From: an uncultured Clostridia bacterium | Lineage (GTDB): Bacteria; Bacillota; Clostridia; Christensenellales; Borkfalkiaceae | Length of the DNA stretch: 64,000 bases | Assembly (NCBI GenBank): GCA_947631325.1 | Contig: CANRKX010000001.1 | Coordinates: forward strand, 12,450-76,449 | Reading direction: 5' to 3' | Shown: one piece after another, positions 1 through 64,000 of the stretch | How positions within the stretch are numbered: the stretch's first letter is position 1 | Layout: the number at the start of each line of letters is the position of its first letter | Translations under genes and position numbers: made by a program | Notes under the pieces: generated by a model | The model's database searches: none | What the model was told of the DNA's origin: nothing | The model's input: the letters and a program-made list of their open reading frames with translations, nothing else

Positions 1-1377
1 AAGGAAAAATTCATTAACGGCGGCGTGAGCGACATAAACGGCAGTAAAATCGAGGGTTGCGTCCACAACGGTATAAGCGCGGACACTGCCAATAAAATTT
101 TCGGCGATATGGAGGGATTTGCTTCATACGCATTCAACAAGTCGCATGCGGCGGCTTATGCAACGCTCGCCTATCAGACGGCTTGGCTCAAAAAATATTA
201 CTGCAAAGAATTTATTTGCGCACTTTTGAATAACCGCTTAAACAAAATCGACGAGATAACCAAATACGTCATTTATCTTAAAGACAGGGGCTATAAGGTC
301 TATCCGCCCGACATAAACAAGAGCCGATCGGTGTTCAAAGTCGAAAATAACGGCGTGAGATTCGGCTTGTCCGCGCTTAAGGGTACGGGTCAGGCTTTAA
401 TCGATTCAATAATCGAAGAGAGGGAGAAGAACGGAAAATTTCTCGATTTCCCCGACTTTATATCGAGATGCTCGTCGCTTCTCAATTCGAGATTGGTTGA
501 AGGTCTTATTTTTTCGGGTGCGTTTGATGAAATGGGCGTAAAGAGGTCGCAGCTTGCCGAAATATACGAACCCCTGTGTGCACGCGCAAAGGCTATCGGA
601 AAACAGCGAGAAAGCGGGCAGATGAGCTTTTTCGGCGACGTCCTCGAAGAGGAAAAGCTCGACGTAAAATATCCCGATATCCCCGAATTTGAAGTGAACA
701 TAAAGCTTGCAAAGGAAAAGGAAGTGTTGGGAGTTTATGTCAGCGGACATCCCTTTGAAAAATATCTGCACTCCTTCCCCGAATGTACTTTTGACTGTTC
801 CTATCTCGACGATTATTTCGAAGAAGAGGACGGATCGCGCACTTATAACCAAATACAAGACGGTATGCATATTACTATGGCAGGCATAATAACCTCGTTC
901 AGACGCACCACGACCAAGCGCGGGTTGACAATGGCTTTCTTCAATCTCGAGGACGTCTACGGCACAATCGAGTGTGTCTGCTTCCCCGCAGTGTATGAGA
1001 GGGCGAGGGACTCCATAGTAAACGACAGGGTTGTCAAAATAAAGGGCAAGCTCGACTTGGATTCCGATCGCGGATTGTCCTGCATAATCGACGATATCGA
1101 CGACAGCGTTGCGCGTGAAGATGAGATCAACGGCGATAAAAACGCGGGGGCTTCGGAAAACGCCGCAGTGCTTTGGCTCAACGCTTCCAATATCAACGAC
1201 GATGATTTTGACGAACTTATAACCGTTCTTTCAAATTATCCCGGTAATTTACTCTGCAAAATCGTCAGGGGAGATAAACGTTATAAAATCCCCGGGGTCA
1301 ACTATTGCAAGGGGCTTTTGGCTGAATTGTATTCCATTTTGGAGCAAAAAGAGGTCAAATATGTTTATCAACGGTGA
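1..1377 (+). CDS. dnaE: DNA polymerase III alpha subunit, C-terminal part (5' end lies outside the window)
   Basis: The reading frame is open from base 1. It shows DnaE C-terminal features (FNKSHAAAYATLAYQTAWLK, an OB-fold region and a C-terminal tail). The stop is at 1375-1377. Confidence 0.9.
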   Translation, partial: KEKFINGGVSDINGSKIEGCVHNGISADTANKIFGDMEGFASYAFNKSHAAAYATLAYQTAWLKKYYCKEFICALLNNRLNKIDEITKYVIYLKDRGYKVYPPDINKSRSVFKVENNGVRFGLSALKGTGQALIDSIIEEREKNGKFLDFPDFISRCSSLLNSRLVEGLIFSGAFDEMGVKRSQLAEIYEPLCARAKAIGKQRESGQMSFFGDVLEEEKLDVKYPDIPEFEVNIKLAKEKEVLGVYVSGHPFEKYLHSFPECTFDCSYLDDYFEEEDGSRTYNQIQDGMHITMAGIITSFRRTTTKRGLTMAFFNLEDVYGTIECVCFPAVYERARDSIVNDRVVKIKGKLDLDSDRGLSCIIDDIDDSVAREDEINGDKNAGASENAAVLWLNASNINDDDFDELITVLSNYPGNLLCKIVRGDKRYKIPGVNYCKGLLAELYSILEQKEVKYVYQR

Positions 1378-1489
1378 AACATTTAAAAAAGTGTTGTAAT
1401 TTCAAAATATATTTGTTATAATGTAGATTGGAATGATGAGAAGGACCGCATTGTTGGGGCTTTGCGGTATTACGCGGAGGTTTCAGAAT

Positions 1490-2452
1490 ATGAAGAGAAT
1501 AGGTTTGCTTACGAGCGGCGGCGATGCCCCCGGAATGAATGCCTGCATAAGGGCTGTTGTGCGTACCGCAATCTATTTCGGTATGGAAGTTTACGGTATT
1601 GAGCGCGGCTATCAAGGGCTTATCGACGACGAAATGATTCCCATGGAAATGAGATCTGTTTCGGATATCGTTCAGAGGGGCGGCACCAAGTTGAGAACGG
1701 CGCGCTGTCTTGAAATGCTCACAAAGGAAGGACAGAAAAAGGCTGTCAAAACGCTTGAAGCGAGGGGTATTGAAGGGCTCGTCGTCATCGGCGGAGACGG
1801 CTCTTTCAGGGGAGCTAAGTGCCTGTCCGAGGAGTACGGCGTTCCCACAATCGGAATTCCGGGAACTATCGACAACGACCTTGAATATACCGACTACACT
1901 TTGGGCTTCGACACTGCCGTCAATACCTGTATTGACGTTATAAATAAGCTTCGCGACACTATGACCTCTCACGAGAGGATTTCCGTCGTCGAGGTTATGG
2001 GCAGACGTTGCGGCGATATCGCGCTGTATGCGGGAATTGCGAGCGGTGCGGAAATTATCGTCGTGCCCGAAGTCGTCTTTGACCTTGACGATATCGTCAT
2101 GAAAATCAACCGTTCCCGCGCCAACGGCAAGCACTCTAACATTGTCGTTGTTGCTGAGGGCGTTTGCACGGCTGACGAATTTGCAAAACAGCTGCAGTCG
2201 GTGACTACATATTCCGTTCGCCCGACTACAATCGGTCATATTCAGCGCGGCGGCTCGCCTTCCATGGCAGACAGAATGCTTGCGGCACAGTTCGGCAATA
2301 AGGCGGTCAGACTTTTAAACGACGGAATAGGCAACCGCGTCGTCGGAATTCACCGAAACGAAATAATAGATATGGATATTATAGAAGCGGTGAGCATGAA
2401 AAAGAAATTCAATTACGAATTATACGAGACCCTTCAAATGATTTCTATGTAA
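1490..2452 (+). CDS. pfkA: ATP-dependent 6-phosphofructokinase
   Basis: Motifs MKRIGLLTSGGDAPGMNA, GGDGS, PGTIDND and GHIQRGG are present. GGAGG at 1476-1480 precedes ATG 1490. The longer ORF start at 1433 has no RBS. Confidence 0.95.
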   Translation: MKRIGLLTSGGDAPGMNACIRAVVRTAIYFGMEVYGIERGYQGLIDDEMIPMEMRSVSDIVQRGGTKLRTARCLEMLTKEGQKKAVKTLEARGIEGLVVIGGDGSFRGAKCLSEEYGVPTIGIPGTIDNDLEYTDYTLGFDTAVNTCIDVINKLRDTMTSHERISVVEVMGRRCGDIALYAGIASGAEIIVVPEVVFDLDDIVMKINRSRANGKHSNIVVVAEGVCTADEFAKQLQSVTTYSVRPTTIGHIQRGGSPSMADRMLAAQFGNKAVRLLNDGIGNRVVGIHRNEIIDMDIIEAVSMKKKFNYELYETLQMISM

Positions 2453-2460
2453 CAGCGATA

Positions 2461-2489
2461 AAGCCGCTTTAAATTAAGCGGCTTTTTTA
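2461..2489 (+). terminator. Rho-independent terminator after pfkA
   Basis: Hairpin aagccgctt / taaatt / aagcggctt followed by a T-run. Confidence 0.75.
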
Positions 2490-2515
2490 TTGGAAAATGA
2501 TAACGGAGTGAAATA

Positions 2516-3451
2516 ATGATTTTAACTGTATGTTTAAGTCCCTGCATTGACGTCAACGTCGAAGTCGACTCGTTAAGCGTCGGAATGTCCCATAAAATTA
2601 TAAGTAAAAGAATATTTTTTACGGGAAAGGCAATAAACGTTGCGATAGGCATTGCAAGGCTGAAGGGCGAAGCCTTTTCGACGGGCTTTATGTACGAAGA
2701 GAACGGCAACCAGTTCGAGCACGAACTTCACAGGGAGGGAGTGCCCTATAAATTTGTATGGAATAAGGGTCGCGTGCGCGAGAATTATAAGTTTATCGAT
2801 AACAAGTCCATGTTGACCGAAGTTGACGATGTAAGCCCCGCCGTCTCACCCGAAAAACAAAATGAACTTATCGAATTGGTCAAAAGAATTGCGCCTTCAT
2901 GCGAGGCAGTCGTTATATCGGGTAGCCTTGCAAAGGACATGACGCCCGACTACTATGCTAAAATACTTCAATGCGTGCCCGATAACGTCAAAAAAGTCGT
3001 CGATACGGAGGGTGAGAGACTGTTGCAGGCGCTGAATTGCGGCGCAGATCTCGTAAAGCCCAACCTCGACGAACTGTCAAGGACGGTTAGGCGCCCTCTC
3101 AACTCGCACGAGTCAATCATTTCTGCATGCCGCGAGATCATCAAAAAGGGAGCAAAAATTGTGCTTGTATCGCTCGGCAAGCACGGCGCAATCATAACCG
3201 ACGGAGTTCATGCCTATTATAGCAAGAGCGTCAACGTCGCAATGAATTCGACGCTCGGCGCAGGCGACGCCATGGTTGCGGCGGCAACTCAGGCGTTGGT
3301 TGAGGGCGACAATCTTAAAGATATATTAAAAAGAGGTGTGGCGGCAGGCACGGCGGCGGTAACCACGCCCGACAGCATTTCCTTCTCAAAGGTGAAATAC
3401 GAGGAAATACTTTCCTCTTTAACCGTCAAAGAAATTGATTTAAACGCTTGA
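2516..3451 (+). CDS. pfkB: 1-phosphofructokinase-family (PfkB/ribokinase superfamily) sugar-phosphate kinase
   Basis: FruK/LacC-like layout: N-terminal LSPCIDV, GKAINVA, KPNLDEL and C-terminal GAGDAMVAA. RBS GGAG lies upstream of ATG 2516. Confidence 0.8.
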   Translation: MILTVCLSPCIDVNVEVDSLSVGMSHKIISKRIFFTGKAINVAIGIARLKGEAFSTGFMYEENGNQFEHELHREGVPYKFVWNKGRVRENYKFIDNKSMLTEVDDVSPAVSPEKQNELIELVKRIAPSCEAVVISGSLAKDMTPDYYAKILQCVPDNVKKVVDTEGERLLQALNCGADLVKPNLDELSRTVRRPLNSHESIISACREIIKKGAKIVLVSLGKHGAIITDGVHAYYSKSVNVAMNSTLGAGDAMVAAATQALVEGDNLKDILKRGVAAGTAAVTTPDSISFSKVKYEEILSSLTVKEIDLNA

Positions 3452-3476
3452 ATTACAGCTTTATTTATAGTATAAT
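3448..3476 (+). promoter_or_regulatory. Candidate sigma-70-type promoter for the 3500 gene
   Basis: TTGAAT (3448-3453), 17-nt spacer, TATAAT (3471-3476). AAGGAG RBS precedes ATG 3500. Confidence 0.5.
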
Positions 3477-3499
3477 AAATTCAGTTAAGGAGATTAGTT

Positions 3500-4057
3500 A
3501 TGAATTGGGATAGCAATGCACCTTTGGAGCTTTTGTCTTCAATGCCCGCGCAACTCAACAAGAAAAATCTTAAGGACATTCAGGCGATTATCGATAAGGA
3601 TAAATTTGCGTGCAGTCGCGAACTGACGCGCGATTTGTGCGGCGAGTATGCGCCTTTCTGCGCACTCTGCGATAAGTCGCTTAAATATCCTTGCGCCGTT
3701 TCTTATGTAAAAATGAAGCAAGCCGACGGCATGCAGGTTGAAATTGCGGTCTCGGACGACGATAATTCGGATATTGAGGACGAGCACGTTGAAGTGGCGA
3801 CAGCAGCCGCAGTTGCAACTGAGGTTGTTGCCGATAATCTCCCTGCCGAAACGCCCGTTGCCGAGCAAAAGGCGGCGGTGGAGGAAGTTCCTGCCAAGGA
3901 AACACCTGTAGAGGAAGCTCCTGTTGAGGTTGAACCTGTCGAGACTGTGGCAGAATTTCATGAAGAGCAAGTTGAAGCTAAGGAAGAGGTTGTTGCGGAA
4001 CAGCCCGTCGCTAAAAAACGCATTAGGATTGCGATTGCAAAGAGAAAAGTTCAATAA
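3500..4057 (+). CDS. Hypothetical protein: Cys-containing N-terminal domain plus acidic E/V/P/A-rich low-complexity tail and a basic C-terminus
   Basis: It has its own promoter, a strong RBS (AAGGAG) and a terminator. Five Cys lie within about 30 residues (C-x8-C-x6-C-x2-C-x8-C). The tail reads EEVPAKETPVEEAPVEVEPVE... and ends KKRIRIAIAKRKVQ. I recognise no family. Confidence 0.7.
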   Translation: MNWDSNAPLELLSSMPAQLNKKNLKDIQAIIDKDKFACSRELTRDLCGEYAPFCALCDKSLKYPCAVSYVKMKQADGMQVEIAVSDDDNSDIEDEHVEVATAAAVATEVVADNLPAETPVAEQKAAVEEVPAKETPVEEAPVEVEPVETVAEFHEEQVEAKEEVVAEQPVAKKRIRIAIAKRKVQ

Positions 4058-4061
4058 ATTT

Positions 4062-4086
4062 AAGCCGCGCAAATGCGCGGCTTTTT
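4062..4086 (+). terminator. Rho-independent terminator
   Basis: Hairpin aagccgcgc / aaat / gcgcggctt followed by TTTT. Confidence 0.8.
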
Positions 4087-4122
4087 CATTGTATAAAAAT
4101 TGCTTAAACTCGCAAAAATGAA

Positions 4123-4151
4123 TTGACAATAACTGCGATTTAAAATATAAT
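4123..4151 (+). promoter_or_regulatory. Candidate promoter for tRNA-Thr
   Basis: TTGACA (4123-4128), 17-nt spacer, TATAAT (4146-4151), located 18 nt upstream of the tRNA 5' end. Confidence 0.6.
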
Positions 4152-4168
4152 AATTAAGTAAATCAAAT

Positions 4169-4244
<76 letters not shown>

Positions 4245-4249
4245 TATAT

Positions 4250-4273
4250 GCCCCGTTGATAAATCAACGGGGC
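4250..4273. terminator. Hairpin shared by the convergent tRNA-Thr and lexA
   Basis: Perfect 10-bp stem gccccgttga / taaa / tcaacggggc. A T-rich tail follows on the plus strand. Confidence 0.6.
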
Positions 4274-4283
4274 ACTTTTAAAA

Positions 4284-4871
4284 TTATATATTCCTCATAA
4301 GTCCGACGACTTTGCCGAGGATTTTAACGTCGTCAAAGACGAAATCTTCCATATCGTCGTTTTCGGGGTGCAGAATAATCTTTTTCCCGCGTTTGAAGAA
4401 ACGCTTGACGGTCGCCGAATCGTCAACGAGGGCGACGACGATATCGCCGTTTTCGGCAGTGTCCTGCTTATGAACGACAATCTTGTCGCCGTCGAACATG
4501 CCGATTTTAATCATGGAAGAGCCTTGAACGTTGAGCATAAACAGATCTTCACCCGAGAAAAAGTTGGACGGAATGGAGTAGTAGCCGTCATAATTTTCTG
4601 TGGCGAAAATGGGAGTACCTGCGGCAACAGTACCTATAAGCGGCACAGTAACCGAAGAGCCGCGCCCGTTAATTGCAACGGCGCGATATTGCTTGTTGCG
4701 CTTATTGATAAGCCCGTTTTTTGCAAGCCTTTCCATTATAAGGAAGACGGTGCAGGTGGAACTTATGCCTGTGCCTCTGCAAATTTCGCGCACGGTGGGG
4801 GCATATCCGTTTTCATCCATAAATTTTTGGATGTAGTTTAAGACCAAATCGTCATCGTAGATTCTCTTCAT
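4284..4871 (-). CDS. lexA: LexA repressor (SOS regulator, S24 self-cleaving peptidase)
   Basis: N-terminal winged HTH (GYAPTVREICRGTGISS), cleavage-site region VAAG and S24 motifs GSSM ... VKRF. GAGGTG RBS precedes ATG 4871. The upstream ATG at 4892 overlaps the RBS. Confidence 0.93.
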   Translation of the reverse strand: MKRIYDDDLVLNYIQKFMDENGYAPTVREICRGTGISSTCTVFLIMERLAKNGLINKRNKQYRAVAINGRGSSVTVPLIGTVAAGTPIFATENYDGYYSIPSNFFSGEDLFMLNVQGSSMIKIGMFDGDKIVVHKQDTAENGDIVVALVDDSATVKRFFKRGKKIILHPENDDMEDFVFDDVKILGKVVGLMRNI

Positions 4872-4891
4872 AATTATCACCTCTTTATACA

Positions 4892-4920
4892 ATTATAACA
4901 TACGTTTTAATAAAAATCAA
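4892..4920 (-). promoter_or_regulatory. Candidate lexA promoter
   Basis: On the minus strand: TTGATT (4920-4915), 17-nt spacer, TATAAT (4897-4892). Confidence 0.5.
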
Positions 4921-4930
4921 ACGAATGTTT
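4897..4930. promoter_or_regulatory. Two candidate LexA (Cheo-type) boxes with an AAC-N4-GTT core
   Basis: AACATACGTT at 4897-4906 and AAACGAATGTTT at 4919-4930, centres 23 nt apart. They overlap the -10 edge and the -35 edge of the predicted lexA promoter. The outer G/C of the GAAC-N4-GTTC consensus is missing in both. Confidence 0.45.
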
Positions 4931-4941
4931 CAACTTTTATA

Positions 4942-4970
4942 TTGAATTATTAAAAAAAATGTGATATAAT
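4942..4970 (+). promoter_or_regulatory. Candidate promoter for the small Cys-rich ORF
   Basis: TTGAAT (4942-4947), 17-nt spacer, TATAAT (4965-4970) with TG at the extended -10 position. Confidence 0.55.
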
Positions 4971-5012
4971 GGCACTGACATTATAAAAAAGAGTATGAAG
5001 AGGTAGACTGAG

Positions 5013-5198
5013 ATGAAATCTGAACGCAAAAAAATGTGCGAGCTGTATGACAGGGAGTGTATCGGGTGCATGGAGTGCGAGATTTGCGACCTCGACCCGA
5101 ATAAAATTTGCGACAACTGCGGCAAATGCCTTGACATAAGGGACGACGCCGTAATTAAGATTGACAAAATTATTTTAGATAAAAACGGGGACAGTTGA
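5013..5198 (+). CDS. Small (61 aa) cysteine-rich hypothetical protein
   Basis: It has its own promoter, RBS GAAGAGG and a terminator. The eight Cys are arranged C-x6-C-x2-C-x2-C-x2-C-x7-C-x2-C-x2-C. It is divergent from lexA. Confidence 0.6.
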   Translation: MKSERKKMCELYDRECIGCMECEICDLDPNKICDNCGKCLDIRDDAVIKIDKIILDKNGDS

Positions 5199-5210
5199 GT
5201 CCCCGTTTAA
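5185..5210. terminator. Hairpin between the small ORF and the convergent recombinase gene
   Basis: acgggga / 8-nt loop / tccccgt followed by a T/A-rich tail. The TGA stop of the small ORF sits in the loop. Confidence 0.55.
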
Positions 5211-5212
5211 AA

Positions 5213-6274
5213 TTAGTTTGAATCGTCCTCGTCGCGCTTTAATTTTACTTTGCCGACAACGCTTTTCCGCACGTCCTCAGAGATGGCAGCATAGTGTTTG
5301 CGCGTGGTGTTTACGTCCTTATGACCGAGCACGTCGGCGACAATATAGATATCGCCCGTCGCCTTGTAGAGCTGTGTGCCGTAAGTAGACCTCAGTTTGT
5401 GCGGCGATATTTTTTTGAGCGGGGAGACGATTTTGGCATATTTTTTGACCAAATTCTCGACGGCGCGGACGGTAATTCTGTTTTTATTATTTGATATAAA
5501 GAGGGCGGTGGTGTCCTTAAAATTTTCGGGATTGCTATCCTTATAATCCTTATATCTTTTCAAAGCCGCCGCCACGTCGTCGTCGAAATAGAGAATGGAT
5601 TTACTGCCGCCCTTGCGCGTGACGATAAATGAATTGTCGTTGAAGTTGATGTCCTCATTGTTTAGCCCGACGAGTTCGGAAATACGGATACCCGTGCCGA
5701 GGAAGAGCATGAGGATGGCGCCGTCGCGAATTTTATTTTTTTCGTGATAGGCTCTCTGATGATTTGTCAGTCCCGCGCCGCTTTCCGCCGCGTCGATTAT
5801 ACCGAAGATTTCGTCGCCGTCCAACCTTATAATCGGCTTATCATGCAATTTGGGCGTCTTAACCTTGGCGGAATTGTCGACGCTAATAAATCCCTTGTTG
5901 AAGAAATATTTGAACATGGCACGAACGGAGGAGAGCTTTCTTGCCTTTGCCCGCTCGTCGCACGAATGGTCTTTGCCGCCGAATTTATAGTGGGAGAGGT
6001 AGCTCAAAAAATATTCGATATCGTTGCTCGTAACGGCGTCGATATCTTCGAGAGTGAGCTCCTTGACGTTCTTCGAACCTCTGAATTTTCTTTCGCAAAG
6101 GAAGTGGAAAAAGATTTTTAAATCGTGCGCGTAATTCAAGCGGGTGAGAGTGGAGGTTTGACTGTCAATCGCCATAAAATAATCATAGCAAAAGTCTGGC
6201 AGCTCATCGTTTAAAAGCCTGTCGATTGTCTCAAGATTTTTATTGTTGCGTTGAGTGTAATAGTTGACTGCCAT
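5213..6274 (-). CDS. Tyrosine site-specific recombinase (XerC/XerD/phage-integrase family)
   Basis: Catalytic signature: GTGIRISEL (Arg), HKLRST (His-x-x-Arg), LGHKDVNTTRKHY (His ... Tyr). The ATG at 6274 is preferred because the TTG at 6316 lies inside the predicted promoter TTGACT-17-TATCAT. Confidence 0.85.
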   Translation of the reverse strand: MAVNYYTQRNNKNLETIDRLLNDELPDFCYDYFMAIDSQTSTLTRLNYAHDLKIFFHFLCERKFRGSKNVKELTLEDIDAVTSNDIEYFLSYLSHYKFGGKDHSCDERAKARKLSSVRAMFKYFFNKGFISVDNSAKVKTPKLHDKPIIRLDGDEIFGIIDAAESGAGLTNHQRAYHEKNKIRDGAILMLFLGTGIRISELVGLNNEDINFNDNSFIVTRKGGSKSILYFDDDVAAALKRYKDYKDSNPENFKDTTALFISNNKNRITVRAVENLVKKYAKIVSPLKKISPHKLRSTYGTQLYKATGDIYIVADVLGHKDVNTTRKHYAAISEDVRKSVVGKVKLKRDEDDSN

Positions 6275-6436
6275 AGTGTAACCCCATGTTTTACGAACAA
6301 TTAAATGATAATCCAAAACATTGAAAAAGTCAAGCGGCTGGCTTATTTTATTGAGTGGAAGTATGTAAAATACGCTCTCAATTCTTACCTCTTTGATAGG
6401 GCGGGAGAGTTTATTGTTGTATTATATAGATATAAA

Positions 6437-6468
6437 ACACTTCGTAAAAGACAGCTTTTACGAAGTGT
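6437..6468 (-). terminator. Perfect 14-bp hairpin; terminator-like on the minus strand
   Basis: acacttcgtaaaag / acag / cttttacgaagtgt. On the minus strand it is followed by TTTATATCT. Confidence 0.5.
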
Positions 6469-6638
6469 AATGCCCATTTTGACATAATTTGAGCAGGAGG
6501 ATTGCCTTATTTTATAATATTTTATTTAAAAACCATTAAATTAAGATAAAAACATTGTATTTTAAAAATTATTGATTTTAATAATAAAAAGGCATAAAAT
6601 CGGCTGATTTGACGCTGTTATGTCAGACATAGTACAAG

Positions 6639-6666
6639 TTAAGCCGAGGATTTTTCCTCGGCTTAA
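6639..6666 (-). terminator. Hairpin immediately after the glgP stop
   Basis: ttaagccgagga / ttttt / cctcggcttaa, 19 nt downstream of the glgP stop. The T-tail is weak. Confidence 0.5.
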
Positions 6667-6684
6667 CATTGAATTTATTGCATT

Positions 6685-9126
6685 TTATTTTTCGGGCTTT
6701 GCGGTTAAACTCTTCAAGTTCCAAATGTTTGCCGCATATTCCGAAATGCTTCTGTCCGCCGCGAAAATTCCCGCTGCCGCGATATTTCTTAGCGACTTTT
6801 TGTTCCATTCCGTCTTATTGGAAACATAGAGTTCGGAAACTTTATGTTGGGTGTTGCTGTATGCCGCAAAATCTGCCATGCACATATACGGGTCTGCCAC
6901 GGGCGAACCTGTCAAAAGATAATTTGCGATATCCGCGAATGACTGACCGTTGAAGCCGATTATCAGCGCTTCGATAATTCTACGCAATTTGGGGGATTCG
7001 TTATAGAATTTACTCGAGCTGTAACCGTTGCGCCATATTTCATCGACTTCGTTTGACTTGTAGCCGAAGATGAAGATATTCTCCTCTCCCACGGCTTGCG
7101 CCATTTCAACGTTAGCGCCGTCAAGAGTGCCTATCGTGAGCGCGCCGTTTATCATGAATTTCATGTTGCCCGTGCCGCTCGCTTCCTTGCCTGCAAGCGA
7201 TATCTGCTCTGAAACTTCGCTCGCGGGCATCAGTTTTTCGGACATCGTGACGTTGTAGTCTTCCATGTAGACGACATTTAACTTCTTGTTGATTTCGGGG
7301 TGCGACTTGATATCTTCGGCGAGATAATTGATAAGTTTGATAATTTTCTTCGCCATATCATATCCGGGCGCCGCCTTTGCACCGAAAATGTACGTCTTGG
7401 GCACAATATCCATATTGGGATTGTCAAGAAGATCGAGATAGGTGTCGATAATGTTCAACACATTGAGCAGCTGACGCTTGTATTCGTGAAGTCGCTTTGC
7501 CTGTACGTCGAATAACGTGTCGGGGTCGATTATAACTCCCTGCTTCTTCTTCGCATATTCGGCAAACTGACGCTTTTTAATCTTTTTGATTTCGTCAAGA
7601 CGCTTTAATACAGTCTGGTCGTTTTCGAATTTTTTAAATTCCGCAAGCTGTTCGCCGTGCAATACATAGCCGTCGCCGATACATTCGTTTAAAAGTTCGG
7701 CAAGCTCGGGATTGGATTGGTTGAGCCAACGCCTGTGTGCAATGCCGTTTGTGACGTTTGTGAACTTTTCGGGCGTAAAATCATAGAAATCCTTGAATAC
7801 AGACGTCTTTATGATTTCGCTGTGCAGAGCCGAAACGCCGTTGACGCTGTGACCGCCGTACACGCAAAGATTTGCCATCTTGACTCTGTCGTGTTCGATT
7901 ATCGACATTCTCGAAATCTTCGCCCACTCTCCGGGGAATTTATCCCAAAGTTGCTCGCAAAGACGCCTGTTTATTTCCTTTATTATGGAATGTATTCTGG
8001 GGATTGTTCTATTAATAAGATCTTCGTTCCACGTTTCCAACGCTTCCGCCAAAACCGTGTGGTTTGTATATGCGCAGGTTGACGTGGTGATTGCCCATGC
8101 CTGATTCCAATCGTAATAATATTCGTCGATAAGTATTCTCATGAGCTCGGGGATTGCAAGCGCGGGGTGCGTATCGTTAAGGTGAATTGCCGCAAGTTTG
8201 GGCAAATCCCTCAAATCGCCGTATCTGTGCTTGTGGTCCTCCACTATGTTCTGAATGGACGCCGAACACAGGAAATACTGCTGTTTAAGGCGCAACGACT
8301 TGCCCGCATTGTGGTTGTCTGCGGGGTACAAAACCTTGGTCAGTAGGTCTGCGTCGTTGTCGTTTGACATCGCCTGATAGTATTCGCCCTGCGAAAAGAG
8401 CTTCATGTTGAAGTCCTGCACAGGCTTAGCTTTCCAGAGCCTTAAGACGGAAACGGCTTCGCTGTCCTTGCCCGAAATCATCATATCGTAAGCGACAGCT
8501 TGAATTTCATTGCAGTTAACATAGTTGGTCTGTAAGCCGTTTTCCGTCCACTGCTCATCTATCTGTCCGTTGAAGCGGACGATAAAGTTCTTATCTGTTC
8601 TTTGGGTCAGCCATACTTCACCGCCGGGGAGCCAAGCGTCAGGCAATTCGATTTGCCATCCGTCAACAATCTTTTGCTTGAATAGCCCGTACTCGTAGCG
8701 GAGCGAATAGCCCATTGCGGGGTAATTGCCCGTTGCAAGCGCATCCATAAAGCACGCGGCAAGCCTGCCCAATCCACCATTGCCCAAACCTGCGTCGGGT
8801 TCGCGCTCATACAGATCCTCAAGTTTTAATCCGTATGACGCAACCGCCTTTTCAAAGATAGGTACGACGCTCAGGTTGTACAGGCTGTTTTTCAGCGAAC
8901 GCCCGAGAAGGAACTCCATGCAGAGATAATAAACCCTCTTTGCGCGCTTAGCCTTGACCTTTTTATGGAATTGTTGGCGTTTTTCAAGTAAGATGTCTCT
9001 TACTACCATTACCACGGCTTTATAAATCTGGTCTTTGGAAGCTTCGGACGGGGCAACTCCGAAATACCTCGCCAATTTGCCCTTGATTTGGTCCTTTACT
9101 TCCTTTTCGGTAATAGCTGTACTCAT
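6685..9126 (-). CDS. glgP: Glycogen/maltodextrin phosphorylase
   Basis: 813 aa, GT35 signatures (EPDAGLGNGGLGRLAACF, PLP-site EASGTGNMKFMINGA). AGGAG RBS. Confidence 0.95.
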   Translation of the reverse strand: MSTAITEKEVKDQIKGKLARYFGVAPSEASKDQIYKAVVMVVRDILLEKRQQFHKKVKAKRAKRVYYLCMEFLLGRSLKNSLYNLSVVPIFEKAVASYGLKLEDLYEREPDAGLGNGGLGRLAACFMDALATGNYPAMGYSLRYEYGLFKQKIVDGWQIELPDAWLPGGEVWLTQRTDKNFIVRFNGQIDEQWTENGLQTNYVNCNEIQAVAYDMMISGKDSEAVSVLRLWKAKPVQDFNMKLFSQGEYYQAMSNDNDADLLTKVLYPADNHNAGKSLRLKQQYFLCSASIQNIVEDHKHRYGDLRDLPKLAAIHLNDTHPALAIPELMRILIDEYYYDWNQAWAITTSTCAYTNHTVLAEALETWNEDLINRTIPRIHSIIKEINRRLCEQLWDKFPGEWAKISRMSIIEHDRVKMANLCVYGGHSVNGVSALHSEIIKTSVFKDFYDFTPEKFTNVTNGIAHRRWLNQSNPELAELLNECIGDGYVLHGEQLAEFKKFENDQTVLKRLDEIKKIKKRQFAEYAKKKQGVIIDPDTLFDVQAKRLHEYKRQLLNVLNIIDTYLDLLDNPNMDIVPKTYIFGAKAAPGYDMAKKIIKLINYLAEDIKSHPEINKKLNVVYMEDYNVTMSEKLMPASEVSEQISLAGKEASGTGNMKFMINGALTIGTLDGANVEMAQAVGEENIFIFGYKSNEVDEIWRNGYSSSKFYNESPKLRRIIEALIIGFNGQSFADIANYLLTGSPVADPYMCMADFAAYSNTQHKVSELYVSNKTEWNKKSLRNIAAAGIFAADRSISEYAANIWNLKSLTAKPEK

Positions 9127-9146
9127 TAATTTCTCCTAATTAAAAA

Positions 9147-10667
9147 TTATTTTAGCATATCCAAATAGAGCGCCTCATAATCTTTTGCCGAGTGACTCCA
9201 ACTGAAATCGGTCGTAGCCGCTCTGTACATAAGTTTTGACCACTCTTTTTTGTTTTTATAATCGGAGCAAGCTTCACGGATGACGTATAACATGTCGTGC
9301 GCGTTGTAATTGGAGAAAGTGTAGCCGTTTTCCAAGGGTTTGATGCTGTCATAAAGACCGCCCGTCTCCCTTACGATGGGCACCGTTCCATAGCGGCATG
9401 CAATCATCTGTGAAAGTCCGCAGGGTTCCGACTTGGAAGGCATTAAGAAAATGTCCGAACCCGAATAAATTTTTCTCGATAAATCGCCGTTAAACACAAT
9501 GTTTGCGCTCAATTTATCGGGATATCTGTAAGCGAGATCGCGGAAATATCCCTCGAAGTGCGAGTCACCTGTGCCGAGAATAACTACTTGAACGTCGTCC
9601 TGCAACAAATCTTCGATAACCGCGGTCACAAGGTCGAGCCCCTTGTGCGAAACAAGCCTTGAAACCATAGAAATTATTGGTGTATCGGGCTTTTCGGGCA
9701 AGCCGAGCATCTTCTGCAATTCCTTCTTGCAGACCGCTTTGTTGGCGAAGTTGTCGGGCGTGAAGTTGGCAAACAGGTGGCTGTCGAGCGCGCAATTGTA
9801 GCTCACGTCGTCTATTCCGTTCAAAATTCCCGTAAGTTTAAACTCGTTTTTCCTTATAATGGGGTCAAGCCCGTGCGCGTAATAGGGATCTTTTATCTCT
9901 TCCGCATATCTCGGGCTGACTGTCGAAAATCTTTCGCAGACCTCGATCGCACCCTTCATAAGGTTGATTGAGTTGTTGTACTCAACGAGATATTGATAGC
10001 TTCCGTAAATATCGAACAGGTCGCCCAATAAATCGAGCGAATACTGTCCTTGATATTCTATGTTGTGAATGGTGAAAAGCGCTCTTATATACTGGTACTC
10101 TTCCCTGAAACAGTAATTTGTTTTAAGGTAGATTGCGGCGAGCGCAGCCTGCCAATCGTGGCAGTGCATAACGTCGGGATAGAAATTGAGGAAAGGCATT
10201 ATTTCGAGAACGCTTCTCGAGAAGAACGCAAACCTCTCGCCGTCGTCATAGTAGCCATAGCAACCGGGGCGCTTGAAATAGAATTCGTTGTCGATGAAAT
10301 AGAAGGTAACGCCGTCCTTGACATAGGAGAATATGCCGCAGTACTGATTACGCCATGCAAGATGTACGTAAAGATTGCCGAGGTATGTGAACTGCTCCCT
10401 ATACTCCTTTTTGATATCCGAGTAAAGGGGAATTACCACCCTCACGTCATATTTTCCCGTCGCCGCAAGCGCCTTTGAAAGCGAACCTATAACTTCCGCA
10501 AGTCCGCCCGTTGCGATAAAGGGCGTCGATTCGGACGCAACGAAAAGTATCTTCTTTTTCTCATCCGACTGCTTAGCCGCAACCTTTTGGGTTGCGGTCT
10601 TTGCAGTCGTGGTTGTCTTTTTGGTAGCGGTTTTTTTGGTTGCCGCTGTGGTCTTGGTTGTAGCCAT
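9147..10667 (-). CDS. glgA: Glycogen synthase (ADP-glucose type) with a T/K/A-rich N-terminal extension
   Basis: The core starts KILFVASESTPFIATGGLAEV, and PSKSEPCGLSQM is present. About 38 extra N-terminal residues. A strong GGGGGA RBS precedes ATG 10667. Confidence 0.95.
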   Translation of the reverse strand: MATTKTTAATKKTATKKTTTTAKTATQKVAAKQSDEKKKILFVASESTPFIATGGLAEVIGSLSKALAATGKYDVRVVIPLYSDIKKEYREQFTYLGNLYVHLAWRNQYCGIFSYVKDGVTFYFIDNEFYFKRPGCYGYYDDGERFAFFSRSVLEIMPFLNFYPDVMHCHDWQAALAAIYLKTNYCFREEYQYIRALFTIHNIEYQGQYSLDLLGDLFDIYGSYQYLVEYNNSINLMKGAIEVCERFSTVSPRYAEEIKDPYYAHGLDPIIRKNEFKLTGILNGIDDVSYNCALDSHLFANFTPDNFANKAVCKKELQKMLGLPEKPDTPIISMVSRLVSHKGLDLVTAVIEDLLQDDVQVVILGTGDSHFEGYFRDLAYRYPDKLSANIVFNGDLSRKIYSGSDIFLMPSKSEPCGLSQMIACRYGTVPIVRETGGLYDSIKPLENGYTFSNYNAHDMLYVIREACSDYKNKKEWSKLMYRAATTDFSWSHSAKDYEALYLDMLK

Positions 10668-10694
10668 ATTATTATCCCCCTTATTTATATTCGG

Positions 10695-11801
10695 TCAGAT
10701 GAGCGAACCCTTATTGATGAAATAGGGCTGAACTTCGCATCCCGCAAGTTCTCTCTTATCGCGGATGACCGAATTTTTATCGCTAACTACATAGGCAAGC
10801 TTGCAGTTGTCGCCGACGATGTTGTCCGTCATGAGTATGCAGTTCTTGACGACCGACCCCTTGCCTATCTTGACGCCGCGGAAGAGAACGCAGTTTTCAA
10901 CCGTTCCCTCTATCACGCAGCCGTCGGACACGAGTGAGTTTTTGACGACTGCGGAAGCCGCAAATTTAGCGGGTGCGCTGTCGTTTACCTTTGTATATAC
11001 GTCTCTGTCGCCGAAGATTTCCTGACGGACATTCTTGTCGAGCAGAGCCATATTCGCCTTGAAATAGGACTCGAGCGAGCAGATATTTGCATAATAGCCG
11101 TCGAACTTATAGGCATACAGGTTGTAAGTCTTAACGCCGGGGCTTAAAATATCCTTGCCGAAGCTTGTATAGCCGTGTTGGATTGCGTCCTGAATGAGTC
11201 TAAGAAGGAACGAAGTGCGCGCAACCATTACATTTATGTAGTTCTTCTTAACGCCCTTTCCCGTGGGATTAATCTGTATATCGGTGATTTTGTCGTTCTT
11301 GTCGGTCTCGAACGCCATATAATAATGTGACTTAACAAGCTCATGCTCGTGATAAACCATCGTTATATCTGCATTCTTCGCGATATGCGCTTCGATAACC
11401 TTGCTGTAATCAAGTTTATATACAGCGTCGCTGTCGGCAAGCACAACAAAGTCCTCTTTAGCCTTGCGCAGGAACGCCATTGCGCCCTTCAAAGCTTCAA
11501 GACGGTTTTTATAGAGAGTTTCGGTCTCGTCGCTGTAAGGAGGAAGCAATATAAGACCGCCGTCCTTCCTTGCGAGATCCCAATACTTGCCCGAGCCGAT
11601 ATGGTCCATCAAAGATTGATAGTTGTTCTTTGTTATCATACCGACCGTGGTTATGCCGGAGTTGACCATATTGGAAAGAGCAAAGTCAACAAGGCGGTAT
11701 CTGCCGCCATAGGGAACAGAACCCGTTGAACGAACTTTAGTAAGTTCGGGTATGTCCTCTTCGTTTATACTTGAAAATATAACACCAACTGTTGTAGCCA
11801 T
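10695..11801 (-). CDS. glgD: Glucose-1-phosphate adenylyltransferase, GlgD (regulatory/non-catalytic) subunit
   Basis: A GlgC paralogue lacking the N-terminal GGxGxRL motif. Its position between glgC and glgA matches Bacillus glgBCDAP. Confidence 0.9.
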   Translation of the reverse strand: MATTVGVIFSSINEEDIPELTKVRSTGSVPYGGRYRLVDFALSNMVNSGITTVGMITKNNYQSLMDHIGSGKYWDLARKDGGLILLPPYSDETETLYKNRLEALKGAMAFLRKAKEDFVVLADSDAVYKLDYSKVIEAHIAKNADITMVYHEHELVKSHYYMAFETDKNDKITDIQINPTGKGVKKNYINVMVARTSFLLRLIQDAIQHGYTSFGKDILSPGVKTYNLYAYKFDGYYANICSLESYFKANMALLDKNVRQEIFGDRDVYTKVNDSAPAKFAASAVVKNSLVSDGCVIEGTVENCVLFRGVKIGKGSVVKNCILMTDNIVGDNCKLAYVVSDKNSVIRDKRELAGCEVQPYFINKGSLI

Positions 11802-11814
11802 TATTCTTCCCCCC

Positions 11815-13017
11815 TTATACGTTTTTATCGACTATCTCGCCTGCGGCAACCTTACCGTTTTTGCTTACGGTAATACCCCTCCCGAGAACAGTTATGCCGT
11901 TTGTCTTGCTTTCAACTTTGACAGCTTCAGCTTTGTCTGTGCCGACAACGGCCTTTTCGCATATGGTTACATCTTCGTCTACTATCGAATAGGTTACTTT
12001 CGCGCCCGCTTTTACGGTTATATTGCCCATAAGCACGCTGTCCACTACCTCTGCGCCCTTTTCGATAACGCAGTTGGTGCCTATTACCGAGTTGACTATC
12101 TTGCCCTCAATCTCGCCGCCGGTCGCAACGATGGAATTGATGACTTCGCCCTCGACGAACGCGGGAGGCGCGAGCGGGCTCCTCGAATGGATAACTCTGT
12201 CTGTATCCGTAAGTTCGAAGTTGGGAACAACGCCGAGAAGGTCCATATTTGCTTCCCAAAGCGAGCTTATCGTGCCGACGTCCTTCCAATAGCCCTCGAA
12301 GCGGTAAGAATACATCTTTTCGCCCGCATTGAGCATTGCGGGAAGGACGTTCTTGCCGAAATCCTTTTCGGAATCGGGGTTTTTGTCGTCCTCTTCAAGA
12401 TATTTGAAGAGCTTGGACGCCGTAAATATATAGATACCCATCGAAGCGAGGTCGCTCTTGGGCTGTTTGGGCTTTTCCTCAAATTCGTATATTGTGCCGT
12501 CGGGATTGGTGTTGAGAATACCAAATCTCGAAGCTTCCTTCATGGGAACCTGCATGCAGGCAATCGTGCAGTCTGCGTTTGCGGCTTTGTGAGCGGCAAG
12601 CATCTTGTCGTAATCCATCTTATAGATATGGTCGCCCGAAAGTATGAGAACGTACTCGGGGTCATACATCTTCATGAACCTTATGTTCTGATAGATCGCG
12701 TTTGCGGTGCCTTTATACCATGAAGTATCCTTCTTTGCCTCATAGGGCGAAAGGATATGCACTCCGCCGAAAGTTCTGTCGAGGTCCCAAGGCTGACCGT
12801 TTCCGACATACTCGTTGAGTACCAAAGGTTGATACTGTGTAAGTACGCCTACCGTGTCAATACCCGAATTGATGCAGTTCGAAAGCGGGAAATCAATAAT
12901 TCTGTACTTCGCGCCGAACGAAACTGCGGGTTTTGCTATGTTGCTGGTGAGAGCATAAAGTCTGCTGCCCTGCCCTCCTGCAAGCAACATAGCAACGCAT
13001 TCTTTTTTTCTTAGCAT
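11815..13017 (-). CDS. glgC: Glucose-1-phosphate adenylyltransferase
   Basis: [25 protein letters not shown] and the left-handed beta-helix C-terminus. The GGGGGA RBS fits ATG 13017 rather than 13032. Confidence 0.95.
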
Positions 13018-13036
13018 TGCTAAATCCCCCAAAAAA

Positions 13037-14884
13037 TTATTTTTCTTTTATTAAATACATACAAGTCAGTTTGGGAATATCCACAAAAAGGGTATATTTC
13101 TTGCCGTGACTCGTTTGCTTCCTCGTATAGAAAACCTTCTTTTTGAGTGCGCCGTTACCGCCGTACTTCTTCTCGTCCGTGTTGAAAACTATCCTGTATT
13201 TGCCCTTCTCTGCACCTATGCCGTATCCCTTATGCTCCACTCCCGAAAAATTGACGACAACCGTCAGGCTTTCGCCGTTCGGGGCATATCTGTTGAAGGC
13301 GATCATATTGTTGAATTTATCATCGACGACCAGCCATTCAAAACCCTTCCAATCGAAGTCGTCGCCGTAAAGCGGGGTGCAATCTGAATAAAAATGATTT
13401 AAATCCTTTACAAATTGCTGCATTTTGGCGTGTTTTTCATATGATGTCAGGAAAAACTCAATGCCCGCCTTGTAGTCCCACTCCTTGAATTGCGCCACTT
13501 CATAGCCCATGAAGTTGAGCTTTTTGCCGGGGTGGGCGAACATATAGGCAAGCAGCTCTCTCTCGCCCGCGAATTTGTCGGCGTATTCGCCCGGCATCTT
13601 GTTGACTATCGAACCCTTTACATGTACAACCTCGTCGTGCGAAAGGGGAAGAACGTATCTCTCGTTAAAGGCGTACATTAAGGAAAAGGTTATTTTGACG
13701 TGGTGATGATTTCTGAAATAGGGATCCTGCCTGCAATAAAACAACACGTCGTTCATCCAACCCATATTCCATTTATAGTCAAAGCCGAGTCCGCCCTCTT
13801 CCACCTTTCTCGTCACGCCGTCGAAACTCGTCGATTCCTCCGCAACGGTCAGAACACCGGGGAATTCGCGCTTTAAAACGCTGTTGAACTTTTTTATGAA
13901 TTCTATTGCTTCGAGGTTGCGGTTATCGCCGTATTTATTGGGGGTAAAATCGCCGAAATCCCTGTCGTAATCAAGATAGAGCATGGAAGCGACTGCGTCC
14001 ACTCTCAGTCCGTCTATGCCGAATTTTTCGATAAAATAGTGAGCGGACGACAGTAAAAAGCTGTCAACCTCTCCCCTGCCGAAGTCAAATCTTCTCGTGC
14101 CCCAGCCGCTGTGTTCCATTCTGTCCCAAAGCGGGCACTCATACAGTGGTTGTCCGTCGAATTCGTATAGTCCGAAATCGTCCTTGGGGAAGTGCGCGGG
14201 CACCCAATCCATTATGACTTTAATGCCGTTTTTATGAAAGGCGTTGATAAGCGATAGGAACTGTTCGGGTGTGCCGAGTCGGGCTGTCGGGGCGAAATAA
14301 CCCGTGACCTGATATCCCCACGACCCGTCATAGGGAAATTCGGTGACAGGCATGAACTCTACATGCGTATAGCCCATATCCTTTATATATGGCACAAGCT
14401 CCCGTTCGAGCTCTTCGTATGTAAAGTAGCTTCCGTCATCATGGCGCTTCCATGACAGCAGGCTTACTTCATAAATGTTTACGGGCAAGTTGTAGTCGGT
14501 CGCAATTTCAAGCGATTTGTTATCGACTTTTTTAATTTGGTCGCTAACGACAGAATAAAAGCTGTTGGGAATGTCGGTGCGGAACGCATACGGGTCGGAT
14601 TTTTTTAATTGCCTGCCGTCGTATGTGGAAATGAGATAGGCGTATCTCTGCCCCGCCTCCGCCGCCGTTGAAATCTCGAAGCTCTCGCCGTCGGGAAGGC
14701 GTTCCATTTGGTCGCTTGTTTCGTTCCAATTATTGAAATCGCCGATAAGGTTTATCTTGCATGCGTGCGGAGCCCAGACGCGGAAAATATATTTTCCGTC
14801 GTTCTGCCTGTGACAGCCGAAAAATTCATATGATTTAAACGATTGCCCGCTATGGAATTTTTCAAGTTCCGCATACGAGGACAT
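13037..14884 (-). CDS. glgB: 1,4-alpha-glucan branching enzyme
   Basis: GH13 motifs ([28 protein letters not shown]), 615 aa. Confidence 0.95.
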
Positions 14885-14906
14885 AATGCCTTACCATACC
14901 TAATTT

Positions 14907-14935
14907 ATTCTATCATATTACGGAAAATTTTTCAA
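14907..14935 (-). promoter_or_regulatory. Candidate glg operon promoter
   Basis: On the minus strand: TTGAAA (14935-14930), 17-nt spacer, TAGAAT (14912-14907). Confidence 0.55.
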
Positions 14936-15000
14936 GACGGAAATCAAAAAAAATATAATTATTTTGATTATTTAGGCTGTTCTTTTCAAAATTATTATAT

Positions 15001-15035
15001 AAAAAACTACCGCCCCGCGAATTTATGCGGAGCGG
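15001..15035 (-). terminator. Rho-independent terminator after htpG
   Basis: Stem ccgccccgc/gcggagcgg with one mismatch, followed on the minus strand by TAGTTTTTT. Confidence 0.7.
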
Positions 15036-15050
15036 CATTGATTAATTAAA

Positions 15051-16898
15051 TTATCCGACGTAATTATCGAGCAACGTCATATTGAATTTTCTGAACTTTT
15101 CAAGCTCTTCGGGGGTGAGCTTTCTGAAAGACGACAGCGCAATCAAATAGACGAACTCTGCGGTGAATTTTTGCTTTTCTTCGTCTAAATTTTTGATTTT
15201 TGCAACCGCAGGGCATGCAGTGTTTACAATCAGCGTCTTGTTGAGATTGCCGTCGCTCATTCCGTAAAACTGCCCCATTTCTGTGTATCTTCTCATGTAT
15301 TCGTCTACGACAATCATAGCGGGAACGTCGGTATTTTTCAGACTTTCGCACTTTACGGCAACACTTTCCTGCCCGATATATTTTTTGAATATATCGGCAA
15401 TGCCGTTGTCCTCTGCGCCCCCTTCCGACTTCAACGCGCCGTCAACGTCGGCGTCTATTCTGACGAATTTAACCTTTTCGGGCATTTTGTATTCAAGATA
15501 ACTCAAAAAGTGCGGGTCGATAAAGTTATCGCAAAGTATTGCGTTCAACCCCTCATCCTTGAAGAGTTTTATATACTGTGCCTGTTGGTTTTCGTCCGAA
15601 ACATAGTAAACGGTGGTTTGCTTTGTCTCTTTTTTATCCTTATGATCCTCGGGCTTATTATCTGTGCCGTCGCCGTTTTCCGTCTCTTCAGTCTTGGGCA
15701 AGAGGTCGGAAATAGACGTAAATTTGCCGTTGATATCCTTATAAATTATGATATCTTTGACTTTATCATAGAATTCATCGTCCTTAATGCAGCCGAATTT
15801 AATGAAGTTTGCGATATCTTCCCAGCACTTTTCATACTTGTCGCGGTCGGTTTTGTAGAGTGAAGATAGCTTGTCCGCAACCTTTTTGGTGATATGCTTG
15901 CTTATCTTCTGCACCTGCCTGTCGTTCTGCAAAAATGAGCGCGAAACGTTCAAGGGGATATCGGGGCAATCTATAACGCCGTTCAAAAGCATCAGAAATT
16001 CTGGGATAACTTCCTTTATGTTGTCGGCGATGAATACCTGATTGCAGTAAAGTTTAACCTTGCCCCTCTCAAGTTCCAGCTTGTTTTTTACTTTGGGGAA
16101 ATAGAGTATTCCCTTTAACTTGAAGGGATAATCCATATTGAGGTGCACCCAGAAAATGGGCTCGTTGTAGTCCATGAAGGTGTCTGTATAGAACTTTTTA
16201 TATTCCTCTTCTGTGCAGTCCTTGGGTGCCTTTGCATACAGCGGCAACGTCGAATTCAAAGGCTCGTCCTTTCCGTCGCCCTTGAAATTCACATAAACGT
16301 TGTAGGGCATGAACGAGCAATACTTTTTGACAAGCCCCTTAATTGTGCCCTCTTCGAGAAATTCCTTCTCCTCGGGCGCGATATGCATTATTATTTTTGT
16401 GCCGCGGCTGTCTTTATCGCACTCCTCTATGCTGTAAGTCGAGTTGCCGTCCGATTCCCAATGCACGGCGGGCTCGTCTTTATATGATTTGGTTATGATT
16501 TCGACGTTCTCAGATACCATATACGCCGAATAGAAGCCCAAGCCGAAGTGCCCGATTATTCCGTCGCCGCCCGCTTTTTCATATTTTTCGAGGAAGTCCG
16601 AAGCCCCCGAAAAGGCGATTTGAGTTATATAATTTTCCACCTCTTCGGCGGTCATTCCTATGCCGTTGTCCTCAACGGTCAAAGTCTTTGCCTTTTTATC
16701 GGTGGATATCTTTATAAAATATCCGCCCTCGTCCTCGCTTGTCTCGCCCATCGAAGCGAGCTTTTTATACTTTGTGATTGCGTCAATGCCGTTTGCCACT
16801 ATTTCGCGAAGAAAAATGTCCTTGTCGGAATAGAGCCATTTCTTGATTATCGGCATCATGTTTTCGCTTGAAATTCTGATATTGCCTTCTCTTTTCAT
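15051..16898 (-). CDS. htpG: Molecular chaperone HtpG (Hsp90)
   Basis: GHKL ATPase motifs (EIVANGIDA, DNGIGM, GHFGLGFYS). GGAGGA RBS precedes ATG 16898; the longer start at 16952 has none. Confidence 0.95.
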   Translation of the reverse strand: MKREGNIRISSENMMPIIKKWLYSDKDIFLREIVANGIDAITKYKKLASMGETSEDEGGYFIKISTDKKAKTLTVEDNGIGMTAEEVENYITQIAFSGASDFLEKYEKAGGDGIIGHFGLGFYSAYMVSENVEIITKSYKDEPAVHWESDGNSTYSIEECDKDSRGTKIIMHIAPEEKEFLEEGTIKGLVKKYCSFMPYNVYVNFKGDGKDEPLNSTLPLYAKAPKDCTEEEYKKFYTDTFMDYNEPIFWVHLNMDYPFKLKGILYFPKVKNKLELERGKVKLYCNQVFIADNIKEVIPEFLMLLNGVIDCPDIPLNVSRSFLQNDRQVQKISKHITKKVADKLSSLYKTDRDKYEKCWEDIANFIKFGCIKDDEFYDKVKDIIIYKDINGKFTSISDLLPKTEETENGDGTDNKPEDHKDKKETKQTTVYYVSDENQQAQYIKLFKDEGLNAILCDNFIDPHFLSYLEYKMPEKVKFVRIDADVDGALKSEGGAEDNGIADIFKKYIGQESVAVKCESLKNTDVPAMIVVDEYMRRYTEMGQFYGMSDGNLNKTLIVNTACPAVAKIKNLDEEKQKFTAEFVYLIALSSFRKLTPEELEKFRKFNMTLLDNYVG

Positions 16899-17032
16899 GT
16901 CGTCCTCCACTTTAAATTCATTATTATATATAAACTCAAAAAGTTGTGACAAAACCGTTCGGCAAATATTTATATATATAAATGCGGCGTAAAAATTAAA
17001 AAGCAGAGCCCCAAGCCCCGCTTTACATTAAT

Positions 17033-18358
17033 TCAATAATTATATTTTTTGCGCATTGCAATCAAAAATATTGCGGTTACGGCTGCCGCCATGACTTCGG
17101 CGCACACCGTTGACCACCATATTCCGTCCAATCCCCAAATCATGGGCAATATGAATACCGCGCCGATTTGAAAGATGAGAGTTCTCAAAAAGGATATCGC
17201 AGCTGAAATAAGCCCGTTGTTTAAAGCGGTGAAAAATGACGAACCCAAAATATTGAACCCGCTGAATAAAAACAATACGCTGAATATCATGAACGCCTGC
17301 GCAGTCATTTCATACAGATTGCTGTCATATCCCACGAATATTTTTGCGATTTGTCCGCCGAGAAGTTCGGCGAGCGCAAACATCAACACCGAAAATACGG
17401 CTATCAAAATAAGATTTTTCTTATTCAGTGACTTTAACTCGTTTGAATTGCCTGCGCCATAGTGATAACTGACAATCGGCGCAACACCCACAGTATAGCC
17501 TATAAAAATCGCCTGAAATACGAAATTGACATACATTAATACTCCGTATGCGGCAACTCCGTCCTCACCGGCAAATTTGAGAAGCTGAAGATTGTAAATC
17601 ATACTGACAAGCGACATAGAGATATTGCTCATCAACTCTGAAGAGCCGTTTGTAATTGTCTTTACAAGCGATTTACCCTCAAACTTAGGCTTTGTAAGCC
17701 TTAAAAGACTGCTGTTGGGGAGTGCAAAATAGATTATCGGAATAATTCCGCCGACGCACTGTCCTATTACCGTTGCGGCTGCCGCACCCGTAAGTCCCCA
17801 TTTAAACCATGCGACAAACATTCCGTCGAGTGCAAAATTGGTAAGCCCCGCCGCAACGGTGACATACAATCCCAACCTTGTCTTTTCCGCAGTCGCAAAC
17901 AGACATTGAAATTCATATTGAAGAACATACGCGGGCAGAGCAAATAAAATTATCCGCCCGTAAGCTATTGCATTTTCAAGCATTTCGCCCGAACCGCCCA
18001 TGAGATGAGCAACAGGTCGGAGAGTTGCAGTTCCCACACCCGCAAGCACAACGCCGCATACTGCGGAAACGCATACAATCATTGAAAATATGCCGTTCGC
18101 TCTCTCCCTATCGCCTTCGCCAATGATTTTTGCAATCAACGCACTGCCGCCTGTGCCGAACAGAAATCCCACGCAACCCAAAATCATGAGATACGGCATA
18201 ATAAAGTTGACCGCCGTAAACGCGCCCTTACCCACGAAATTGGATACGAAAAAGCCGTCTGCCACGCCGTATATAGAGGTAAATACGAGCATAATTATAG
18301 ACGGAAGGGTGAATTTAAGCAGTTTTTTGAAGTTAAAATGCTCGGATAGCTTTATCAT
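17033..18358 (-). CDS. MATE-family multidrug/sodium efflux transporter
   Basis: Polytopic membrane protein with a MATE-like N-terminus (FKKLLKFTLPSIIMLVFTSIYGVADGFFV). Start set at ATG 18358, because the ORF extension to 18553 overlaps the upstream gene and its terminator. Confidence 0.88.
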   Translation of the reverse strand: MIKLSEHFNFKKLLKFTLPSIIMLVFTSIYGVADGFFVSNFVGKGAFTAVNFIMPYLMILGCVGFLFGTGGSALIAKIIGEGDRERANGIFSMIVCVSAVCGVVLAGVGTATLRPVAHLMGGSGEMLENAIAYGRIILFALPAYVLQYEFQCLFATAEKTRLGLYVTVAAGLTNFALDGMFVAWFKWGLTGAAAATVIGQCVGGIIPIIYFALPNSSLLRLTKPKFEGKSLVKTITNGSSELMSNISMSLVSMIYNLQLLKFAGEDGVAAYGVLMYVNFVFQAIFIGYTVGVAPIVSYHYGAGNSNELKSLNKKNLILIAVFSVLMFALAELLGGQIAKIFVGYDSNLYEMTAQAFMIFSVLFLFSGFNILGSSFFTALNNGLISAAISFLRTLIFQIGAVFILPMIWGLDGIWWSTVCAEVMAAAVTAIFLIAMRKKYNY

Positions 18359-18374
18359 AAAATAACTTTGCCGC

Positions 18375-18403
18375 CAAAAAAATAAGCCCCGCAAAAGCGG
18401 GGC
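18375..18403 (-). terminator. Rho-independent terminator after ispH-rpsA
   Basis: gccccgc / aaaa / gcggggc, followed on the minus strand by TTATTTTTTT. Confidence 0.8.
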
Positions 18404-18413
18404 GATTTGAATT

Positions 18414-20504
18414 TTACTTGTTTTTCTGTGCGTTTGCGAGAATGTCCGCCATTGAGATGCCGACGGAAGAGCTGTCAGACCAATCGGAGAACTCATCGTC
18501 GTTGATTCTTCTCGGCGCCCTTGAGTGTCTCTCGCTCCTTTCGCCCTCTTCATTTTCGGACTTATGAGACTTTCTCCTCTCGCCCTCGGGCAGAAGAGCC
18601 TTAATTGAGAGGTTCATCTTTCTGCTTTCGGGGTCGATAGCCATAATCTTGGCGTCAACTTCGTCGCCGACGTTGAGAACGGACGCAGGAGTTTCAATCC
18701 TGTCGTTGCTTATCTGCGAAACGTGAACGAGACCGTCAATGCCCTTTTCAACTTCGACAAATGCTCCGAAGGGAACAATCCTTACAACCTTTCCGTGAAT
18801 AACTTCGCCGACGGCATACTTTTCGCTCACAAGGTCCCAAGGCTGGGGCTGAAGCTGTTTGTAGCCTATTGACACCTTTTTATTTTCAGTATCTATCTTG
18901 AGTACTTTGAAATTATATACTTTGCCGATTTCGAGAACGTCGGTCACAGCGTCAACGCCCGTCCAGCTCAAATCGGAAATGTGCGCGAGGCAGTCAAATC
19001 CGTTGACAGATACGAATGCGCCGAAGCCCGTAACGCGCTCAACCTTGCCCTCGACGATATCGCCGACAGCGATGTTTGCAAAGAATTCTTCCTCCCTTGC
19101 GGCTTTTGCGGCTTCCTTTGCGTCGCGCTCTTCCTGAAGAATGACGCGCTGGGATGCAATAATTTCCTTCTTACCCGTCTTTTTGATCTCAATTGCGCGC
19201 AGTCTTAAAGGCTTGCCCACATATTTTGTTAGGTCCTTGACATATCCGGGGCGTATCTCCTTTGCGGGGACAAATACCTGATAGGTGCCCAAAGTAGAGA
19301 CAAGTCCGCCCTTATTGGAACCGCTGCATACGACCGAAAACTCTTTGCCCGCCTCAATGTCGGCGCTTAAAGCTTCTTCCTGCTGCAATACCTTTATCAT
19401 TTTCTGAGAAAGCTTTAATGCAGGCTTAAGCTCTACGACAAGCAATTCGATAGTATCGCCTATTTTATCGACGTAGTCTGCCGCGCTGTAATTTTCGCAG
19501 TCAAGCTCGTCTTTGCTCAAAGCAATTTCTTTCTTCGAGTAAGGCAAAAGAATCTGAAGACCGTCGTCCGTAGCCTGTGATATGGTCGCGGTCACGATCT
19601 GACCCTTTTTAAACTTCGACTCGCTGTCAATTTTATCGACAACGTCCTTCATGACGTCTGCCGATTTAACTTCTGTGTTTTCTGCCATCTTTAAGAGAAC
19701 CTCCCGGGTTTGCGCATTCGGGGTTGAAGCCCCTGAAACAATACCTACACTTTTAAATTTTTTTATTTCGGATAAATCCAGATCGGCGGGATTGGAGAGC
19801 CTGAAAACGTTTGCGCAGTTCTTTTTTGCGAGTTCGTACAATTTGTTGGTGTTACTGCTGTTCAGACCGCCGACAACAAGTATTGCTTCGCATCGCTTTG
19901 AAAGTTCTTCGACTTCCTTTTGCCGTTCTATAGTAGTATAACAAATAGTCTTGAAAACAGCAACTGTTTTTTCACAGACTTTTTTAATATTTTTTATTAT
20001 TTTTTCAAATTTTTCGGCTGAAAACGTGGTCTGGCACACAACGCACAGCTCTTTTAAGGCTATATCGTCGGGAATGGCGTCGGGATCGCTCAATATAGTC
20101 GCCGTCCTGTCGCACCACCCCTGCAAGCCCGTGACCTCCGGGTGATCTTTTTCGCCAACTATGACAATGTGCTTGCCGAGGGAGTACTGTTCCTTAACTA
20201 TTTTTTGTGTGCGCTTGACGAAGCCGCAGGTGCAGTCGACGACTTTTATATTGCGTTCGCGGCAGATATCGTAAAAATTTTCGGGAACTCCGTGCGAACG
20301 GAAAACGACCGTGCTGCCGTCGGGGATTTCATCGAGAGATTCCACCACCTTCAAGCCGCGGTCGTTTATGGATTTGACCACCTCGGAATTATGAATTATT
20401 TCACCGAGGACATAGGCGTTTTTCGGGTCGAGACTCATTGCCGTATCCACGGCATATCTGACGCCGACGCAAAACCCGCTGTTTTTTGCAACAATAACTT
20501 CCAT
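18414..20504 (-). CDS. ispH: Bifunctional 4-hydroxy-3-methylbut-2-enyl diphosphate reductase (IspH/LytB) / ribosomal protein S1 fusion
   Basis: The N-terminal ~280 aa are LytB-like (AKNSGFCVGVRYAV, IIHN, SSNT). Repeated S1 OB domains follow (GxVxxVxxFGAFV motifs), then a charged tail. Confidence 0.92.
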   Translation of the reverse strand: MEVIVAKNSGFCVGVRYAVDTAMSLDPKNAYVLGEIIHNSEVVKSINDRGLKVVESLDEIPDGSTVVFRSHGVPENFYDICRERNIKVVDCTCGFVKRTQKIVKEQYSLGKHIVIVGEKDHPEVTGLQGWCDRTATILSDPDAIPDDIALKELCVVCQTTFSAEKFEKIIKNIKKVCEKTVAVFKTICYTTIERQKEVEELSKRCEAILVVGGLNSSNTNKLYELAKKNCANVFRLSNPADLDLSEIKKFKSVGIVSGASTPNAQTREVLLKMAENTEVKSADVMKDVVDKIDSESKFKKGQIVTATISQATDDGLQILLPYSKKEIALSKDELDCENYSAADYVDKIGDTIELLVVELKPALKLSQKMIKVLQQEEALSADIEAGKEFSVVCSGSNKGGLVSTLGTYQVFVPAKEIRPGYVKDLTKYVGKPLRLRAIEIKKTGKKEIIASQRVILQEERDAKEAAKAAREEEFFANIAVGDIVEGKVERVTGFGAFVSVNGFDCLAHISDLSWTGVDAVTDVLEIGKVYNFKVLKIDTENKKVSIGYKQLQPQPWDLVSEKYAVGEVIHGKVVRIVPFGAFVEVEKGIDGLVHVSQISNDRIETPASVLNVGDEVDAKIMAIDPESRKMNLSIKALLPEGERRKSHKSENEEGERSERHSRAPRRINDDEFSDWSDSSSVGISMADILANAQKNK

Positions 20505-21284
20505 TCAGACCTTTTTCTTCTTCTTTTTAGTCAATTTTTCCTTCAATTCAAGGTACATTTCAAGTAAAACTTGCTTTATCTTTTCGTCTGCGGCATTCAC
20601 GTCCTCTTCGTCAAGCTTTTTGCCGTAAAACTCCGAAAGTTCGAAAGGTTCGCCGTAATAATAATAATTACGTCTGAAAAAGCGCATTTTTTTGACTTGA
20701 ACCATGGGGATTATCGGCGTTTGCGTCTTTATGGCGATTGCCGACGCCCCGCTCTTGAAAGGCAAAAAGATATCATTGGATTTATTGCGCGTGCCCTCGG
20801 GGAATACGCATACAAATTCGCCGTTTTTTATATATCGCATTGCCTGCATAAGGGCGCGGACGTCGCTGCCGTCCCTGTTGACGACGATACAGTCGCACTT
20901 CTTCAAAAACCAACGCCCTAACCTCTTTGATTGAAGTTCCTTTTTTGCCATGAAATGAACGACCCTGTCGGTACAAATCGCCGCGGGAATTACGTCGAGG
21001 ACGCTTAAGTGATTGCCCACGATTATATACGACCTGTCCGTGTACTTCTCGGTATGACCGAATTTCTTTTCGGGCAACAAAAACCAATGCACACACGCAT
21101 AGAGTCGGCGCATAAATCTGAACCATTTTTGCGTTTTTGTTAGCTTTTTCTTGCGCTTTTTGCCCTTTTCGGGCTCGTTTTGCGCGTTTAAAGCCGTGTT
21201 TTCCGACTGCGTTTGGGGCTTATTTTCTTCAACGCTTTCAGTTGTCTGCTCCTTTTCGGCAGTTTTTTCATTATCTTCTATCAT
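20505..21284 (-). CDS. plsC: 1-acyl-sn-glycerol-3-phosphate acyltransferase with a charged N-terminal extension
   Basis: Acyltransferase motifs NHLSVLD and FPEGTR. ATGA overlap with the upstream cmk stop. Confidence 0.88.
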   Translation of the reverse strand: MIEDNEKTAEKEQTTESVEENKPQTQSENTALNAQNEPEKGKKRKKKLTKTQKWFRFMRRLYACVHWFLLPEKKFGHTEKYTDRSYIIVGNHLSVLDVIPAAICTDRVVHFMAKKELQSKRLGRWFLKKCDCIVVNRDGSDVRALMQAMRYIKNGEFVCVFPEGTRNKSNDIFLPFKSGASAIAIKTQTPIIPMVQVKKMRFFRRNYYYYGEPFELSEFYGKKLDEEDVNAADEKIKQVLLEMYLELKEKLTKKKKKKV

Positions 21285-22288
21285 ATTTTTTCCTGTATTG
21301 ATTTCAATATTAGGTCGGCAACCTCGTCGGGCGTCATCTTTGAAGTATCTACAAATACAGCGTCCTTAGCCCTTTTGAGGGGCGCCGATTTTCGCGTTTC
21401 GTCCTGATTGTCCCGTGCGACAATATCTTTAAGAACGTCGTCAAGCGATGTCTTGAAACCCTTTATAACCAATTCCTTATATCTTCTGTCGGCGCGGACT
21501 TCGGGCGAAGCCGTGACGAAAAATTTGAATTTGCAGTCGGGCAGAACGTTGGTGCCGATATCCCTTCCGTCGAGAACGCACGAGTGCGCTTTTGCTATCT
21601 GCCGTTGCAGGCTGACCATTTTTTCACGTACGAAAGGATAAGCCGAAACTGTCGAAGCAAGCATTGAAATTTCGGGGCTTCTGATTAATTCGGACACGTC
21701 CTCTCCGTCAAGCATTGTCGACTGCGCTCCGCCGCGATACTCGACTTTGATATCGATTTTATCGATAATTTTTTTGATTTCGGGTTCGTTTTCGACCGAA
21801 ACGCCGCTCATTTTGCACTTCAAAGCGCATGCGCGATACATTGCGCCTGTGTCGAGATACAAAATATCAAGCTTTTTGGCAATCATCTTCGCCACGGTGC
21901 TTTTTCCGCTGCCCGCGGGCCCGTCAATGGCAACGTTGATAATTGACGAAATATCCTTGCGAAGAACTGTCGCGCCGTTAAGATAGACGTGCACGGGCTT
22001 TTTGTCGCTTTCGGCAAGCACCATGACCCTTATGCACTTTTGAAGTGCGCCCAAAATCTCGGGCTCCTGCGAGCAGAAGAGAGCCGACGAATAAAATCCC
22101 GCTTCTCTCGCCGCCTTCGCGGGATTGCACGACTTCAAATCGGACGTAATTGTAAACATTGTGCAGACGATTTTGTCTGCGTCAAGCCCGTTTTTGTCGC
22201 GAATCTGCGTCATCATTTCGCCGACAGCATATTTAATTTGTTGCTCGCAGTCCTTTTCGACTGTGGTTGCGCCCCTGATTGCAATCAT
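21281..22288 (-). CDS. cmk: Fusion protein: AroH-type chorismate mutase (N) + cytidylate kinase (C)
   Basis: Residues 1-112 match the B. subtilis AroH pattern (IRGATTVE ... PAKAARE ... KCIRVM ... HVYL ... VLR.D). From about residue 117 it is Cmk (IAIDGPAGSGKST, LDTGAMYR, DGRDIGT). One continuous ORF with an AAGGA RBS. Confidence 0.88.
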   Translation of the reverse strand: MIAIRGATTVEKDCEQQIKYAVGEMMTQIRDKNGLDADKIVCTMFTITSDLKSCNPAKAAREAGFYSSALFCSQEPEILGALQKCIRVMVLAESDKKPVHVYLNGATVLRKDISSIINVAIDGPAGSGKSTVAKMIAKKLDILYLDTGAMYRACALKCKMSGVSVENEPEIKKIIDKIDIKVEYRGGAQSTMLDGEDVSELIRSPEISMLASTVSAYPFVREKMVSLQRQIAKAHSCVLDGRDIGTNVLPDCKFKFFVTASPEVRADRRYKELVIKGFKTSLDDVLKDIVARDNQDETRKSAPLKRAKDAVFVDTSKMTPDEVADLILKSIQEKI

Positions 22289-22324
22289 AAACTTATCCTT
22301 TGGTTTTCGGTTAAAACAATATAT

Positions 22325-23551
22325 TTATTCGGGTTTAATGGAGTTTCCCGCGGCAAAGCCCGTTGAAAAGGCGATTTGCAGATTAAATCCGCCCGTGAAG
22401 GCGTCTATATCGAGCACTTCACCGCAAAAATACAGCCCTTTGATGAGCTTGCTCTCCATGGTTTTGGGGTTGATTTGCTTTACGTCAACCCCGCCGCAAG
22501 TTATTACGCTCTCGGTGTACGGTCTTAAACCCGATACAAGAATATCAAAATTTTTAATTGTTGTCAATATGGCGGCGCGCTCTGATTTTGTAATTGAATA
22601 GACCTTTTTATATTGATTAATGCCGCATTTTTTGAGAATTTCACCGATAATTGCCGCAGGAAGCAGCTTTTTGAGACAATTTTGTATGTCTTGATTCTTG
22701 CTCTCTTCAAAGTCTCTCAAAATTCTCTTATCGAGTTTTTCGAAATCGAGAGCGGGCTTTAAGTCAACCGAAAGTCGAACCTCGGACAAATCGAGCCTGT
22801 TGATTAGGCTCGAAGCCGACAAAATCATAGGACCAGAAATGCCGAAATGGGTAAACAGCATTTCCCCGAAAAATCCGCCTACTTTTTTATTCCTATAATA
22901 TATTGTAAGTCCGACGTTTTTTAAAGAAAGCCCTTGCAATGCGGCAATGTCCAACCCCTTTGTTTCAAGACCGCAGAGACCCTGAACGGTCGGAATTACG
23001 TTGTGGCCGCAATCTTTCGCGAATTTATATCCGTCGCCCGTGGAGCCTGTCGAGGGATAACTCAATCCGCCCGTACAGACGATGACTTTATCAAAGTTAT
23101 AAGTTGATTTTTCAGTTGTTATGTGTGATATAGTACTATGTAAAATACCTAATTTAAGAACTTTTTCGTTAAATTTAAAGGTTACGCCGCATTTAAGGCA
23201 GCAATTTTCAAGGCACTTGGTGACGTCGCTCGCCTTGTCAGATTGCGGAAAAACTCTCGCCCCGCGCTCGGTTTTAAGCTTTAATCCGTTCTCCTCGAAA
23301 AAATTAATCGTGTCATTGGGGCTGAATGAATAGATTGCGCCCGTCATAAATTTTGAGTTTGACACAACGTTTTCAAGGAAGGTGCGCTCGTCACAGGCAT
23401 GGGTTAGGTTGCACCTCCCCTTGCCCGTTATATATATCTTCTTGCCGCACTTTTCATTTTTTTCGAATACGGTGACGCGGTTTCCGTTCTTTGCGGCGGC
23501 GTATGCAGCCATAAGCCCAGCCGCGCCCGCACCGATTATCGCAACGTCCAT
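22325..23551 (-). CDS. HI0933/BaiN-like NAD(P)/FAD-dependent flavoprotein
   Basis: N-terminal DVAIIGAGAAGLMAA dinucleotide fold, GKGRCNLTH, and C-terminal CGEVLDIDAFTGGFNLQ, typical of the family. Confidence 0.85.
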   Translation of the reverse strand: MDVAIIGAGAAGLMAAYAAAKNGNRVTVFEKNEKCGKKIYITGKGRCNLTHACDERTFLENVVSNSKFMTGAIYSFSPNDTINFFEENGLKLKTERGARVFPQSDKASDVTKCLENCCLKCGVTFKFNEKVLKLGILHSTISHITTEKSTYNFDKVIVCTGGLSYPSTGSTGDGYKFAKDCGHNVIPTVQGLCGLETKGLDIAALQGLSLKNVGLTIYYRNKKVGGFFGEMLFTHFGISGPMILSASSLINRLDLSEVRLSVDLKPALDFEKLDKRILRDFEESKNQDIQNCLKKLLPAAIIGEILKKCGINQYKKVYSITKSERAAILTTIKNFDILVSGLRPYTESVITCGGVDVKQINPKTMESKLIKGLYFCGEVLDIDAFTGGFNLQIAFSTGFAAGNSIKPE

Positions 23552-23596
23552 AATTAAACCTTACGGCGTGAACTTGCGCTCACGCCGTCAATAATT

Positions 23597-25024
23597 TTAT
23601 ACGGGATAGACCCTGTCGGGGTTTTTAGCCATGTCGCTGTCAACGCCCGTTTTCTGCGCCTTGCGCCATTTGAAGAAGTTAGTCGAAACTTCGGGGAAGA
23701 GCGCATACGAAAGAACGTCCTCTTCCTGTTCGTAAAAGCCCATCTCCTTTACCTTATTCGTGAGCTCTTCAAACTCGTCGCTCAAAAGGTCCGCGGGGCG
23801 GCAGGTTATAATTTGCTCGCCGTTCGCCGTGCAGAGCTTAACTACTTCCTCGTTCTTTTCGCCCGCAACTGCGCCGTATTTGCCCAAAATCATGTCCTTA
23901 AACTGTGCGGTTATGGTCTTATATCTGCCCAAAAGCACGTTCCAAACTGACTGTGTGCCGACTATCTGACTTGAAGGCGTTACAAGCGGCGGATATCCGC
24001 AATCTTTCCTCACCTTGGGCACTTCGGCAAGGCACTCTGTCAATTTGTCCTCTTTGCCCGCCTGTTTCAACTGGTTCATAAGGTTTGAAAGCATGCCGCC
24101 CGGCACCTGATAGAGCAGTGTATTTATATCTATTGAGCGCACCTTGGGGTTGAGGAAGCCGTCTTTTTCAAGTCGTGCCGCCACCTTTTTGAAGTGATTT
24201 ACGGCGGGAAGAAGTTTTTCAATATCAATCCCCGTATCGTAAGGAGTACCCTTCAACGCCGCGACGAGCGGTTCGGTCGCGGGGTTTGAAGTGCCGTTTC
24301 CGAGGGGCGAAAGTGCGCAGTCAACGATATCGACGCCCGCTTGAATTGCCATAAGGTTTATCATGTCGCCCGTGCCCGTCGTGTTGTGGGTGTGCAGATG
24401 CACTTTTGTCTCGGGGCGAAGCTCGGCTTTAAGCTGTTTTACAAGGTCGTAAGCAGTGAACGGCAACAACAGGTTTGCCATATCCTTAATACAGATATTG
24501 TCCGCACCCATGTCCTCGAGCTGTTTTGCGAATTTGACGAAGTATTCCGTCGTATGCACGGGGCTTGTCGTGTACGAAATTGCGCACTCGCACACGCATT
24601 TGCCGCCTTTGCCGTACTTTTTGATGGCGTTTACAGACGCTTCAAGGTTTCTCGGGTCGTTGAGGGCGTCGAAAAGCCTTATTACTCCCACGCCGTTTTC
24701 AATCGACTTTTCGACGAATTTTTCAACCACGTCGTCGGCATAGTGCCTGTATCCGAGCAAGTTCTGCCCACGCAAAAGCATCTGAATGGGCGTCTTTTTG
24801 AGGTGCTTTTTGAGATTTCTCAATCTATCCCAAGGATCTTCGTTGAGGAAACGTAAGCAGGAATCGAACGTCGCCCCGCCCCACGCTTCGAGCGAGTAGT
24901 AACCGATATCGTCCAAAAGGTCGAGCATCGGCTCCATTTCTTCGAATTTCATTCTCGTTGCGGCGTGCGATTGGTGCGCGTCGCGTAAGATTGTATCGGT
25001 AATCAAAACTTTTTTAGCTTGCAT
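23597..25024 (-). CDS. Oxaloacetate decarboxylase alpha / transcarboxylase 5S-like carboxyltransferase subunit, without a biotinyl domain
   Basis: ITDTILRDAHQS, the HLHTHNTTG metal site and a TIM-barrel carboxyltransferase. It ends at 475 aa with no AMKM motif. Confidence 0.88.
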   Translation of the reverse strand: MQAKKVLITDTILRDAHQSHAATRMKFEEMEPMLDLLDDIGYYSLEAWGGATFDSCLRFLNEDPWDRLRNLKKHLKKTPIQMLLRGQNLLGYRHYADDVVEKFVEKSIENGVGVIRLFDALNDPRNLEASVNAIKKYGKGGKCVCECAISYTTSPVHTTEYFVKFAKQLEDMGADNICIKDMANLLLPFTAYDLVKQLKAELRPETKVHLHTHNTTGTGDMINLMAIQAGVDIVDCALSPLGNGTSNPATEPLVAALKGTPYDTGIDIEKLLPAVNHFKKVAARLEKDGFLNPKVRSIDINTLLYQVPGGMLSNLMNQLKQAGKEDKLTECLAEVPKVRKDCGYPPLVTPSSQIVGTQSVWNVLLGRYKTITAQFKDMILGKYGAVAGEKNEEVVKLCTANGEQIITCRPADLLSDEFEELTNKVKEMGFYEQEEDVLSYALFPEVSTNFFKWRKAQKTGVDSDMAKNPDRVYPV

Positions 25025-25036
25025 ATTTTATCTCCG

Positions 25037-26275
25037 TTAAGCTGCCATTGAACTTAAAGCCGCCGAAATCGCGGTTCCGTCTACATATCCGCCGAAGCAT
25101 GCCAACAGTACGCCCGCCGCTATCGCCGAGCCGATAACTCCCGCAACGTTGGGACCCATTGCATGCATAAGAAGGTGATTTTGCGGGTCGTATTGTCTGC
25201 CGACGTCCTCCGAAATTCTCGCCGCCATCGGCACTGCTGAAACTCCCGCGGAACCTATGAGCGGGTTTATCTTGCCCTTGGTCACCTTGCACATAACCTT
25301 TGCGACGAGCAGTCCGCCCACCGTTCCCATTATGAATGCAAACAGACCTATTGCAATAATTAGCAACGTGTCAACGCTTAAGAACAGCTCTCCCTTTGCC
25401 TTGCAACCGACCGCAACGCCGAGGAAGATTGTAACAGTATTCATCAACCCGTTCTGCGCCTGCGTCGAAAGCCTGTCAACGACGCCCGATTCCTTCAATA
25501 GATTCCCGAGCATTAGCATGCCCAAAAGCGCAATCGAATCGGGCAAAATTATGCCCATAACCAAGGTTACGACTATCGGGAAAAGTATTTTTTCGAGCTT
25601 TGAGACCTGACGGAGGGGCTTCATCCTTATCATCCTCTCCTTTTTGGTCGTCAAAAGTTTCATTAAAGGTTTTTGTATTATAGGTATCAGCGCCATGTAC
25701 GAATAGGCAGCAATGGCAATCATAGGCAGCAAATCAGACGATAATTTTGTTGTGACAAGTATCGCCGTCGGCCCGTCCGCACCGCCTATTATGGCGATTG
25801 CCGCCGCCGCCGCAACCGAGAAGCCGCTGAATATCGCGAGAATGAAAGCGATAAATATGCCGAGCTGTGCGCCCGCGCCGATAAGCATGCTCTTGGGGTT
25901 TGCGATAAGCGGTCCGAAATCGGTCATCGCACCTATGCCGAGGAAGATGAGCGGCGGATAGATAACTTTATCTACTCCGAAATACAGATACCACAAAAGC
26001 CCCCGCGTCTCGGGATAAACGGCGTCATAGTCGTTATTGCCTTCGGGGTGACTGCCCCAAAGCACATGTTCCGCGCCCGGAATATTTATAAGGAACATAC
26101 CGAACGCTATAGGCAGAAGCAACATCGGCTCAAACTTTTTGACGATGGCAAGGTACATCAGCACGAACGATATCAAAATCATTACGTAATTTTGCCAACT
26201 TCCCTGCATAAAGCCCATCTCTTCAAACAGGTTGCCGAATATTCCGCCAAAGTCTACCGCAAGTAAACTTTGCAT
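25037..26275 (-). CDS. Na+-translocating decarboxylase beta subunit (OadB/GcdB/MmdB family)
   Basis: Polytopic membrane protein with family motifs (IGGADGPT, GAGAQLGIF, AMGPNVAGVIGSA). GGAGGAG RBS. Confidence 0.92.
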   Translation of the reverse strand: MQSLLAVDFGGIFGNLFEEMGFMQGSWQNYVMILISFVLMYLAIVKKFEPMLLLPIAFGMFLINIPGAEHVLWGSHPEGNNDYDAVYPETRGLLWYLYFGVDKVIYPPLIFLGIGAMTDFGPLIANPKSMLIGAGAQLGIFIAFILAIFSGFSVAAAAAIAIIGGADGPTAILVTTKLSSDLLPMIAIAAYSYMALIPIIQKPLMKLLTTKKERMIRMKPLRQVSKLEKILFPIVVTLVMGIILPDSIALLGMLMLGNLLKESGVVDRLSTQAQNGLMNTVTIFLGVAVGCKAKGELFLSVDTLLIIAIGLFAFIMGTVGGLLVAKVMCKVTKGKINPLIGSAGVSAVPMAARISEDVGRQYDPQNHLLMHAMGPNVAGVIGSAIAAGVLLACFGGYVDGTAISAALSSMAA

Positions 26276-26286
26276 AACTCCTCCGA

Positions 26287-26637
26287 TCAGCTAATCACCG
26301 CAAGCGTGGCATTGGTTTCAACGTTTGCGCCTTTCGTAACGCTTAAGGTTATTTTTCCGTCGCAGGGCGCGGTAATTTCATTGTCCATCTTCATTGCTTC
26401 GAGCACGATTATGGGCTGGTCCTTTTTGACAGCCGCTCCGTCCGCAACGAGGATATTTTTAATTAATCCGGGGAAGGGCGACAAAACCTTTTCTCCCTTG
26501 GTATTTGCCGCTATGGGCGTATCGGTTTTGACCTGTTTTGCAACGGGCACTGCGCGGGGCGTATCTTCCGTTCCGCCAACCTCCTCGACGGCTACCTGAT
26601 AGCTCTTTCCGTCTATCGTTACAACAAAATTACGCAT
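26287..26637 (-). CDS. Biotin carboxyl carrier subunit (biotinyl domain)
   Basis: 116 aa with an EAMKM biotinylation motif. AAGGAG RBS. Confidence 0.9.
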   Translation of the reverse strand: MRNFVVTIDGKSYQVAVEEVGGTEDTPRAVPVAKQVKTDTPIAANTKGEKVLSPFPGLIKNILVADGAAVKKDQPIIVLEAMKMDNEITAPCDGKITLSVTKGANVETNATLAVIS

Positions 26638-26648
26638 AATCTATCTCC

Positions 26649-27053
26649 TTAAATCCTCTTTATTCTCTTGACTTTAAATTCGCAATGGGGTTTTTCTTCG
26701 ACGTAATACGCCATGATTGCCGCCACTATCGCCGCCTTGACCTCGTCGGGAATGTCGCCGCCGTCCTCAGAAACCGTCAAATCCTTAGCCGCTTCGGATG
26801 TTTGCTGATCGGCAGGCTTTTCCTTGCGCTCCTTCCTCTTCTCGAAAAATTCGCTTATAGCCGCCAAATTATTCGTCTTTCTCATTATAAAGCCTATTAG
26901 CCAAATAATGCCGATTATTATGACAATGCCCGCAAAGACAATCAAAAACCCGATTAAGGCATACACGAAAGGCTCGCCCGCGTTTGAAAAATAATAATTA
27001 TTTGGATTTTGGTCTCCCGTTCCGGGCAGAATATCCAAAAGAGAGTTCAGCAT
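26649..27053 (-). CDS. OadG-like small membrane subunit (gamma/delta) of a decarboxylase
   Basis: Single N-terminal TM helix followed by a charged linker and an alanine-rich C-terminus (AAIVAAIMAYY). Its position inside the cluster supports the call. Confidence 0.65.
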   Translation of the reverse strand: MLNSLLDILPGTGDQNPNNYYFSNAGEPFVYALIGFLIVFAGIVIIIGIIWLIGFIMRKTNNLAAISEFFEKRKERKEKPADQQTSEAAKDLTVSEDGGDIPDEVKAAIVAAIMAYYVEEKPHCEFKVKRIKRI

Positions 27054-27060
27054 CTTTTCC

Positions 27061-28434
27061 TCACTTCAAAAGCATCTGCAACGACGCCGTCAGATACTTT
27101 TTGACAAATGCAGGTTGAATTATATTGTCGATATATCCGCCCTTTGCCGCGTTTACGGGGTCGGAATTCTCGTCGGCGTACTTTAAAATTAGTTTATCCT
27201 TATCTGCTTTTTGACCTTCAAACTCTATTTCCGCGCCCTGAACGCCGTCAAAAAGCGCGATTTTTGCGCTTGCAAAGGCATAACTGTAATCATATCCCAT
27301 CGACTTTGCGGCAAAAAGAGTGTAGCCAAGCCCGATTGCCTTTCCGTACACAACCGAAATTTTAGCCGCGTCGATACAGTCGAGCACGTTGACGTATTCG
27401 CCAATCTCCTTTATCACAAGGCTGTCGTTGACTTCAAGCGACGACTCAATGCCGAGCGCGTTGACAAAGGTGACATAGGGCAAACCGTACCAACTTGCAA
27501 GTTCGGCGAAGTCCTTAAGTTTTCTTATATTGCCTGCATTGAGTTTAACTCCGTCTCCGTCGGCAAATATCGCAGCGGCGATTGCAATGCCGCCCACCCT
27601 TGCGAGATAGCACTTGATTTCGGGATAATACGACGCGCCGACCTCAATCGCCGTGTCCTTATCGAAAACTTTTATAAGCGAATTTGCGGTAACTTTTTTG
27701 TCAAGTTCGGGCAAATCCTCATTAATTTCGTCGCTGTCAATGACGGCAACCGAGAGAATTTCGTTTATTTCGGAGATACTCTTTCTGATTTCCGAAAGGT
27801 TTTTGACATTAAACGAAACAAAATTGGCATGCGCAAGACCCTTTGCCCCTCCCACGTCTTTTTTGGGAAGATTTTTGCCGTCTGCCGCGGAAATTACGAG
27901 GGGGCTGTTGGGTGCAAGTGCGCTCTTGCCATCGACAAAATAAGTAAAATCGCAAAGACCAGCCAAAAGCGAAATCTGTCCGTAGACCTCGCCGTTGACG
28001 ATTAAATATTGAGTGACGCTGCCCTTAAGCTGAGCCGAACGGAGAATGAGCGACGCAAGCCCTTCAAGAACGTTGACTCCCTCGCCTATTCTCACGCCGA
28101 GAGACGACAGCATCCAAATGACGGGCGTCGAAGATTTTTCCGCCTGTTCAAGGCACTTTTCAATCTTCTCGCAATTGGCTTTGCTGACGCCGCCCGAAAG
28201 CACTGCGGCGTTTTGCGCAACGATATAAAAGGGATAGTCGCATATTGTGGCAAAACCCGTCACAACGCCCTCTCCCTGCGCTCCGTCGCCGTAAAATTCG
28301 CTTTCGGAAAAACTGTAACAGGAAAGCTCGACAAAACTGTCCTCATCGACAAGGGCGGCGATATCCGCGCGCACCTCCTTGCCTGCCTCCAATAACTTTT
28401 GCTTACGCTTTTGCAATAAGCTTATTTTATCCAT
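27061..28434 (-). CDS. Acyl-CoA carboxyltransferase subunit (methylmalonyl-/glutaconyl-CoA decarboxylase alpha, 12S-like)
   Basis: Two-lobed carboxyl-transferase (crotonase-like) pattern. AGGAG RBS precedes ATG 28434. The ORF start at 28473 lies upstream of the predicted transcription start. Confidence 0.85.
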   Translation of the reverse strand: MDKISLLQKRKQKLLEAGKEVRADIAALVDEDSFVELSCYSFSESEFYGDGAQGEGVVTGFATICDYPFYIVAQNAAVLSGGVSKANCEKIEKCLEQAEKSSTPVIWMLSSLGVRIGEGVNVLEGLASLILRSAQLKGSVTQYLIVNGEVYGQISLLAGLCDFTYFVDGKSALAPNSPLVISAADGKNLPKKDVGGAKGLAHANFVSFNVKNLSEIRKSISEINEILSVAVIDSDEINEDLPELDKKVTANSLIKVFDKDTAIEVGASYYPEIKCYLARVGGIAIAAAIFADGDGVKLNAGNIRKLKDFAELASWYGLPYVTFVNALGIESSLEVNDSLVIKEIGEYVNVLDCIDAAKISVVYGKAIGLGYTLFAAKSMGYDYSYAFASAKIALFDGVQGAEIEFEGQKADKDKLILKYADENSDPVNAAKGGYIDNIIQPAFVKKYLTASLQMLLK

Positions 28435-28471
28435 AAAATGCTCCTGAAATGCCAAATTTTCCTCATATATC

Positions 28472-28499
28472 ATTTTATCAAAAATGTAAGTAAATGCAA
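28472..28499 (-). promoter_or_regulatory. Candidate promoter of the decarboxylase cluster
   Basis: On the minus strand: TTGCAT (28499-28494), 16-nt spacer, TAAAAT (28477-28472), with TG at the extended -10 position. Confidence 0.5.
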
Positions 28500-28567
28500 G
28501 CTTAATTTACTAAAAAAAAGACAAAAAATTTTTTTGTTTTTAATAAACAAAAAAAGATGACATTGCG

Positions 28568-29470
28568 TCACCTTTTATTCAGATTTAATTTATCCTTTAA
28601 AAATCCGTCAATTTGGTCGGAGTACTTCAAAACAAGCTTGAAGGAAATCAAAATCAGCACGAGAAGGGATAGCCAAATCATTATCCCCCACCACGTGTTG
28701 AAGGGAATCAATTCGAAGGAATATGACGTTGAAACGACCGAAATTGCCCTTGTAATCACGATCATTACAATAAAAAATCTGTCGGTCATCGAAGAAAGCC
28801 CCGCCACGAAACATAAAACGTCGTCTGGAAAGAGCGGCAGCAAGAACATAATAGATAAAATCAAATAATCCTTGCCTTTGAGTTTTTCAAGCCACTTGTC
28901 TATTGAATCCTTGCCCGCAATCCAACACGCCGCCTTATAGCCAATCTTTCTTCCGACGTAAAAAGCGACAATGGAGCCGAGTAAAATGCCGATAAACGAG
29001 TAGACAGCACATTTTAATGGTCCGAACATGGCGACACCAACTCCCACCGCCACCGACCCGGGGACGGGAAGAAGCACGACTTGCAAAAAGCAAAAGGCAA
29101 TGTAAATGAGCGCCGCCATGCTCCCCGTCTGCGAAATATAGTCTCTCAGCCCCTCCACGCTGTTGATTTTGGCAATTAAGCCCGTCGCGCAGAGGGCAAA
29201 GAAAACGACTGCGCATATATCAACAAATACAAGCGAGCAAATAATCAGTCTGAAAGCCGTCTGTTTTTTAAAAATATAGAAAAGCACACCCGCAATAACC
29301 GCCGCGCCGCAAACGGCGAAAGAAATCCAAAATAACAGGTCGAAGTGCTCGCTTATAAATTGGAGGTTTTTATATGCAAGACCGTACGCAATAAAAAGAA
29401 AGGCAACCGCACCGAAAAGTACAACTGCCAAAATGTTAACAGTGTGTTTTAAAACCTCGAAAAATTTCAT
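28568..29470 (-). CDS. TVP38/TMEM64 (DedA-related, VTT-domain) membrane protein
   Basis: Multi-TM protein with LLPVPGSVA ... FG and LPLFPDDVLCFVAGLS motifs. ATG 29470 was chosen because the longer ORF overlaps rnhA. Confidence 0.8.
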   Translation of the reverse strand: MKFFEVLKHTVNILAVVLFGAVAFLFIAYGLAYKNLQFISEHFDLLFWISFAVCGAAVIAGVLFYIFKKQTAFRLIICSLVFVDICAVVFFALCATGLIAKINSVEGLRDYISQTGSMAALIYIAFCFLQVVLLPVPGSVAVGVGVAMFGPLKCAVYSFIGILLGSIVAFYVGRKIGYKAACWIAGKDSIDKWLEKLKGKDYLILSIMFLLPLFPDDVLCFVAGLSSMTDRFFIVMIVITRAISVVSTSYSFELIPFNTWWGIMIWLSLLVLILISFKLVLKYSDQIDGFLKDKLNLNKR

Positions 29471-29552
29471 TGACACTATTATTATATTTAATTCAGATAG
29501 TTTTATAATTATGTAAACTGCCAAAAAGTTTGAAAATTTTGGTTCAAATGGC

Positions 29553-29993
29553 TTAAATTTTAAAATTTTTAACGGCGTCGGTGGCGAGTTTGTCGCAAAT
29601 GTTATTATATTCGTCATCGGCGTGACCCTTTACTTTTTTGAATGAAATTTTATGTATTTTGGCAAGCGAAAGCAATTCGCGCCACAAATCCTCGTTCTGA
29701 ACGGGTTTATTGTCGGCGCGTTTGAAGCCGTTTTGTTCCCAGCCGTACACCCAGCCGTTGGCAAAAGCGTTGACCGTATATGCGGAATCGCTGTAAATTT
29801 CCACTTCGCAGGGCTCTTTCAGGCAATTTAAACCCGCTATTACGGCGGTCATCTCCATCCTGTTGTTGGTTGTCGATTGCTCCGCCCCCGAAAGCCGCTT
29901 TTCCGCCTTTCCGTATCTGAGCACAAAACCCCAACCGCCCACACCGGGATTGCCCGAACATGCGCCGTCGGTATACAAAATCACCTTTTTCAT
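29553..29993 (-). CDS. rnhA: Ribonuclease HI
   Basis: YTDGACSGNPG, NNRMEM and KVKGHADDEYN motifs. ATGA overlap with the proC stop. Confidence 0.92.
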   Translation of the reverse strand: MKKVILYTDGACSGNPGVGGWGFVLRYGKAEKRLSGAEQSTTNNRMEMTAVIAGLNCLKEPCEVEIYSDSAYTVNAFANGWVYGWEQNGFKRADNKPVQNEDLWRELLSLAKIHKISFKKVKGHADDEYNNICDKLATDAVKNFKI

Positions 29994-30802
29994 TTCTCTG
30001 AAAGCTCTTTGGCGCGCTTTACGCATGCGTCAACCGCAGCCGAAACAGTTTGATACAGGTTGCCGTCCTGCAAAACTTTGACCGCCTCGATTGTTGTTCC
30101 GCCCTTACTGCACACCCTCTGAATGAGTTCGGGAAGGGTTTGCTCGTCCGATCTCACCATTTCCGCGGCGCCGAGAACGGTCTCGACGGCGAGGATTTTG
30201 GCTTCATCCTTGGTAAGTCCTTGCTTTACGCCCGCGTCTACAAGAGAGTCTATAAACATAAATACATACGCGGGTCCGCTGCCGCTAATGCCCGTAACGG
30301 CATCCATTTTGCCCTCATTTATGCTTAAAACCGTCGCACAACTGCCGAAAATATTGGTTATGAAGTCGGTATCGTCGGTAGAATTGTTGTAATCAGACAT
30401 ATCGATTCCCACCATTCCGCTGCCAATACTGCAGGGAAGATTGGGCATACAGCGGGCTACCTTGACCATGGAAAGCCCAAAGCTGTTTTTAATGGTATTT
30501 TTTCTCACCCCAGCCATAATTGATATGACCTTATCGGGCTTAAAACCGCCCAAACTTGCCACAACTTCGGCAAAATTCTGCGGCTTTACGGCAAAAAGCA
30601 CAAATTCGCTGTTTTCGGCGACATACCTATTGTCGCAAAAAGTATTTACGCCGAGATAGTCCACTTCCTTCAGATTTTCCTCGGAAATGTCGCTGACAGC
30701 AATCTTCCTTTCGCTTAAAAATTCGGACAGCACCACGCCTTTTAAGATAGCGCGCGCCATAAATCCGCAGCCGATAACGCCCAATTTAAACTTCTTTTTC
30801 AT
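29990..30802 (-). CDS. proC: Pyrroline-5-carboxylate reductase
   Basis: N-terminal GVIGCGFMA Rossmann fold, and the C-terminal GSGPAY ... SKGGTT signature. Confidence 0.93.
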   Translation of the reverse strand: MKKKFKLGVIGCGFMARAILKGVVLSEFLSERKIAVSDISEENLKEVDYLGVNTFCDNRYVAENSEFVLFAVKPQNFAEVVASLGGFKPDKVISIMAGVRKNTIKNSFGLSMVKVARCMPNLPCSIGSGMVGIDMSDYNNSTDDTDFITNIFGSCATVLSINEGKMDAVTGISGSGPAYVFMFIDSLVDAGVKQGLTKDEAKILAVETVLGAAEMVRSDEQTLPELIQRVCSKGGTTIEAVKVLQDGNLYQTVSAAVDACVKRAKELSEK

Positions 30803-30823
30803 AAAATAATCTCCGAAAAACAG

Positions 30824-30852
30824 TTGACTAAATGAATTTTATATAATATAAT
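30824..30852 (+). promoter_or_regulatory. Candidate promoter for tRNA-Trp
   Basis: TTGACT (30824-30829), 17-nt spacer, TATAAT (30847-30852), 19 nt upstream of the tRNA. Confidence 0.5.
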
Positions 30853-30870
30853 CATTTTGTTTTTGAATTT

Positions 30871-30945
30871 AGGGGAGTAGCTCAATGGTAGAGTCGCGGT
30901 CTCCAAAACCGTTGGTTGCATGTTCGAGTCGTGTCTCCCCTGCCA
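30871..30945 (+). tRNA. tRNA-Trp (anticodon CCA), CCA encoded
   Basis: Acceptor aggggag/ctcccct, D-arm agctcaatggtagag, anticodon loop ctCCAaa, T-arm gcatgttcgagtcgtgt, 3' gCCA. Confidence 0.93.
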
Positions 30946-30946
30946 G

Positions 30947-30976
30947 ACGTTCCGATTATATCGGAACGTTTTTTTG
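30947..30976 (+). terminator. Rho-independent terminator after tRNA-Trp
   Basis: acgttccga / ttata / tcggaacgt followed by TTTTTTT. Confidence 0.85.
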
Positions 30977-31037
30977 TCGTATTTTTGCTCATTTAAGCCA
31001 AAATGCAATGTACTATGCGTGACATAAATTCGCTGTT

Positions 31038-32471
31038 TTATACCTTAACCTCGCCCTTTTGACCGAGTACTCCGCCGTTCTCATTCAAAATTGGGTCGAC
31101 TTCGTTTTGAATAAATTCGACCACTTGCGACGGCGCTCTGCCTATAAATTTCTTTGCGTCGAGAATTTCGTTAAGTTTTGAGTGGACGGGCTTAAACATA
31201 TCGTCCGCCTTAATCAGTTCAATCAGATTATTCTCTTTGCCCTCTTCCTTTACGTTTCTTCCCGCTTCCATGGACAGCACTCTTATTCTTTCATGCAGTT
31301 CCTGCCTGTTGCCGCCCGCTTTGACGCATTCCATCATTATGTTTTCGGTCGCCATAAAGGGCAACTCGGCGGCAATGTGCTTTGCAATGACCTTTTCGTA
31401 AACGACGAGATTTTCCGATACATTCATATAGATATTTAATATTCCGTCCAGCGCGAGGAACGCCTGCGCTATCACTATCCTTCTGTTTGCCGAGTCGTCA
31501 AGCGTCCTCTCAAACCATTGGGTGCCCGCCGTAATCGCGCAGTTAGTCGGAAGTGATATTACATATCTTGCAAGCGAGCCTATCCTCTCACTGCGCATGG
31601 GGTTGCGCTTGTACGCCATCGCCGAAGAACCTATTTGTGATTTCTCGAATGGCTCCTCAATTTCTTTCATATTCTGTAAAATTCTTATGTCGTTTGAAAA
31701 TTTATATGCGCTTTGAGCTATCTGCGACAGCACGCAGAGCATATTGTAATCAAATTTTCTCGGATAGGTCTGCCCCGTCACGCCGTAAACTTTATCAAAG
31801 CCCATCTTCTCGACGACTTTGCTTTCAAGTTCCTTGACTTTGCCCTCGTCGCCCGAGAAAAGCTCCATAAAGCTTGCCTGCGTACCCGTTGTGCCCTTCA
31901 CGCCGCGAAGTTTGAAGCTGTTTTCGAGGTTGACGAGGTTATGATAATCCATTGTCAAATCCTGCAACCAGAGAGTTGCGCGCTTTCCGACGGTCGTCAG
32001 CTGTGCGGGCTGTAAATGGGTAAACCCGAGAGTCGGCAAGTCCTTATATTTCAACGCAAAGTTTTTCAGCTTGTCCATGACGTTGACGAGCTTTTCCTTT
32101 ATTATCTGAATTGCGTCATAGGCGATTATCAGCTCGGAATTGCAGTCGACGAAGCAGCTCGTCGCGCCGAGGTGAATTATTGGCATCGCCTTCTTTGCTT
32201 GACTGCCAAAGGCTTTGACGTGTGCCATGACGTCGTGCCTCACCTCCCGCTCGAACTTTTCCGCCAAGTCGAAGTTAATATCTTCGGCGTATTTTTTCAT
32301 CTCGTCGACCTGCTCTTTAGTCACGTTGAGCCCCAGCTCCATTTCGGACTCGGCAAGGGCGATCCACAGCTTGCGCCACAGCTTAAAGCGCTTCTCGTCG
32401 GAAAAGTTTTCCGCCATTTTCCTGCTCGCATAGCGAGTTATCAAGGGGTTCTGATAGACCGAATTATCCAT
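31038..32471 (-). CDS. purB: Adenylosuccinate lyase
   Basis: 477 aa, fumarate-lyase signature GSSAMAYKRNP, PurB-type N-terminus (YQNPLITRYAS). Confidence 0.95.
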   Translation of the reverse strand: MDNSVYQNPLITRYASRKMAENFSDEKRFKLWRKLWIALAESEMELGLNVTKEQVDEMKKYAEDINFDLAEKFEREVRHDVMAHVKAFGSQAKKAMPIIHLGATSCFVDCNSELIIAYDAIQIIKEKLVNVMDKLKNFALKYKDLPTLGFTHLQPAQLTTVGKRATLWLQDLTMDYHNLVNLENSFKLRGVKGTTGTQASFMELFSGDEGKVKELESKVVEKMGFDKVYGVTGQTYPRKFDYNMLCVLSQIAQSAYKFSNDIRILQNMKEIEEPFEKSQIGSSAMAYKRNPMRSERIGSLARYVISLPTNCAITAGTQWFERTLDDSANRRIVIAQAFLALDGILNIYMNVSENLVVYEKVIAKHIAAELPFMATENIMMECVKAGGNRQELHERIRVLSMEAGRNVKEEGKENNLIELIKADDMFKPVHSKLNEILDAKKFIGRAPSQVVEFIQNEVDPILNENGGVLGQKGEVKV

Positions 32472-32487
32472 TTTTATCTCCGTTTAG

Positions 32488-33009
32488 TCAGTTTTTGATG
32501 GGTTTGGGGTAATCGACGCCGAACGTTTCGACCGTCACTTTCTTCATTATCTGCGGCTCTCTGGGTTTGTCGTACCAATCTGTTTTAACCGCCGCCACCC
32601 TGTCAACGACGTCCATTCCCTCAATCACTTTGCCGAATGCGGCGTATTGCCCGTCGAGGTGCGCGGCGTTCTGGTGCATTATAAAGAACTGCGACCCCGC
32701 CGAATCGGGCGCCATAGCCCGCGCCATAGAAAGTACGCCACGGGTGTGCTTTATGTCGTTCTGCTTAAATCCGTTCATTGCAAACTCGCCCTTTATGGTG
32801 TAGCCCGGTCCGCCCGTGCCCTTGCCTGCGGGGTCTCCGCCCTGAATCATAAAGCCGGGGATCACGCGGTGAAAAATAAGCCCGTCGTAAAAGCCGCTCT
32901 TTGCAAGGTCGATAAAATTATTGACGGTGTTGGGCGCCTTGTCGGGGTAGAGCTCGGCAACAATCTTGCCGCCGCCCTCCATTTCAATCGTAATTTGGGG
33001 ATTTTTCAT
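32488..33009 (-). CDS. ppiB: Cyclophilin-type peptidyl-prolyl cis-trans isomerase
   Basis: [15 protein letters not shown] and GSQFFI motifs. Confidence 0.93.
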
Positions 33010-33018
33010 GATTTCTCC

Positions 33019-33471
33019 TTATAAATCGCTGTATTTTTCGAGCTTCACGCCCGCTTCTTCAAATAATTGAAGAGAGAAATTATCGGGATAGCCCTCCTTA
33101 TAGACGACGCGGCTGATACCCGAATTGATTATGATTTTTGCGCATATGACGCACGGCTGGTGCGTGCAGTATAGCGTGCACCCCTCAACGCTGCACCCCA
33201 CCCTTGCCGCCTGAATTATGGCGTTCTGCTCGGCGTGGACGGCATAGCATATTTCCTGCATGGTACCGCTCTGAATGTTCAGTTTCTTTCTCAGACATTC
33301 CTTTTTGTCGACGCAGCTCTGAATACCCTGCGGTGCGCCGTTGTAGCCCGTGGCAATGACGCGCTTGTTCTTGACAATCACCGCGCCGACGTGCCTGTTT
33401 TCCTGAAAACAGCTCGACCAGCTGCCTATCTGTTCGGTCATTTCCATGAAGCGCTTATCCCATTTATCCAT
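33019..33471 (-). CDS. comEB: Deoxycytidylate (dCMP) deaminase
   Basis: Zinc motifs HAEQNAI and PCVICAK. A GAGAGG RBS fits ATG 33471 (MDKWDKRFM...). Confidence 0.88.
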   Translation of the reverse strand: MDKWDKRFMEMTEQIGSWSSCFQENRHVGAVIVKNKRVIATGYNGAPQGIQSCVDKKECLRKKLNIQSGTMQEICYAVHAEQNAIIQAARVGCSVEGCTLYCTHQPCVICAKIIINSGISRVVYKEGYPDNFSLQLFEEAGVKLEKYSDL

Positions 33472-33541
33472 AAGATACCTCTCAACCTTTTCCATTGTAG
33501 CATAATCAATGCAAAATTGCAATTTTTTAACTTCTTATTGT

Positions 33542-33570
33542 TTGAATTTATTTCGCATAGTTTATAAAAT
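33542..33570 (+). promoter_or_regulatory. Candidate groESL promoter
   Basis: TTGAAT (33542-33547), 17-nt spacer, TAAAAT (33565-33570). Confidence 0.5.
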
Positions 33571-33609
33571 AAACGTGACAAAAAAGATTTTTCAGGAGGA
33601 TTTTATTAA

Positions 33610-33894
33610 ATGACCATCAAGCCTTTGTTCGACAAAGTTGTTGTCGAAGGTCTTAAAGCCGAAGAAAAGACCAAAAGCGGTCTCTATCTTACCGCCGCAT
33701 CTCAGGAAAAGCCCGCTACCTGCGTGGTAGTTGCGGTAGGTCCCGGCGGAATTGTCGACGGCAAGGAAGTCAAAATGCAGGTTAAAGTGGGCGACAAGGT
33801 CCTGCTCTCCAAGTACAGCGGCACCGAAGTCAAGGTTGACGAAAAGGAATATACGATCATCCGCCAGAGCGACATCTTGGCGATAGTCGAATAA
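33610..33894 (+). CDS. groES: Co-chaperonin GroES
   Basis: 94 aa, IKPLFDKVVV ... KSGLYL ... GDKVLLSKY. AGGAGG RBS. Confidence 0.97.
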   Translation: MTIKPLFDKVVVEGLKAEEKTKSGLYLTAASQEKPATCVVVAVGPGGIVDGKEVKMQVKVGDKVLLSKYSGTEVKVDEKEYTIIRQSDILAIVE

Positions 33895-33908
33895 TTTTAA
33901 GGAGATAA

Positions 33909-35543
<1,635 letters not shown>

Positions 35544-35570
35544 TAAAAAACCAAATTTAATGTCAAACCA

Positions 35571-35602
35571 AGCGGGAGCTCCTCAACGAGCCCCCGCTTT
35601 TC
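35571..35602 (+). terminator. Rho-independent terminator after groEL
   Basis: gcgggagctc / ctcaac / gagcccccgc (one mismatch) followed by TTTTC. Confidence 0.8.
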
Positions 35603-35649
35603 ATTCCGCTGAACGCTACAAAAGCGTTTTATCACACAGTCCCTAACCC

Positions 35650-35735
35650 CCGTCCACTCCTGTCATCCTGCGCATATCAAGAAATCCACCGTCCACTCCT
35701 GTCATCCTGAGCGGAGCGCGGCGTTTACGCCGCGC
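35650..35735. repeat. Intergenic repeat element: two 21-bp direct repeats plus a GC hairpin
   Basis: ccgtccactcctgtcatcctg occurs at 35650-35670 and 35689-35709 (perfect copies, 39-bp period). Hairpin gcgcggcg / ttta / cgccgcgc follows at 35716-35735. Confidence 0.75.
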
Positions 35736-35821
35736 AAAGCCGAAGGATCCCATCGGGTATGCGGTTACTATTCCTAAATATTTTTGCCTTATTATCACCT
35801 TCCTACTTTTTAATGAGAAAA

Positions 35822-35848
35822 TTGCGCACACCACGAAGATGTGCGCAA
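35822..35848 (-). terminator. Rho-independent terminator after the lipoprotein gene
   Basis: ttgcgcaca / 9-nt loop / tgtgcgcaa, followed on the minus strand by TTTTCTCATT. Confidence 0.7.
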
Positions 35849-35884
35849 GAATAGTTTTTAAATTAATTTTTTATCACTATTATT

Positions 35885-37444
35885 TTAATTTTCTATTTTA
35901 GTGACAAAGTTTCCACTGAACATTTCAGATTTTTGATTTATCACTACATAATTTCCTTCTATTCCAAGGTTTGTAACGTATTCATTATCGTCAGATGACT
36001 TTTGGACTCTTACAGTGAATTCATTTACACCTTTATCGGTTATCTCCGCGACCTTAAATTCTCTAGCTTGGTTTATTCCGCCTACTCCATCGGTTGCAGC
36101 TCCGTTATCAATGAAAAGTCGTGTTGACCCTTCAGTCAAATTGTGTTCGCAAGCCCCAAAGATTGCTTCTACTAACGAATCTCTTGTACCTTGAATCGAT
36201 TTGGTATAACCAAAATTATAATCTCTATTATAGTTAGAAGCGGTTGATTTACTAATAGTTTCATTGATATTGTCTTTTGTAAGATTTTTTACATCTATTG
36301 AACTTGCAAGAGTGATAGTTCCAATTCCATAAACATAGTTGTCAGTTCCGCTTTCATAAGTCGCTGCAAATTTAATTTGATTGATTTGGTCACTTTCACC
36401 AAGATCCCATTTGGACTCTATCAATTTTTCTGCATTAAAGGCTTTACCAAATACAGTTTTACCAATTTGATTAAGGAATGTGTTGTTTAAAGCGGAGTAA
36501 ACTGTCTGAGCAACCTCTCCCTTGGTCAGATCTTCAACCTTTTCAATCTTGTCTGTCTCAGGATCTACTGGAGTTACTGGTGTGTCAGGGTCTTTTTCAG
36601 GATTGCTAGGGTCGTCAGGATCTTTTTCAGGATTGCTAGGGTCAACAGTAGGAGATTGCTTAAATGTTTCATCTGCAAGGCTATAGCTTGTTGAATAGAG
36701 TGTAGCTTGACCGTCTTGTTTTACAGCATAAGTTGCTGTCTCTTCATACGCGAAGACCTTGTTTGGATTGTCAAGATTTTGCATTAAGTTTTCTTTTGTG
36801 TTGTTATCAACGATTACCGAGATTTTGCCGGTCTTGTAAACTCCGTCTTTAAGGTATGTGAGTACAAATTCTCTTACATTGCCGCCGAGAGGGGAGAATT
36901 CAGATTCAGAGAATACCTTTAAGTCAGCATTCCCGATATTTGCAAGAGCAAACAATTTTGCCGATAAGTCAGCATTTTCCTTATTCTCTTTTGAGTCAAA
37001 TTCAAAGACCGTCGTCTTTTGTGTAGTATATTGAACGCTTTCTACCGAGCCGCTTACTATATCGTCCAAAACGACCGTCGGTGAAATGTTTGCCGTAACA
37101 ATATCGATTTTGCGCTTTGTATTGTCAATCTTGTATGTATATACCGCTGTTAAGGTACTTAACTCATTGTTTGAATTTGCACCTATCGAAACGGTTTCGG
37201 CGAGCAATTGCTTGTCGGAAGTTAAAGCCGAAAACTTTTCACGATAAAATTCAACCGCCTTGTCAGAATGGTCTTTTATAAAATCCGCAAAGGTTATGGG
37301 TTCTGTTCCCTCATCTTCTGACTCATTACCGCCGACGGGAGGGTTTACGTTTGTAGTTTCGTTATCCGAACAAGCAGAAAATGCGAACGCGCCGCTCAAT
37401 GCAACAAGTGCCGCTAAAATCAAAGTTAAAAGTTTTTTCTTCAT
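35885..37444 (-). CDS. Predicted lipoprotein of unknown function (two domains joined by a Pro/Asp-rich repeat linker)
   Basis: Signal peptide with lipobox MKKKLLTLILAALVALSGAFAFSAC. AAGGAG RBS precedes ATG 37444. Composition is strongly AT-shifted relative to its neighbours. I recognise no family. Confidence 0.8.
   Translation of the reverse strand: MKKKLLTLILAALVALSGAFAFSACSDNETTNVNPPVGGNESEDEGTEPITFADFIKDHSDKAVEFYREKFSALTSDKQLLAETVSIGANSNNELSTLTAVYTYKIDNTKRKIDIVTANISPTVVLDDIVSGSVESVQYTTQKTTVFEFDSKENKENADLSAKLFALANIGNADLKVFSESEFSPLGGNVREFVLTYLKDGVYKTGKISVIVDNNTKENLMQNLDNPNKVFAYEETATYAVKQDGQATLYSTSYSLADETFKQSPTVDPSNPEKDPDDPSNPEKDPDTPVTPVDPETDKIEKVEDLTKGEVAQTVYSALNNTFLNQIGKTVFGKAFNAEKLIESKWDLGESDQINQIKFAATYESGTDNYVYGIGTITLASSIDVKNLTKDNINETISKSTASNYNRDYNFGYTKSIQGTRDSLVEAIFGACEHNLTEGSTRLFIDNGAATDGVGGINQAREFKVAEITDKGVNEFTVRVQKSSDDNEYVTNLGIEGNYVVINQKSEMFSGNFVTKIEN
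36585..36644 (-). repeat. Tandem 2 x 30-bp in-frame repeat inside the lipoprotein gene
   Basis: tcagggtctttttcaggattgctagggtcg followed by tcaggatctttttcaggattgctagggtca (2 mismatches). It encodes DPSNPEKDPD twice. Confidence 0.9.
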
Positions 37445-37624
37445 GCATTTGCTCCTTTGTGCGGCGAAAAAAAAGTGTGCTCCCGAAAGAGCACACCGCA
37501 CGGTATCTCTTACGGCTACCACACCTACAAACCTAATCTCGAAAGAAAAAAATTAAATTCAAAAGAGATACACAATGCCAAGATTGTGTAATTCCTCAAG
37601 ATTAATTCAGTTTGTAAATGTGGT
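37445..37624 (-). ncRNA. Candidate structured 5' leader (riboswitch/attenuator) or small RNA upstream of the lipoprotein gene
   Basis: It lies downstream of a consensus promoter. Hairpin tacacaat/attgtgta (37590-37569) is followed by a T-rich run. A second hairpin gtgtgctc/gagcacac (37496-37475) is followed by T8 (37474-37467), ending about 10 nt before the RBS at 37457-37452. Confidence 0.45.
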
Positions 37625-37630
37625 GACTAA

Positions 37631-37659
37631 AATATATCACGCAAGAGAAAAATTGTCAA
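37631..37659 (-). promoter_or_regulatory. Near-consensus promoter driving the leader and lipoprotein gene
   Basis: On the minus strand: TTGACA (37659-37654), 17-nt spacer, TATATT (37636-37631), with TG at the extended -10 position. Confidence 0.6.
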
Positions 37660-37672
37660 GGGTAATGGGTTC

Positions 37673-37714
37673 AAAAAAAGTTGAAGGCGCGCGCGGAAGT
37701 TTTCCGCGCGCGCC
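37673..37714 (-). terminator. Terminator of the miaB-mutSL-miaA operon
   Basis: 13-bp GC stem ggcgcgcgcggaa/ttccgcgcgcgcc, followed on the minus strand by TTCAACTTTTTTT. It lies 18 nt after the stop at 37732. Confidence 0.75.
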
Positions 37715-37731
37715 CATTCTATATACAATAA

Positions 37732-38946
37732 TTATAAAAGTTTGGTCAAAATGCGTTGCAGGGCGTATTTTCCGTGCTCGTAGGTGAGCCCGCCCTGAAA
37801 ATAGGCGACATAGGGCGGCTTGACGGGTCCGTCCGCCGAAAGCTCAATTGAGGCTCCCGCAACGAAGGTGCCCGCCGCCATTATGATTTTTTCGTCATAG
37901 CCGGGCATATCCCACGGCTCGCAGGTGACAAAGCCGTCCACGGGCGAGCAATACTGCACTTCACGGATGAAATTTATCATTTTTTCTGCGCTGCCGAACT
38001 CGATGGCGCGCGTTATGTCGTGCGGGGTCTTGCCGATCTCGGGATAATTTTTATACCCCAGCCCGCTCATTGCGCGCCCTATCAAAAGCGAGCACTTGAT
38101 TGCCTGCGCAACCGTGTGCGGTGCCATAAACAGCCCCTGATAATAATATTGATAGCCATACGCATACGAGCCGACCTCAAGCCCGATCGACGGCGCGGTC
38201 AGCCGCTTGCCTATTTGGTCGATATATTTTTGACCGCCGCAGATATAGCCGCCCGTCGTCGCAAGCCCGCCGCCCGCGTTTTTTATGAGCGAGCCGACGA
38301 TTATGTCCGCCCCCACTTCCACGGGCTCCTTTATTTCGACGAATTCGCCGTAACAGTTATCGACGAAAATACAGCCCCCAAAGCCGAGCGAGCGCACAAA
38401 GGCGCAGACTTCGCCGATTTCCTCGCAGGAAAAGGCGTCGCGAAGCTCATATCCTCGCGACCGCTGAATGTAGACGACTTTGACCGAGCCATCTAATTGC
38501 TGTTTTATTTGTTGTAAGTCGAATTTGCCGTCCTTGAGGTCGCAACAGGCGAATTTTACGCCGAAATCCTTTAAACTGCCGCAATTTTCCCCGAAAATGA
38601 CGCCGCGGATAGTGTCATACGGCATGCCGCTGATACATAAAAGCGTGTCATTGGGGCGCAGCAAGCCGAACAGCGCGACGGTCAGGGCGTGGGTTCCCGA
38701 CAAAAGATGGGGCGAAACAATGCCCGCCTCGGCTTTAAAGCACCTTGCATAGAGTCTGCCGAGTCCGTCCCTTCCCTCGTCGCCGTAGCCGTAACCCGTC
38801 GTGCCGTTGAAGTGCCGCAGGGCGATTTGTTCCTCTCTGAAGGCGTCCAGCACCTTCGCTTGATTGAAATATGCAATTTCGTCGGCAAGCGCAAACTGCC
38901 CCTCAAGCGACTTTTCGCATTCCTCAATATATTTTTCTATATCCAT
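37732..38946 (-). CDS. PLP-dependent lyase-like protein (Cys/Met-metabolism fold; 'aluminium resistance'/YnbB-like family)
   Basis: 404 aa and YnbB-like from memory (GYGYGDEGRD, SLIKNAGGGLA). Its ATG directly abuts the miaA stop. Confidence 0.8.
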   Translation of the reverse strand: MDIEKYIEECEKSLEGQFALADEIAYFNQAKVLDAFREEQIALRHFNGTTGYGYGDEGRDGLGRLYARCFKAEAGIVSPHLLSGTHALTVALFGLLRPNDTLLCISGMPYDTIRGVIFGENCGSLKDFGVKFACCDLKDGKFDLQQIKQQLDGSVKVVYIQRSRGYELRDAFSCEEIGEVCAFVRSLGFGGCIFVDNCYGEFVEIKEPVEVGADIIVGSLIKNAGGGLATTGGYICGGQKYIDQIGKRLTAPSIGLEVGSYAYGYQYYYQGLFMAPHTVAQAIKCSLLIGRAMSGLGYKNYPEIGKTPHDITRAIEFGSAEKMINFIREVQYCSPVDGFVTCEPWDMPGYDEKIIMAAGTFVAGASIELSADGPVKPPYVAYFQGGLTYEHGKYALQRILTKLL

Positions 38947-39843
38947 TTATATAAGCTCCATTATTACTTTTGCCGTCGCTTCTGCGGGCGGAAGCCAAAC
39001 GATATCGGGCAATTTTTTGAAAAAAGTTATCTGCCGTTTGGCGTAATGGCGTGTATTTTTCTTAATTATGTCACGCATAGTACTCTCATTATCGCCATTT
39101 TTCATACATTGAAGCACTTCTTTGTAGCCGATTGCCTGCATTGATTGGCAATTTTCATCTACCCCGCTACTCAAAAGATTTTTGACTTCCTCAACAAGCC
39201 CGCGTTCAAACATATCGTCCACGCGCATATCAATTCTTCTGTACAGCTCATCTCTCGGATAATCTATCGCGATTGCAAGATAGGGATAGCGCGCAATCAA
39301 TTTATCGTGCTGGTCGGACTTCTTCTTTCCGCTCGCTTCATATATTTCAAGCGCCCTTATCACCCTCTTCGTGTCGTTAACATGTAATTTTACCGCCGTC
39401 TCGGGGTCAACAGCTTTTAAAAGCTCAAAAACATACTCTTTCCCGCGAGTTTCAAGCATTTTTGCATACTTTTCCCTTATTTCGGGGTCTGCCGCCGTCT
39501 TTCCGTAGCCCAAATCAAACAACAGCGAATTTATATAAAATCCCGTTCCCCCGCAGATTATCGGCGTTTTCCCGCTCGAAATCAGCCTGTCAATCACGGG
39601 TTTTGCGGCATTTTCATAGTCATAAACGCTATAACTGTCCTTGGGGTCGGCAACGTCAATCATATGGTGAACTACGCCCCGTCTTTCGCCCTCGTCGGGT
39701 TTTGCAGTGCCGATATCCAACCCCTTATAAACGAGTTCGGAGTCCGCCGATATTATTTCCGTATGCAATTTCAGCGCGAGGTCGACCGCAAGCGCCGTTT
39801 TGCCCGTCGCGGTCGCGCCGCAGATGACGACAATTTTAGGCAC
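38947..39843 (-). CDS. miaA: tRNA dimethylallyltransferase
   Basis: P-loop ICGATATGKT and GGTGFY. A GTG start directly follows the mutL stop. Confidence 0.92.
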   Translation of the reverse strand: MPKIVVICGATATGKTALAVDLALKLHTEIISADSELVYKGLDIGTAKPDEGERRGVVHHMIDVADPKDSYSVYDYENAAKPVIDRLISSGKTPIICGGTGFYINSLLFDLGYGKTAADPEIREKYAKMLETRGKEYVFELLKAVDPETAVKLHVNDTKRVIRALEIYEASGKKKSDQHDKLIARYPYLAIAIDYPRDELYRRIDMRVDDMFERGLVEEVKNLLSSGVDENCQSMQAIGYKEVLQCMKNGDNESTMRDIIKKNTRHYAKRQITFFKKLPDIVWLPPAEATAKVIMELI

Positions 39844-41805
39844 TTACACTATCCTCTTGAACATTTTCTCTATTTCGCGCTTGCTCAGCTTTACGCAGAC
39901 GGGTCTGCCGTGCGGACATTTCAAGCCGACGTTGCCTTCCATCATCTTGAAAAGTCTGTCAATTTCCTGTTCGGTAAGTCTCATTCCGCCCTTTATTGCG
40001 TGTTTGCAGGCGGTCATGGCGAGCCTGTCCTTCAAAACTTCCTCAAGTTTTATATCCCTATAACTCTGCATTTCGGACAAAATGTCGTCGAAAAATTCTC
40101 TTACGTTAATCTCTTGCAAATCGGACGGCACTTCGGTAATTTTATACACGTTTGTGCCGAAATACTCCAAAGTAAAGCCGATTTCTTCCAAAACCTCGGT
40201 ATTTTTTTGTATAAAAACGGTTTCCTCGGGGTTTAAATCGAGAATATACGGAAAGAGCATGGGCTGGCGCATTACCCGCCGACGTTTGATATTTTCGGTC
40301 AAGTCGTCATAAATAATCCGCTCATGCGCGGCATGTTGGTCGATAAAATAGATATCGTCGCGCCGCTCATATATTAAATACGTATTGAAGATTGTGCCGC
40401 AGAATTTAAAAGTGTCGTAAAGCATCCTTTCCTGCATGCCTGCGGCGTATCTCTCTTCAATCTCCTTCGCGCGCGCCAAACTTTTTGCCTGTAAAGCGGC
40501 GTCCGCCACGCGCATCGGGTCCTTTGTGGGCGAGGAACCCAAATCGATCATTTCGACTTTTGTTCGATAGTATTCAGTCAGCGGCATGTCGAATTCGGGA
40601 TTGAAAAAATTCATGTCGCTGTCGCGTTCTTCCTTTGGCTTGACGACGGGCGTCGGTTCAAAATTTTCGTCGAACTTGCCGTTGGCGTTTTGCGGTTTGT
40701 ATTTATCAATCAACTCGCGCGGAATTTCCTTGACATCCACGTTGCTCGGCTGCGTCTCTTTCGGCACGGTGGATTTGACTTCGGGTATCCTTGTGCTCGA
40801 TATAACGAATTCCGCCGCCGAAGCGTTTCCGTCGAGAACGGACGAAATAATCTTATAAATTACTCCGAAAACAAGATGATTGTCAATAAATCGCACGTCA
40901 GCCTTATTGGGGTGGACATTGACGTCGACTATATCGGAAGGCATATCCACATTCAGAACATAAAAGGGAAACTGCCGCTTCATGGCATAGCTTGCATAGG
41001 CGTTTGAAATCGCCGTGGCGATAGTGTTGTTTACAATGTATCTGCCGTTCAAAAACAGGCTTTGATAGCTCTTATTCGGCTTGAAAAAGTTTTGATTGCC
41101 GATAAATCCATAGACGTGCAGTCCGTCTTTATCTGCGTCCAACTTGAAACATTGCGAGACTGTTTTTGCACCGTACACCTGCGCGACCGCCTCTTCAAGC
41201 CCTCCGCCGAGAGATTGGATTGTAAGTTTGCCGTCAACATAATATTTAAATCTTATTTTGGGATTGCCGAGGACAAATCTTGTAATAAATGACGTTATAT
41301 CGGCTTCTTCCTTTTTGTCGGGCTTCATGAATTTCGCGCGTGCGGGCGTATTATAAAAAAGGTCTTTTACGGTAATTTGTGTGCCTTTATGTGTAGCTGC
41401 GGGCATAATTTCGCCCGTTTCGCCGCCCTCGCACGTTATTTTATAGCCCTGCTCTCCCTCGACCGCAGAAATAATTTCAACTTTGGATATCGCCGCTATG
41501 CTTGCAAGCGCCTCGCCGCGGAAACCGAGAGTTGTTATCGCGTCCAGATCGTCCACGCAGGAAATCTTGCTTGTAGCATGCGGCATAAAAGCCGCGGGCA
41601 AATCGTCTTTTTCAATGCCCGTGCCGTTATCGACGACCCTGATATATTGTTTTCCGCCGCCCTCGATATAGATTTCAATCTCGGTGGCTTTCGCGTCGAT
41701 ACTGTTTTCAACAAGTTCTTTGACTGCGGAGTACGGTCTGTCAACCACCTCGCCAGCCGCTATCCTGTTATAGACGGCTTTTGAAAGCAAATTAATCTTT
41801 TTCAT
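39844..41805 (-). CDS. mutL: DNA mismatch repair protein MutL
   Basis: GHKL N-terminal domain (IAAGEVVDRPYSAVKELVENSIDA, DNGTGI) and C-terminal endonuclease/dimerisation motifs (DQHAAHERI, CPHGRP). Confidence 0.95.
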   Translation of the reverse strand: MKKINLLSKAVYNRIAAGEVVDRPYSAVKELVENSIDAKATEIEIYIEGGGKQYIRVVDNGTGIEKDDLPAAFMPHATSKISCVDDLDAITTLGFRGEALASIAAISKVEIISAVEGEQGYKITCEGGETGEIMPAATHKGTQITVKDLFYNTPARAKFMKPDKKEEADITSFITRFVLGNPKIRFKYYVDGKLTIQSLGGGLEEAVAQVYGAKTVSQCFKLDADKDGLHVYGFIGNQNFFKPNKSYQSLFLNGRYIVNNTIATAISNAYASYAMKRQFPFYVLNVDMPSDIVDVNVHPNKADVRFIDNHLVFGVIYKIISSVLDGNASAAEFVISSTRIPEVKSTVPKETQPSNVDVKEIPRELIDKYKPQNANGKFDENFEPTPVVKPKEERDSDMNFFNPEFDMPLTEYYRTKVEMIDLGSSPTKDPMRVADAALQAKSLARAKEIEERYAAGMQERMLYDTFKFCGTIFNTYLIYERRDDIYFIDQHAAHERIIYDDLTENIKRRRVMRQPMLFPYILDLNPEETVFIQKNTEVLEEIGFTLEYFGTNVYKITEVPSDLQEINVREFFDDILSEMQSYRDIKLEEVLKDRLAMTACKHAIKGGMRLTEQEIDRLFKMMEGNVGLKCPHGRPVCVKLSKREIEKMFKRIV

Positions 41806-44368
41806 TCTTTACCTTCTCAATCAGGTCGCCCAAAAGCATAAAAGCCTGCATGGGCGAAAGTGAATTTAAATCTGTCTCTTCAAGTATTTTTTCGACTTCA
41901 CTGCGGGGATTTTCAGCCTCGTCCTGTTCTTCGACATGCGAACTCTGCCCCTTTTCAACAAGTTTGAGAATTTGCTTCGCCCTGTCGGTCACTTCCGTCG
42001 GAACGCCTGCGAGGGCTGCAACTTCAATACCGAAGCTCCTGTTTGCCCCGCCGCGCATTATCTTTCTTAAAAATACAACCTGTCCGCCTATCTCTTTGAC
42101 GGCTATCTTATAATTTTTAACTCCCTCAATCTTGTTTTCGAGTTCCGTCAATTCGTGATAATGGGTTGCAAAGAGAGTTTTTGCGCCGACGTTGCGGGTA
42201 AGATGTTCGATAACCGCCCACGCTATACTCAAACCGTCATATGTGCTTGTCCCTCTGCCCACTTCGTCGAGGATTAAAAGGCTGTTTCTTGTGGCGTTTC
42301 TGAGAATCGTCGCAACTTCTATCATCTCGACCATAAAGGTACTTTGGTCGGAAACGAGGTTGTCGCTCGCCCCGACTCGGGTGAAAATTCTGTCGGTTAT
42401 GGGTATTTGCGCGCTTTTTGCGGGCACAAAACAGCCCATATGCGCCATAATCGTCATAATGGCAATCTGCCGCATATATGTACTTTTGCCCGCCATATTG
42501 GGACCTGTCAGAATTATCGTTCTATTCTCGCCGCAGTCGATAAAGGCGTCGTTCTGTATGAATTTTTCCTTGGAAATCGCCTCGACCACGGGGTGACGAC
42601 CCTCTTTAATTATTAAAGGTTCCCCAAGTTCCACAATCTGCGGGCGGACATAGCGATTTGACTTTGCTGTTTCGGCAAAGCAGGAAATCATATCCAAAAG
42701 GGCAAACGCAGATGCAATCTTCTTGAATTGCGCTATCCTCTGCGATAATCCTTCCTTTATAACGTTATAAAGCTCAATTTCAAGCTTAAACGCCTTGTCC
42801 GCGCTCGTCAGAATTTTTTCTTCAAGCTCCTTTAATTCCTCCGTCCAATATCTCTCGGCATTTGCAAGAGTCTGGCGGCGCTGATAGTGCACGGGCACCT
42901 TATCCTTAAAGGACTTGGTCACCTCTATGTAATAACCGAAAACCCGATTATAGTGAATTCTTAAATTTTTTATGCCCGTGGCGTCGCGCTCGCGGCTCTC
43001 CATGGCGTTGATAAGATCTACCGCGTTCTTGTTTATGGCGTGCAGTTCGTCAAGTTCGGCGTTAAATCCGTCCCTTATGAAATTTCCGTCGTTTGCGTTG
43101 TTCGTCGCCTTTTTGCAGTCAATTGCGCTGTCAATTAGTTCGGTGACGTCATGCATATCGATAAGATTTTCGCAAATATCATTCAAAATTGCCGAATTAA
43201 AGCCCGAAAGTTGAAGTTTTATGTTGGGTATAACGGAAAGCGACGCCGAGAGCGAAAGGCAATCTTTGGGCGATATAACGTTGTTGCTTATCTTACCCGC
43301 TATCCTTTCCACGTCCTTAACGTTTGAAAGAAGTTCCTGAACGCTGAGACGGACGACTGTACTTTCAAATAGCTCCTCCACCCCGTCAAGCCGATAATCG
43401 ATATCGCTCTTCGACCTTAAAGGATAGAGTATTGATGAATTGAGAAGGCGCGCGCCCATTGCCGTCCTCGTCTTGTCAAGAAGCCAAAGCAACGACCCGT
43501 ATCTGTTGCCGTCCGATAAAGTTTTGACTATTTCGAGATTGCGGAGAGCGACGTTGTCCAGCTGAAGATATTGTTCTGATTCAAGATAGGTTATATCCGT
43601 TATATTTTTAAGCGCGTGTTTTTGGGTCTCCTGCAAATATTCAAGCAAGGCTCCCGTCGCGCATATCGCCGCGTTTTTGCCGAAAATGGAGAAAGATGCG
43701 AGCGATTTGACGTTGAACTGTTCCATAAGCCGTCTCTCCGACGAGGAATAGGCAAAAGCCTGAGAAAGATAGCTTGAAAAGGGAGGCAAGAGCTTCCGCG
43801 ACACTTCGGGGCAGCCCTTAGCCGCAAACAGCATTTCGTCGTTGCAGATTACTTCCTTCACCTCTATTTTGAGCATCTGCGCGATGCACTTTTGGAGGGA
43901 ATCGACAAAATATTCCGTTGCCGTGAGCGCACCCGTAGTTATATCTGCCCACGCAAGCGCAATCTTATCGTCCTTTTTATAGGCACAACAAATGAAATTA
44001 TTTGATTTTTCGTTTAAGCCGATATCGGTCGTCAATGTTCCGGGGGTGACGACGCGAATTACATCGCGCGCAACCATTCCCTTTGCCGTTGCGGGGTCCT
44101 CGAGCTGTTCGCATATGGCAACCTTTTTGCCCAACGAAATGAGTTTTGCTATATATCCGTCCGCCGCATGATAGGGAACGCCGCACATCGGCGCCCTCTG
44201 TTCAAGCCCGCAATCGCGCCCCGTTAAGGTGAGGTCGAGCAGTTCCGAAGCTTCAACGGCGTCGTCAAAAAACATCTCGTAAAAATCGCCGAGACGATAA
44301 AAAATAATGCAATCCTTATACCTGTCTTTGACCGACAGAAAGTGCTTCATCATTTCCGACAGAGCCAT
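41792..44368 (-). CDS. mutS: DNA mismatch repair protein MutS
   Basis: Mismatch-binding N-terminus (FYRLGDFYEMF), Walker A GPNMAGKST, DEVGRGTST. ATG 44368 is preferred over TTG 44374, which overlaps the miaB stop. Confidence 0.95.
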   Translation of the reverse strand: MALSEMMKHFLSVKDRYKDCIIFYRLGDFYEMFFDDAVEASELLDLTLTGRDCGLEQRAPMCGVPYHAADGYIAKLISLGKKVAICEQLEDPATAKGMVARDVIRVVTPGTLTTDIGLNEKSNNFICCAYKKDDKIALAWADITTGALTATEYFVDSLQKCIAQMLKIEVKEVICNDEMLFAAKGCPEVSRKLLPPFSSYLSQAFAYSSSERRLMEQFNVKSLASFSIFGKNAAICATGALLEYLQETQKHALKNITDITYLESEQYLQLDNVALRNLEIVKTLSDGNRYGSLLWLLDKTRTAMGARLLNSSILYPLRSKSDIDYRLDGVEELFESTVVRLSVQELLSNVKDVERIAGKISNNVISPKDCLSLSASLSVIPNIKLQLSGFNSAILNDICENLIDMHDVTELIDSAIDCKKATNNANDGNFIRDGFNAELDELHAINKNAVDLINAMESRERDATGIKNLRIHYNRVFGYYIEVTKSFKDKVPVHYQRRQTLANAERYWTEELKELEEKILTSADKAFKLEIELYNVIKEGLSQRIAQFKKIASAFALLDMISCFAETAKSNRYVRPQIVELGEPLIIKEGRHPVVEAISKEKFIQNDAFIDCGENRTIILTGPNMAGKSTYMRQIAIMTIMAHMGCFVPAKSAQIPITDRIFTRVGASDNLVSDQSTFMVEMIEVATILRNATRNSLLILDEVGRGTSTYDGLSIAWAVIEHLTRNVGAKTLFATHYHELTELENKIEGVKNYKIAVKEIGGQVVFLRKIMRGGANRSFGIEVAALAGVPTEVTDRAKQILKLVEKGQSSHVEEQDEAENPRSEVEKILEETDLNSLSPMQAFMLLGDLIEKVKNEKD

Positions 44369-44370
44369 AT

Positions 44371-45690
44371 TCAATCACCCGCCTTAACGCCGACAAGCGA
44401 AATGCCGTTTGCCGACTCTATATTTACATTGACAAAATTGCCTTTTTCGTTCTTGTCGCTCTCAAAATACGCCATTCTGCCGTATTCGTCCCTGCCGAGA
44501 TACGTCTTTTTCTTCTCGTCGAAGTCCTCGCAAAGAATTTCAATCTTCTTCCCTACATACTGCTGCGATTGAGTGCGCGTCAAGCCGTTGACAAGCTCGA
44601 CAAGCTCCATAATTCTGCGCTTTGAGACCTCTTCGGGAATTTGATTTGGCATATTCGCGGCAACTGTGCCCTCGCGCTTAGAGTAGACGAAGGTAAACGC
44701 CGACGAAAATCCCACTTCCTTAACAAGGGCTTTCGTCTCTTCGAAGTCCTCCTCCGTCTCACCGGGGAAACCGACGATTAAATCGGTAGTAACCGCGCAA
44801 TTCGGAACATATTTTTTTAAGATTTCAATCTTTTTCAGATAGTCCGAAGACGTGTATTTTCTGTTCATCGCCTTTAAAATTCTGTCCGAACCGCTCTGCA
44901 CGGGCAAATGCACCGAATGGCAGATTTTACTGTTCGATGCAATCGCTTGGGCGATTTCTTCGGAAAAATCTTTGGGGTGACTCGTCATAAATCTCAGTCT
45001 GAACTTTCCCTCAATCGAAGCAACGGCTTTTAAAAGTTGTGAAAAGGACATATCCTCATTGCCGATATTGTAGGAATTGACGTTCTGACCCAATAGAGTT
45101 ATCTCTTTATAGCCCTCTTTGATAAGCGAGCGCGCCTCATTCAAAATATTCTCGGAATTGCGGCTCCTCTCCCGCCCGCGAACATAGGGCACAATGCAAT
45201 AACTGCAAAAATTGTTACAGCCGTAAGTTATGTTTATCCACGCGTTGGGATAGCTTGTGCGATAGGGTTTTTCATCCTCGCAAATCTCCCCCTCGCTCGG
45301 CATAATTTCAATAACAGCCTTTTTCTGATGCTGTTTTTTGACAATGTAATCTTTGAGTTTATTCAAATTGTGTGTGCCGAAAATGATATCGACATAGGGA
45401 AATTTTTTATGCAGACTGTCGGCTTTGCCAATCTGTTGGGGCAGACAGCCGCCAACCGCTATAATCATATCCCTGTTTTTCGCCTTTAATTTTTTAAGCA
45501 TGCCGATATTGCCGTATGCGTGATTTTCGGCGTTTTCGCGTATACAGCATGTGTTAAACACGACGATATCGGCTTTTGAAAAGTCGTCGCAAGAAGTATA
45601 GCCGAGCTCTTCAAGCACACCCGCTATCTTCTCCGATTCGTGCACGTTCATTTGGCAGCCGTATGTAGTTATATGGTAAAATTTACTCAT
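44371..45690 (-). CDS. miaB: tRNA (N6-isopentenyl-A37) methylthiotransferase
   Basis: UPF0004 N-terminal domain (TYGCQMN), radical-SAM CNNFCSYC and a TRAM C-terminus. Confidence 0.92.
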   Translation of the reverse strand: MSKFYHITTYGCQMNVHESEKIAGVLEELGYTSCDDFSKADIVVFNTCCIRENAENHAYGNIGMLKKLKAKNRDMIIAVGGCLPQQIGKADSLHKKFPYVDIIFGTHNLNKLKDYIVKKQHQKKAVIEIMPSEGEICEDEKPYRTSYPNAWINITYGCNNFCSYCIVPYVRGRERSRNSENILNEARSLIKEGYKEITLLGQNVNSYNIGNEDMSFSQLLKAVASIEGKFRLRFMTSHPKDFSEEIAQAIASNSKICHSVHLPVQSGSDRILKAMNRKYTSSDYLKKIEILKKYVPNCAVTTDLIVGFPGETEEDFEETKALVKEVGFSSAFTFVYSKREGTVAANMPNQIPEEVSKRRIMELVELVNGLTRTQSQQYVGKKIEILCEDFDEKKKTYLGRDEYGRMAYFESDKNEKGNFVNVNIESANGISLVGVKAGD

Positions 45691-45798
45691 TTTCGGCAGT
45701 TAAAATCCAATCAAAATTATTCCTAGTACGATTATACAATTTTTTAAGCTTTTTTTCAAATATTTTGCAACAAATATTTAATTTTAAAAATACTGTTT

Positions 45799-48024
45799 AT
45801 GATGGGAAAATTCTTAAAAATTACGGGCATAGTCTTATTGAGCCTTATCGTAATTGCTTCCGCGCTCTTTTTCACTTATCTCGCGCTGACGAAGGACGCC
45901 AAACTCGACGAATCAAAGCTTAAACAAAATCATACGGAAATCACATTATTCGACGACGACGGCAATGAAATTGCGGGGGCTTCCGTCGGCGAAAATAGAG
46001 CCTCAATCAAGCTCGATGAACTCAATAAAAATACGATAAACGCCTTTATCGCGTCCGAGGACAGAACGTTTTACAGCCATAAAGGTCTGAATTTCAAGAG
46101 GATGGTCAAGGCGCTGTTCCGCAACATTGCGTCGGGTTCCTTTAAAGAGGGCGCCTCCACCATTAGCCAACAGCTCATCAAAAACACTCACCTCACGGGC
46201 GATAAGACCATTTCGAGAAAGCTAAACGAAATAAGGCTTACGGGGCAGCTTGAAAAGAGATACTCTAAAAACCAAATTCTTGAAATGTATCTTAACACTA
46301 TCTACTTCGGGCACAACTGTTACGGGCTTGAAAGCGCGGCGAAATTCTACTTCGGAAAGAGCGCGAACGAGCTCAATCTTGAAGAGAGCGCAACGCTTGC
46401 GGGGCTTTTGTCGTCGCCCAACAATTACTCCCCTTTCAAGAATGAAGAAAAGTGCAAATCGCGCAGAAATCTCGTGTTGAAGGGCATGAAAGACTGCAAA
46501 TTTATCGGCGAAAATGAGTATCAAAACGCAATAAATACGCCCATAAACGCAAAAAAATCAATAAATTTTGCAGATTATGCCGATTATAAGGACGCAATTT
46601 TCGATGAACTGAGCGGGCTCGACCTCGACTTTTACGGCTTGACGGACGGGTGCAAAATATACACTTATTTGCAACCCAACATTCAAAATCAAATTGAAAA
46701 TCAGCAATATCCCTGCGATAATGCGGTAATTGTGACAAATGCGGACGGCGGCGTTTCGGCTTATAAAAGCACAATAGAAAACGCAAAACGCCAACCGGGG
46801 TCAACCATAAAGCCGCTGTGCGCATATGCGCCCGCAATCGAAGAAAGATTGATTAGTCCCTTCACCAAAATCCTCGATGAAAAGATTGAATTCGGCGACT
46901 ATTCGCCCGAAAATGCAGATAAAAAATACCACGGATATGTGACTGTGACCGAAAGTATTAAAAGAAGCTATAACATTCCCGCCGTCAAAACGTTGAACTC
47001 GCTGACTATTGACAACGCCGAAAAATATTTAAATAAAATGGGGATTGAACTTGAAGACGACGAAAAAAATTTGTCGCTCGCCCTCGGCGGAATGAAGTAC
47101 GGGTTGACAGTCAAACAGCTTGCGGACGCCTACTCCTCATTCAGACAAGACGGAATTTTTCAACCGACGACTTTTATTAAAAAAATTTATGACAGGCAGG
47201 GCAAAACGATTTATGAGAACAGCCCCGCAAAGGTTAAAGCCTTTTCAGAAGGCACGTGCTCGCTAATGAACGATATGCTGATTGAGACGGCTGAGAGCGG
47301 AACGGCAAAAAAACTGAAAAATTTTGATTTCGACGTCGCCGCAAAGACGGGAACGTGCGGAAACGACGAGGGCAATACCGACGCCTACGCCGTTTTATAT
47401 ACCTCACAAAATACTATTGCGATATGGCTTGGCGACAAAAACAATGCAAGGTCGCAAATTACAGGCGGAAATGAATGCTGTGAAATTGCTAAAAATATTC
47501 TTGAAAATATGTACTCTCAATCAAAACCTCAAAAACTCGAGACGCAAAAGGGCACAAAGACGTTTGAGATAGACTTTGAAGAATACGATAAAGACAATAA
47601 AATTATAATTGCCGACTCCGCCTCTCCCAAACTCAATATGTATACCGTGAAAGCTCTGCCCGACAGCGCGCCGAAAGAAATTTCAACCAGATTTTCATAT
47701 CCCGAAATTTCAACGCCGCAAATAAGCGTCGCTCAAGACAAGGTAAAAATTCAATTATGTCAGACAAAGTACTATGCATATTTAATAAATCGAGTACAAA
47801 ATGGCAAAAAAGTCACTATTTATGACGGAAAATGGGTTGAAAACATTGAAGACGCCCCGGGGCTCGGAATATTCGGATATACCGTCACGCCTTACTATTC
47901 GGACGGAAAAACCACCTATTTAGGCAAGGAAATAACTTTACCTACCGTCAATATTTCAGAGAGCAATGCTCCTCCTCAGGAAATTTTGCCCGATATCGTC
48001 CAAAAGGATTGGCAGAATTTATAG
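45799..48024 (+). CDS. Class A penicillin-binding protein (glycosyltransferase + transpeptidase) with a C-terminal extra domain
   Basis: N-terminal TM helix, GT51 motifs (EDRTFYSHKG, GASTISQQL, RKLNE), transpeptidase STIKP and KTGT. Confidence 0.9.
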   Translation: MMGKFLKITGIVLLSLIVIASALFFTYLALTKDAKLDESKLKQNHTEITLFDDDGNEIAGASVGENRASIKLDELNKNTINAFIASEDRTFYSHKGLNFKRMVKALFRNIASGSFKEGASTISQQLIKNTHLTGDKTISRKLNEIRLTGQLEKRYSKNQILEMYLNTIYFGHNCYGLESAAKFYFGKSANELNLEESATLAGLLSSPNNYSPFKNEEKCKSRRNLVLKGMKDCKFIGENEYQNAINTPINAKKSINFADYADYKDAIFDELSGLDLDFYGLTDGCKIYTYLQPNIQNQIENQQYPCDNAVIVTNADGGVSAYKSTIENAKRQPGSTIKPLCAYAPAIEERLISPFTKILDEKIEFGDYSPENADKKYHGYVTVTESIKRSYNIPAVKTLNSLTIDNAEKYLNKMGIELEDDEKNLSLALGGMKYGLTVKQLADAYSSFRQDGIFQPTTFIKKIYDRQGKTIYENSPAKVKAFSEGTCSLMNDMLIETAESGTAKKLKNFDFDVAAKTGTCGNDEGNTDAYAVLYTSQNTIAIWLGDKNNARSQITGGNECCEIAKNILENMYSQSKPQKLETQKGTKTFEIDFEEYDKDNKIIIADSASPKLNMYTVKALPDSAPKEISTRFSYPEISTPQISVAQDKVKIQLCQTKYYAYLINRVQNGKKVTIYDGKWVENIEDAPGLGIFGYTVTPYYSDGKTTYLGKEITLPTVNISESNAPPQEILPDIVQKDWQNL

Positions 48025-48029
48025 TAAAA

Positions 48030-48050
48030 AGCGCCGAAAATTTCGGCGCT
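48030..48050. terminator. Bidirectional hairpin between the PBP gene and thiI
   Basis: agcgccgaaa/tttcggcgct palindrome flanked by A-run and T-run sequence. Confidence 0.65.
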
Positions 48051-48055
48051 TAAAT

Positions 48056-49210
48056 TTATATTTTTAAAGTCTCTTCAGTTGAAAGCGCAAAATTCACCAA
48101 ACCCTCAACATCAAGCTTTTCTTCCTCTTTGAGAATTTCCTCAATATTGGGGTGAATTGCTGGATGTTTAGGCAAAAAGACGGTACAGCAGTCCTCATAG
48201 GGCTGAATTGAAATTTCAAATGCCCCCATCGCCCTGCTCCTCTCAATAATTTCATCCTTATCAAAGCCGCACAAAGGGCGCAAAACGGGCAAACTTTCAA
48301 TTACGCTGTTTGACGAAGTTATTCCCTCAATCGTCTGACTTGCTACCTGTCCGAGACTTTCGCCCGTAATAATGCACTGCGCGTCAACTTTTTTTGCGAT
48401 TTTTTCGGCAATTCTCATCATAAAACGCCTTAAAAGGGTCACCATAAACTCGCCGTTGCACTTTTTATGGATTTCTTCCTGTATCGCCGTGACCGAAATA
48501 ACGTGCAATTTCGTTCCGCAAGTGTATTGGGAAAGCACTTTTGCAAGCTCAATCACCTTATCCCGCGCCTGTAAGTTGGTATAAGGATAGCTATGAAAGT
48601 GTATGCACTCCACCGCCATGCCGCGTTTTGCAATCATATGCCCTGCAACGGGGCTGTCAATGCCGCCCGAAATAAGCAAAAGTCCTCTTCCGGAAGTGCC
48701 GACGGGCATGCCGCCCGCCCCCTTAACCGATTTATTGAAAACAAGCGTCGTGCCGTTCTCGCGGACGTCAATCGACAGTGTAAATTGCGGATTGTGCACG
48801 TCAACCTTAATATTTTTGAATTGAGACAGCAATCTTCCGCCTATTTCTGCGCTTATTTGCATGGAATTCAATGCAAAAGTCTTGTCCGCCCTGTGCGTTT
48901 CGACCTTGAACGTGCCTTCCGTCGAGCAAACGGACTTTGCGGCGGCGAAAATTTCGTCCATATCGCTTTTAACTTTCAAGCCGACGCTCAAAGAATGTAT
49001 GCCGAACACCTTTTTAAGGCTCTCAACAATGTCGTCCGTCTGGCTCTCGTCAAAATTTTCGATGAGATATCTTCCGCTGCTGCGGCGTATTTCATGCTTA
49101 ATTCCGCCGAGCGACTTTTCCATATTTACAAAAAGCGCGCGCTCGAAAAATCCCCTGTTGTTTCCCTTCAAATGAATTTCGGAATATCTTACAATTATAA
49201 CTTTTTCCAT
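48056..49210 (-). CDS. thiI: tRNA 4-thiouridine(8) synthase ThiI (no rhodanese domain)
   Basis: THUMP N-terminus, PP-loop LISGGIDSPVA, 384 aa. Confidence 0.92.
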   Translation of the reverse strand: MEKVIIVRYSEIHLKGNNRGFFERALFVNMEKSLGGIKHEIRRSSGRYLIENFDESQTDDIVESLKKVFGIHSLSVGLKVKSDMDEIFAAAKSVCSTEGTFKVETHRADKTFALNSMQISAEIGGRLLSQFKNIKVDVHNPQFTLSIDVRENGTTLVFNKSVKGAGGMPVGTSGRGLLLISGGIDSPVAGHMIAKRGMAVECIHFHSYPYTNLQARDKVIELAKVLSQYTCGTKLHVISVTAIQEEIHKKCNGEFMVTLLRRFMMRIAEKIAKKVDAQCIITGESLGQVASQTIEGITSSNSVIESLPVLRPLCGFDKDEIIERSRAMGAFEISIQPYEDCCTVFLPKHPAIHPNIEEILKEEEKLDVEGLVNFALSTEETLKI

Positions 49211-49212
49211 AA

Positions 49213-50340
49213 TTACGCCATTATCCGCTTTCTGTTTGCAACAATTTTATTTAAAATCTGCGCCGCCGCAACTATCTCTTCTTCGGTATTTTCGGGTGAT
49301 AGGCTTATCCTTAAAATGCCGTCGGCAAGATTTTCGCCCACACCGCAAGCTAAAATTACGCGCGAATACCTCTTTTTTTCATTTGATGCACACGCAGAAC
49401 CGGTACCAATGATAAGCCCCGCGTCGTTGGCTTCGTGCATAATCGTCTCGCCGCGCACTCCTTCCGCGCCCACAGTCAGAATATAAGGCGAGCAATTTTC
49501 AGAAGAAATTATCTTAAATAGCGACTTGTCAAGTCGTTGCTTCAAAACCTCGTGCAGTTTTGAAACCTTTTGATAGCAATCCTCGATTTTTTCATATCTC
49601 TTTAAAGCGGCAAATTCAAAATCTTTGATTCCCAAGACGTTTTCGGTGCCGCTGCGAAGCCCGTTTTCCTGCCCGCCGCCGAAAATGTAGGGCTTGATTA
49701 TGAGCTTTTTGCGCTTAATAAGCGCGCCCATACCCTTCAAACCGCCAATCTTATGTGCGCTTATAGAGTACAAATCAATATCGCCCGAAAGCTTGAAATT
49801 CAATTTTCCGAACGCCTGCACCCCGTCCGAATGAAAAATTGTGTATTGATTTTTAGCCTTTATTTTATGCGCAAGCTCAAAAATGTTGTTGATTGCGCCC
49901 GTCTCGTTGCTTACATGTATGACAGAGACAAGCGAAGTTTTATCGTCAACCAAACTCAAAAGGCTGTCCTCGTTGACGCTGCCGTCGGCGTTTAATTGGG
50001 CAAATCTAACCTCAACCCCCCTCTGCTTCAACTCGTTTACGGCGGCAAAGACTGCCGAATGTTCGCCGATAGTGGTCACGACGTTTCCCCTTCTCCCCGC
50101 TCCGAAAATCGCCTGATTGTCGGCTTCGGTTCCACAAGAAGTAAATATAAGGTCATAAGCCGAGCTATCCGCAATGAGCGAGAGAATATTTTTACGCGCT
50201 TCACGCAAGGCGAGCTGAACGGCATATCCTTCCGCATAGAGTGCGGAAGGATTGTAAAATTGGTCAAAAACGTATTTTTCGGCACGGCGTAAAGAGTCGC
50301 CGTCGGGCTTTGTCGTTGCCGCGTTATCGAGATAAATCAT
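49213..50340 (-). CDS. Class V aminotransferase-fold cysteine desulfurase (NifS/NifZ/IscS-like)
   Basis: PLP-lysine context SISAHKIGG and active-site loop GSACAS. It sits immediately upstream of thiI, like the B. subtilis nifZ-thiI pair. Confidence 0.88.
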   Translation of the reverse strand: MIYLDNAATTKPDGDSLRRAEKYVFDQFYNPSALYAEGYAVQLALREARKNILSLIADSSAYDLIFTSCGTEADNQAIFGAGRRGNVVTTIGEHSAVFAAVNELKQRGVEVRFAQLNADGSVNEDSLLSLVDDKTSLVSVIHVSNETGAINNIFELAHKIKAKNQYTIFHSDGVQAFGKLNFKLSGDIDLYSISAHKIGGLKGMGALIKRKKLIIKPYIFGGGQENGLRSGTENVLGIKDFEFAALKRYEKIEDCYQKVSKLHEVLKQRLDKSLFKIISSENCSPYILTVGAEGVRGETIMHEANDAGLIIGTGSACASNEKKRYSRVILACGVGENLADGILRISLSPENTEEEIVAAAQILNKIVANRKRIMA

Positions 50341-53300
50341 CAGATTTCGATAGTTCCTTCAAAGGATAATTTGACCGTACCGTCAAGTTCAACGTCGCCG
50401 TCGTTCATATACTTGACAAAGAGGTCACCGCCCTTGAGTTTTACGGTGATTATTGCGTCCTTCTTGCAATATCCGTTGACGACAGCCGCAACTCCCGCCG
50501 CAGCCGCCGCGGTTCCGCAAGAATAGGTTTCGCCGCTTACCTTATCCCAAACTCGCATTTTTAGGGTCAAATCGTTGACGACGCGCACAAATTCCACGAA
50601 AACGCCGTGAGGGAAATATCCCGATTCGATTATCGCCTGTCCAACGGCATCCAAATCCACGTCGTCCACCTTATCGCAGAAAATCACACAATGGGGATTT
50701 CCGACGTTGATGAGAGTGACGTTATAGGTCTTTCCGCCGAACTCCACGGGCTTCATTATAACTTCGCCATCGAATGTCGAGGGAAGCGCATGCGCGTCGA
50801 AAGAAGGCTTGCCGAGATTTACCGAAACAGAGCTTGCCTTTCCGTTAAACGAGGAGACGTCCAACATCTTCACTCCGCTGCAAGTTTCGATTGCTATATC
50901 TTTATCAGAATTGACAAGTCTGTTATCGAAGAGATATTTTGCAACGCACCTTAAAGGATTTGCCGCCATTCCCCCCTCGCTTCCGTCGCGGTTGAAAACT
51001 CTCATTTTGGCGTCTGCAATGCCCGATTTTTCAATCATAACAATTCCGTCGCCGCCTATTGCATAGTGCCTGTCGGAGAAGTTTATGGCAAGAGATTCGG
51101 GGCAGGTGATTGCGTCGTCCATGTTATTAAAGAAAATATAGTCGTTGCCGCAGCTATGCATTTTGCAGAACTTCAAGCGCAGCTTTTCTGTCCTTAAATT
51201 GTTGATATCGACAAGTTCGGTATTGAATTGATTGTATCTTCCAGCAATGACGTCGGCAAGCGCGTTGGTCGTGTCAAGCGAAGTAAGCACGGTAATTCCA
51301 AGCAAAATCGCATGGTGATGAAGGCTTATGTAGTTGGTTATCGACTCGATATCGGTCTTACCCGTGTATACAACATAGTCAATCTTGCCCTCGTCCATAA
51401 GTTTAAATATTTCGTCGTTGGTGGAAAGGCGGGCGACTTCCGTACATTCAAGCCCCACGCTCCTTATGACGTTTGCCGTGCCCTTCGTCGCATACAGCGT
51501 CAAGCCGAGGTCGGCAAATTTTTTGACGATATTGACAATTTCGAATTTGTCCTGATCGTTTATGGTGAAGTAAATTCCCGAAGGGTGCTGTTTTGTGGGG
51601 TGCTTCATATTGAATCCCGCCGAAACAAGCCCCTTGAAAAGCGCCTCCTCTATCGTCTTGCCTATTCCCAAAACTTCGCCCGTCGACTTCATCTCAGGAC
51701 CGAGCTGTGAGTTGACGTCGTTAAGTTTTTCGAATGAGAATACGGGAACTTTTACGGCGACATAGGGCGAATTTGGATAAAGCCCCGTGCCGTAACCCAA
51801 CTTTTTGAGCTTTGCGCCCATCAGAATTTTTGTGGCGAGGTCAACCATGGGAACGCCCGTAACTTTTGAAATATAAGGTATCGTGCGCGACGCACGGGGA
51901 TTGACTTCTATAACATATAATTCATTCTGATAGATAAGATACTGTATGTTGATAAGCCCCTTGGTTTTAAGCGATATCGCGAGTTTTATGGATATATCCA
52001 CCACTTTTTTTAACATTGCGTCGCTTAAATTATAGGGTGGATATACGGCGATTGAGTCGCCGCTGTGAACGCCCGCGCGCTCTATGTGCTGCATAATTCC
52101 GGGGATAAGTACGTCAACGCCGTCGGAAATTGCATCGACTTCAAGCTCTGTTCCCATCAGATATTTATCGCAGAGAACGGGGTTTTCAATCTTCTGCGCA
52201 AGAATGACGTCCATATATCTTTCAATGTCGTTCTGCGTGAAGGCAATCGTCATATTCTGACCGCCGATGACGTACGACGGGCGCAACAGCACGGGATAGC
52301 CCAATGTCTCCGCAGCCTTAACCGCCTCTTGTTTGCTCATGACCGTCAAACCCTTGGGGCGGGCAATTTCAAACTGCTCCAAGAGCTCGTCAAACCTCTC
52401 CCTGTCCTCGGCAAGGTCAACGCTGTCCGCGGGAGTGCCGAGTATGCGAACGCCCTTTTTATCGAGATATCCGCAGAGCTTAATCGCCGTCTGACCGCCG
52501 AATGTTATGACAACGCCGTAAGGCTTTTCAATATCAATTACGTTTTGAACGTCCTCGGGCGTGAGGGCTTCGAAGTAAAGCCTGTCCGCCGTGTCGAAGT
52601 CGGTGGATACGGTTTCGGGGTTATTATTTATGATGATAACTTCATAGCCCAGCCGCTTCAACGCCCAAACGCAGTGAACCGAAGAATAGTCGAACTCTAT
52701 GCCCTGACCTATCCTTATGGGACCCGAACCTATAACGATAATTCTCTTTTTTGTGCTCCTCGAAACAAAGGGTTTAGCTTCGTCGTGATCCTTTTCATCG
52801 TATGTCGAGTAGAAATAGGGCGTCTGTGCCGCAAATTCCGCGCCGCAGGTATCGACCATTTTGAATACGGCGTCCCTGTGCATGGGCAGCTTATTGTCCG
52901 AAAGTTTTTCAAGTTCTTTATCGGGATAGCCCATCTTCTTGCCGCGCAGATACTGCGCACGGGTAATGGGTTTGCCTGCGATTTCGGCTTCATAATCGGC
53001 AAGATTTTTGAGTTTATTCAGGAACCATTCGTCGATTTTGGTTATTTTGTATATTTCGTCGATAGAAACGCCGCGCTTTATCGCCTGATAGACGACAAAC
53101 AGCCTTTCGTCCGTCAATTCGTGGAGTTTTTCGTATATTTCCTCGTCCGAGAGCTCGGCAATCTTGGGCATATTGAGTGTGCCGACGGATATTTCGGCGC
53201 CGCGGACAGCCTTCATTATCGCCATTTCGAAGTTGGTGCCGATTGCCATAACTTCGCCCGTCGCCTTCATCCTCGTGCCGAGCGTGCGCTTTGCGTATAG

Positions 53301-54395
53301 GAATTTATCGAAGGGCCACTTGGGGAGTTTGACGACAACATAGTCGAGAGTCGGCTCAAAGCAGGCGTAAGTTTTGCCCGTGACGTCGTTTTTTATCTCG
53401 TCGAGGGTGTAGCCGAGGGCAATCTTTGTCGCAACCTTTGCAATGGGATAGCCCGTCGCCTTTGAAGCGAGCGCCGAAGAGCGCGAAACTCTCGGGTTAA
53501 CTTCGATAACAGAATATTCAAAAGAATCGGGATTCAAAGCAAACTGGCAGTTACAACCGCCCTCGATTTTGAGCTCGCTTATAATATTGAGCGAAGCCGT
53601 CCTCAACATCTGATACTCTTTGTCCGAAAGGGTTACGGCGGGGGCAATGACTATCGAGTCGCCCGTATGTATGCCGACGGGGTCGAAGTTTTCCATAGAG
53701 CAGACGGTCAAAACGTTGCCCGCGCTATCCCTCAAAACTTCAAACTCAATCTCCTTCCATCCGCCGATATACTTTTCTATGAGCACCTGCGTTATGGGCG
53801 AGAGCATTAACCCGTTATGGGAAATGAGCCGCAACTCCTCCTCGTCCTTTGCAACGCCGCCGCCCGCGCCGCCGAGGGTGTATGCGGGGCGAACGATAAC
53901 TGGATAGCCGATTCTTTCCGCAATCTTCACGCACTCATCGACAGAATATGCGATATCCGAGGGAACGACGGGCTGATTAATCTTCTGCATCGTCTCCTTG
54001 AAGAGTTCCCTATCCTCCGCCCTGTCGATTGACTCGAGGTTTACGCCGATAAGTTTTACGCCGTACGCGTCGAGGAAGCCCGACTTTGCAAGCTGGCAGC
54101 CGAGGGTAAGCCCCGTCTGACCGCCGAGCGACGCCAAAAGGCTATCCGGTCTTTCCTTTATTATAATTCTCTTCAACGTGTCTACCGTGAGGGGTTCGAG
54201 ATAGATTTCATCCGCAAGAGCCCTGTCGGTCATAATTGTCGCGGGGTTAGAGTTGCATAAGACGACGTTTATGCCCGCGTCTTTCAAAACTCGGCAAGCC
54301 TGCGCGCCCGCATAGTCGAACTCGGCAGCCTGACCTATAACTATTGGACCCGAACCTATGACGAGTACCTTTTTAATATCTTCTCTTTTAGGCAT
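50340..54395 (-). CDS. carB: Carbamoyl-phosphate synthase large subunit fused to a C-terminal DapF-like (diaminopimelate epimerase fold) domain
   Basis: 1351-aa continuous ORF. The first ~1070 aa form a complete CarB (two ATP-grasp halves plus an MGS-like tail). The last ~280 aa carry DapF landmarks. Confidence 0.9.
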   Translation of the reverse strand: MPKREDIKKVLVIGSGPIVIGQAAEFDYAGAQACRVLKDAGINVVLCNSNPATIMTDRALADEIYLEPLTVDTLKRIIIKERPDSLLASLGGQTGLTLGCQLAKSGFLDAYGVKLIGVNLESIDRAEDRELFKETMQKINQPVVPSDIAYSVDECVKIAERIGYPVIVRPAYTLGGAGGGVAKDEEELRLISHNGLMLSPITQVLIEKYIGGWKEIEFEVLRDSAGNVLTVCSMENFDPVGIHTGDSIVIAPAVTLSDKEYQMLRTASLNIISELKIEGGCNCQFALNPDSFEYSVIEVNPRVSRSSALASKATGYPIAKVATKIALGYTLDEIKNDVTGKTYACFEPTLDYVVVKLPKWPFDKFLYAKRTLGTRMKATGEVMAIGTNFEMAIMKAVRGAEISVGTLNMPKIAELSDEEIYEKLHELTDERLFVVYQAIKRGVSIDEIYKITKIDEWFLNKLKNLADYEAEIAGKPITRAQYLRGKKMGYPDKELEKLSDNKLPMHRDAVFKMVDTCGAEFAAQTPYFYSTYDEKDHDEAKPFVSRSTKKRIIVIGSGPIRIGQGIEFDYSSVHCVWALKRLGYEVIIINNNPETVSTDFDTADRLYFEALTPEDVQNVIDIEKPYGVVITFGGQTAIKLCGYLDKKGVRILGTPADSVDLAEDRERFDELLEQFEIARPKGLTVMSKQEAVKAAETLGYPVLLRPSYVIGGQNMTIAFTQNDIERYMDVILAQKIENPVLCDKYLMGTELEVDAISDGVDVLIPGIMQHIERAGVHSGDSIAVYPPYNLSDAMLKKVVDISIKLAISLKTKGLINIQYLIYQNELYVIEVNPRASRTIPYISKVTGVPMVDLATKILMGAKLKKLGYGTGLYPNSPYVAVKVPVFSFEKLNDVNSQLGPEMKSTGEVLGIGKTIEEALFKGLVSAGFNMKHPTKQHPSGIYFTINDQDKFEIVNIVKKFADLGLTLYATKGTANVIRSVGLECTEVARLSTNDEIFKLMDEGKIDYVVYTGKTDIESITNYISLHHHAILLGITVLTSLDTTNALADVIAGRYNQFNTELVDINNLRTEKLRLKFCKMHSCGNDYIFFNNMDDAITCPESLAINFSDRHYAIGGDGIVMIEKSGIADAKMRVFNRDGSEGGMAANPLRCVAKYLFDNRLVNSDKDIAIETCSGVKMLDVSSFNGKASSVSVNLGKPSFDAHALPSTFDGEVIMKPVEFGGKTYNVTLINVGNPHCVIFCDKVDDVDLDAVGQAIIESGYFPHGVFVEFVRVVNDLTLKMRVWDKVSGETYSCGTAAAAAGVAAVVNGYCKKDAIITVKLKGGDLFVKYMNDGDVELDGTVKLSFEGTIEI
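50343..51188 (-). other. DapF-like domain of the CarB fusion (domain annotation)
   Basis: KMHSCGNDY, GNPHCVIF and GETYSCGT are present. The CGNG segment of canonical DapF reads AANP here (FNRDGSEGGMAANPLRC). Confidence 0.8.
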
Positions 54396-55461
54396 TGCGC
54401 TTGCTCTCCTTTATATTTTGAATAAATCTGTCAAACAGGAAGGACGTATCCTGCGGCCCTCCGCAAGCTTCGGGGTGAAATTGCACGGTATAGGCGTTGA
54501 GTTCGGGATAGTCAAATCCCTCGCAAGTGCCGTCGTTGCCGTTGATATAGCTCAACTTCCCGCCGAGAACACTTGAAGAAATAACTTCATAGCCGTGATT
54601 TTGGCTGGATATATACACCCTGCCCGTCGCAAGGTTTTTGACGGGTTGATTTGCGCCGCGGTGACCGTACTTCATCTTCTTCGTCTTGCCGCCCATTGCA
54701 AGTGCAAACAGCTGGTGACCCAAGCATATGCCGAAAATGGGAAGTTTTCCCGCGATTTTTTTGATATTTTGAATGATTTCGACGTTTTCGGCGGGGTCGC
54801 CCGGTCCGTTTGTAAGCATAAGCCCGTCGGGGTCGAGGGCAAGAATTTGCTCGGCAGTGTAGAACGAGGGCACCCTTATGCAGTAGCACCCGCGCTTTAC
54901 AAGTTCGCGAATAATGTTATCCTTTGCGCCGAAATCCCAAACAGCAACCTTTAAGCCCGCGGGGTCTCCGAAATATTCAACCTCGCTGCAAGTCACGCTC
55001 TTTACTGCGTCTTTTATGATATATGAATTTACCGCAGAGAAATCGGCGAGCGGCTTCGAGGTGATTGCGGCATTCATGACTCCCGCCTCCCTCACTATCT
55101 TTGTGAGTTCGCGCGTGTCTATGCCGTAAAGCCCTATTATCCCCTTTTCTTTCAGATATGCGTCAATCGTCTCCTCGCATCTGAAATTTGAGGGCTTTTC
55201 GCACTTTTCCCTGACGATATAAGCCGAAACCCAAGGTTTTTTGCTCTCTTGGTCGGGCTTTATCATGCCGTAATTGCCGATAAGCGGGAAGGTCTGCGTA
55301 ACAATCTGCCCAAAGTAGCTCGGGTCGGTAAGCGTCTCGATATAGCCCGTCATGCCAGTCGTAAACACAAGCTCGCCGATCATCTCGCCGCTTGCGCCGA
55401 ACCTGTAGCCTTCGAACTGCTTTCCGTTTTGCAATGTCAAATATGCTTTAACGTCTTTCAT
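54388..55461 (-). CDS. carA: Carbamoyl-phosphate synthase small (glutaminase) subunit
   Basis: Triad context GICLGHQL and HGYE-type region QNHGYEV. 8-nt overlap with the carB start. Confidence 0.95.
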   Translation of the reverse strand: MKDVKAYLTLQNGKQFEGYRFGASGEMIGELVFTTGMTGYIETLTDPSYFGQIVTQTFPLIGNYGMIKPDQESKKPWVSAYIVREKCEKPSNFRCEETIDAYLKEKGIIGLYGIDTRELTKIVREAGVMNAAITSKPLADFSAVNSYIIKDAVKSVTCSEVEYFGDPAGLKVAVWDFGAKDNIIRELVKRGCYCIRVPSFYTAEQILALDPDGLMLTNGPGDPAENVEIIQNIKKIAGKLPIFGICLGHQLFALAMGGKTKKMKYGHRGANQPVKNLATGRVYISSQNHGYEVISSSVLGGKLSYINGNDGTCEGFDYPELNAYTVQFHPEACGGPQDTSFLFDRFIQNIKESKRNA

Positions 55462-55476
55462 ATAAAATCCTTTAAA

Positions 55477-56379
55477 TTATTTCATCAGTTTGACCATAAC
55501 CGCTTTTTGCGCGTGAAGTCTGTTCTCAGCTTCGTCGAATATCTCGTTTGCGTGCGCTTCGAAAACTCCCGCGGTTATCTCCTCGCCCCTGTGTGCGGGT
55601 AGGCAGTGCATAACCATAACGTCGCTCTTCGCGTATTTTATGTTCTTTTCGTTTATCTGATAGCCCTTAAAGTCGTGCTCCCTCTGCACCTTTTCCTGCT
55701 CCATGCCCATTGAAGCCCAGACGTCTGTGTATAACACGTCTGCGTCCTTAATTGCTTCGTCCACATCCTCGGTGATGGTGAAATTGCCGTTCTTTTTAGC
55801 CCATTTCATGAGCTCTGCGTCGGGCTCATAACCCTTGGGGCAGGCTATCGTAAAGGACATCTCCTGCTTTATCGTGCCGACCATAAGGCTGTTTGCCATA
55901 TTATTGCCGTCGCCGACGTATGTAAACTTTAAATCCTTGAAGCTGCCCTTGTACTCGCGCACCGTCATGAGATCTGCAAGCACCTGACAGGGATGCGCAT
56001 AGTCGGTCAAGCCGTTGATAACGGGTATTGTTCCGTATTTTGCGAGGTCCTCAACCTCCTTTTGCGCAAAGGTTCTTATCATTATTCCGTCGAGATAGCG
56101 CGACAAAACCCTTGCCGTGTCCTCCACGGGCTCGCCCCTGCCAATCTGCAAATCGTGGCTTGAAAGGAACATTCCGTATCCCCCGAGCTCGAAAATTCCC
56201 GTTTCAAACGACACTCTCGTGCGGGTGGATGATTTTTGAAATATCATGCCGAGCTTTTTCCCTTTAAGGCTCTCGTTCACTATTCCGTGCGAGCGCTCGT
56301 ACTTCAATTGGTCGGCAAGATTTAAGATGGAAAGTATCTCTTCTCTGGTTAAATCGGAAAGTTTTAAAAGATGGTTCAT
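55477..56379 (-). CDS. argF: Ornithine carbamoyltransferase
   Basis: STRTR, HPCQ, DGNNM and HCLP motifs. Confidence 0.93.
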   Translation of the reverse strand: MNHLLKLSDLTREEILSILNLADQLKYERSHGIVNESLKGKKLGMIFQKSSTRTRVSFETGIFELGGYGMFLSSHDLQIGRGEPVEDTARVLSRYLDGIMIRTFAQKEVEDLAKYGTIPVINGLTDYAHPCQVLADLMTVREYKGSFKDLKFTYVGDGNNMANSLMVGTIKQEMSFTIACPKGYEPDAELMKWAKKNGNFTITEDVDEAIKDADVLYTDVWASMGMEQEKVQREHDFKGYQINEKNIKYAKSDVMVMHCLPAHRGEEITAGVFEAHANEIFDEAENRLHAQKAVMVKLMK

Positions 56380-57542
56380 TTGGATATCACCTCGTTCAAT
56401 ATTTTCAATGCTTCGTCAATTTCATTTTTCTTTATGATAAGCGGGGGCAAAAGTCTGACTTTCGTGTGCGCCGTAAGCACAATCACCCCCCTTTCAAGGC
56501 AAGCTTGGGCGACTTCTCGCGCGGGCTTTGTGGTCTCAATGCCTATCATAAGCCCCATGCCGCTGACGTTTATAACGTTTTTTATCCTTGACAGATTTTC
56601 TTTAAAATAGGCGCCCTTGCCCTGCACTTCAAGCAAAAGCTTGCTGTCAATTCGCCTTACTATGCTTATTGCGCCCGCGCATGCGACGGGATTGCCGCCG
56701 AACGTCGAGCCGTGGTCGCCGAAATTCAAAGTATTTTCGCACTTGTCGAACAGCATACATGCGCCAATCGGCAGACCTCCGCCCAACGCCTTTGCCGTCG
56801 TCACGATATCGGGATGAAGCCCGAACGCTTCATAGGAATACATATAACCCGTTCTGCCGTTGCCCGTCTGCACCTCGTCGACAATTAAGAGAATGTCGCG
56901 CTCTTTACAGAATTTTTCGAGTTCTTTTAAGAACTCACCGTCGAGGACGTTGACGCCGCTCTCTCCCTGAATGACTTCAATCATCACGGCGCAAGTCTTG
57001 TCGGTGTATTGCTTTATTATTCCGTCCATAGTGGGTTCGGCATAGCGGAAACCCTCGAGGAAGGGCGAAAAATACTTATGAAATCCGTCTTGCCCCGTTG
57101 CGGATAGGGTGGCAATCGTCCTGCCGTGGAAGGAGTTTTTGAGGGTTATAATCTCATATCTCCCCCCGCCGTACTTCATATCCGAATACTTCCTTGCCGT
57201 CTTTATGGCGCACTCGTTGGCTTCTGCGCCGCTGTTGCCGAAAAACACCTTTTTCGCGCCCGTCTTTTCGCAGAGGAGCTTTGCAAGCTCTGCCTGAGGC
57301 TCGGCATAATAGAGGTTGCAGACGTGTTGTATTTTATTTATCTGGCCTACGACAGCCTTCTTCCACTCCTCGTCGTTAATGCCGAAAGCGTTGACGCCGA
57401 TACCCGTCGCACAGTCAATGTACTGTTTGCCGTCCGCGTCGGTTATAATCGACCCGTGTCCCTCTTTGACGACTATGTTGAAGCGCGCGTAAGTGCTCGC
57501 TATGTAGTTTTTATCGTCCGAAATTACGGTATTTTTATCCAT
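56376..57542 (-). CDS. argD: Acetylornithine aminotransferase
   Basis: Class III aminotransferase: SGAEANE, DEVQTGNGRTG, PLP-lysine context TTAKALGGG. Confidence 0.92.
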   Translation of the reverse strand: MDKNTVISDDKNYIASTYARFNIVVKEGHGSIITDADGKQYIDCATGIGVNAFGINDEEWKKAVVGQINKIQHVCNLYYAEPQAELAKLLCEKTGAKKVFFGNSGAEANECAIKTARKYSDMKYGGGRYEIITLKNSFHGRTIATLSATGQDGFHKYFSPFLEGFRYAEPTMDGIIKQYTDKTCAVMIEVIQGESGVNVLDGEFLKELEKFCKERDILLIVDEVQTGNGRTGYMYSYEAFGLHPDIVTTAKALGGGLPIGACMLFDKCENTLNFGDHGSTFGGNPVACAGAISIVRRIDSKLLLEVQGKGAYFKENLSRIKNVINVSGMGLMIGIETTKPAREVAQACLERGVIVLTAHTKVRLLPPLIIKKNEIDEALKILNEVISK

Positions 57543-57588
57543 TTCCCACTCCTATTTAAAAGAAAGACTGATTTAAAAAATAAATCAG

Positions 57589-58437
57589 TCAATTCAAAAA
57601 CATTGTCCCGCTGCCTTCTTCGGACAATATTTCTACCAATATCGAATGTGCGACTCTGCCGTCGGTGATAAACACCTTATGCACGCCGCGACGAATTGCT
57701 TCTTTACAGCACTCTATCTTGGGAATCATTCCCCCCGAAATTATGCCCTGCTTGACGAGGGCGGGGATATCCGACACATAAACCTTTTTGATAAGGCTTT
57801 TGGGGTCGTCCTTGTTCTGCATAAGCCCTTTGATATCGGTCATAAGAATTAAACTTTCTGCATTCAACGCACCGGCGATTGCAGCTGCGGCGGTATCTGC
57901 ATTTACATTATATATATTGCCCTCGTCGTCATAGCCGACGGTGGAAATGACGGGAATGTATCCGAGATTCAATAAATCGCAGACAAGAGTCGTATCTATC
58001 GACTCAACCTTTCCCACAAAACCCAACGCTTCGTCCTCTTTGGAGCATTTGAGCATGTGCCCGTCCTGACCGCAAAGCCCTGCCGCTTTTCCGCCGTTGC
58101 GCTCCAACAGGTCTACAAGCGATTTATTGACCTTGCCCGCAAGCACCATGCGGACGATTTCGGCTGTCTCCTCATCGGTGTATCGCAAACCGTTGACAAA
58201 GACGGACTTTTTGCCCATCTTTTCGATAGTCGCTGTTATCTCGGGTCCGCCGCCGTGAACGAGAACGACCTTAATCCCCAGCAAATTCAACGCAACGAGA
58301 TCGCGCATAACGGACGATTTAAGCTTGTCGTCCGTCATTGCGTTCCCGCCGTACTTCACGACGAGAATTTTATTGAAATATTTTTTGATATAGGGCATCG
58401 CCTCAATCAAAAATTCAGCCTGTTCCTGCTTGTCCAT
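57589..58437 (-). CDS. argB: Acetylglutamate kinase
   Basis: VVKYGGNAM, VHGGGP and NVNADTAA motifs. Confidence 0.95.
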   Translation of the reverse strand: MDKQEQAEFLIEAMPYIKKYFNKILVVKYGGNAMTDDKLKSSVMRDLVALNLLGIKVVLVHGGGPEITATIEKMGKKSVFVNGLRYTDEETAEIVRMVLAGKVNKSLVDLLERNGGKAAGLCGQDGHMLKCSKEDEALGFVGKVESIDTTLVCDLLNLGYIPVISTVGYDDEGNIYNVNADTAAAAIAGALNAESLILMTDIKGLMQNKDDPKSLIKKVYVSDIPALVKQGIISGGMIPKIECCKEAIRRGVHKVFITDGRVAHSILVEILSEEGSGTMFLN

Positions 58438-58438
58438 A

Positions 58439-59656
58439 TCAGGTCCTGTAATCTCCGTTTATTTTAACATAATCATAAGTAAGATCGCAACCCCACGCCG
58501 AAGCATTCGCCGAGCCGAGGTTTAAGTTGACGTTTATCTTGATTTCGTCCTCAGAGAGAATTATTTTCGCCTGCTCTTCGGAAAAATCTATTCCAAAGCC
58601 CTGCCTGCAAACGGGCAAATTTCCCTTTTTCGACTTAAAATCGACGTCGATTTTCAAGGGATCGATCTTCTCGCCCGAGTAGCCTATCGCGCATAAAACT
58701 CTGCCCCAATTGGCGTCCGCTCCGAACATTGCGGCTTTGACGAGTGAGGATGTTATTACAGATTTAGCGACATTTCGCGCCATTTTTGCCGTTTTTGCGC
58801 CCTTAATGTTGCATTCAATGAGTTTTGTCGCGCCCTCGCCGTCCTTTGCAAGCATCTTCGAAAGTTTGACCGTGCAGTGGTTCAATGCCTTTTTGAATAT
58901 TTTAAGCTGCTCGCCGTCGCCCGTTATCTCCTCATTGCCCGCAAGTCCGTTGCACATTATGCAACAGGTGTCGTTGGTCGATTGGTCGCCGTCAACGCTT
59001 ATCATATTGAATGAAGTTTTGACGTCCTCGGAAAGTGCCTTTTGCAGTACGTCGGGTGCGATTTTGACGTCCGACGTGAGGAAAATGAGATTGGTCGCCA
59101 TATTGGGGCAAACCATTCCCACACCCTTGGCAATCGCGCCTATCCTGCAGGGCTTGCCGTCGATAAAGAATTCAACCGCAACCGATTTTTTTACCGTATC
59201 GGTCGTCATTATTGCTTCGTTCGCGGCTTCGCTGTTGTCGCCGAGACTGTTGTAAAGTTCTTCAATGCTCTCGCTCATGGGAGTCAAGTCGAGTTTTTGA
59301 CCGATAACGCCCGTGGAAGCAACAATTACGTCCTTTGCGGGGATTTTTGCAACCTTTTCAACCAAATCGCACATACCCTCGGCAATCTCTATGCCGTTAG
59401 AATTACAGGTATTGGCATTGCCGCTGTTGCAGATAATTGCCTGTGCATAGCCGTCCGCAAGGTGTTCGCGGGTCACAACAACAGGCGCACCCTTTACGAG
59501 GTTGCTCGTATATACGCCTGCAGACGCCGCGCGAACTTCGCTTAAAATGAGCGCAAAGTCCTTCTTATTCTTATTTTTTCTTATCCCGCAGTGTATGCCG
59601 CCCGCCTTAAAACCATAGGGCGCGCACACACCGCCGTCAATTTCGATTATCTTCAT
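58439..59656 (-). CDS. argJ: Bifunctional ornithine acetyltransferase / N-acetylglutamate synthase
   Basis: Autoprocessing site region ATNLIFLTSD (T of ATN/ATML type). 405 aa, ArgJ fold. Confidence 0.93.
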   Translation of the reverse strand: MKIIEIDGGVCAPYGFKAGGIHCGIRKNKNKKDFALILSEVRAASAGVYTSNLVKGAPVVVTREHLADGYAQAIICNSGNANTCNSNGIEIAEGMCDLVEKVAKIPAKDVIVASTGVIGQKLDLTPMSESIEELYNSLGDNSEAANEAIMTTDTVKKSVAVEFFIDGKPCRIGAIAKGVGMVCPNMATNLIFLTSDVKIAPDVLQKALSEDVKTSFNMISVDGDQSTNDTCCIMCNGLAGNEEITGDGEQLKIFKKALNHCTVKLSKMLAKDGEGATKLIECNIKGAKTAKMARNVAKSVITSSLVKAAMFGADANWGRVLCAIGYSGEKIDPLKIDVDFKSKKGNLPVCRQGFGIDFSEEQAKIILSEDEIKINVNLNLGSANASAWGCDLTYDYVKINGDYRT

Positions 59657-59659
59657 AAT

Positions 59660-60592
59660 TCAGTCCAATGATACTCTTTCATCCAAGCCGAGCATTATAT
59701 TCATATTTTGCACCGCCGCCCCCGACGCACCCTTGCCGAGATTGTCGAGAACGCTCGCAATGAATATTCGCTCTTCGTTTCCGCTTATATATATTTTCAA
59801 AAGATTTGTTCCCGCAAGGCTGTTAGCCGCAAGAAAGGTCGGAACCTCTTCACTTTTTGCTACTTTTACATAGTTCTGTCTGGCATAGTACTCTGCAAAA
59901 TACTCATATAGAGCAGAAATTGTGGCTTTTTTATCCATAAGGCGCACATAAATGGGAACTGTCACCGTCATTCCGCAGTAGTAATCGCAGATTATCGGTG
60001 TGAATATGGGCGTCGATTTAAGCCCGCACTCCTTCACCATTTCGGGCAGATGTTTATGATTTAAATTCAATCCGTAATTTCTCGGCGCGTCAAGCTCCAC
60101 ATCCCTTTCAGCGCTTTCATACACGGCAATGGTCTTTTTGCCTGCGCCCGAATAGCCCGAAATTCCCGTTGCCACAAATGGATATTCGGGAGAGACGAAT
60201 CCGCCCTTCACGAGGGGGGCGACAGCCGCTATAAATCCCGTTGCATAACAGCCGGGGTTTGCAAGCCGCTTTGTCTTTGCAATCTCCTCCCTTCTCTTTT
60301 GAGACAGTTCGGGGAAGCCGTACACCCAATCGGGCGAGGTCCTATGCGCGGTCGAGGCGTCGATTATTCTGACATTGGGGTTTTTAACAAGCGAAACAGA
60401 TTCTCTCGCTGCGTCGTCGGGAAGACACAAAAAGCTAACGTCAGCCGAATTCAGACATTCAGCCCTCGCCGCGGGGTCTTTTCTCTTCTCCTCGGGCAAG
60501 GTTATCACGTTCACGTCGTCGTGCTTTGCAAGCCTGTCGAAAATCTGCAGACCCGTCGTGCCCTCTTTGCCGTCAATAAAAACGTTATACAT
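59660..60592 (-). CDS. argC: N-acetyl-gamma-glutamyl-phosphate reductase (short form)
   Basis: Active-site context ANPGCYATG. 310 aa. 1-nt TAATG overlap with the argG stop. Confidence 0.92.
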   Translation of the reverse strand: MYNVFIDGKEGTTGLQIFDRLAKHDDVNVITLPEEKRKDPAARAECLNSADVSFLCLPDDAARESVSLVKNPNVRIIDASTAHRTSPDWVYGFPELSQKRREEIAKTKRLANPGCYATGFIAAVAPLVKGGFVSPEYPFVATGISGYSGAGKKTIAVYESAERDVELDAPRNYGLNLNHKHLPEMVKECGLKSTPIFTPIICDYYCGMTVTVPIYVRLMDKKATISALYEYFAEYYARQNYVKVAKSEEVPTFLAANSLAGTNLLKIYISGNEERIFIASVLDNLGKGASGAAVQNMNIMLGLDERVSLD

Positions 60593-61812
60593 TACTTTAA
60601 TTTCTTGCTGTCGAGGAGAGCCTTGACCTTAATGGGCAGTCCGAAAAGATTAATAAATCCCTGCGAATCCATCTGATTATAGCAGTTGTCCTCGCCGAAT
60701 GTTGCGATATCCTCGCTGTAGAGCGAATAAGGCGATGTAATTCCCGCGTTCATGACGTTGCCCTTGTAGATTTTGAGCTTGACGTCGCCCGTCACGGTCT
60801 CCTGCGTCTTGTTGACGAATGCGTCGAGGGCTTCTCTCAAAGGCGTAAACCACTGCCCGTCGTAAACCATTTCGCCGTACTTTATAGCGATTAACTGCTT
60901 ATAGTGCTGCGTCGCCTTATCAAGGCAAATTGACTCCAATAGTTCGTGTGCGGCGTACAAAATCGTGCCGCCGGGGGTTTCGTATACGCCCCTGCTCTTC
61001 ATGCCGACAAGCCTGTTTTCGACCATATCGACGAGTCCCACGCCGTTTGCGCCGCCGACTTCGTTGAGCTTTTCGATTAATGCAACGCTGTCGAGAGACT
61101 TGCCGTCGATTGCGGTGGGCACGCCCTTTTCAAAGTGGATTGTAAGATATGTGGGCTTATCGGGAGCCTTCCAAGGCGAAACGCCGAGTTCGCAGATCTT
61201 GTCGTAATCGGGCTCGTTTGCGGGATCTTCGAGGTCGAGTCCCTCGTGCGACAGGTGCCAAAGGTTCTTGTCCTTTGAATAATTGGTCTCCCTGTTAATT
61301 TTAAGGGGAATGTTATGCGCCTCGGCGTAGTCAATCTCCTCGTCGCGGCTCTTGATATTCCAAATTCTCCAAGGGGCGATAATCTTCATTTCAGGCGCAA
61401 ACGCCTTGATTGTAAGCTCAAAACGAACTTGGTCGTTGCCCTTGCCCGTACAGCCGTGGCAGATAGCGTCCGCTCCCTCTTTTTTCGCAATTTCGACAAT
61501 GCGCTTTGCGATAATGGGGCGCGCGAACGACGTGCCCAAAAGGTATTTATTCTCGTAAACAGCCCCCGCTTTCATCGTGGGGTAAATATAATCTTCGATA
61601 AATTCTTTTTTGAGGTCGAGAATATACAGCTTTGACGCACCCGTCTTCTTTGCCTTTTCTTCAAGCCCGTCAAGCTCCGTCGTCTGTCCGACGTCGCCCG
61701 ATACGGCAATGACCTCGCAGCCGTCGTAATTTTCCTTGAGCCAAGGGATGATGATGGAAGTGTCAAGTCCGCCCGAATAGGCAAGCACAACTTTTTTGAT
61801 TTTCTTTTCCAA
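60592..61812 (-). CDS. argG: Argininosuccinate synthase (TTG start)
   Basis: [16 protein letters not shown]-loop, 406 aa. The start codon is TTG at 61812 with an AAGAGG RBS 9 nt upstream. Confidence 0.95.
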
Positions 61813-61870
61813 TTTCAGTAACCTCTTTGTTAATTTTCAGTCGGTTTTCAATCAAATTTCCTTAAACCTA

Positions 61871-61990
61871 TGCAATTATATATCAAGCACATTTTCAAGT
61901 CAAGCAAATATGCCCCTCAATTAAATTATTTATAAATTAATTTTTGCATAAAATTTCATATTTTTAGATTATATGAATAATTATTTGAAT
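61871..61990. promoter_or_regulatory. Candidate ArgR/AhrC ARG boxes
   Basis: TGCAATTATATATCA at 61871-61885 overlaps the -10. TGCATAAAATTTCATA lies at 61945-61960 and TGAATAATTATTTGA at 61974-61988. All resemble TGAAT-N4-ATTCA. Confidence 0.4.
61875..61903 (-). promoter_or_regulatory. Candidate arg operon promoter
   Basis: On the minus strand: TTGACT (61903-61898), 17-nt spacer, TATAAT (61880-61875). Confidence 0.55.
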
Positions 61991-62018
61991 ATAAGGCGAC
62001 TTTTCGCATATTTATGAT

Positions 62019-62666
62019 TTACAGGTTTTGATAGAGCGAAGTCAGAAAATCATAATTTTTAAGCTCCGCTCTCAACATTTTCCAATCGGGTTCATAGTCA
62101 GAAACAAGCTTCCAGAAAGCCTGCGAATGATTGTGACATAAGGTGTGGCACAGCTCGTGAATTATTATGTAATGTTGAAGTTGCGGTCTCAGCATAAACA
62201 TTTTATAGTTGAAAATGAGGTTGTTTTTTGCGTCGCAGCAAGCCCATCTGCCGACATAGTTCTTCACCGAAACGTTGGCGGGGTGCAACAAGGTCTCCTT
62301 GGCAAGGCTATACACAGTCTCCTTTAAGCCCTCGGTAAACTGTTCTTTAAAAAGCCTTTCAATTGCGGACAGGCTCTTTAAATATACGGCGTCGGGCGCA
62401 AAATTGTTGGTATCAGCCATAATTATTGGCAAAAGCTTGCCGTTGACGTAAATCTTGCGGTATTCAATCACGTCGTCGTTGATGGCGAGACGGATTGCGT
62501 TTCTCTCCACCACCTTTTCAATCCAAGCCGACTTGCTGTCGACAAAGGCAACTATCTGCGCCCTGCTCACCGAATAAGGACAATGGACGACGATGACGTT
62601 CCTGTTTGAAATATGTATCGACATATTTTTGCAAGCCGTTCTTACAATCGAATACTCATAATCCAT
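62019..62666 (-). CDS. DUF45/YgjP-like (M48-related) zinc metallopeptidase
   Basis: HELCH (HExxH) near the C-terminus with a following AFW motif. 215 aa. Confidence 0.78.
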   Translation of the reverse strand: MDYEYSIVRTACKNMSIHISNRNVIVVHCPYSVSRAQIVAFVDSKSAWIEKVVERNAIRLAINDDVIEYRKIYVNGKLLPIIMADTNNFAPDAVYLKSLSAIERLFKEQFTEGLKETVYSLAKETLLHPANVSVKNYVGRWACCDAKNNLIFNYKMFMLRPQLQHYIIIHELCHTLCHNHSQAFWKLVSDYEPDWKMLRAELKNYDFLTSLYQNL

Positions 62667-63390
62667 CGCTTAACTCCACACAAAATTGAACGCGCGTCTC
62701 ATCGCCGACCTTGCCTTCGACGATTATATTGCCGTCCTCATTTATTTTATAAAATTTTATAACTTCGCCCATTTTGCACTGTTTTACGTATGAAATCTGC
62801 AATTTTCCGATAAAATTTCCCTTCATTTCATCTAATGAAAAAGTATCCATGAGGAAGTCGGCGTACTTCGTGTTATTAACATGGAAATAATGGTCGTAAT
62901 CGGAATAGGTCACAAGCTTTTCATAAGAGGGTTCTTTTTTTTCGACGGCGGCAATCTTCCACCTGTTGAATATAACGCTCCTTTGGGTGTTGTAGTTGTC
63001 AAACGCGCCCTCTTTAAAGTAAGCCGAAACGGGAAGCATTGAAAAGTTTGCAGTGTCTATCATGCACCACCTCGTCGTGGCGACGCCCACCTTTTCACCC
63101 GAGCAATAAATTTCATAATCTCTCAAAAAAATCATGAATTTGGGGCGCAAGGGCCAAGTGTGAACTTCCACCTTTTCGCCAAGCTTTATGGGGCGGAAAA
63201 GTTCGACGTAAGCGTTTACGATGATAAAGCCGATATTCTTCTTTGCGATTGCGTCATAGCCGAACCCGAGCTCGTCCGCAGAAAGGCAAGCCGACTCCTC
63301 CAAAAAGGACATAAGCGACGACGGCTTCAAAACGTCGTATGCGTCGGTATCAGTATAGCGTATCTCATATTCCTTAATATGTCTGTACAT
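62656..63390 (-). CDS. Acyl-ACP thioesterase (double hot-dog fold)
   Basis: 244 aa. The N-terminal pattern YEIRYTDTDAYDVLKPSSLMSFLEE, and a second half with DYDHYFHVNNTKY, are typical of the FatA/B-like bacterial family. Confidence 0.85.
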   Translation of the reverse strand: MYRHIKEYEIRYTDTDAYDVLKPSSLMSFLEESACLSADELGFGYDAIAKKNIGFIIVNAYVELFRPIKLGEKVEVHTWPLRPKFMIFLRDYEIYCSGEKVGVATTRWCMIDTANFSMLPVSAYFKEGAFDNYNTQRSVIFNRWKIAAVEKKEPSYEKLVTYSDYDHYFHVNNTKYADFLMDTFSLDEMKGNFIGKLQISYVKQCKMGEVIKFYKINEDGNIIVEGKVGDETRVQFCVELSDGL

Positions 63391-63482
63391 ATGAACCTCT
63401 TAGATTATTTTATCATTATTGTCGCAAAAAGTCCATTAAATGACGAAAGTTTAATCAAATTATGTGTGACATAGTACTTTTT

Positions 63483-63526
63483 ATATTGTCAAAGTATTGA
63501 CAATATGTTGTGCTTTATGGTATAAT
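63483..63526 (+). promoter_or_regulatory. padR promoter with a perfect palindromic operator over the -35
   Basis: atattgtcaa / agta / ttgacaatat (63483-63506). TTGACA at 63497-63502, 18-nt spacer, TATAAT at 63521-63526 preceded by TGG. Confidence 0.6.
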
Positions 63527-63552
63527 CAGTACAAATTACGGAGGAAAAAGGA

Positions 63553-64000
63553 ATGAAAGACCAATTGAACGATTCCGTCGGCGAGGAAGAGGAAAATTCC
63601 GCCGCCGAAAGCGATAACAAAAGCGGTATAAGCGCGGACCTTATCCGCGGACATATTAATACAATTATTCTCCGAACACTCTACGAGCGCGACAAGTACG
63701 GCTATGAAATTATTGACGAAATCGAAGCTAAAAGCCACGGTCAATATACCCTCAAACAGCCCACCCTTTACAGCGCATTGAAGAGATTGGAATCGCAGGG
63801 CTACATAAACGCCTATTGGAAGAACGACGAGCTGTCGCAAGGCGGCAGAAGAAAATACTACACTTTGACAGACAGCGGCAGGGAAGTTACCGAACGCAAC
63901 CAAGCCGAGTGGGAATATTCGAGAACTGTCATAGATAATCTTATCTCCGATAGGAATTTCGACTTTACCCAACCCCCTCCCGCCGCCGTTGATTTCAATC
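63553..64000 (+). CDS. PadR-family transcriptional regulator (3' end beyond the window)
   Basis: My own translation from ATG 63553 (RBS GGAGGA) gives ...ILRTLYERDKYGYEIIDEIE ... LKQPTLYSALKRLESQGYI ... GGRRKYYTLTDSGRE. It is open to base 64000, so it is absent from the ORF track. Confidence 0.85.
   Translation, partial: MKDQLNDSVGEEEENSAAESDNKSGISADLIRGHINTIILRTLYERDKYGYEIIDEIEAKSHGQYTLKQPTLYSALKRLESQGYINAYWKNDELSQGGRRKYYTLTDSGREVTERNQAEWEYSRTVIDNLISDRNFDFTQPPPAAVDFN

Follow-up and report, generated by a model that had tools for sequence, protein, structure and literature searches.

A multi-copy structured leader RNA with a probable transcription-attenuation switch upstream of exported, mostly adhesin-like protein genes in rabbit-gut Clostridia

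We analysed the region upstream of a lipoprotein gene in a 64-kb stretch of DNA (hereafter the window), where all of the features listed in Table 1 lie on the minus strand. The region begins behind a mutL-miaA-lyase operon, whose own terminator insulates the promoter described here from upstream transcription. The promoter itself, given in the preliminary description as TTGACA-17-TATATT with an extended -10 TG, was confirmed and matched 11 of the 12 consensus positions, with transcription predicted to start at about 37625/37624. The predicted leader is ~160 nt long from promoter to terminator and 186 nt in the form that was folded. A hairpin with a T8 run had also been placed about 10 nt before the RBS; the terminator held up (37497-37467), but its U-tract ends 8 nt from the RBS. 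With so short a gap, intact downstream genes need read-through. None of the RNA runs screened contained the stretch, and in four RNA libraries, matched by species label only, no reads fell on the leader locus.

The lipoprotein in the window had a signal peptide with the lipobox FSAC (Cys25). A Pfam search of it matched no domain, and among 5.8 billion proteins it fell into seven clusters, its own and six others. Its AF2 model (pLDDT 80) had two alpha/beta domains joined by a disordered linker, and a fold search with this model returned no meaningful PDB relative (TM <= 0.14).

Table 1 Features of the leader locus, in order of predicted transcription.
Feature	Positions	Strand	Details
Terminator of the upstream mutL-miaA-lyase operon	37673..37715	-	Stem 37715-37685 (14 bp, 11 GC pairs) and T-run
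Sigma-70-type promoter	37631..37659	-	11/12 consensus plus TG
Promoter parts		-	-35 TTGACA 37659-37654; 17-nt spacer; TG 37639-37638; -10 TATATT 37636-37631
P1 5' strand ACCACAUUUACAAACU	37609..37624	-	Pairs with 37533-37518, 16 bp; at predicted transcript 5' end
P1b 5' strand AAUCUUGA	37596..37603	-	Present in MFE; partner UCGAGAUU 37542-37535
P2 hairpin	37569..37590	-	UACACAAU 37590-37583, loop CUUGGC 37582-37577, AUUGUGUA 37576-37569
Near-invariant motif GGCAUUGUGUAUCUCU with seg1	37563..37579	-	Motif 37579-37564; seg1 GUAUCUCUU 37571-37563
P1b 3' strand UCGAGAUU	37535..37542	-	Present in MFE
P1 3' strand GGUUUGUAGGUGUGGU	37518..37533	-	Pairs with 37624-37609
Antiterminator hairpin CC-GU-AAGAGAUACC-GUGC-GGUGU(G)CUCUU-UC-GG	37483..37515	-	RNAalifold consensus
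seg2 and seg3		-	seg2 AAGAGAUACC 37511-37502; seg3 GGUGUGCUCUU 37497-37487
Outer helix bracketing the terminator	37459..37501	-	GUGCGG 37501-37496 with CCGCAC 37464-37459
Intrinsic terminator	37467..37497	-	Stem GGUGUGCUCU/GGAGCACACU 37497-37474, UUCG loop, U8 37474-37467
RBS and 519-aa lipoprotein gene	35885..37458	-	RBS AAAGGAG 37458-37452; ATG 37444

A scan of one genome per prokaryote species for the 23-nt core pattern GTGTGGTNNCCNNNNGAGATACC recovered 55 loci. Fully conserved flanks were found at 42 of them, all within 14 species-level 'Lapin' rabbit-gut Clostridia MAGs carrying one to seven each (up to seven or eight), and every one of these copies shared the promoter, P1, P2, the core, the terminator and the RBS. 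The 13 genome matches outside the Lapin MAGs, including Oscillibacter and Oscillospiraceae MAGs, and 29 metagenome matches had unrelated flanks and were dismissed as chance; ~70 matches are expected by chance for 17 specified bases in 6e11 bases. The family totals 43 distinct close copies in the 14 MAG species plus three diverged copies, and the window holds a single one. Each of the 43 distinct copies had a promoter score of 10-11/12 and the extended -10 TG, and without exception the first C of CCACA stood exactly 7 nt past the end of the -10 hexamer. Given this fixed spacing, the predicted 5' end of the transcript is the base of P1.

Exported proteins were encoded behind most copies. An RBS and an exported-protein gene followed 41 of the 43 copies, at 53-70 nt from the core to the start codon. 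About 34 of these 41 ORFs began with a lipoprotein signal peptide (lipobox Cys at 22-26); three further proteins opened with zinc ribbons, two had an N-terminal membrane anchor and one was Q/G/Y-rich. Pfam matches among the 41 proteins were led by the BspA-type leucine-rich repeats LRR_5 (21) and LRR_8 (19), with Listeria-Bacteroides repeats (5), DUF6273 (5) and collagen repeats (1) behind them. The ORF-less copies L039a and L063a both lay upstream of another leader copy, and L063a was followed directly by another promoter.

The 186-nt leader folded at -59.2 kcal/mol, compared with -40.0 +/- 4.1 for dinucleotide shuffles (z = -4.7; 0/200 shuffles as good). This fold is dominated by P1, a 16-bp stem that pairs the transcript's first nucleotides ACCACAUUUACAAACU with GGUUUGUAGGUGUGGU. 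The pairing and covariation statistics come from a 32-sequence alignment of family copies. P1 had compensatory changes in 8/16 pairs with 98% of cells paired, and its inner part occurred in >25 different sequences among the copies; P2 had compensatory changes in 3/7 pairs with 98.2% of cells paired, and the paired share for these stems lay at 97.5-98.5%. The observed covariation score was reached by 0/500 column shuffles, and slid controls dropped to 33-59% pairing. The P1 base has two U.G pairs, in columns 8 and 9, that were kept in 32/32 and 31/32 copies, and the covariance model R1 scored 103-209 bits in the sense direction and 17-39 bits in antisense. Since the opposite strand would have mismatched C.A in place of the U.G pairs and the R1 scores are far higher in sense than in antisense, the constraint acts on the RNA of this strand rather than on a DNA inverted repeat.

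The same observations bear on a switch at the level of DNA, in which the P1 repeat would flank an invertible segment and toggle the terminator by phase variation of the cwpV type. P1 does form a 16-20-bp inverted repeat around a 63-203-bp segment before surface-protein genes, and flipping that segment would make seg1, now complementary to seg2, read the same as seg2. However, owing to the two conserved U.G pairs the P1 arms always differ as DNA, a single orientation was seen in all 46 copies and in every independent assembly of the locus (L001-L003), and strand-switch joints were absent from the contigs of four DNA runs, in which rare variants would be missed. We regard inversion as very unlikely and treat P1 as an RNA helix. 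Surface-lipoprotein multigene families of Mycoplasma (vsp/vlp/vsa cassettes) likewise combine a conserved module of promoter, 5' UTR and signal peptide with divergent mature regions, but they switch by DNA inversion or repeat slippage, whereas each copy here had its own promoter, no inversion was seen, and the module encodes a predicted RNA switch.

Two elements of the preliminary description were reinterpreted. The pairing of AAUCUUGA with UCGAGAUU is a real helix, P1b, which extends the closing stem and whose counterparts in other copies (UGCAUCGAAA/UUUCGGUGCA and GUCAGCCAAA/UUUCGGCUGAC) changed in sequence and kept their complementarity, but it is not the switch. The first hairpin had been called terminator-like; it has an AU-rich stem, was not listed by a terminator scan, and is no terminator but the conserved sensor hairpin P2 with its seg1 tail. 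GGCA in or beside the P2 loop was retained in every lineage, including the long forms, L101, L012 and L063b. Long-form copies had extra hairpins inserted but always displayed (R)GCAUUGYGUAUCUC within a hairpin whose closing stem covaries. In the 5' domain, junctions were 63-203 nt long and highly variable in sequence, with optional hairpins. With regard to a metabolite-binding riboswitch, the strong covariation of P1 and P2 and the invariant GGCAUUGUGUAUCUC stand beside junctions of 63-203 nt, which are atypical of a small-molecule pocket and unlike most small-molecule aptamers. An additional element, 'seg0', in which GAAAUAC upstream of P2 would sequester seg1, was considered and dropped because most MFE folds paired only GUAU of seg1 and left CUCUU free.

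The RNAalifold consensus drew an antiterminator in place of the terminator, pairing 37515-37502 with 37497-37483, which is the 5' strand and loop of the terminator. This antiterminator had 99.5% of cells paired, a 1-nt bulge and a 2x2 loop as its only irregularities, and an energy of -15.7 kcal/mol in this leader. Its 5' strand has a second partner: AAGAGAUAC (seg2) is the exact complement of seg1 GUAUCUCUU in the 3' tail of P2, with 98.3% of cells paired. The leader can therefore be written as four segments, with seg1:seg2 as anti-antiterminator, seg2:seg3 as antiterminator and seg3:seg4 as terminator. Comparing terminator and antiterminator folds, a check raised in the preliminary description, gave mean energies over 43 copies of -16.9 kcal/mol for the terminator and -15.6 for the conserved antiterminator, with -11.5 for the seg1:seg2 duplex. 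Terminator and antiterminator stayed within ~1.3 kcal/mol of each other in the 43 copies, and in 43/43 the nascent transcript, as it stands before segment 4 has emerged, had P1 plus the antiterminator as its MFE. As in a generic terminator/antiterminator attenuator, a terminator lies between promoter and RBS together with a conserved, mutually exclusive antiterminator.

The terminator stem was paired in 100% of cells, with compensatory changes at two pairs. At one of these two positions, column 183, four copies carry A in place of G, and it is this base that bulges out of the antiterminator. Complementarity between GUGCGG and CCGCAC, offered earlier as the source of alternative folds, proved to be an outer helix around the terminator and not the switch. 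It was paired in 87% of cells without covariation in the main family, and was replaced by GCGGGC/GCCCGC in L101 and by UUGCG/CGCAA in L012. The outer helix is probably real and formed in the read-through mRNA, the only kind of transcript in which it can arise. The seg1:seg2 pairing crosses P1, so it would need either a pseudoknot with a 6-nt linker or the opening of P1, and lies beyond nested-structure folding.

The 1:2 / 2:3 / 3:4 layout directly upstream of a regulated gene is shared with trp/phe-type attenuators, and a trp/pheA-type attenuator, controlled by ribosomes on a leader peptide, would follow the same logic; there is also a weak similarity to Phe_leader (20.5 bits, threshold 55). 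Across 42 copies, however, no reading frame over seg1 had a consistent start or stop, and a Shine-Dalgarno sequence occurred in 0-1 copies per frame. A translated leader is thus extremely unlikely, and the element differs from the trp/phe type both in having no conserved leader ORF and in holding segment 1 inside a structured domain closed by P1. Attenuation by alternative RNA pairing, our preferred reading, has a parallel in the PyrR-dependent pyr attenuators of Bacillus, which share three nested alternative helices, an upstream anti-antiterminator that captures the 5' strand of the antiterminator, several copies per genome, a conserved recognition motif and the absence of a leader peptide. 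The leader here differs in having neither a PyrR binding motif nor an Rfam PyrR match, in preceding surface-protein genes and not pyrimidine biosynthesis, and in an anti-antiterminator that is long-range and crosses a closing stem of 16-20 bp.

The switch pairings seg1:seg2 and seg2:seg3 were almost invariant in the main family, and support for them comes from only four diverged variants. In L039b the terminator stem was changed to GGCGUAUCUC/GGGAUACGCC, and the new 5' strand (seg3 GUAUCUCUU) perfectly complements the unchanged seg2. L063b was without the ACCACA stem and paired seg1 AACCUUUUUGG with seg2 CCAAAAGGU, its antiterminator being AAGGUA:UGCCUU. The switch pairings were replaced by GUAUCCUU:AAGGGUAC and CUUAAAGGG:CCUUUAAG in L101, and by GUAUCCUC:GAGGGUAC and CGUUGAGG:CCUUAACG in L012. 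The nascent MFE of L063b, L101 and L012 was in each case P1 plus the antiterminator. In 5/5 sequence variants the best upstream partner of seg2 was the homologous seg1 site just 3' of the GGCA loop, though singly the seg1:seg2 energies were modest against shuffles (z = -0.9 to -2.4). R1 scored 45 bits for L063b (E ~1e-7), 29 bits for L101 (E ~4e-4) and a marginal 17 bits for L012. Four diverged lineages thus show the predicted dual complementarity of seg2 again in other sequences. An architecture-only scan of all retrieved loci found no further diverged leaders.

Orthologous loci whose proteins are ~50% identical were used to compare nucleotide identity along the locus, leaving out the near-identical pair L057/L010 (94% protein identity). 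Identity was 64-71% in the CDS and 59-74% in the unpaired junctions, compared with 82-92% in the expression platform and 73-97% in P2 plus seg1. The key blocks were nearly unchanged upstream of lipoprotein homologs at 43-55% protein identity, and the inner closing stem differed in sequence and was still complementary. Because the platform and P2 plus seg1 stand above the CDS and junctions, their conservation is not just a product of recent copying; gene conversion could be a partial cause of the near-identical platform among paralogs. A lack of conservation or covariation in relatives had been named in advance as grounds for refutation, and the conserved and covarying leader speaks clearly against it.

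These comparisons also bear on a simpler alternative, that the region is a constitutive cassette of strong promoter, 5' stabilising stem and partly leaky terminator that is common to a recently expanded family of surface-protein genes, is held uniform by duplication or gene conversion and does no signal-dependent switching. P1 begins at the predicted +1, as 5' stabilisers of mRNA are known to do; the promoter moves as one with the leader and the signal peptide; paralogs have a near-identical platform; and core k-mers were 20-100x as deep as the flanks in four rabbit-gut metagenomes. Yet the leader is conserved between species whose orthologous proteins are ~50% identical, with junctions that drift like CDS, and a stabiliser has no need of a terminator or of a segment whose dual complementarity is conserved. 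The balance of ~1.3 kcal/mol between terminator and antiterminator in 43 copies, and the rebuilding of the same logic in four lineages, also argue against a cassette of this kind, which we consider unlikely.

We give a similarly low probability to a stand-alone, trans-acting small RNA of ~150-160 nt, with the downstream gene expressed only by leaky read-through. The leader would suit such an RNA in that it runs complete from promoter to terminator, with a stable stem at its 5' end and a seed-like, conserved, single-stranded seg2 region between P1 and the terminator, and in having two copies, L039a and L063a, with no ORF behind them; the Rfam models it weakly resembles are those of sRNAs, but the terminator alone accounts for the similarity. 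The fixed distance before an RBS and exported-protein gene in 41/43 copies, on the other hand, suits an element acting in cis, and the 'seed' exactly complements two segments of its own transcript in every lineage, as a cis switch needs. No complementary target was found elsewhere in the 64-kb window, where a search with the sensor motif returned the motif itself only. Neither the small RNA nor the constitutive cassette explains the dual complementarity of seg2 and the balanced energies.

We therefore consider it likely that the region is a cis-acting transcription-attenuation leader, one member of an RNA family whose many copies would gate the expression of exported surface proteins, most of them adhesin-like. 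The attenuation reading in the preliminary description is supported by a conserved and covarying leader, the lack of a matching Rfam family, an antiterminator of terminator-like stability and the absence of a leader peptide. In the proposed mechanism, the strong promoter would start the transcript at the base of the long closing stem P1/P1b, which would enclose P2 with the invariant motif GGCAUUGUGUAUCUCU in its loop and 3' tail. Beyond P1, seg2 would have two mutually exclusive partners, seg3 and seg1. Pairing of seg2 with seg3 would form the antiterminator and allow read-through into the gene, and pairing of seg1 with seg2 would act as an anti-antiterminator, leaving seg3 to pair with seg4 as the terminator, so that transcription would stop 8 nt before the RBS. 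An effector, which may be a protein, a small molecule or an RNA, would act at the conserved P2/GGCA/seg1 region and decide whether seg1 captures seg2; this region is most likely the putative effector recognition site. The anatomy of the leader, its conservation and covariation, the balance of energies and the association with surface-protein genes are direct results; that termination is conditional is inferred, as are the sign of the regulation and the nature of the effector.

If this reading is right, much of the adhesin-like surface proteome of an uncultured gut Clostridia clade, comprising BspA-type LRR lipoproteins, Listeria-Bacteroides-repeat proteins and zinc-ribbon membrane proteins, would be under one shared RNA switch, and the effector would point to a signal controlling host or surface attachment. 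The leader would also be a natural example of a balanced three-helix attenuator in which the anti-antiterminator acts across a long closing stem, and a compact orphan regulatory RNA of ~160 nt with ~50 invariant nucleotides whose segments are mutable.

A more far-reaching version, to which we give little credence, is that the leader represents a new RNA sensor class co-ordinating the BspA-like adhesin lipoprotein repertoire, with cross-talk between copies. Because seg1, seg2 and seg3 are identical in all copies, abundant terminated or orphan leaders could act in trans. Terminated leaders and the orphans L039a and L063a could titrate a shared effector, or their seg1 could pair with seg2 of nascent transcripts elsewhere. 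Were this true, it would amount to an RNA-based dosage limit or mutual exclusion of surface antigens, a post-initiation analogue of antigenic-variation control.

We compared the leader with known RNA families using Rfam 15 (4227 models). Nothing but tRNAs reached the gathering threshold in the window or in 15 loci that included long forms and diverged copies; at E <= 10 the best matches were Phe_leader, as above, and sbrA with 23.3 bits against a threshold of 45, both mainly on the terminator. The preliminary description had likewise recognised no known riboswitch class, and this agrees with the lack of Rfam matches at threshold and with c-di-GMP-I/II and T-box models unmatched at E <= 10. A T-box leader was rejected because RF00230 gave no match at that cutoff, the antiterminator has only a 1-nt bulge and a 2x2 loop where a T-box would have a UGGN bulge, and the downstream genes encode surface proteins, not aaRS or amino-acid functions. 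The c-di-GMP-I/II riboswitches of Clostridioides difficile, which lie upstream of adhesin, pilin and cell-wall-protein genes, are also multi-copy, terminator-based leaders with a regulon of surface and adhesion genes in Clostridia, but RF01051 and RF01786 had no match at E <= 10 and the 5' domain of the leader here has highly variable junctions.

The closest published concept, by description, is the SLH motif riboswitch candidate. This is an orphan structured RNA upstream of S-layer-homology genes in Clostridia, Negativicutes and Synergistia, for which the authors proposed sensing of a cell-envelope-related signal (Stav et al. 2019, PMC6429828). Compared by description only, the two share an orphan structured RNA before surface-protein genes. 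They differ in that the leading Pfam families of the 41 proteins encoded behind the leader included no SLH domain, and the taxonomic range of the SLH motif is much wider (PMC6429828). Literature searches found no description of the leader element. We take the leader to be an undescribed multi-copy family of predicted structured RNAs, set apart from the SLH candidate by description only.

The 16-bp P1, the true antiterminator, the anti-antiterminator and the multi-copy, regulon-like nature of the leader had all been missed in the preliminary description. Plain short 5' UTRs were present at L097, L098 and L100, where the genes are homologous to that of the related lipoprotein P0007. The leader is therefore a module that can move, and this lipoprotein family does not depend on having it.

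The leader also heads the genes of large zinc-ribbon proteins at three loci (L015, L038 and L020), and therefore its regulon is not strictly one of lipoproteins. The N-termini of these three proteins consist of multiple zinc-ribbon motifs (MNKCPKCG...), with no signal peptide there. The lipoprotein of the window was predicted by AF2 (pLDDT 80) to fold into two similar helix-plus-beta-sheet domains, at residues of about 50-255 and 300-515, connected in the model by a disordered Pro/Asp/Thr linker (residues 260-297). The model had no structure match in the PDB (TM <= 0.14). Relatives at L005, L006, L008, L012, L097, and L100 shared a conserved gene of 166-290 aa 3' of the lipoprotein gene, which had no Pfam domain and no counterpart in the window.

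Features of the leader family and its gene neighborhoods (L-numbers, loci; suffix a, leader copy).
Feature	Location	Strand	Remarks
Leader-preceded lipoprotein gene	window 35885-37444	minus	no Pfam domain
Terminator of upstream operon	window 37685-37715	both score	13-14-bp GC-rich palindrome
Large zinc-ribbon protein gene behind same leader	L015:3641-6241		Pfam DZR and Zn_ribbon
Large zinc-ribbon protein gene behind same leader	L038:4969-6957		Pfam DZR and Zn_ribbon
Large zinc-ribbon protein gene behind same leader	L020:7191-8000		Pfam DZR and Zn_ribbon
ORF-less leader copy (L039a)	L039:4223-4415	minus	complete, promoter to terminator
ORF-less leader copy (L063a)	L063:7452-7627	minus	complete, promoter to terminator
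Terminator-containing leader directly 5' of pheS-like gene	L053:7250-7373	+	

Across the community, the leader element acts like a repeat and breaks up assemblies. In four rabbit-gut metagenomes (runs X1-X4), the k-mer depth of its core (window 37478-37525) was 20-100 times that of unique flanks, and breaks in Logan contigs fell at the core. Both ORF-less copies came from a single MAG, Lapin-027__bin80, and each was followed downstream by a second copy that did precede a gene. The ORF-less copies might serve as RNA decoys or sponges, or else be left over from duplication.

Long-form copies (e.g., L014:3305-3546) had in common an extra conserved element, UAUUUUUAUG, after which comes a small hairpin that covaries (CCC-UUUU-GGG or CUCU-UUUC-AGAG); short-form copies, including that of the window, were without this element. 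T-rich tails flanked the upstream operon's terminator on each side, and the palindrome received a terminator score on either strand. At L053, one family copy adjoined the terminator-containing leader of a pheS-like gene (sequence MDIHERIKEIEGR...); this leader is probably of the T-box or ribosomal-protein type.

Follow-up and report, generated by a model that had tools for sequence, protein, structure and literature searches.

In the window, by which we mean the whole 64,000-nucleotide stretch of Clostridia DNA analysed here, CarB, the large subunit of an arginine-pathway carbamoyl-phosphate synthase (CPSase), is fused in frame to a domain derived from the diaminopimelate (DAP) epimerase DapF that has lost Cys73, one of the two catalytic cysteines of that enzyme. 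The fusion is real and not an artefact, it belongs to a family that is widespread in gut and rumen Clostridia rather than being a one-off, and its one-cysteine domain is under purifying selection. We consider the domain to be a pseudo-epimerase that the CPSase retains as a module for binding an amino acid, probably with a regulatory or structural role, a reading to which we assign a probability of about one half. Within the literature searchable here the CarB-DapF architecture appears to be undescribed, as a full-text search on CarB/DapF fusions and DapF pseudoenzymes returned nothing on it. The family represents a natural experiment in which a textbook CPSase and DapF were joined and the epimerase half repeatedly lost Cys73 while remaining under selection, and it shows an enzyme turning into a pseudoenzyme or gaining new chemistry.

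The sequence-only reading of this DNA had described a 1351-aa open reading frame in which a complete CarB runs without interruption into a DapF-like region, and our analysis bears this out (Table 1). The CarB equivalog model NF003671 matches aa 1-1051 with 1442.7 bits (cutoff 599), TIGR01369 matches the same residues with 1406.9 bits, and carA lies next to the gene, as expected of a genuine CarB. The DapF model TIGR00652 matches aa 1075-1349 with 210.7 bits (cutoff 114.65), and against the bifunctional DapF/glutamate racemase model NF038284 the domain remains below the family cutoff (96.5 vs 350 bits). The proposed Pfam check returned CPSase_L_D1/D2/D3, MGS and DAP_epimerase (PF01678) on the one protein, and the motifs that had been quoted from it (KMHSCGNDY, GNPHCVIF and GETYSCGTAAAAAG) are all present. 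The junction DNA at 51120-51260 contains no stop or frameshift. Since an independent second assembly (Logan) yields a 1351-aa protein that shares 1348 of its residues with that of the window, junction and AAN included, the fusion is not an artefact. The idea that the fusion or the missing cysteine stems from an error in sequencing or assembly, for which we found no supporting point, has a negligible likelihood in view of this second assembly and of the recurrence of the NTELVDIN junction and of Ala or Gly at position 73 in dozens of species-level genomes.

Table 1. Features of the carB::dapF' locus in window coordinates.
Feature	Position	Strand	Evidence or remark
carB::dapF' ORF, CarB fused to DapF-derived domain	50340..54395	(-)	single continuous frame, 1351 aa
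CarB part, aa 1-~1060: two ATP-grasp units, oligomerisation domain, MGS-like allosteric domain	51216..54395	(-)	NF003671, Pfam
Junction, aa ~1055-1074, invariant or near-invariant NTELVDIN motif	51174..51233	(-)	stop- and frameshift-free
DapF-derived domain, aa 1075-1351, full DapF fold	50343..51173	(-)	TIGR00652, 2otn alignment, AF2
A1144-A1145-N1146-P1147 codons, in place of canonical C73-G74-N75-G76	50955..50966	(-)	alignment
C1293-G1294-T1295-A1296 codons, Cys217 kept, G220 -> Ala	50508..50519	(-)	alignment; Cys in 22/22 subclade members
Rebuilt distal-site residues F1266 (N190), D1284 (E208), K1285 (R209)	50541..50600	(-)	alignment; roles from PMC8225329, PMC12039745
carA, CPSase small subunit, overlaps carB start	54388..55461	(-)	NF009475, 439.8 bits
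argG-argC-argJ-argB-argD-argF, upstream, same strand	55477..61812	(-)	profile matches
Promoter-like site upstream of arg genes	61903-61875		
nifS/iscS-like cysteine desulfurase + thiI	48056..50340	(-)	profile matches
Terminator-like hairpin	48051-48029		

Canonical DapF uses the thiol of Cys73 at the L-centre of LL-DAP. The segment GGMAANPLRC of the window domain aligns with GKSCGNGLRC of Bacillus anthracis DapF (2otn, E = 1.5e-55), and therefore Cys73, Gly74 and Gly76 are replaced by Ala, Ala and Pro, respectively, while Cys217 is retained within SCGT in the alignment to the solved DapFs; the residue numbers were verified on E. coli DapF, whose 274 residues all match PDB 5ygu/4ijz. Both the loss of the first thiol with its flanking glycines and the survival of the second had been noticed from the sequence, and with Ala at position 73 the contention that it probably does not work as a normal two-thiol DAP epimerase gains support. 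The proximal substrate site (N11, G74, N75, G218, S/T219) is preserved, reading N, A, N, G and T, with the contact of G74 to the alpha-amino acid running through its backbone NH (residue roles per PMC8225329). The distal site (N64, N157, N190, E208, R209) reads N, N, F, D and K, so that three of its five DAP-binding residues have changed. Structure prediction with AlphaFold2 (AF2), another check that had been suggested, gave a full DapF fold for the domain (pLDDT 92.8), and the closest PDB structure to the model is DapF 2otn_A (TM 0.91).

Comparison with characterised proteins places the domain close to DapF in fold and apart from it in the catalytic pair. With canonical DapFs (EC 5.1.1.7; B. 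anthracis 2otn, H. influenzae 2gke, E. coli 4ijz) it shares the two-domain fold (TM 0.87-0.91) and N11, N75, G218, T219 and Cys217. However, those enzymes are standalone proteins of ~280 aa with Cys73, G74 and G76 and with N190, E208 and R209, whereas the window domain is a C-terminal fusion to CarB with Ala, Ala and Pro and with F, D and K at the corresponding positions. The 2,4-diaminobutyrate racemase PddB, the O-ureidoserine racemase DcsC (7vdy) and the Fusobacterium nucleatum histidine racemase resemble the subclade of the window in having a conserved proximal and a rebuilt distal site (PMC8225329); in contrast to it, they possess both cysteines and are standalone (PMC8225329; PMC12039745). 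The trans-3-hydroxy-L-proline dehydratases adopt the same superfold (Foldseek 6r76 and 4k7g, TM 0.69-0.74) but form another family with 11-13% identity, are unfused and carry Thr in place of the cysteine where the CarB-fused domains have Ala or Gly. The window domain, with its Ala/Cys pair, thus matches this ProR-like one-base family, defined by a Cys/Thr pair and by sequence membership, at the level of the fold only. These dehydratases arose from two-cysteine proline-racemase-like enzymes, a Cys to Thr replacement having changed racemisation into a one-base reaction.

CarB-DapF fusions occur commonly among uncultured Clostridia assigned to Christensenellaceae/Christensenellales, Oscillospiraceae, Ruminococcaceae and Ruminococcus. 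In 107 database relatives that contain the full domain, position 73 is Ala in 81, Gly in 25 and Met in one, and never Cys. Among the 80 genome loci listed, 46 lack Cys73 (40 full-length fusions and six copies cut by a contig end), 20 are fusions with Cys73 and 14 are standalone dapF genes, all with Cys73 (loss in 0/14). Likewise, the best 150 representatives at 50% identity have Cys73 in 137 cases and Ala or Gly in 11, of which nine either contain CarB-derived sequence or are short fragments; the other two are P0180, with an Fe-hydrogenase-like N-terminus, and P0121, which was left out of the inspection. Two apparent standalone Cys-less copies were dismissed: in P0090 a contig end truncates what is a fusion, and P0047 (L081) sits on a possibly chimeric 1.4 kb contig with 1.7x coverage, where it comes after the end of a fused, Cys-keeping DapF. 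Similarly, an ArgF(N)-DapF remnant was rejected as an old architecture, as no diverged relative has the same layout.

Fusions in which neither cysteine is lost (e.g., Ruminococcus sp. FC2018, L042; Ruminococcaceae bacterium AM07-15, L075; Neglectibacter caecimuris, L051) share the architecture, junction motif and length of ~1350 aa with the window protein. Unlike the latter, they have Cys73 together with a complete DAP pocket, and they are probably active epimerases. They also differ in context: where enough upstream sequence was available, arg genes lie directly upstream of 22/34 Cys-less fusions but of 0/15 Cys-keeping ones. A core Cys-less clade of 37 full-length loci, including the window, was recovered in 200/200 bootstraps with either the CarB or the CarB+DapF columns. 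The fusions L038, L050 and L068 (C73G) cluster with the Cys-keeping fusions outside this solid clade, and a strict single origin of the loss was rejected on that ground. L077 has lost both cysteines, separately from the core clade.

That the Cys-less domain is constrained is evident from its dN/dS of 0.08-0.32 (pairs with dS below about 1.2) and from its presence at full length, untruncated, in more than 100 diverged sequences. The ratio of DapF to CarB divergence is 1.39 in the Cys-less fusions vs 1.48 in the Cys-keeping ones, and the 11 pocket residues have a mean conservation of 0.962 vs 0.691 for all columns, a value reached by 0/100,000 random column sets. Outside the subclade of the window, the Cys-less clade keeps all five distal DAP-binding residues. 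The subclade itself has a rebuilt distal site (N190F/Y, R209K and G74A in 22/22 members, G220A in 21/22) with variable E208, G210 and N157, while Cys217, G218, T219, N75 and N11 are retained in 21-22/22. Over the whole family, Cys217 is kept in 105/108 sequences (the 107 relatives and the window). Such near-universal retention would be unnecessary for mere binding, and it fits a one-thiol catalyst equally well.

As two-cysteine relatives exist both fused and unfused, the order of events was presumably fusion first and cysteine loss later. In the history suggested by the relatives sampled, dapF would have joined the 3' end of carB as an in-frame fusion in Oscillospiraceae/Ruminococcaceae/Christensenellales-type Clostridia, giving at first a two-cysteine product; Cys73 would then have changed to Ala or Gly in the ancestor of the large clade that includes the window and, separately, have been lost in a few other fused copies. 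Without the Cys73 base, canonical thiol/thiolate epimerisation should be impossible. Because Cys217 and the residues that hold DAP are kept across the clade, an alpha-amino acid is most likely still bound, with the cleft closing on it but without turnover; and because the distal carboxylate site is rebuilt while the proximal alpha-amino-acid site is intact, the ligand in the subclade of the window is probably not DAP. We infer that the domain is attached to the allosteric (MGS) end of CarB as a regulatory and/or structural element that binds a ligand, and that DAP epimerisation, if the cell needs it, is left to another gene. Dead paralogues of other enzymes are employed by biosynthetic enzymes as sensors of amino acids, and an analogy is offered by HisZ, a catalytically dead paralogue of HisRS that was shown experimentally to act as the regulatory subunit of the ATP-phosphoribosyltransferase formed with HisG. 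There too a biosynthetic enzyme retains, as one of its modules, a dead homologue of an amino-acid-binding enzyme, as we propose for the window, although HisZ has an unrelated fold and is a separate subunit.

More tentatively, and with considerable doubt on our part, the dead epimerase could be an allosteric sensor of the CPSase whose closure on an amino acid is relayed to the MGS domain, or else a one-thiol enzyme with a new reaction. As a sensor, it might respond to DAP in most of the clade and to another amino acid, possibly citrulline, ornithine or arginine, in the subclade of the window, and would thereby tie arginine-specific carbamoyl-phosphate synthesis to the ligand metabolite. In that case, the fact that Cys73 was lost repeatedly and selectively, with Cys217 and the pocket retained, would mark a selection that favoured binding but not turnover. 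If true, this would be a new regulatory input to CPSase. In an AF2 model of aa 930-1351 (pTM 0.63) the domain is not confidently docked on the MGS domain, and pLDDT falls below 50 in the linker at aa 1055-1066.

The one-base enzyme, the ligand sensor and the scaffold that the sequence-only reading had listed as candidate functions all still stand, and the main rival to a pseudo-epimerase is the first of them, a new enzyme in which Cys217 alone would take the alpha-proton from a bound amino acid and drive a one-base reaction, with beta-elimination or dehydration, or else isomerisation of a non-DAP substrate, as candidates and with trans-3-hydroxy-L-proline dehydratase as a parallel. We regard this as rather unlikely, yet several observations favour it: in the subclade the distal site alone is altered around a fixed proximal site and Cys217, the recurrent loss is selective, with Cys73 going and Cys217 staying, and in two lineages an MGS-DapF-like module has outlasted the catalytic domains of CarB. 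Moreover, Koo and colleagues are said to have found in 2000 that C73S and C73A DapF are epimerase-inactive while retaining alpha-proton abstraction, the C73A enzyme also eliminating HF from fluoro-DAP. Such engineered H. influenzae variants (C73S, 2q9h; C73A) have the same single-site defect as the window domain, although theirs is laboratory-made and that of the window natural, ancient and selected. Distal-only change likewise accompanies substrate switches in DapF-fold racemases (PMC8225329; PMC11602996). However, the operon offers no evident candidate substrate or pathway partner, and position 73 is Ala or Gly with no Thr/Ser helper as in the dehydratases (Thr occurs in L008 only). The variation of E208, G210 and N157 looks more like relaxation than a sharp new site, and the domain persists in L077 with no thiol at all.

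It is improbable, in our judgement, that the protein is still the DAP epimerase of the cell, with Cys217 assisted by water, by Asp11 in some members, by a thiol in trans or by a residue of CarB or the dimer partner. Points in its favour are the conservation of all DAP-binding residues outside the subclade of the window and the Cys73-keeping fusions, in which the fused copy may well be the sole dapF. A tblastn search of the 64 kb window found no second dapF, none lies within 10 kb of the 46 Cys-less loci, and an organism with a Cys-less remnant encodes a MurE with the DNPR motif, a mark of DAP-adding enzymes. On the other hand, the cysteines of DapF form a thiol/thiolate pair with no other base nearby in the structures (PMC12039745), and replacing a catalytic cysteine nearly abolishes activity, with Cys to Ser changes causing a drastic drop in DapF-type racemases (PMC8225329). 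No compensating cysteine seems to lie near the site: Cys1098 (TCPES, clade-specific) is placed by the model at the start of the outer helix H28-38 and was judged peripheral, and Cys1310 (NGYC) is also present in relatives keeping Cys73. We also think it very unlikely that the domain is a functionless relic of a bifunctional protein, drifting neutrally and preserved only because its deletion would harm carB or the translationally coupled nifS. The lineage of the window is indeed accelerated (CarB is 83-84% identical to L001/L003, the DapF-like part 60-62%), pocket positions vary in part within the subclade, and L077 demonstrates that the pocket can decay; but the low dN/dS, the full-length domain across diverged sequences, a pocket conserved far above background and the fixation of the new residues K209, A74, F/Y190 (22/22) and A220 (21/22) all speak against drift.

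Two dapF copies within 10 kb either side occur only in Neglectibacter caecimuris (L051), where a standalone Cys73 dapF lies 1.8 kb downstream of the fusion, and in Acutalibacter (L077), where it lies 0.7 kb downstream; each assembly is represented once in the 80 loci, a list that stops where standalone dapF genes set in and that came from biased scan patterns. Both cysteines and half of the pocket are gone from the fused domain of L077, which nevertheless has its full length and 76% identity to that of L051; the domain has therefore been retained there without any chemistry. In P0127 (L083) and P0292 (L085), in-frame deletions have removed the synthetase domains of CarB and left the MGS-DapF-like module, a hint that the module has a function independent of CPSase activity. 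The extant forms thus run from unfused through fused two-cysteine, fused one-cysteine and pocket-rebuilt to fully degenerate, a ready-made series of constructs. At present these proteins carry the name 'diaminopimelate epimerase' or 'carbamoyl-phosphate synthase large subunit', and therefore reconstructions of gut and rumen Clostridia could miscount working dapF genes and mis-call lysine or peptidoglycan capability.

With regard to the operon, an Rfam scan for a leader RNA element returned two tRNAs only. On the downstream side, the start of nifS overlaps the stop of carB::dapF' by one base (TGATG), and the nifS/iscS-like and thiI pair is also found downstream of the fusion in seven related loci.

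The minus-strand gene carB::dapF' is an uninterrupted ORF that encodes CarB with a naturally one-cysteine DapF domain attached to it. The CarB equivalog NF003671 (1442.7 bits, cutoff 599) is matched over residues 1-1051, and the DapF equivalog TIGR00652 (210.7 bits, cutoff 114.65) over residues 1075-1349. The Pfam search proposed in the sequence-only reading recovered DAP_epimerase together with every CPSase_L domain and the MGS-like allosteric domain of the CarB part. Neither a stop nor a frameshift was seen in the junction DNA, where that reading had described a continuous ORF with no stop. In an independent Logan assembly the protein is again 1351 aa long, shares 1348 of 1351 residues and has the junction and the AAN motif unchanged, which excludes, for practical purposes, an assembly artefact as the source of the fusion or of the missing cysteine.

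The top phmmer match of the DapF-like domain among PDB sequences is B. anthracis DapF 2otn (1.5e-55). Residue numbers follow E. coli DapF, 274/274 residues of which match PDB 5ygu/4ijz and which is co-linear with H. influenzae DapF. In the 2otn alignment, 'GGMAANPLRC' of the window protein stands against 'GKSCGNGLRC' and 'SCGTAA' against 'ACGTGA'; thus, the first catalytic cysteine is Ala and the second is retained. The earlier observation that Cys73 and its flanking glycines are replaced, with the second thiol kept, is therefore confirmed. The structure prediction that had also been suggested returned a DapF fold (AlphaFold2, pLDDT 92.8, pTM 0.88), and Foldseek ranked DapF structures first (2otn_A, TM 0.91), followed by PhzF and proline-racemase-like folds. 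AlphaFold2 did not position the domain confidently against the MGS domain (pTM 0.63), and linker residues 1055-1066 have pLDDT below 50, despite which the linker motif NTELVDIN is invariant or nearly so across the family. A separate cysteine, C1098, is specific to Cys-less copies (37/46 loci), the position being N, S or D in relatives with Cys73; E. coli positions 18 and 49 are Cys in the latter relatives and lack Cys in the Cys-less copies.

Coordinates of features in the window and at related genome loci
Sequence	Coordinates	Strand	Feature
Window	31038-32471		Sole Lyase_1 protein of the window
Window	35885-37522	-	545-aa ORF, GTG start, flanked by groEL and a methionine gamma-lyase-family gene
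Window	48056-50340	-	nifS/iscS-like cysteine desulfurase, then thiI; directly after carB::dapF'
Window	50338-50342		TGATG, one-base overlap of carB::dapF' stop and desulfurase ATG
Window	50340-54395	-	carB::dapF', 1351 aa
Window	51102-51104		Codon of C1098 (motif ITCPES)
Window	55477-61812	-	arg operon, without argH
Window	57566-57590	-	AT-rich 10-bp hairpin and T-run inside the 46-nt argB-argD gap
L051	4119-10843		Fusion and standalone Cys73 dapF (Neglectibacter caecimuris)
L077	4411-7703		Fusion and standalone Cys73 dapF (Acutalibacter MAG)
L081	1-1362		End of a fused dapF, then standalone P0047
L083	8001-9539		P0127, 512 aa
L085	6001-8169		P0292, 722 aa

The arrangement was unfamiliar to the sequence-only reading, and no publication on the CarB-DapF architecture was found in the literature searched; it is common in databases, where such proteins are annotated as 'diaminopimelate epimerase, partial' or 'carbamoyl-phosphate synthase large subunit'. 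The Clostridial family to which the window protein belongs is widespread and, in that literature, without description. A domain search of 5.8 billion proteins gave 852 matches at E <1e-10. The best 120 of these, 52-77% identical, are all fragments in which a CarB C-terminus is joined to DAP_epimerase; they come from MAGs that bear the labels Clostridia, Eubacterium, Ruminococcaceae or 'Candidatus Coproplasma'. Among 108 full domains aligned, the Cys73 column contains no Cys (A81/G25/M1/S1) and the Cys217 column is C105/S3. A scan of species-representative genomes listed 80 loci in three classes: 46 that lack Cys73 (A or G in its place, except for one S and one T), 40 of them full-length fusions of about 1350 aa and six truncated at a contig end; 20 fusions retaining Cys73, e.g., in Ruminococcus sp. 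FC2018 and Ruminococcaceae bacterium AM07-15; and 14 standalone dapF genes (about 290 aa), all with Cys73. In the best 150 representatives at 50% identity (1.84 billion proteins), Cys73 is present in 137 and replaced by A or G in 11, nine of which, with P0121 left out, have CarB-derived sequence or are short fragments; another, P0180, has an Fe-hydrogenase-like N-terminus.

The evolutionary path of this family can be reconstructed, and its function is open to direct testing. In a first NJ tree of DapF domains, the fusions are nested in standalone dapF and the Cys-less copies in the fusions. The core clade of fusions with Ala or Gly at 73 (37 full-length loci, including the window) received bootstrap support of 200/200 on CarB or CarB+DapF columns and 115/200 on DapF columns alone. 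Three C73G fusions (L038, L050 and L068) share 70-72% identity with Cys-keeping fusions versus 62-65% with the core clade, and are nearer to the former than to one another, indicating that Cys73 was lost more than once. At two loci a standalone dapF with both cysteines lies downstream of the fusion, by 0.7 kb (L077) or 1.8 kb (L051), so the fused domain is able to coexist with a working dapF. The fused domain of L051 retains both cysteines. That of L077, 76% identical to it and full length, lacks both, as well as N64, N75, H159, E208 and T219; a fused domain can therefore persist without any catalytic machinery.

The window belongs to a subclade (22 of 108 aligned sequences) in which the distal half of the pocket has been rebuilt. 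Its derived signature combines A73-A74-N75-P76 with N190 replaced by F (13) or Y (9), R209 by K in 22/22 and G220 by A in 21/22; G210 and E208 vary (E12/D7/G2/N1 for the latter), and N157 is retained in 18/22. An intact proximal site and Cys217 are kept by 21-22 of the 22 members. Compared with its nearest genome relatives, the window protein is 83-84% identical in CarB and 60-62% in the DapF-like part, the latter evolving about 2.3-fold faster than CarB versus the usual 1.4-fold. A conserved proximal site combined with a rebuilt distal site is also seen in known specificity switches of DapF-fold racemases such as PddB (PMC8225329), except that here the domain lacks one catalytic base.

DapF catalysis employs a thiol/thiolate pair flanking C-alpha, other bases being absent nearby, and LL-aziDAP alkylates Cys75 of Anabaena DapF, equivalent to Cys73 in H. 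influenzae (PMC12039745). With Ala at 73, the window domain would, judging from its sequence, be incapable of canonical epimerisation, and the earlier interpretation that it is unlikely to be a normal two-thiol DAP epimerase is supported by the need of DapF for both thiols (PMC12039745, PMC8225329). Replacement of a catalytic cysteine in this enzyme class causes a drastic drop in activity (PMC8225329); residual epimerase activity is an unlikely explanation of the domain. Neutral decay is a slightly poorer one still, as pocket conservation and dN/dS speak against a relic. The ratio of DapF-domain to CarB divergence is 1.39 in Cys-less and 1.48 in Cys-keeping fusions, and dN/dS in close Cys-less pairs (dS < ~1.2) is 0.08-0.32 for the DapF-like part and 0.04-0.20 for CarB. 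Eleven residues have published roles in DAP binding or catalysis (N11, N64, G74, N75, N157, N190, E208, R209, C217, G218 and S/T219; PMC8225329, after Pillai 2006; PMC12039745). Across the 46 Cys-less loci, these residues have a mean conservation of 0.962 versus 0.691 for all columns, a value matched by 0/100,000 random column sets. These patterns indicate that the pocket is probably still in use in most of the Cys-less clade.

Loss of Cys73 is recurrent and selective, since Cys217 and the pocket are retained, and among sampled loci it is confined to fused copies. With loci treated as independent of phylogeny, arg-operon context is found for 22/34 Cys-less versus 0/15 Cys-keeping fusions (Fisher p = 1.7e-5). 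Taken together with the conservation, these features favour a DapF-derived module that would bind a ligand without epimerising it and that is carried by an arginine-pathway CPSase at its allosteric end; to this reading we assign a probability of about 0.5. The main rival, a one-thiol enzyme with new chemistry, is a tentative possibility that accords just as well with the retention of Cys217 and with two in-frame deletion variants in which the MGS-DapF-like module persists although the CarB synthetase domains are gone. In one variant, P0127 (also at L084), an ArgF N-domain (aa 9-133) is followed by CarB aa 967-1060 and then by a Cys-less DapF-like domain whose pocket is intact. P0127 lies beside a dcw cluster (mraZ, rsmH, PBP, Mur ligase with DNPR motif), with no arg operon found near the locus; the index holds four contigs bearing it, and no diverged relative with its architecture was found. 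The other, P0292 (a cluster of 10 proteins), consists of CarA aa 5-245, CarB aa 842-1060 and a Cys-less DapF-like domain, and its gene is part of an otherwise intact argC-J-B-D-F operon.

In the window, carB::dapF' is the eighth gene of the co-directional row argG-argC-argJ-argB-argD-argF-carA-carB::dapF'. A near-consensus promoter-like site precedes argG, and thiI is followed by a strong hairpin terminator. The downstream nifS-like and thiI pair occurs at seven loci (L001-L006 and L008), all Cys-less, and likewise at L082. The hairpin between argB and argD may serve as an attenuator within the operon, or may be fortuitous. Neither a second dapF nor argH was found within the 64-kb window; its Lyase_1 protein carries an adenylosuccinate-lyase C-terminal domain and is therefore purB-like. 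The 545-aa ORF had no Pfam match at E <1e-8. The remainder is ordinary chromosome (mutS, mutL, miaA, groEL, purB, proC, oxaloacetate decarboxylase genes and a class A PBP).

Other architectures were also observed. L081, a 1.4 kb contig at 1.7x coverage, carries the last 41 codons of a Cys-keeping-type fused DapF (72% identical to L060/L067) and, 92 nt further, the standalone Cys-less gene P0047 (83% identical to the L001 fused domain), which is either a tandem or an assembly chimera. Among proteins from the representative search, both cysteines are present in P0225 (776 aa), a DapF fused N-terminally to a Mur ligase, and in P0182, P0207 and P0264 (666-742 aa), in which a degenerate-CarB-like start ('MPLNRQIKKVL...') precedes DapF.
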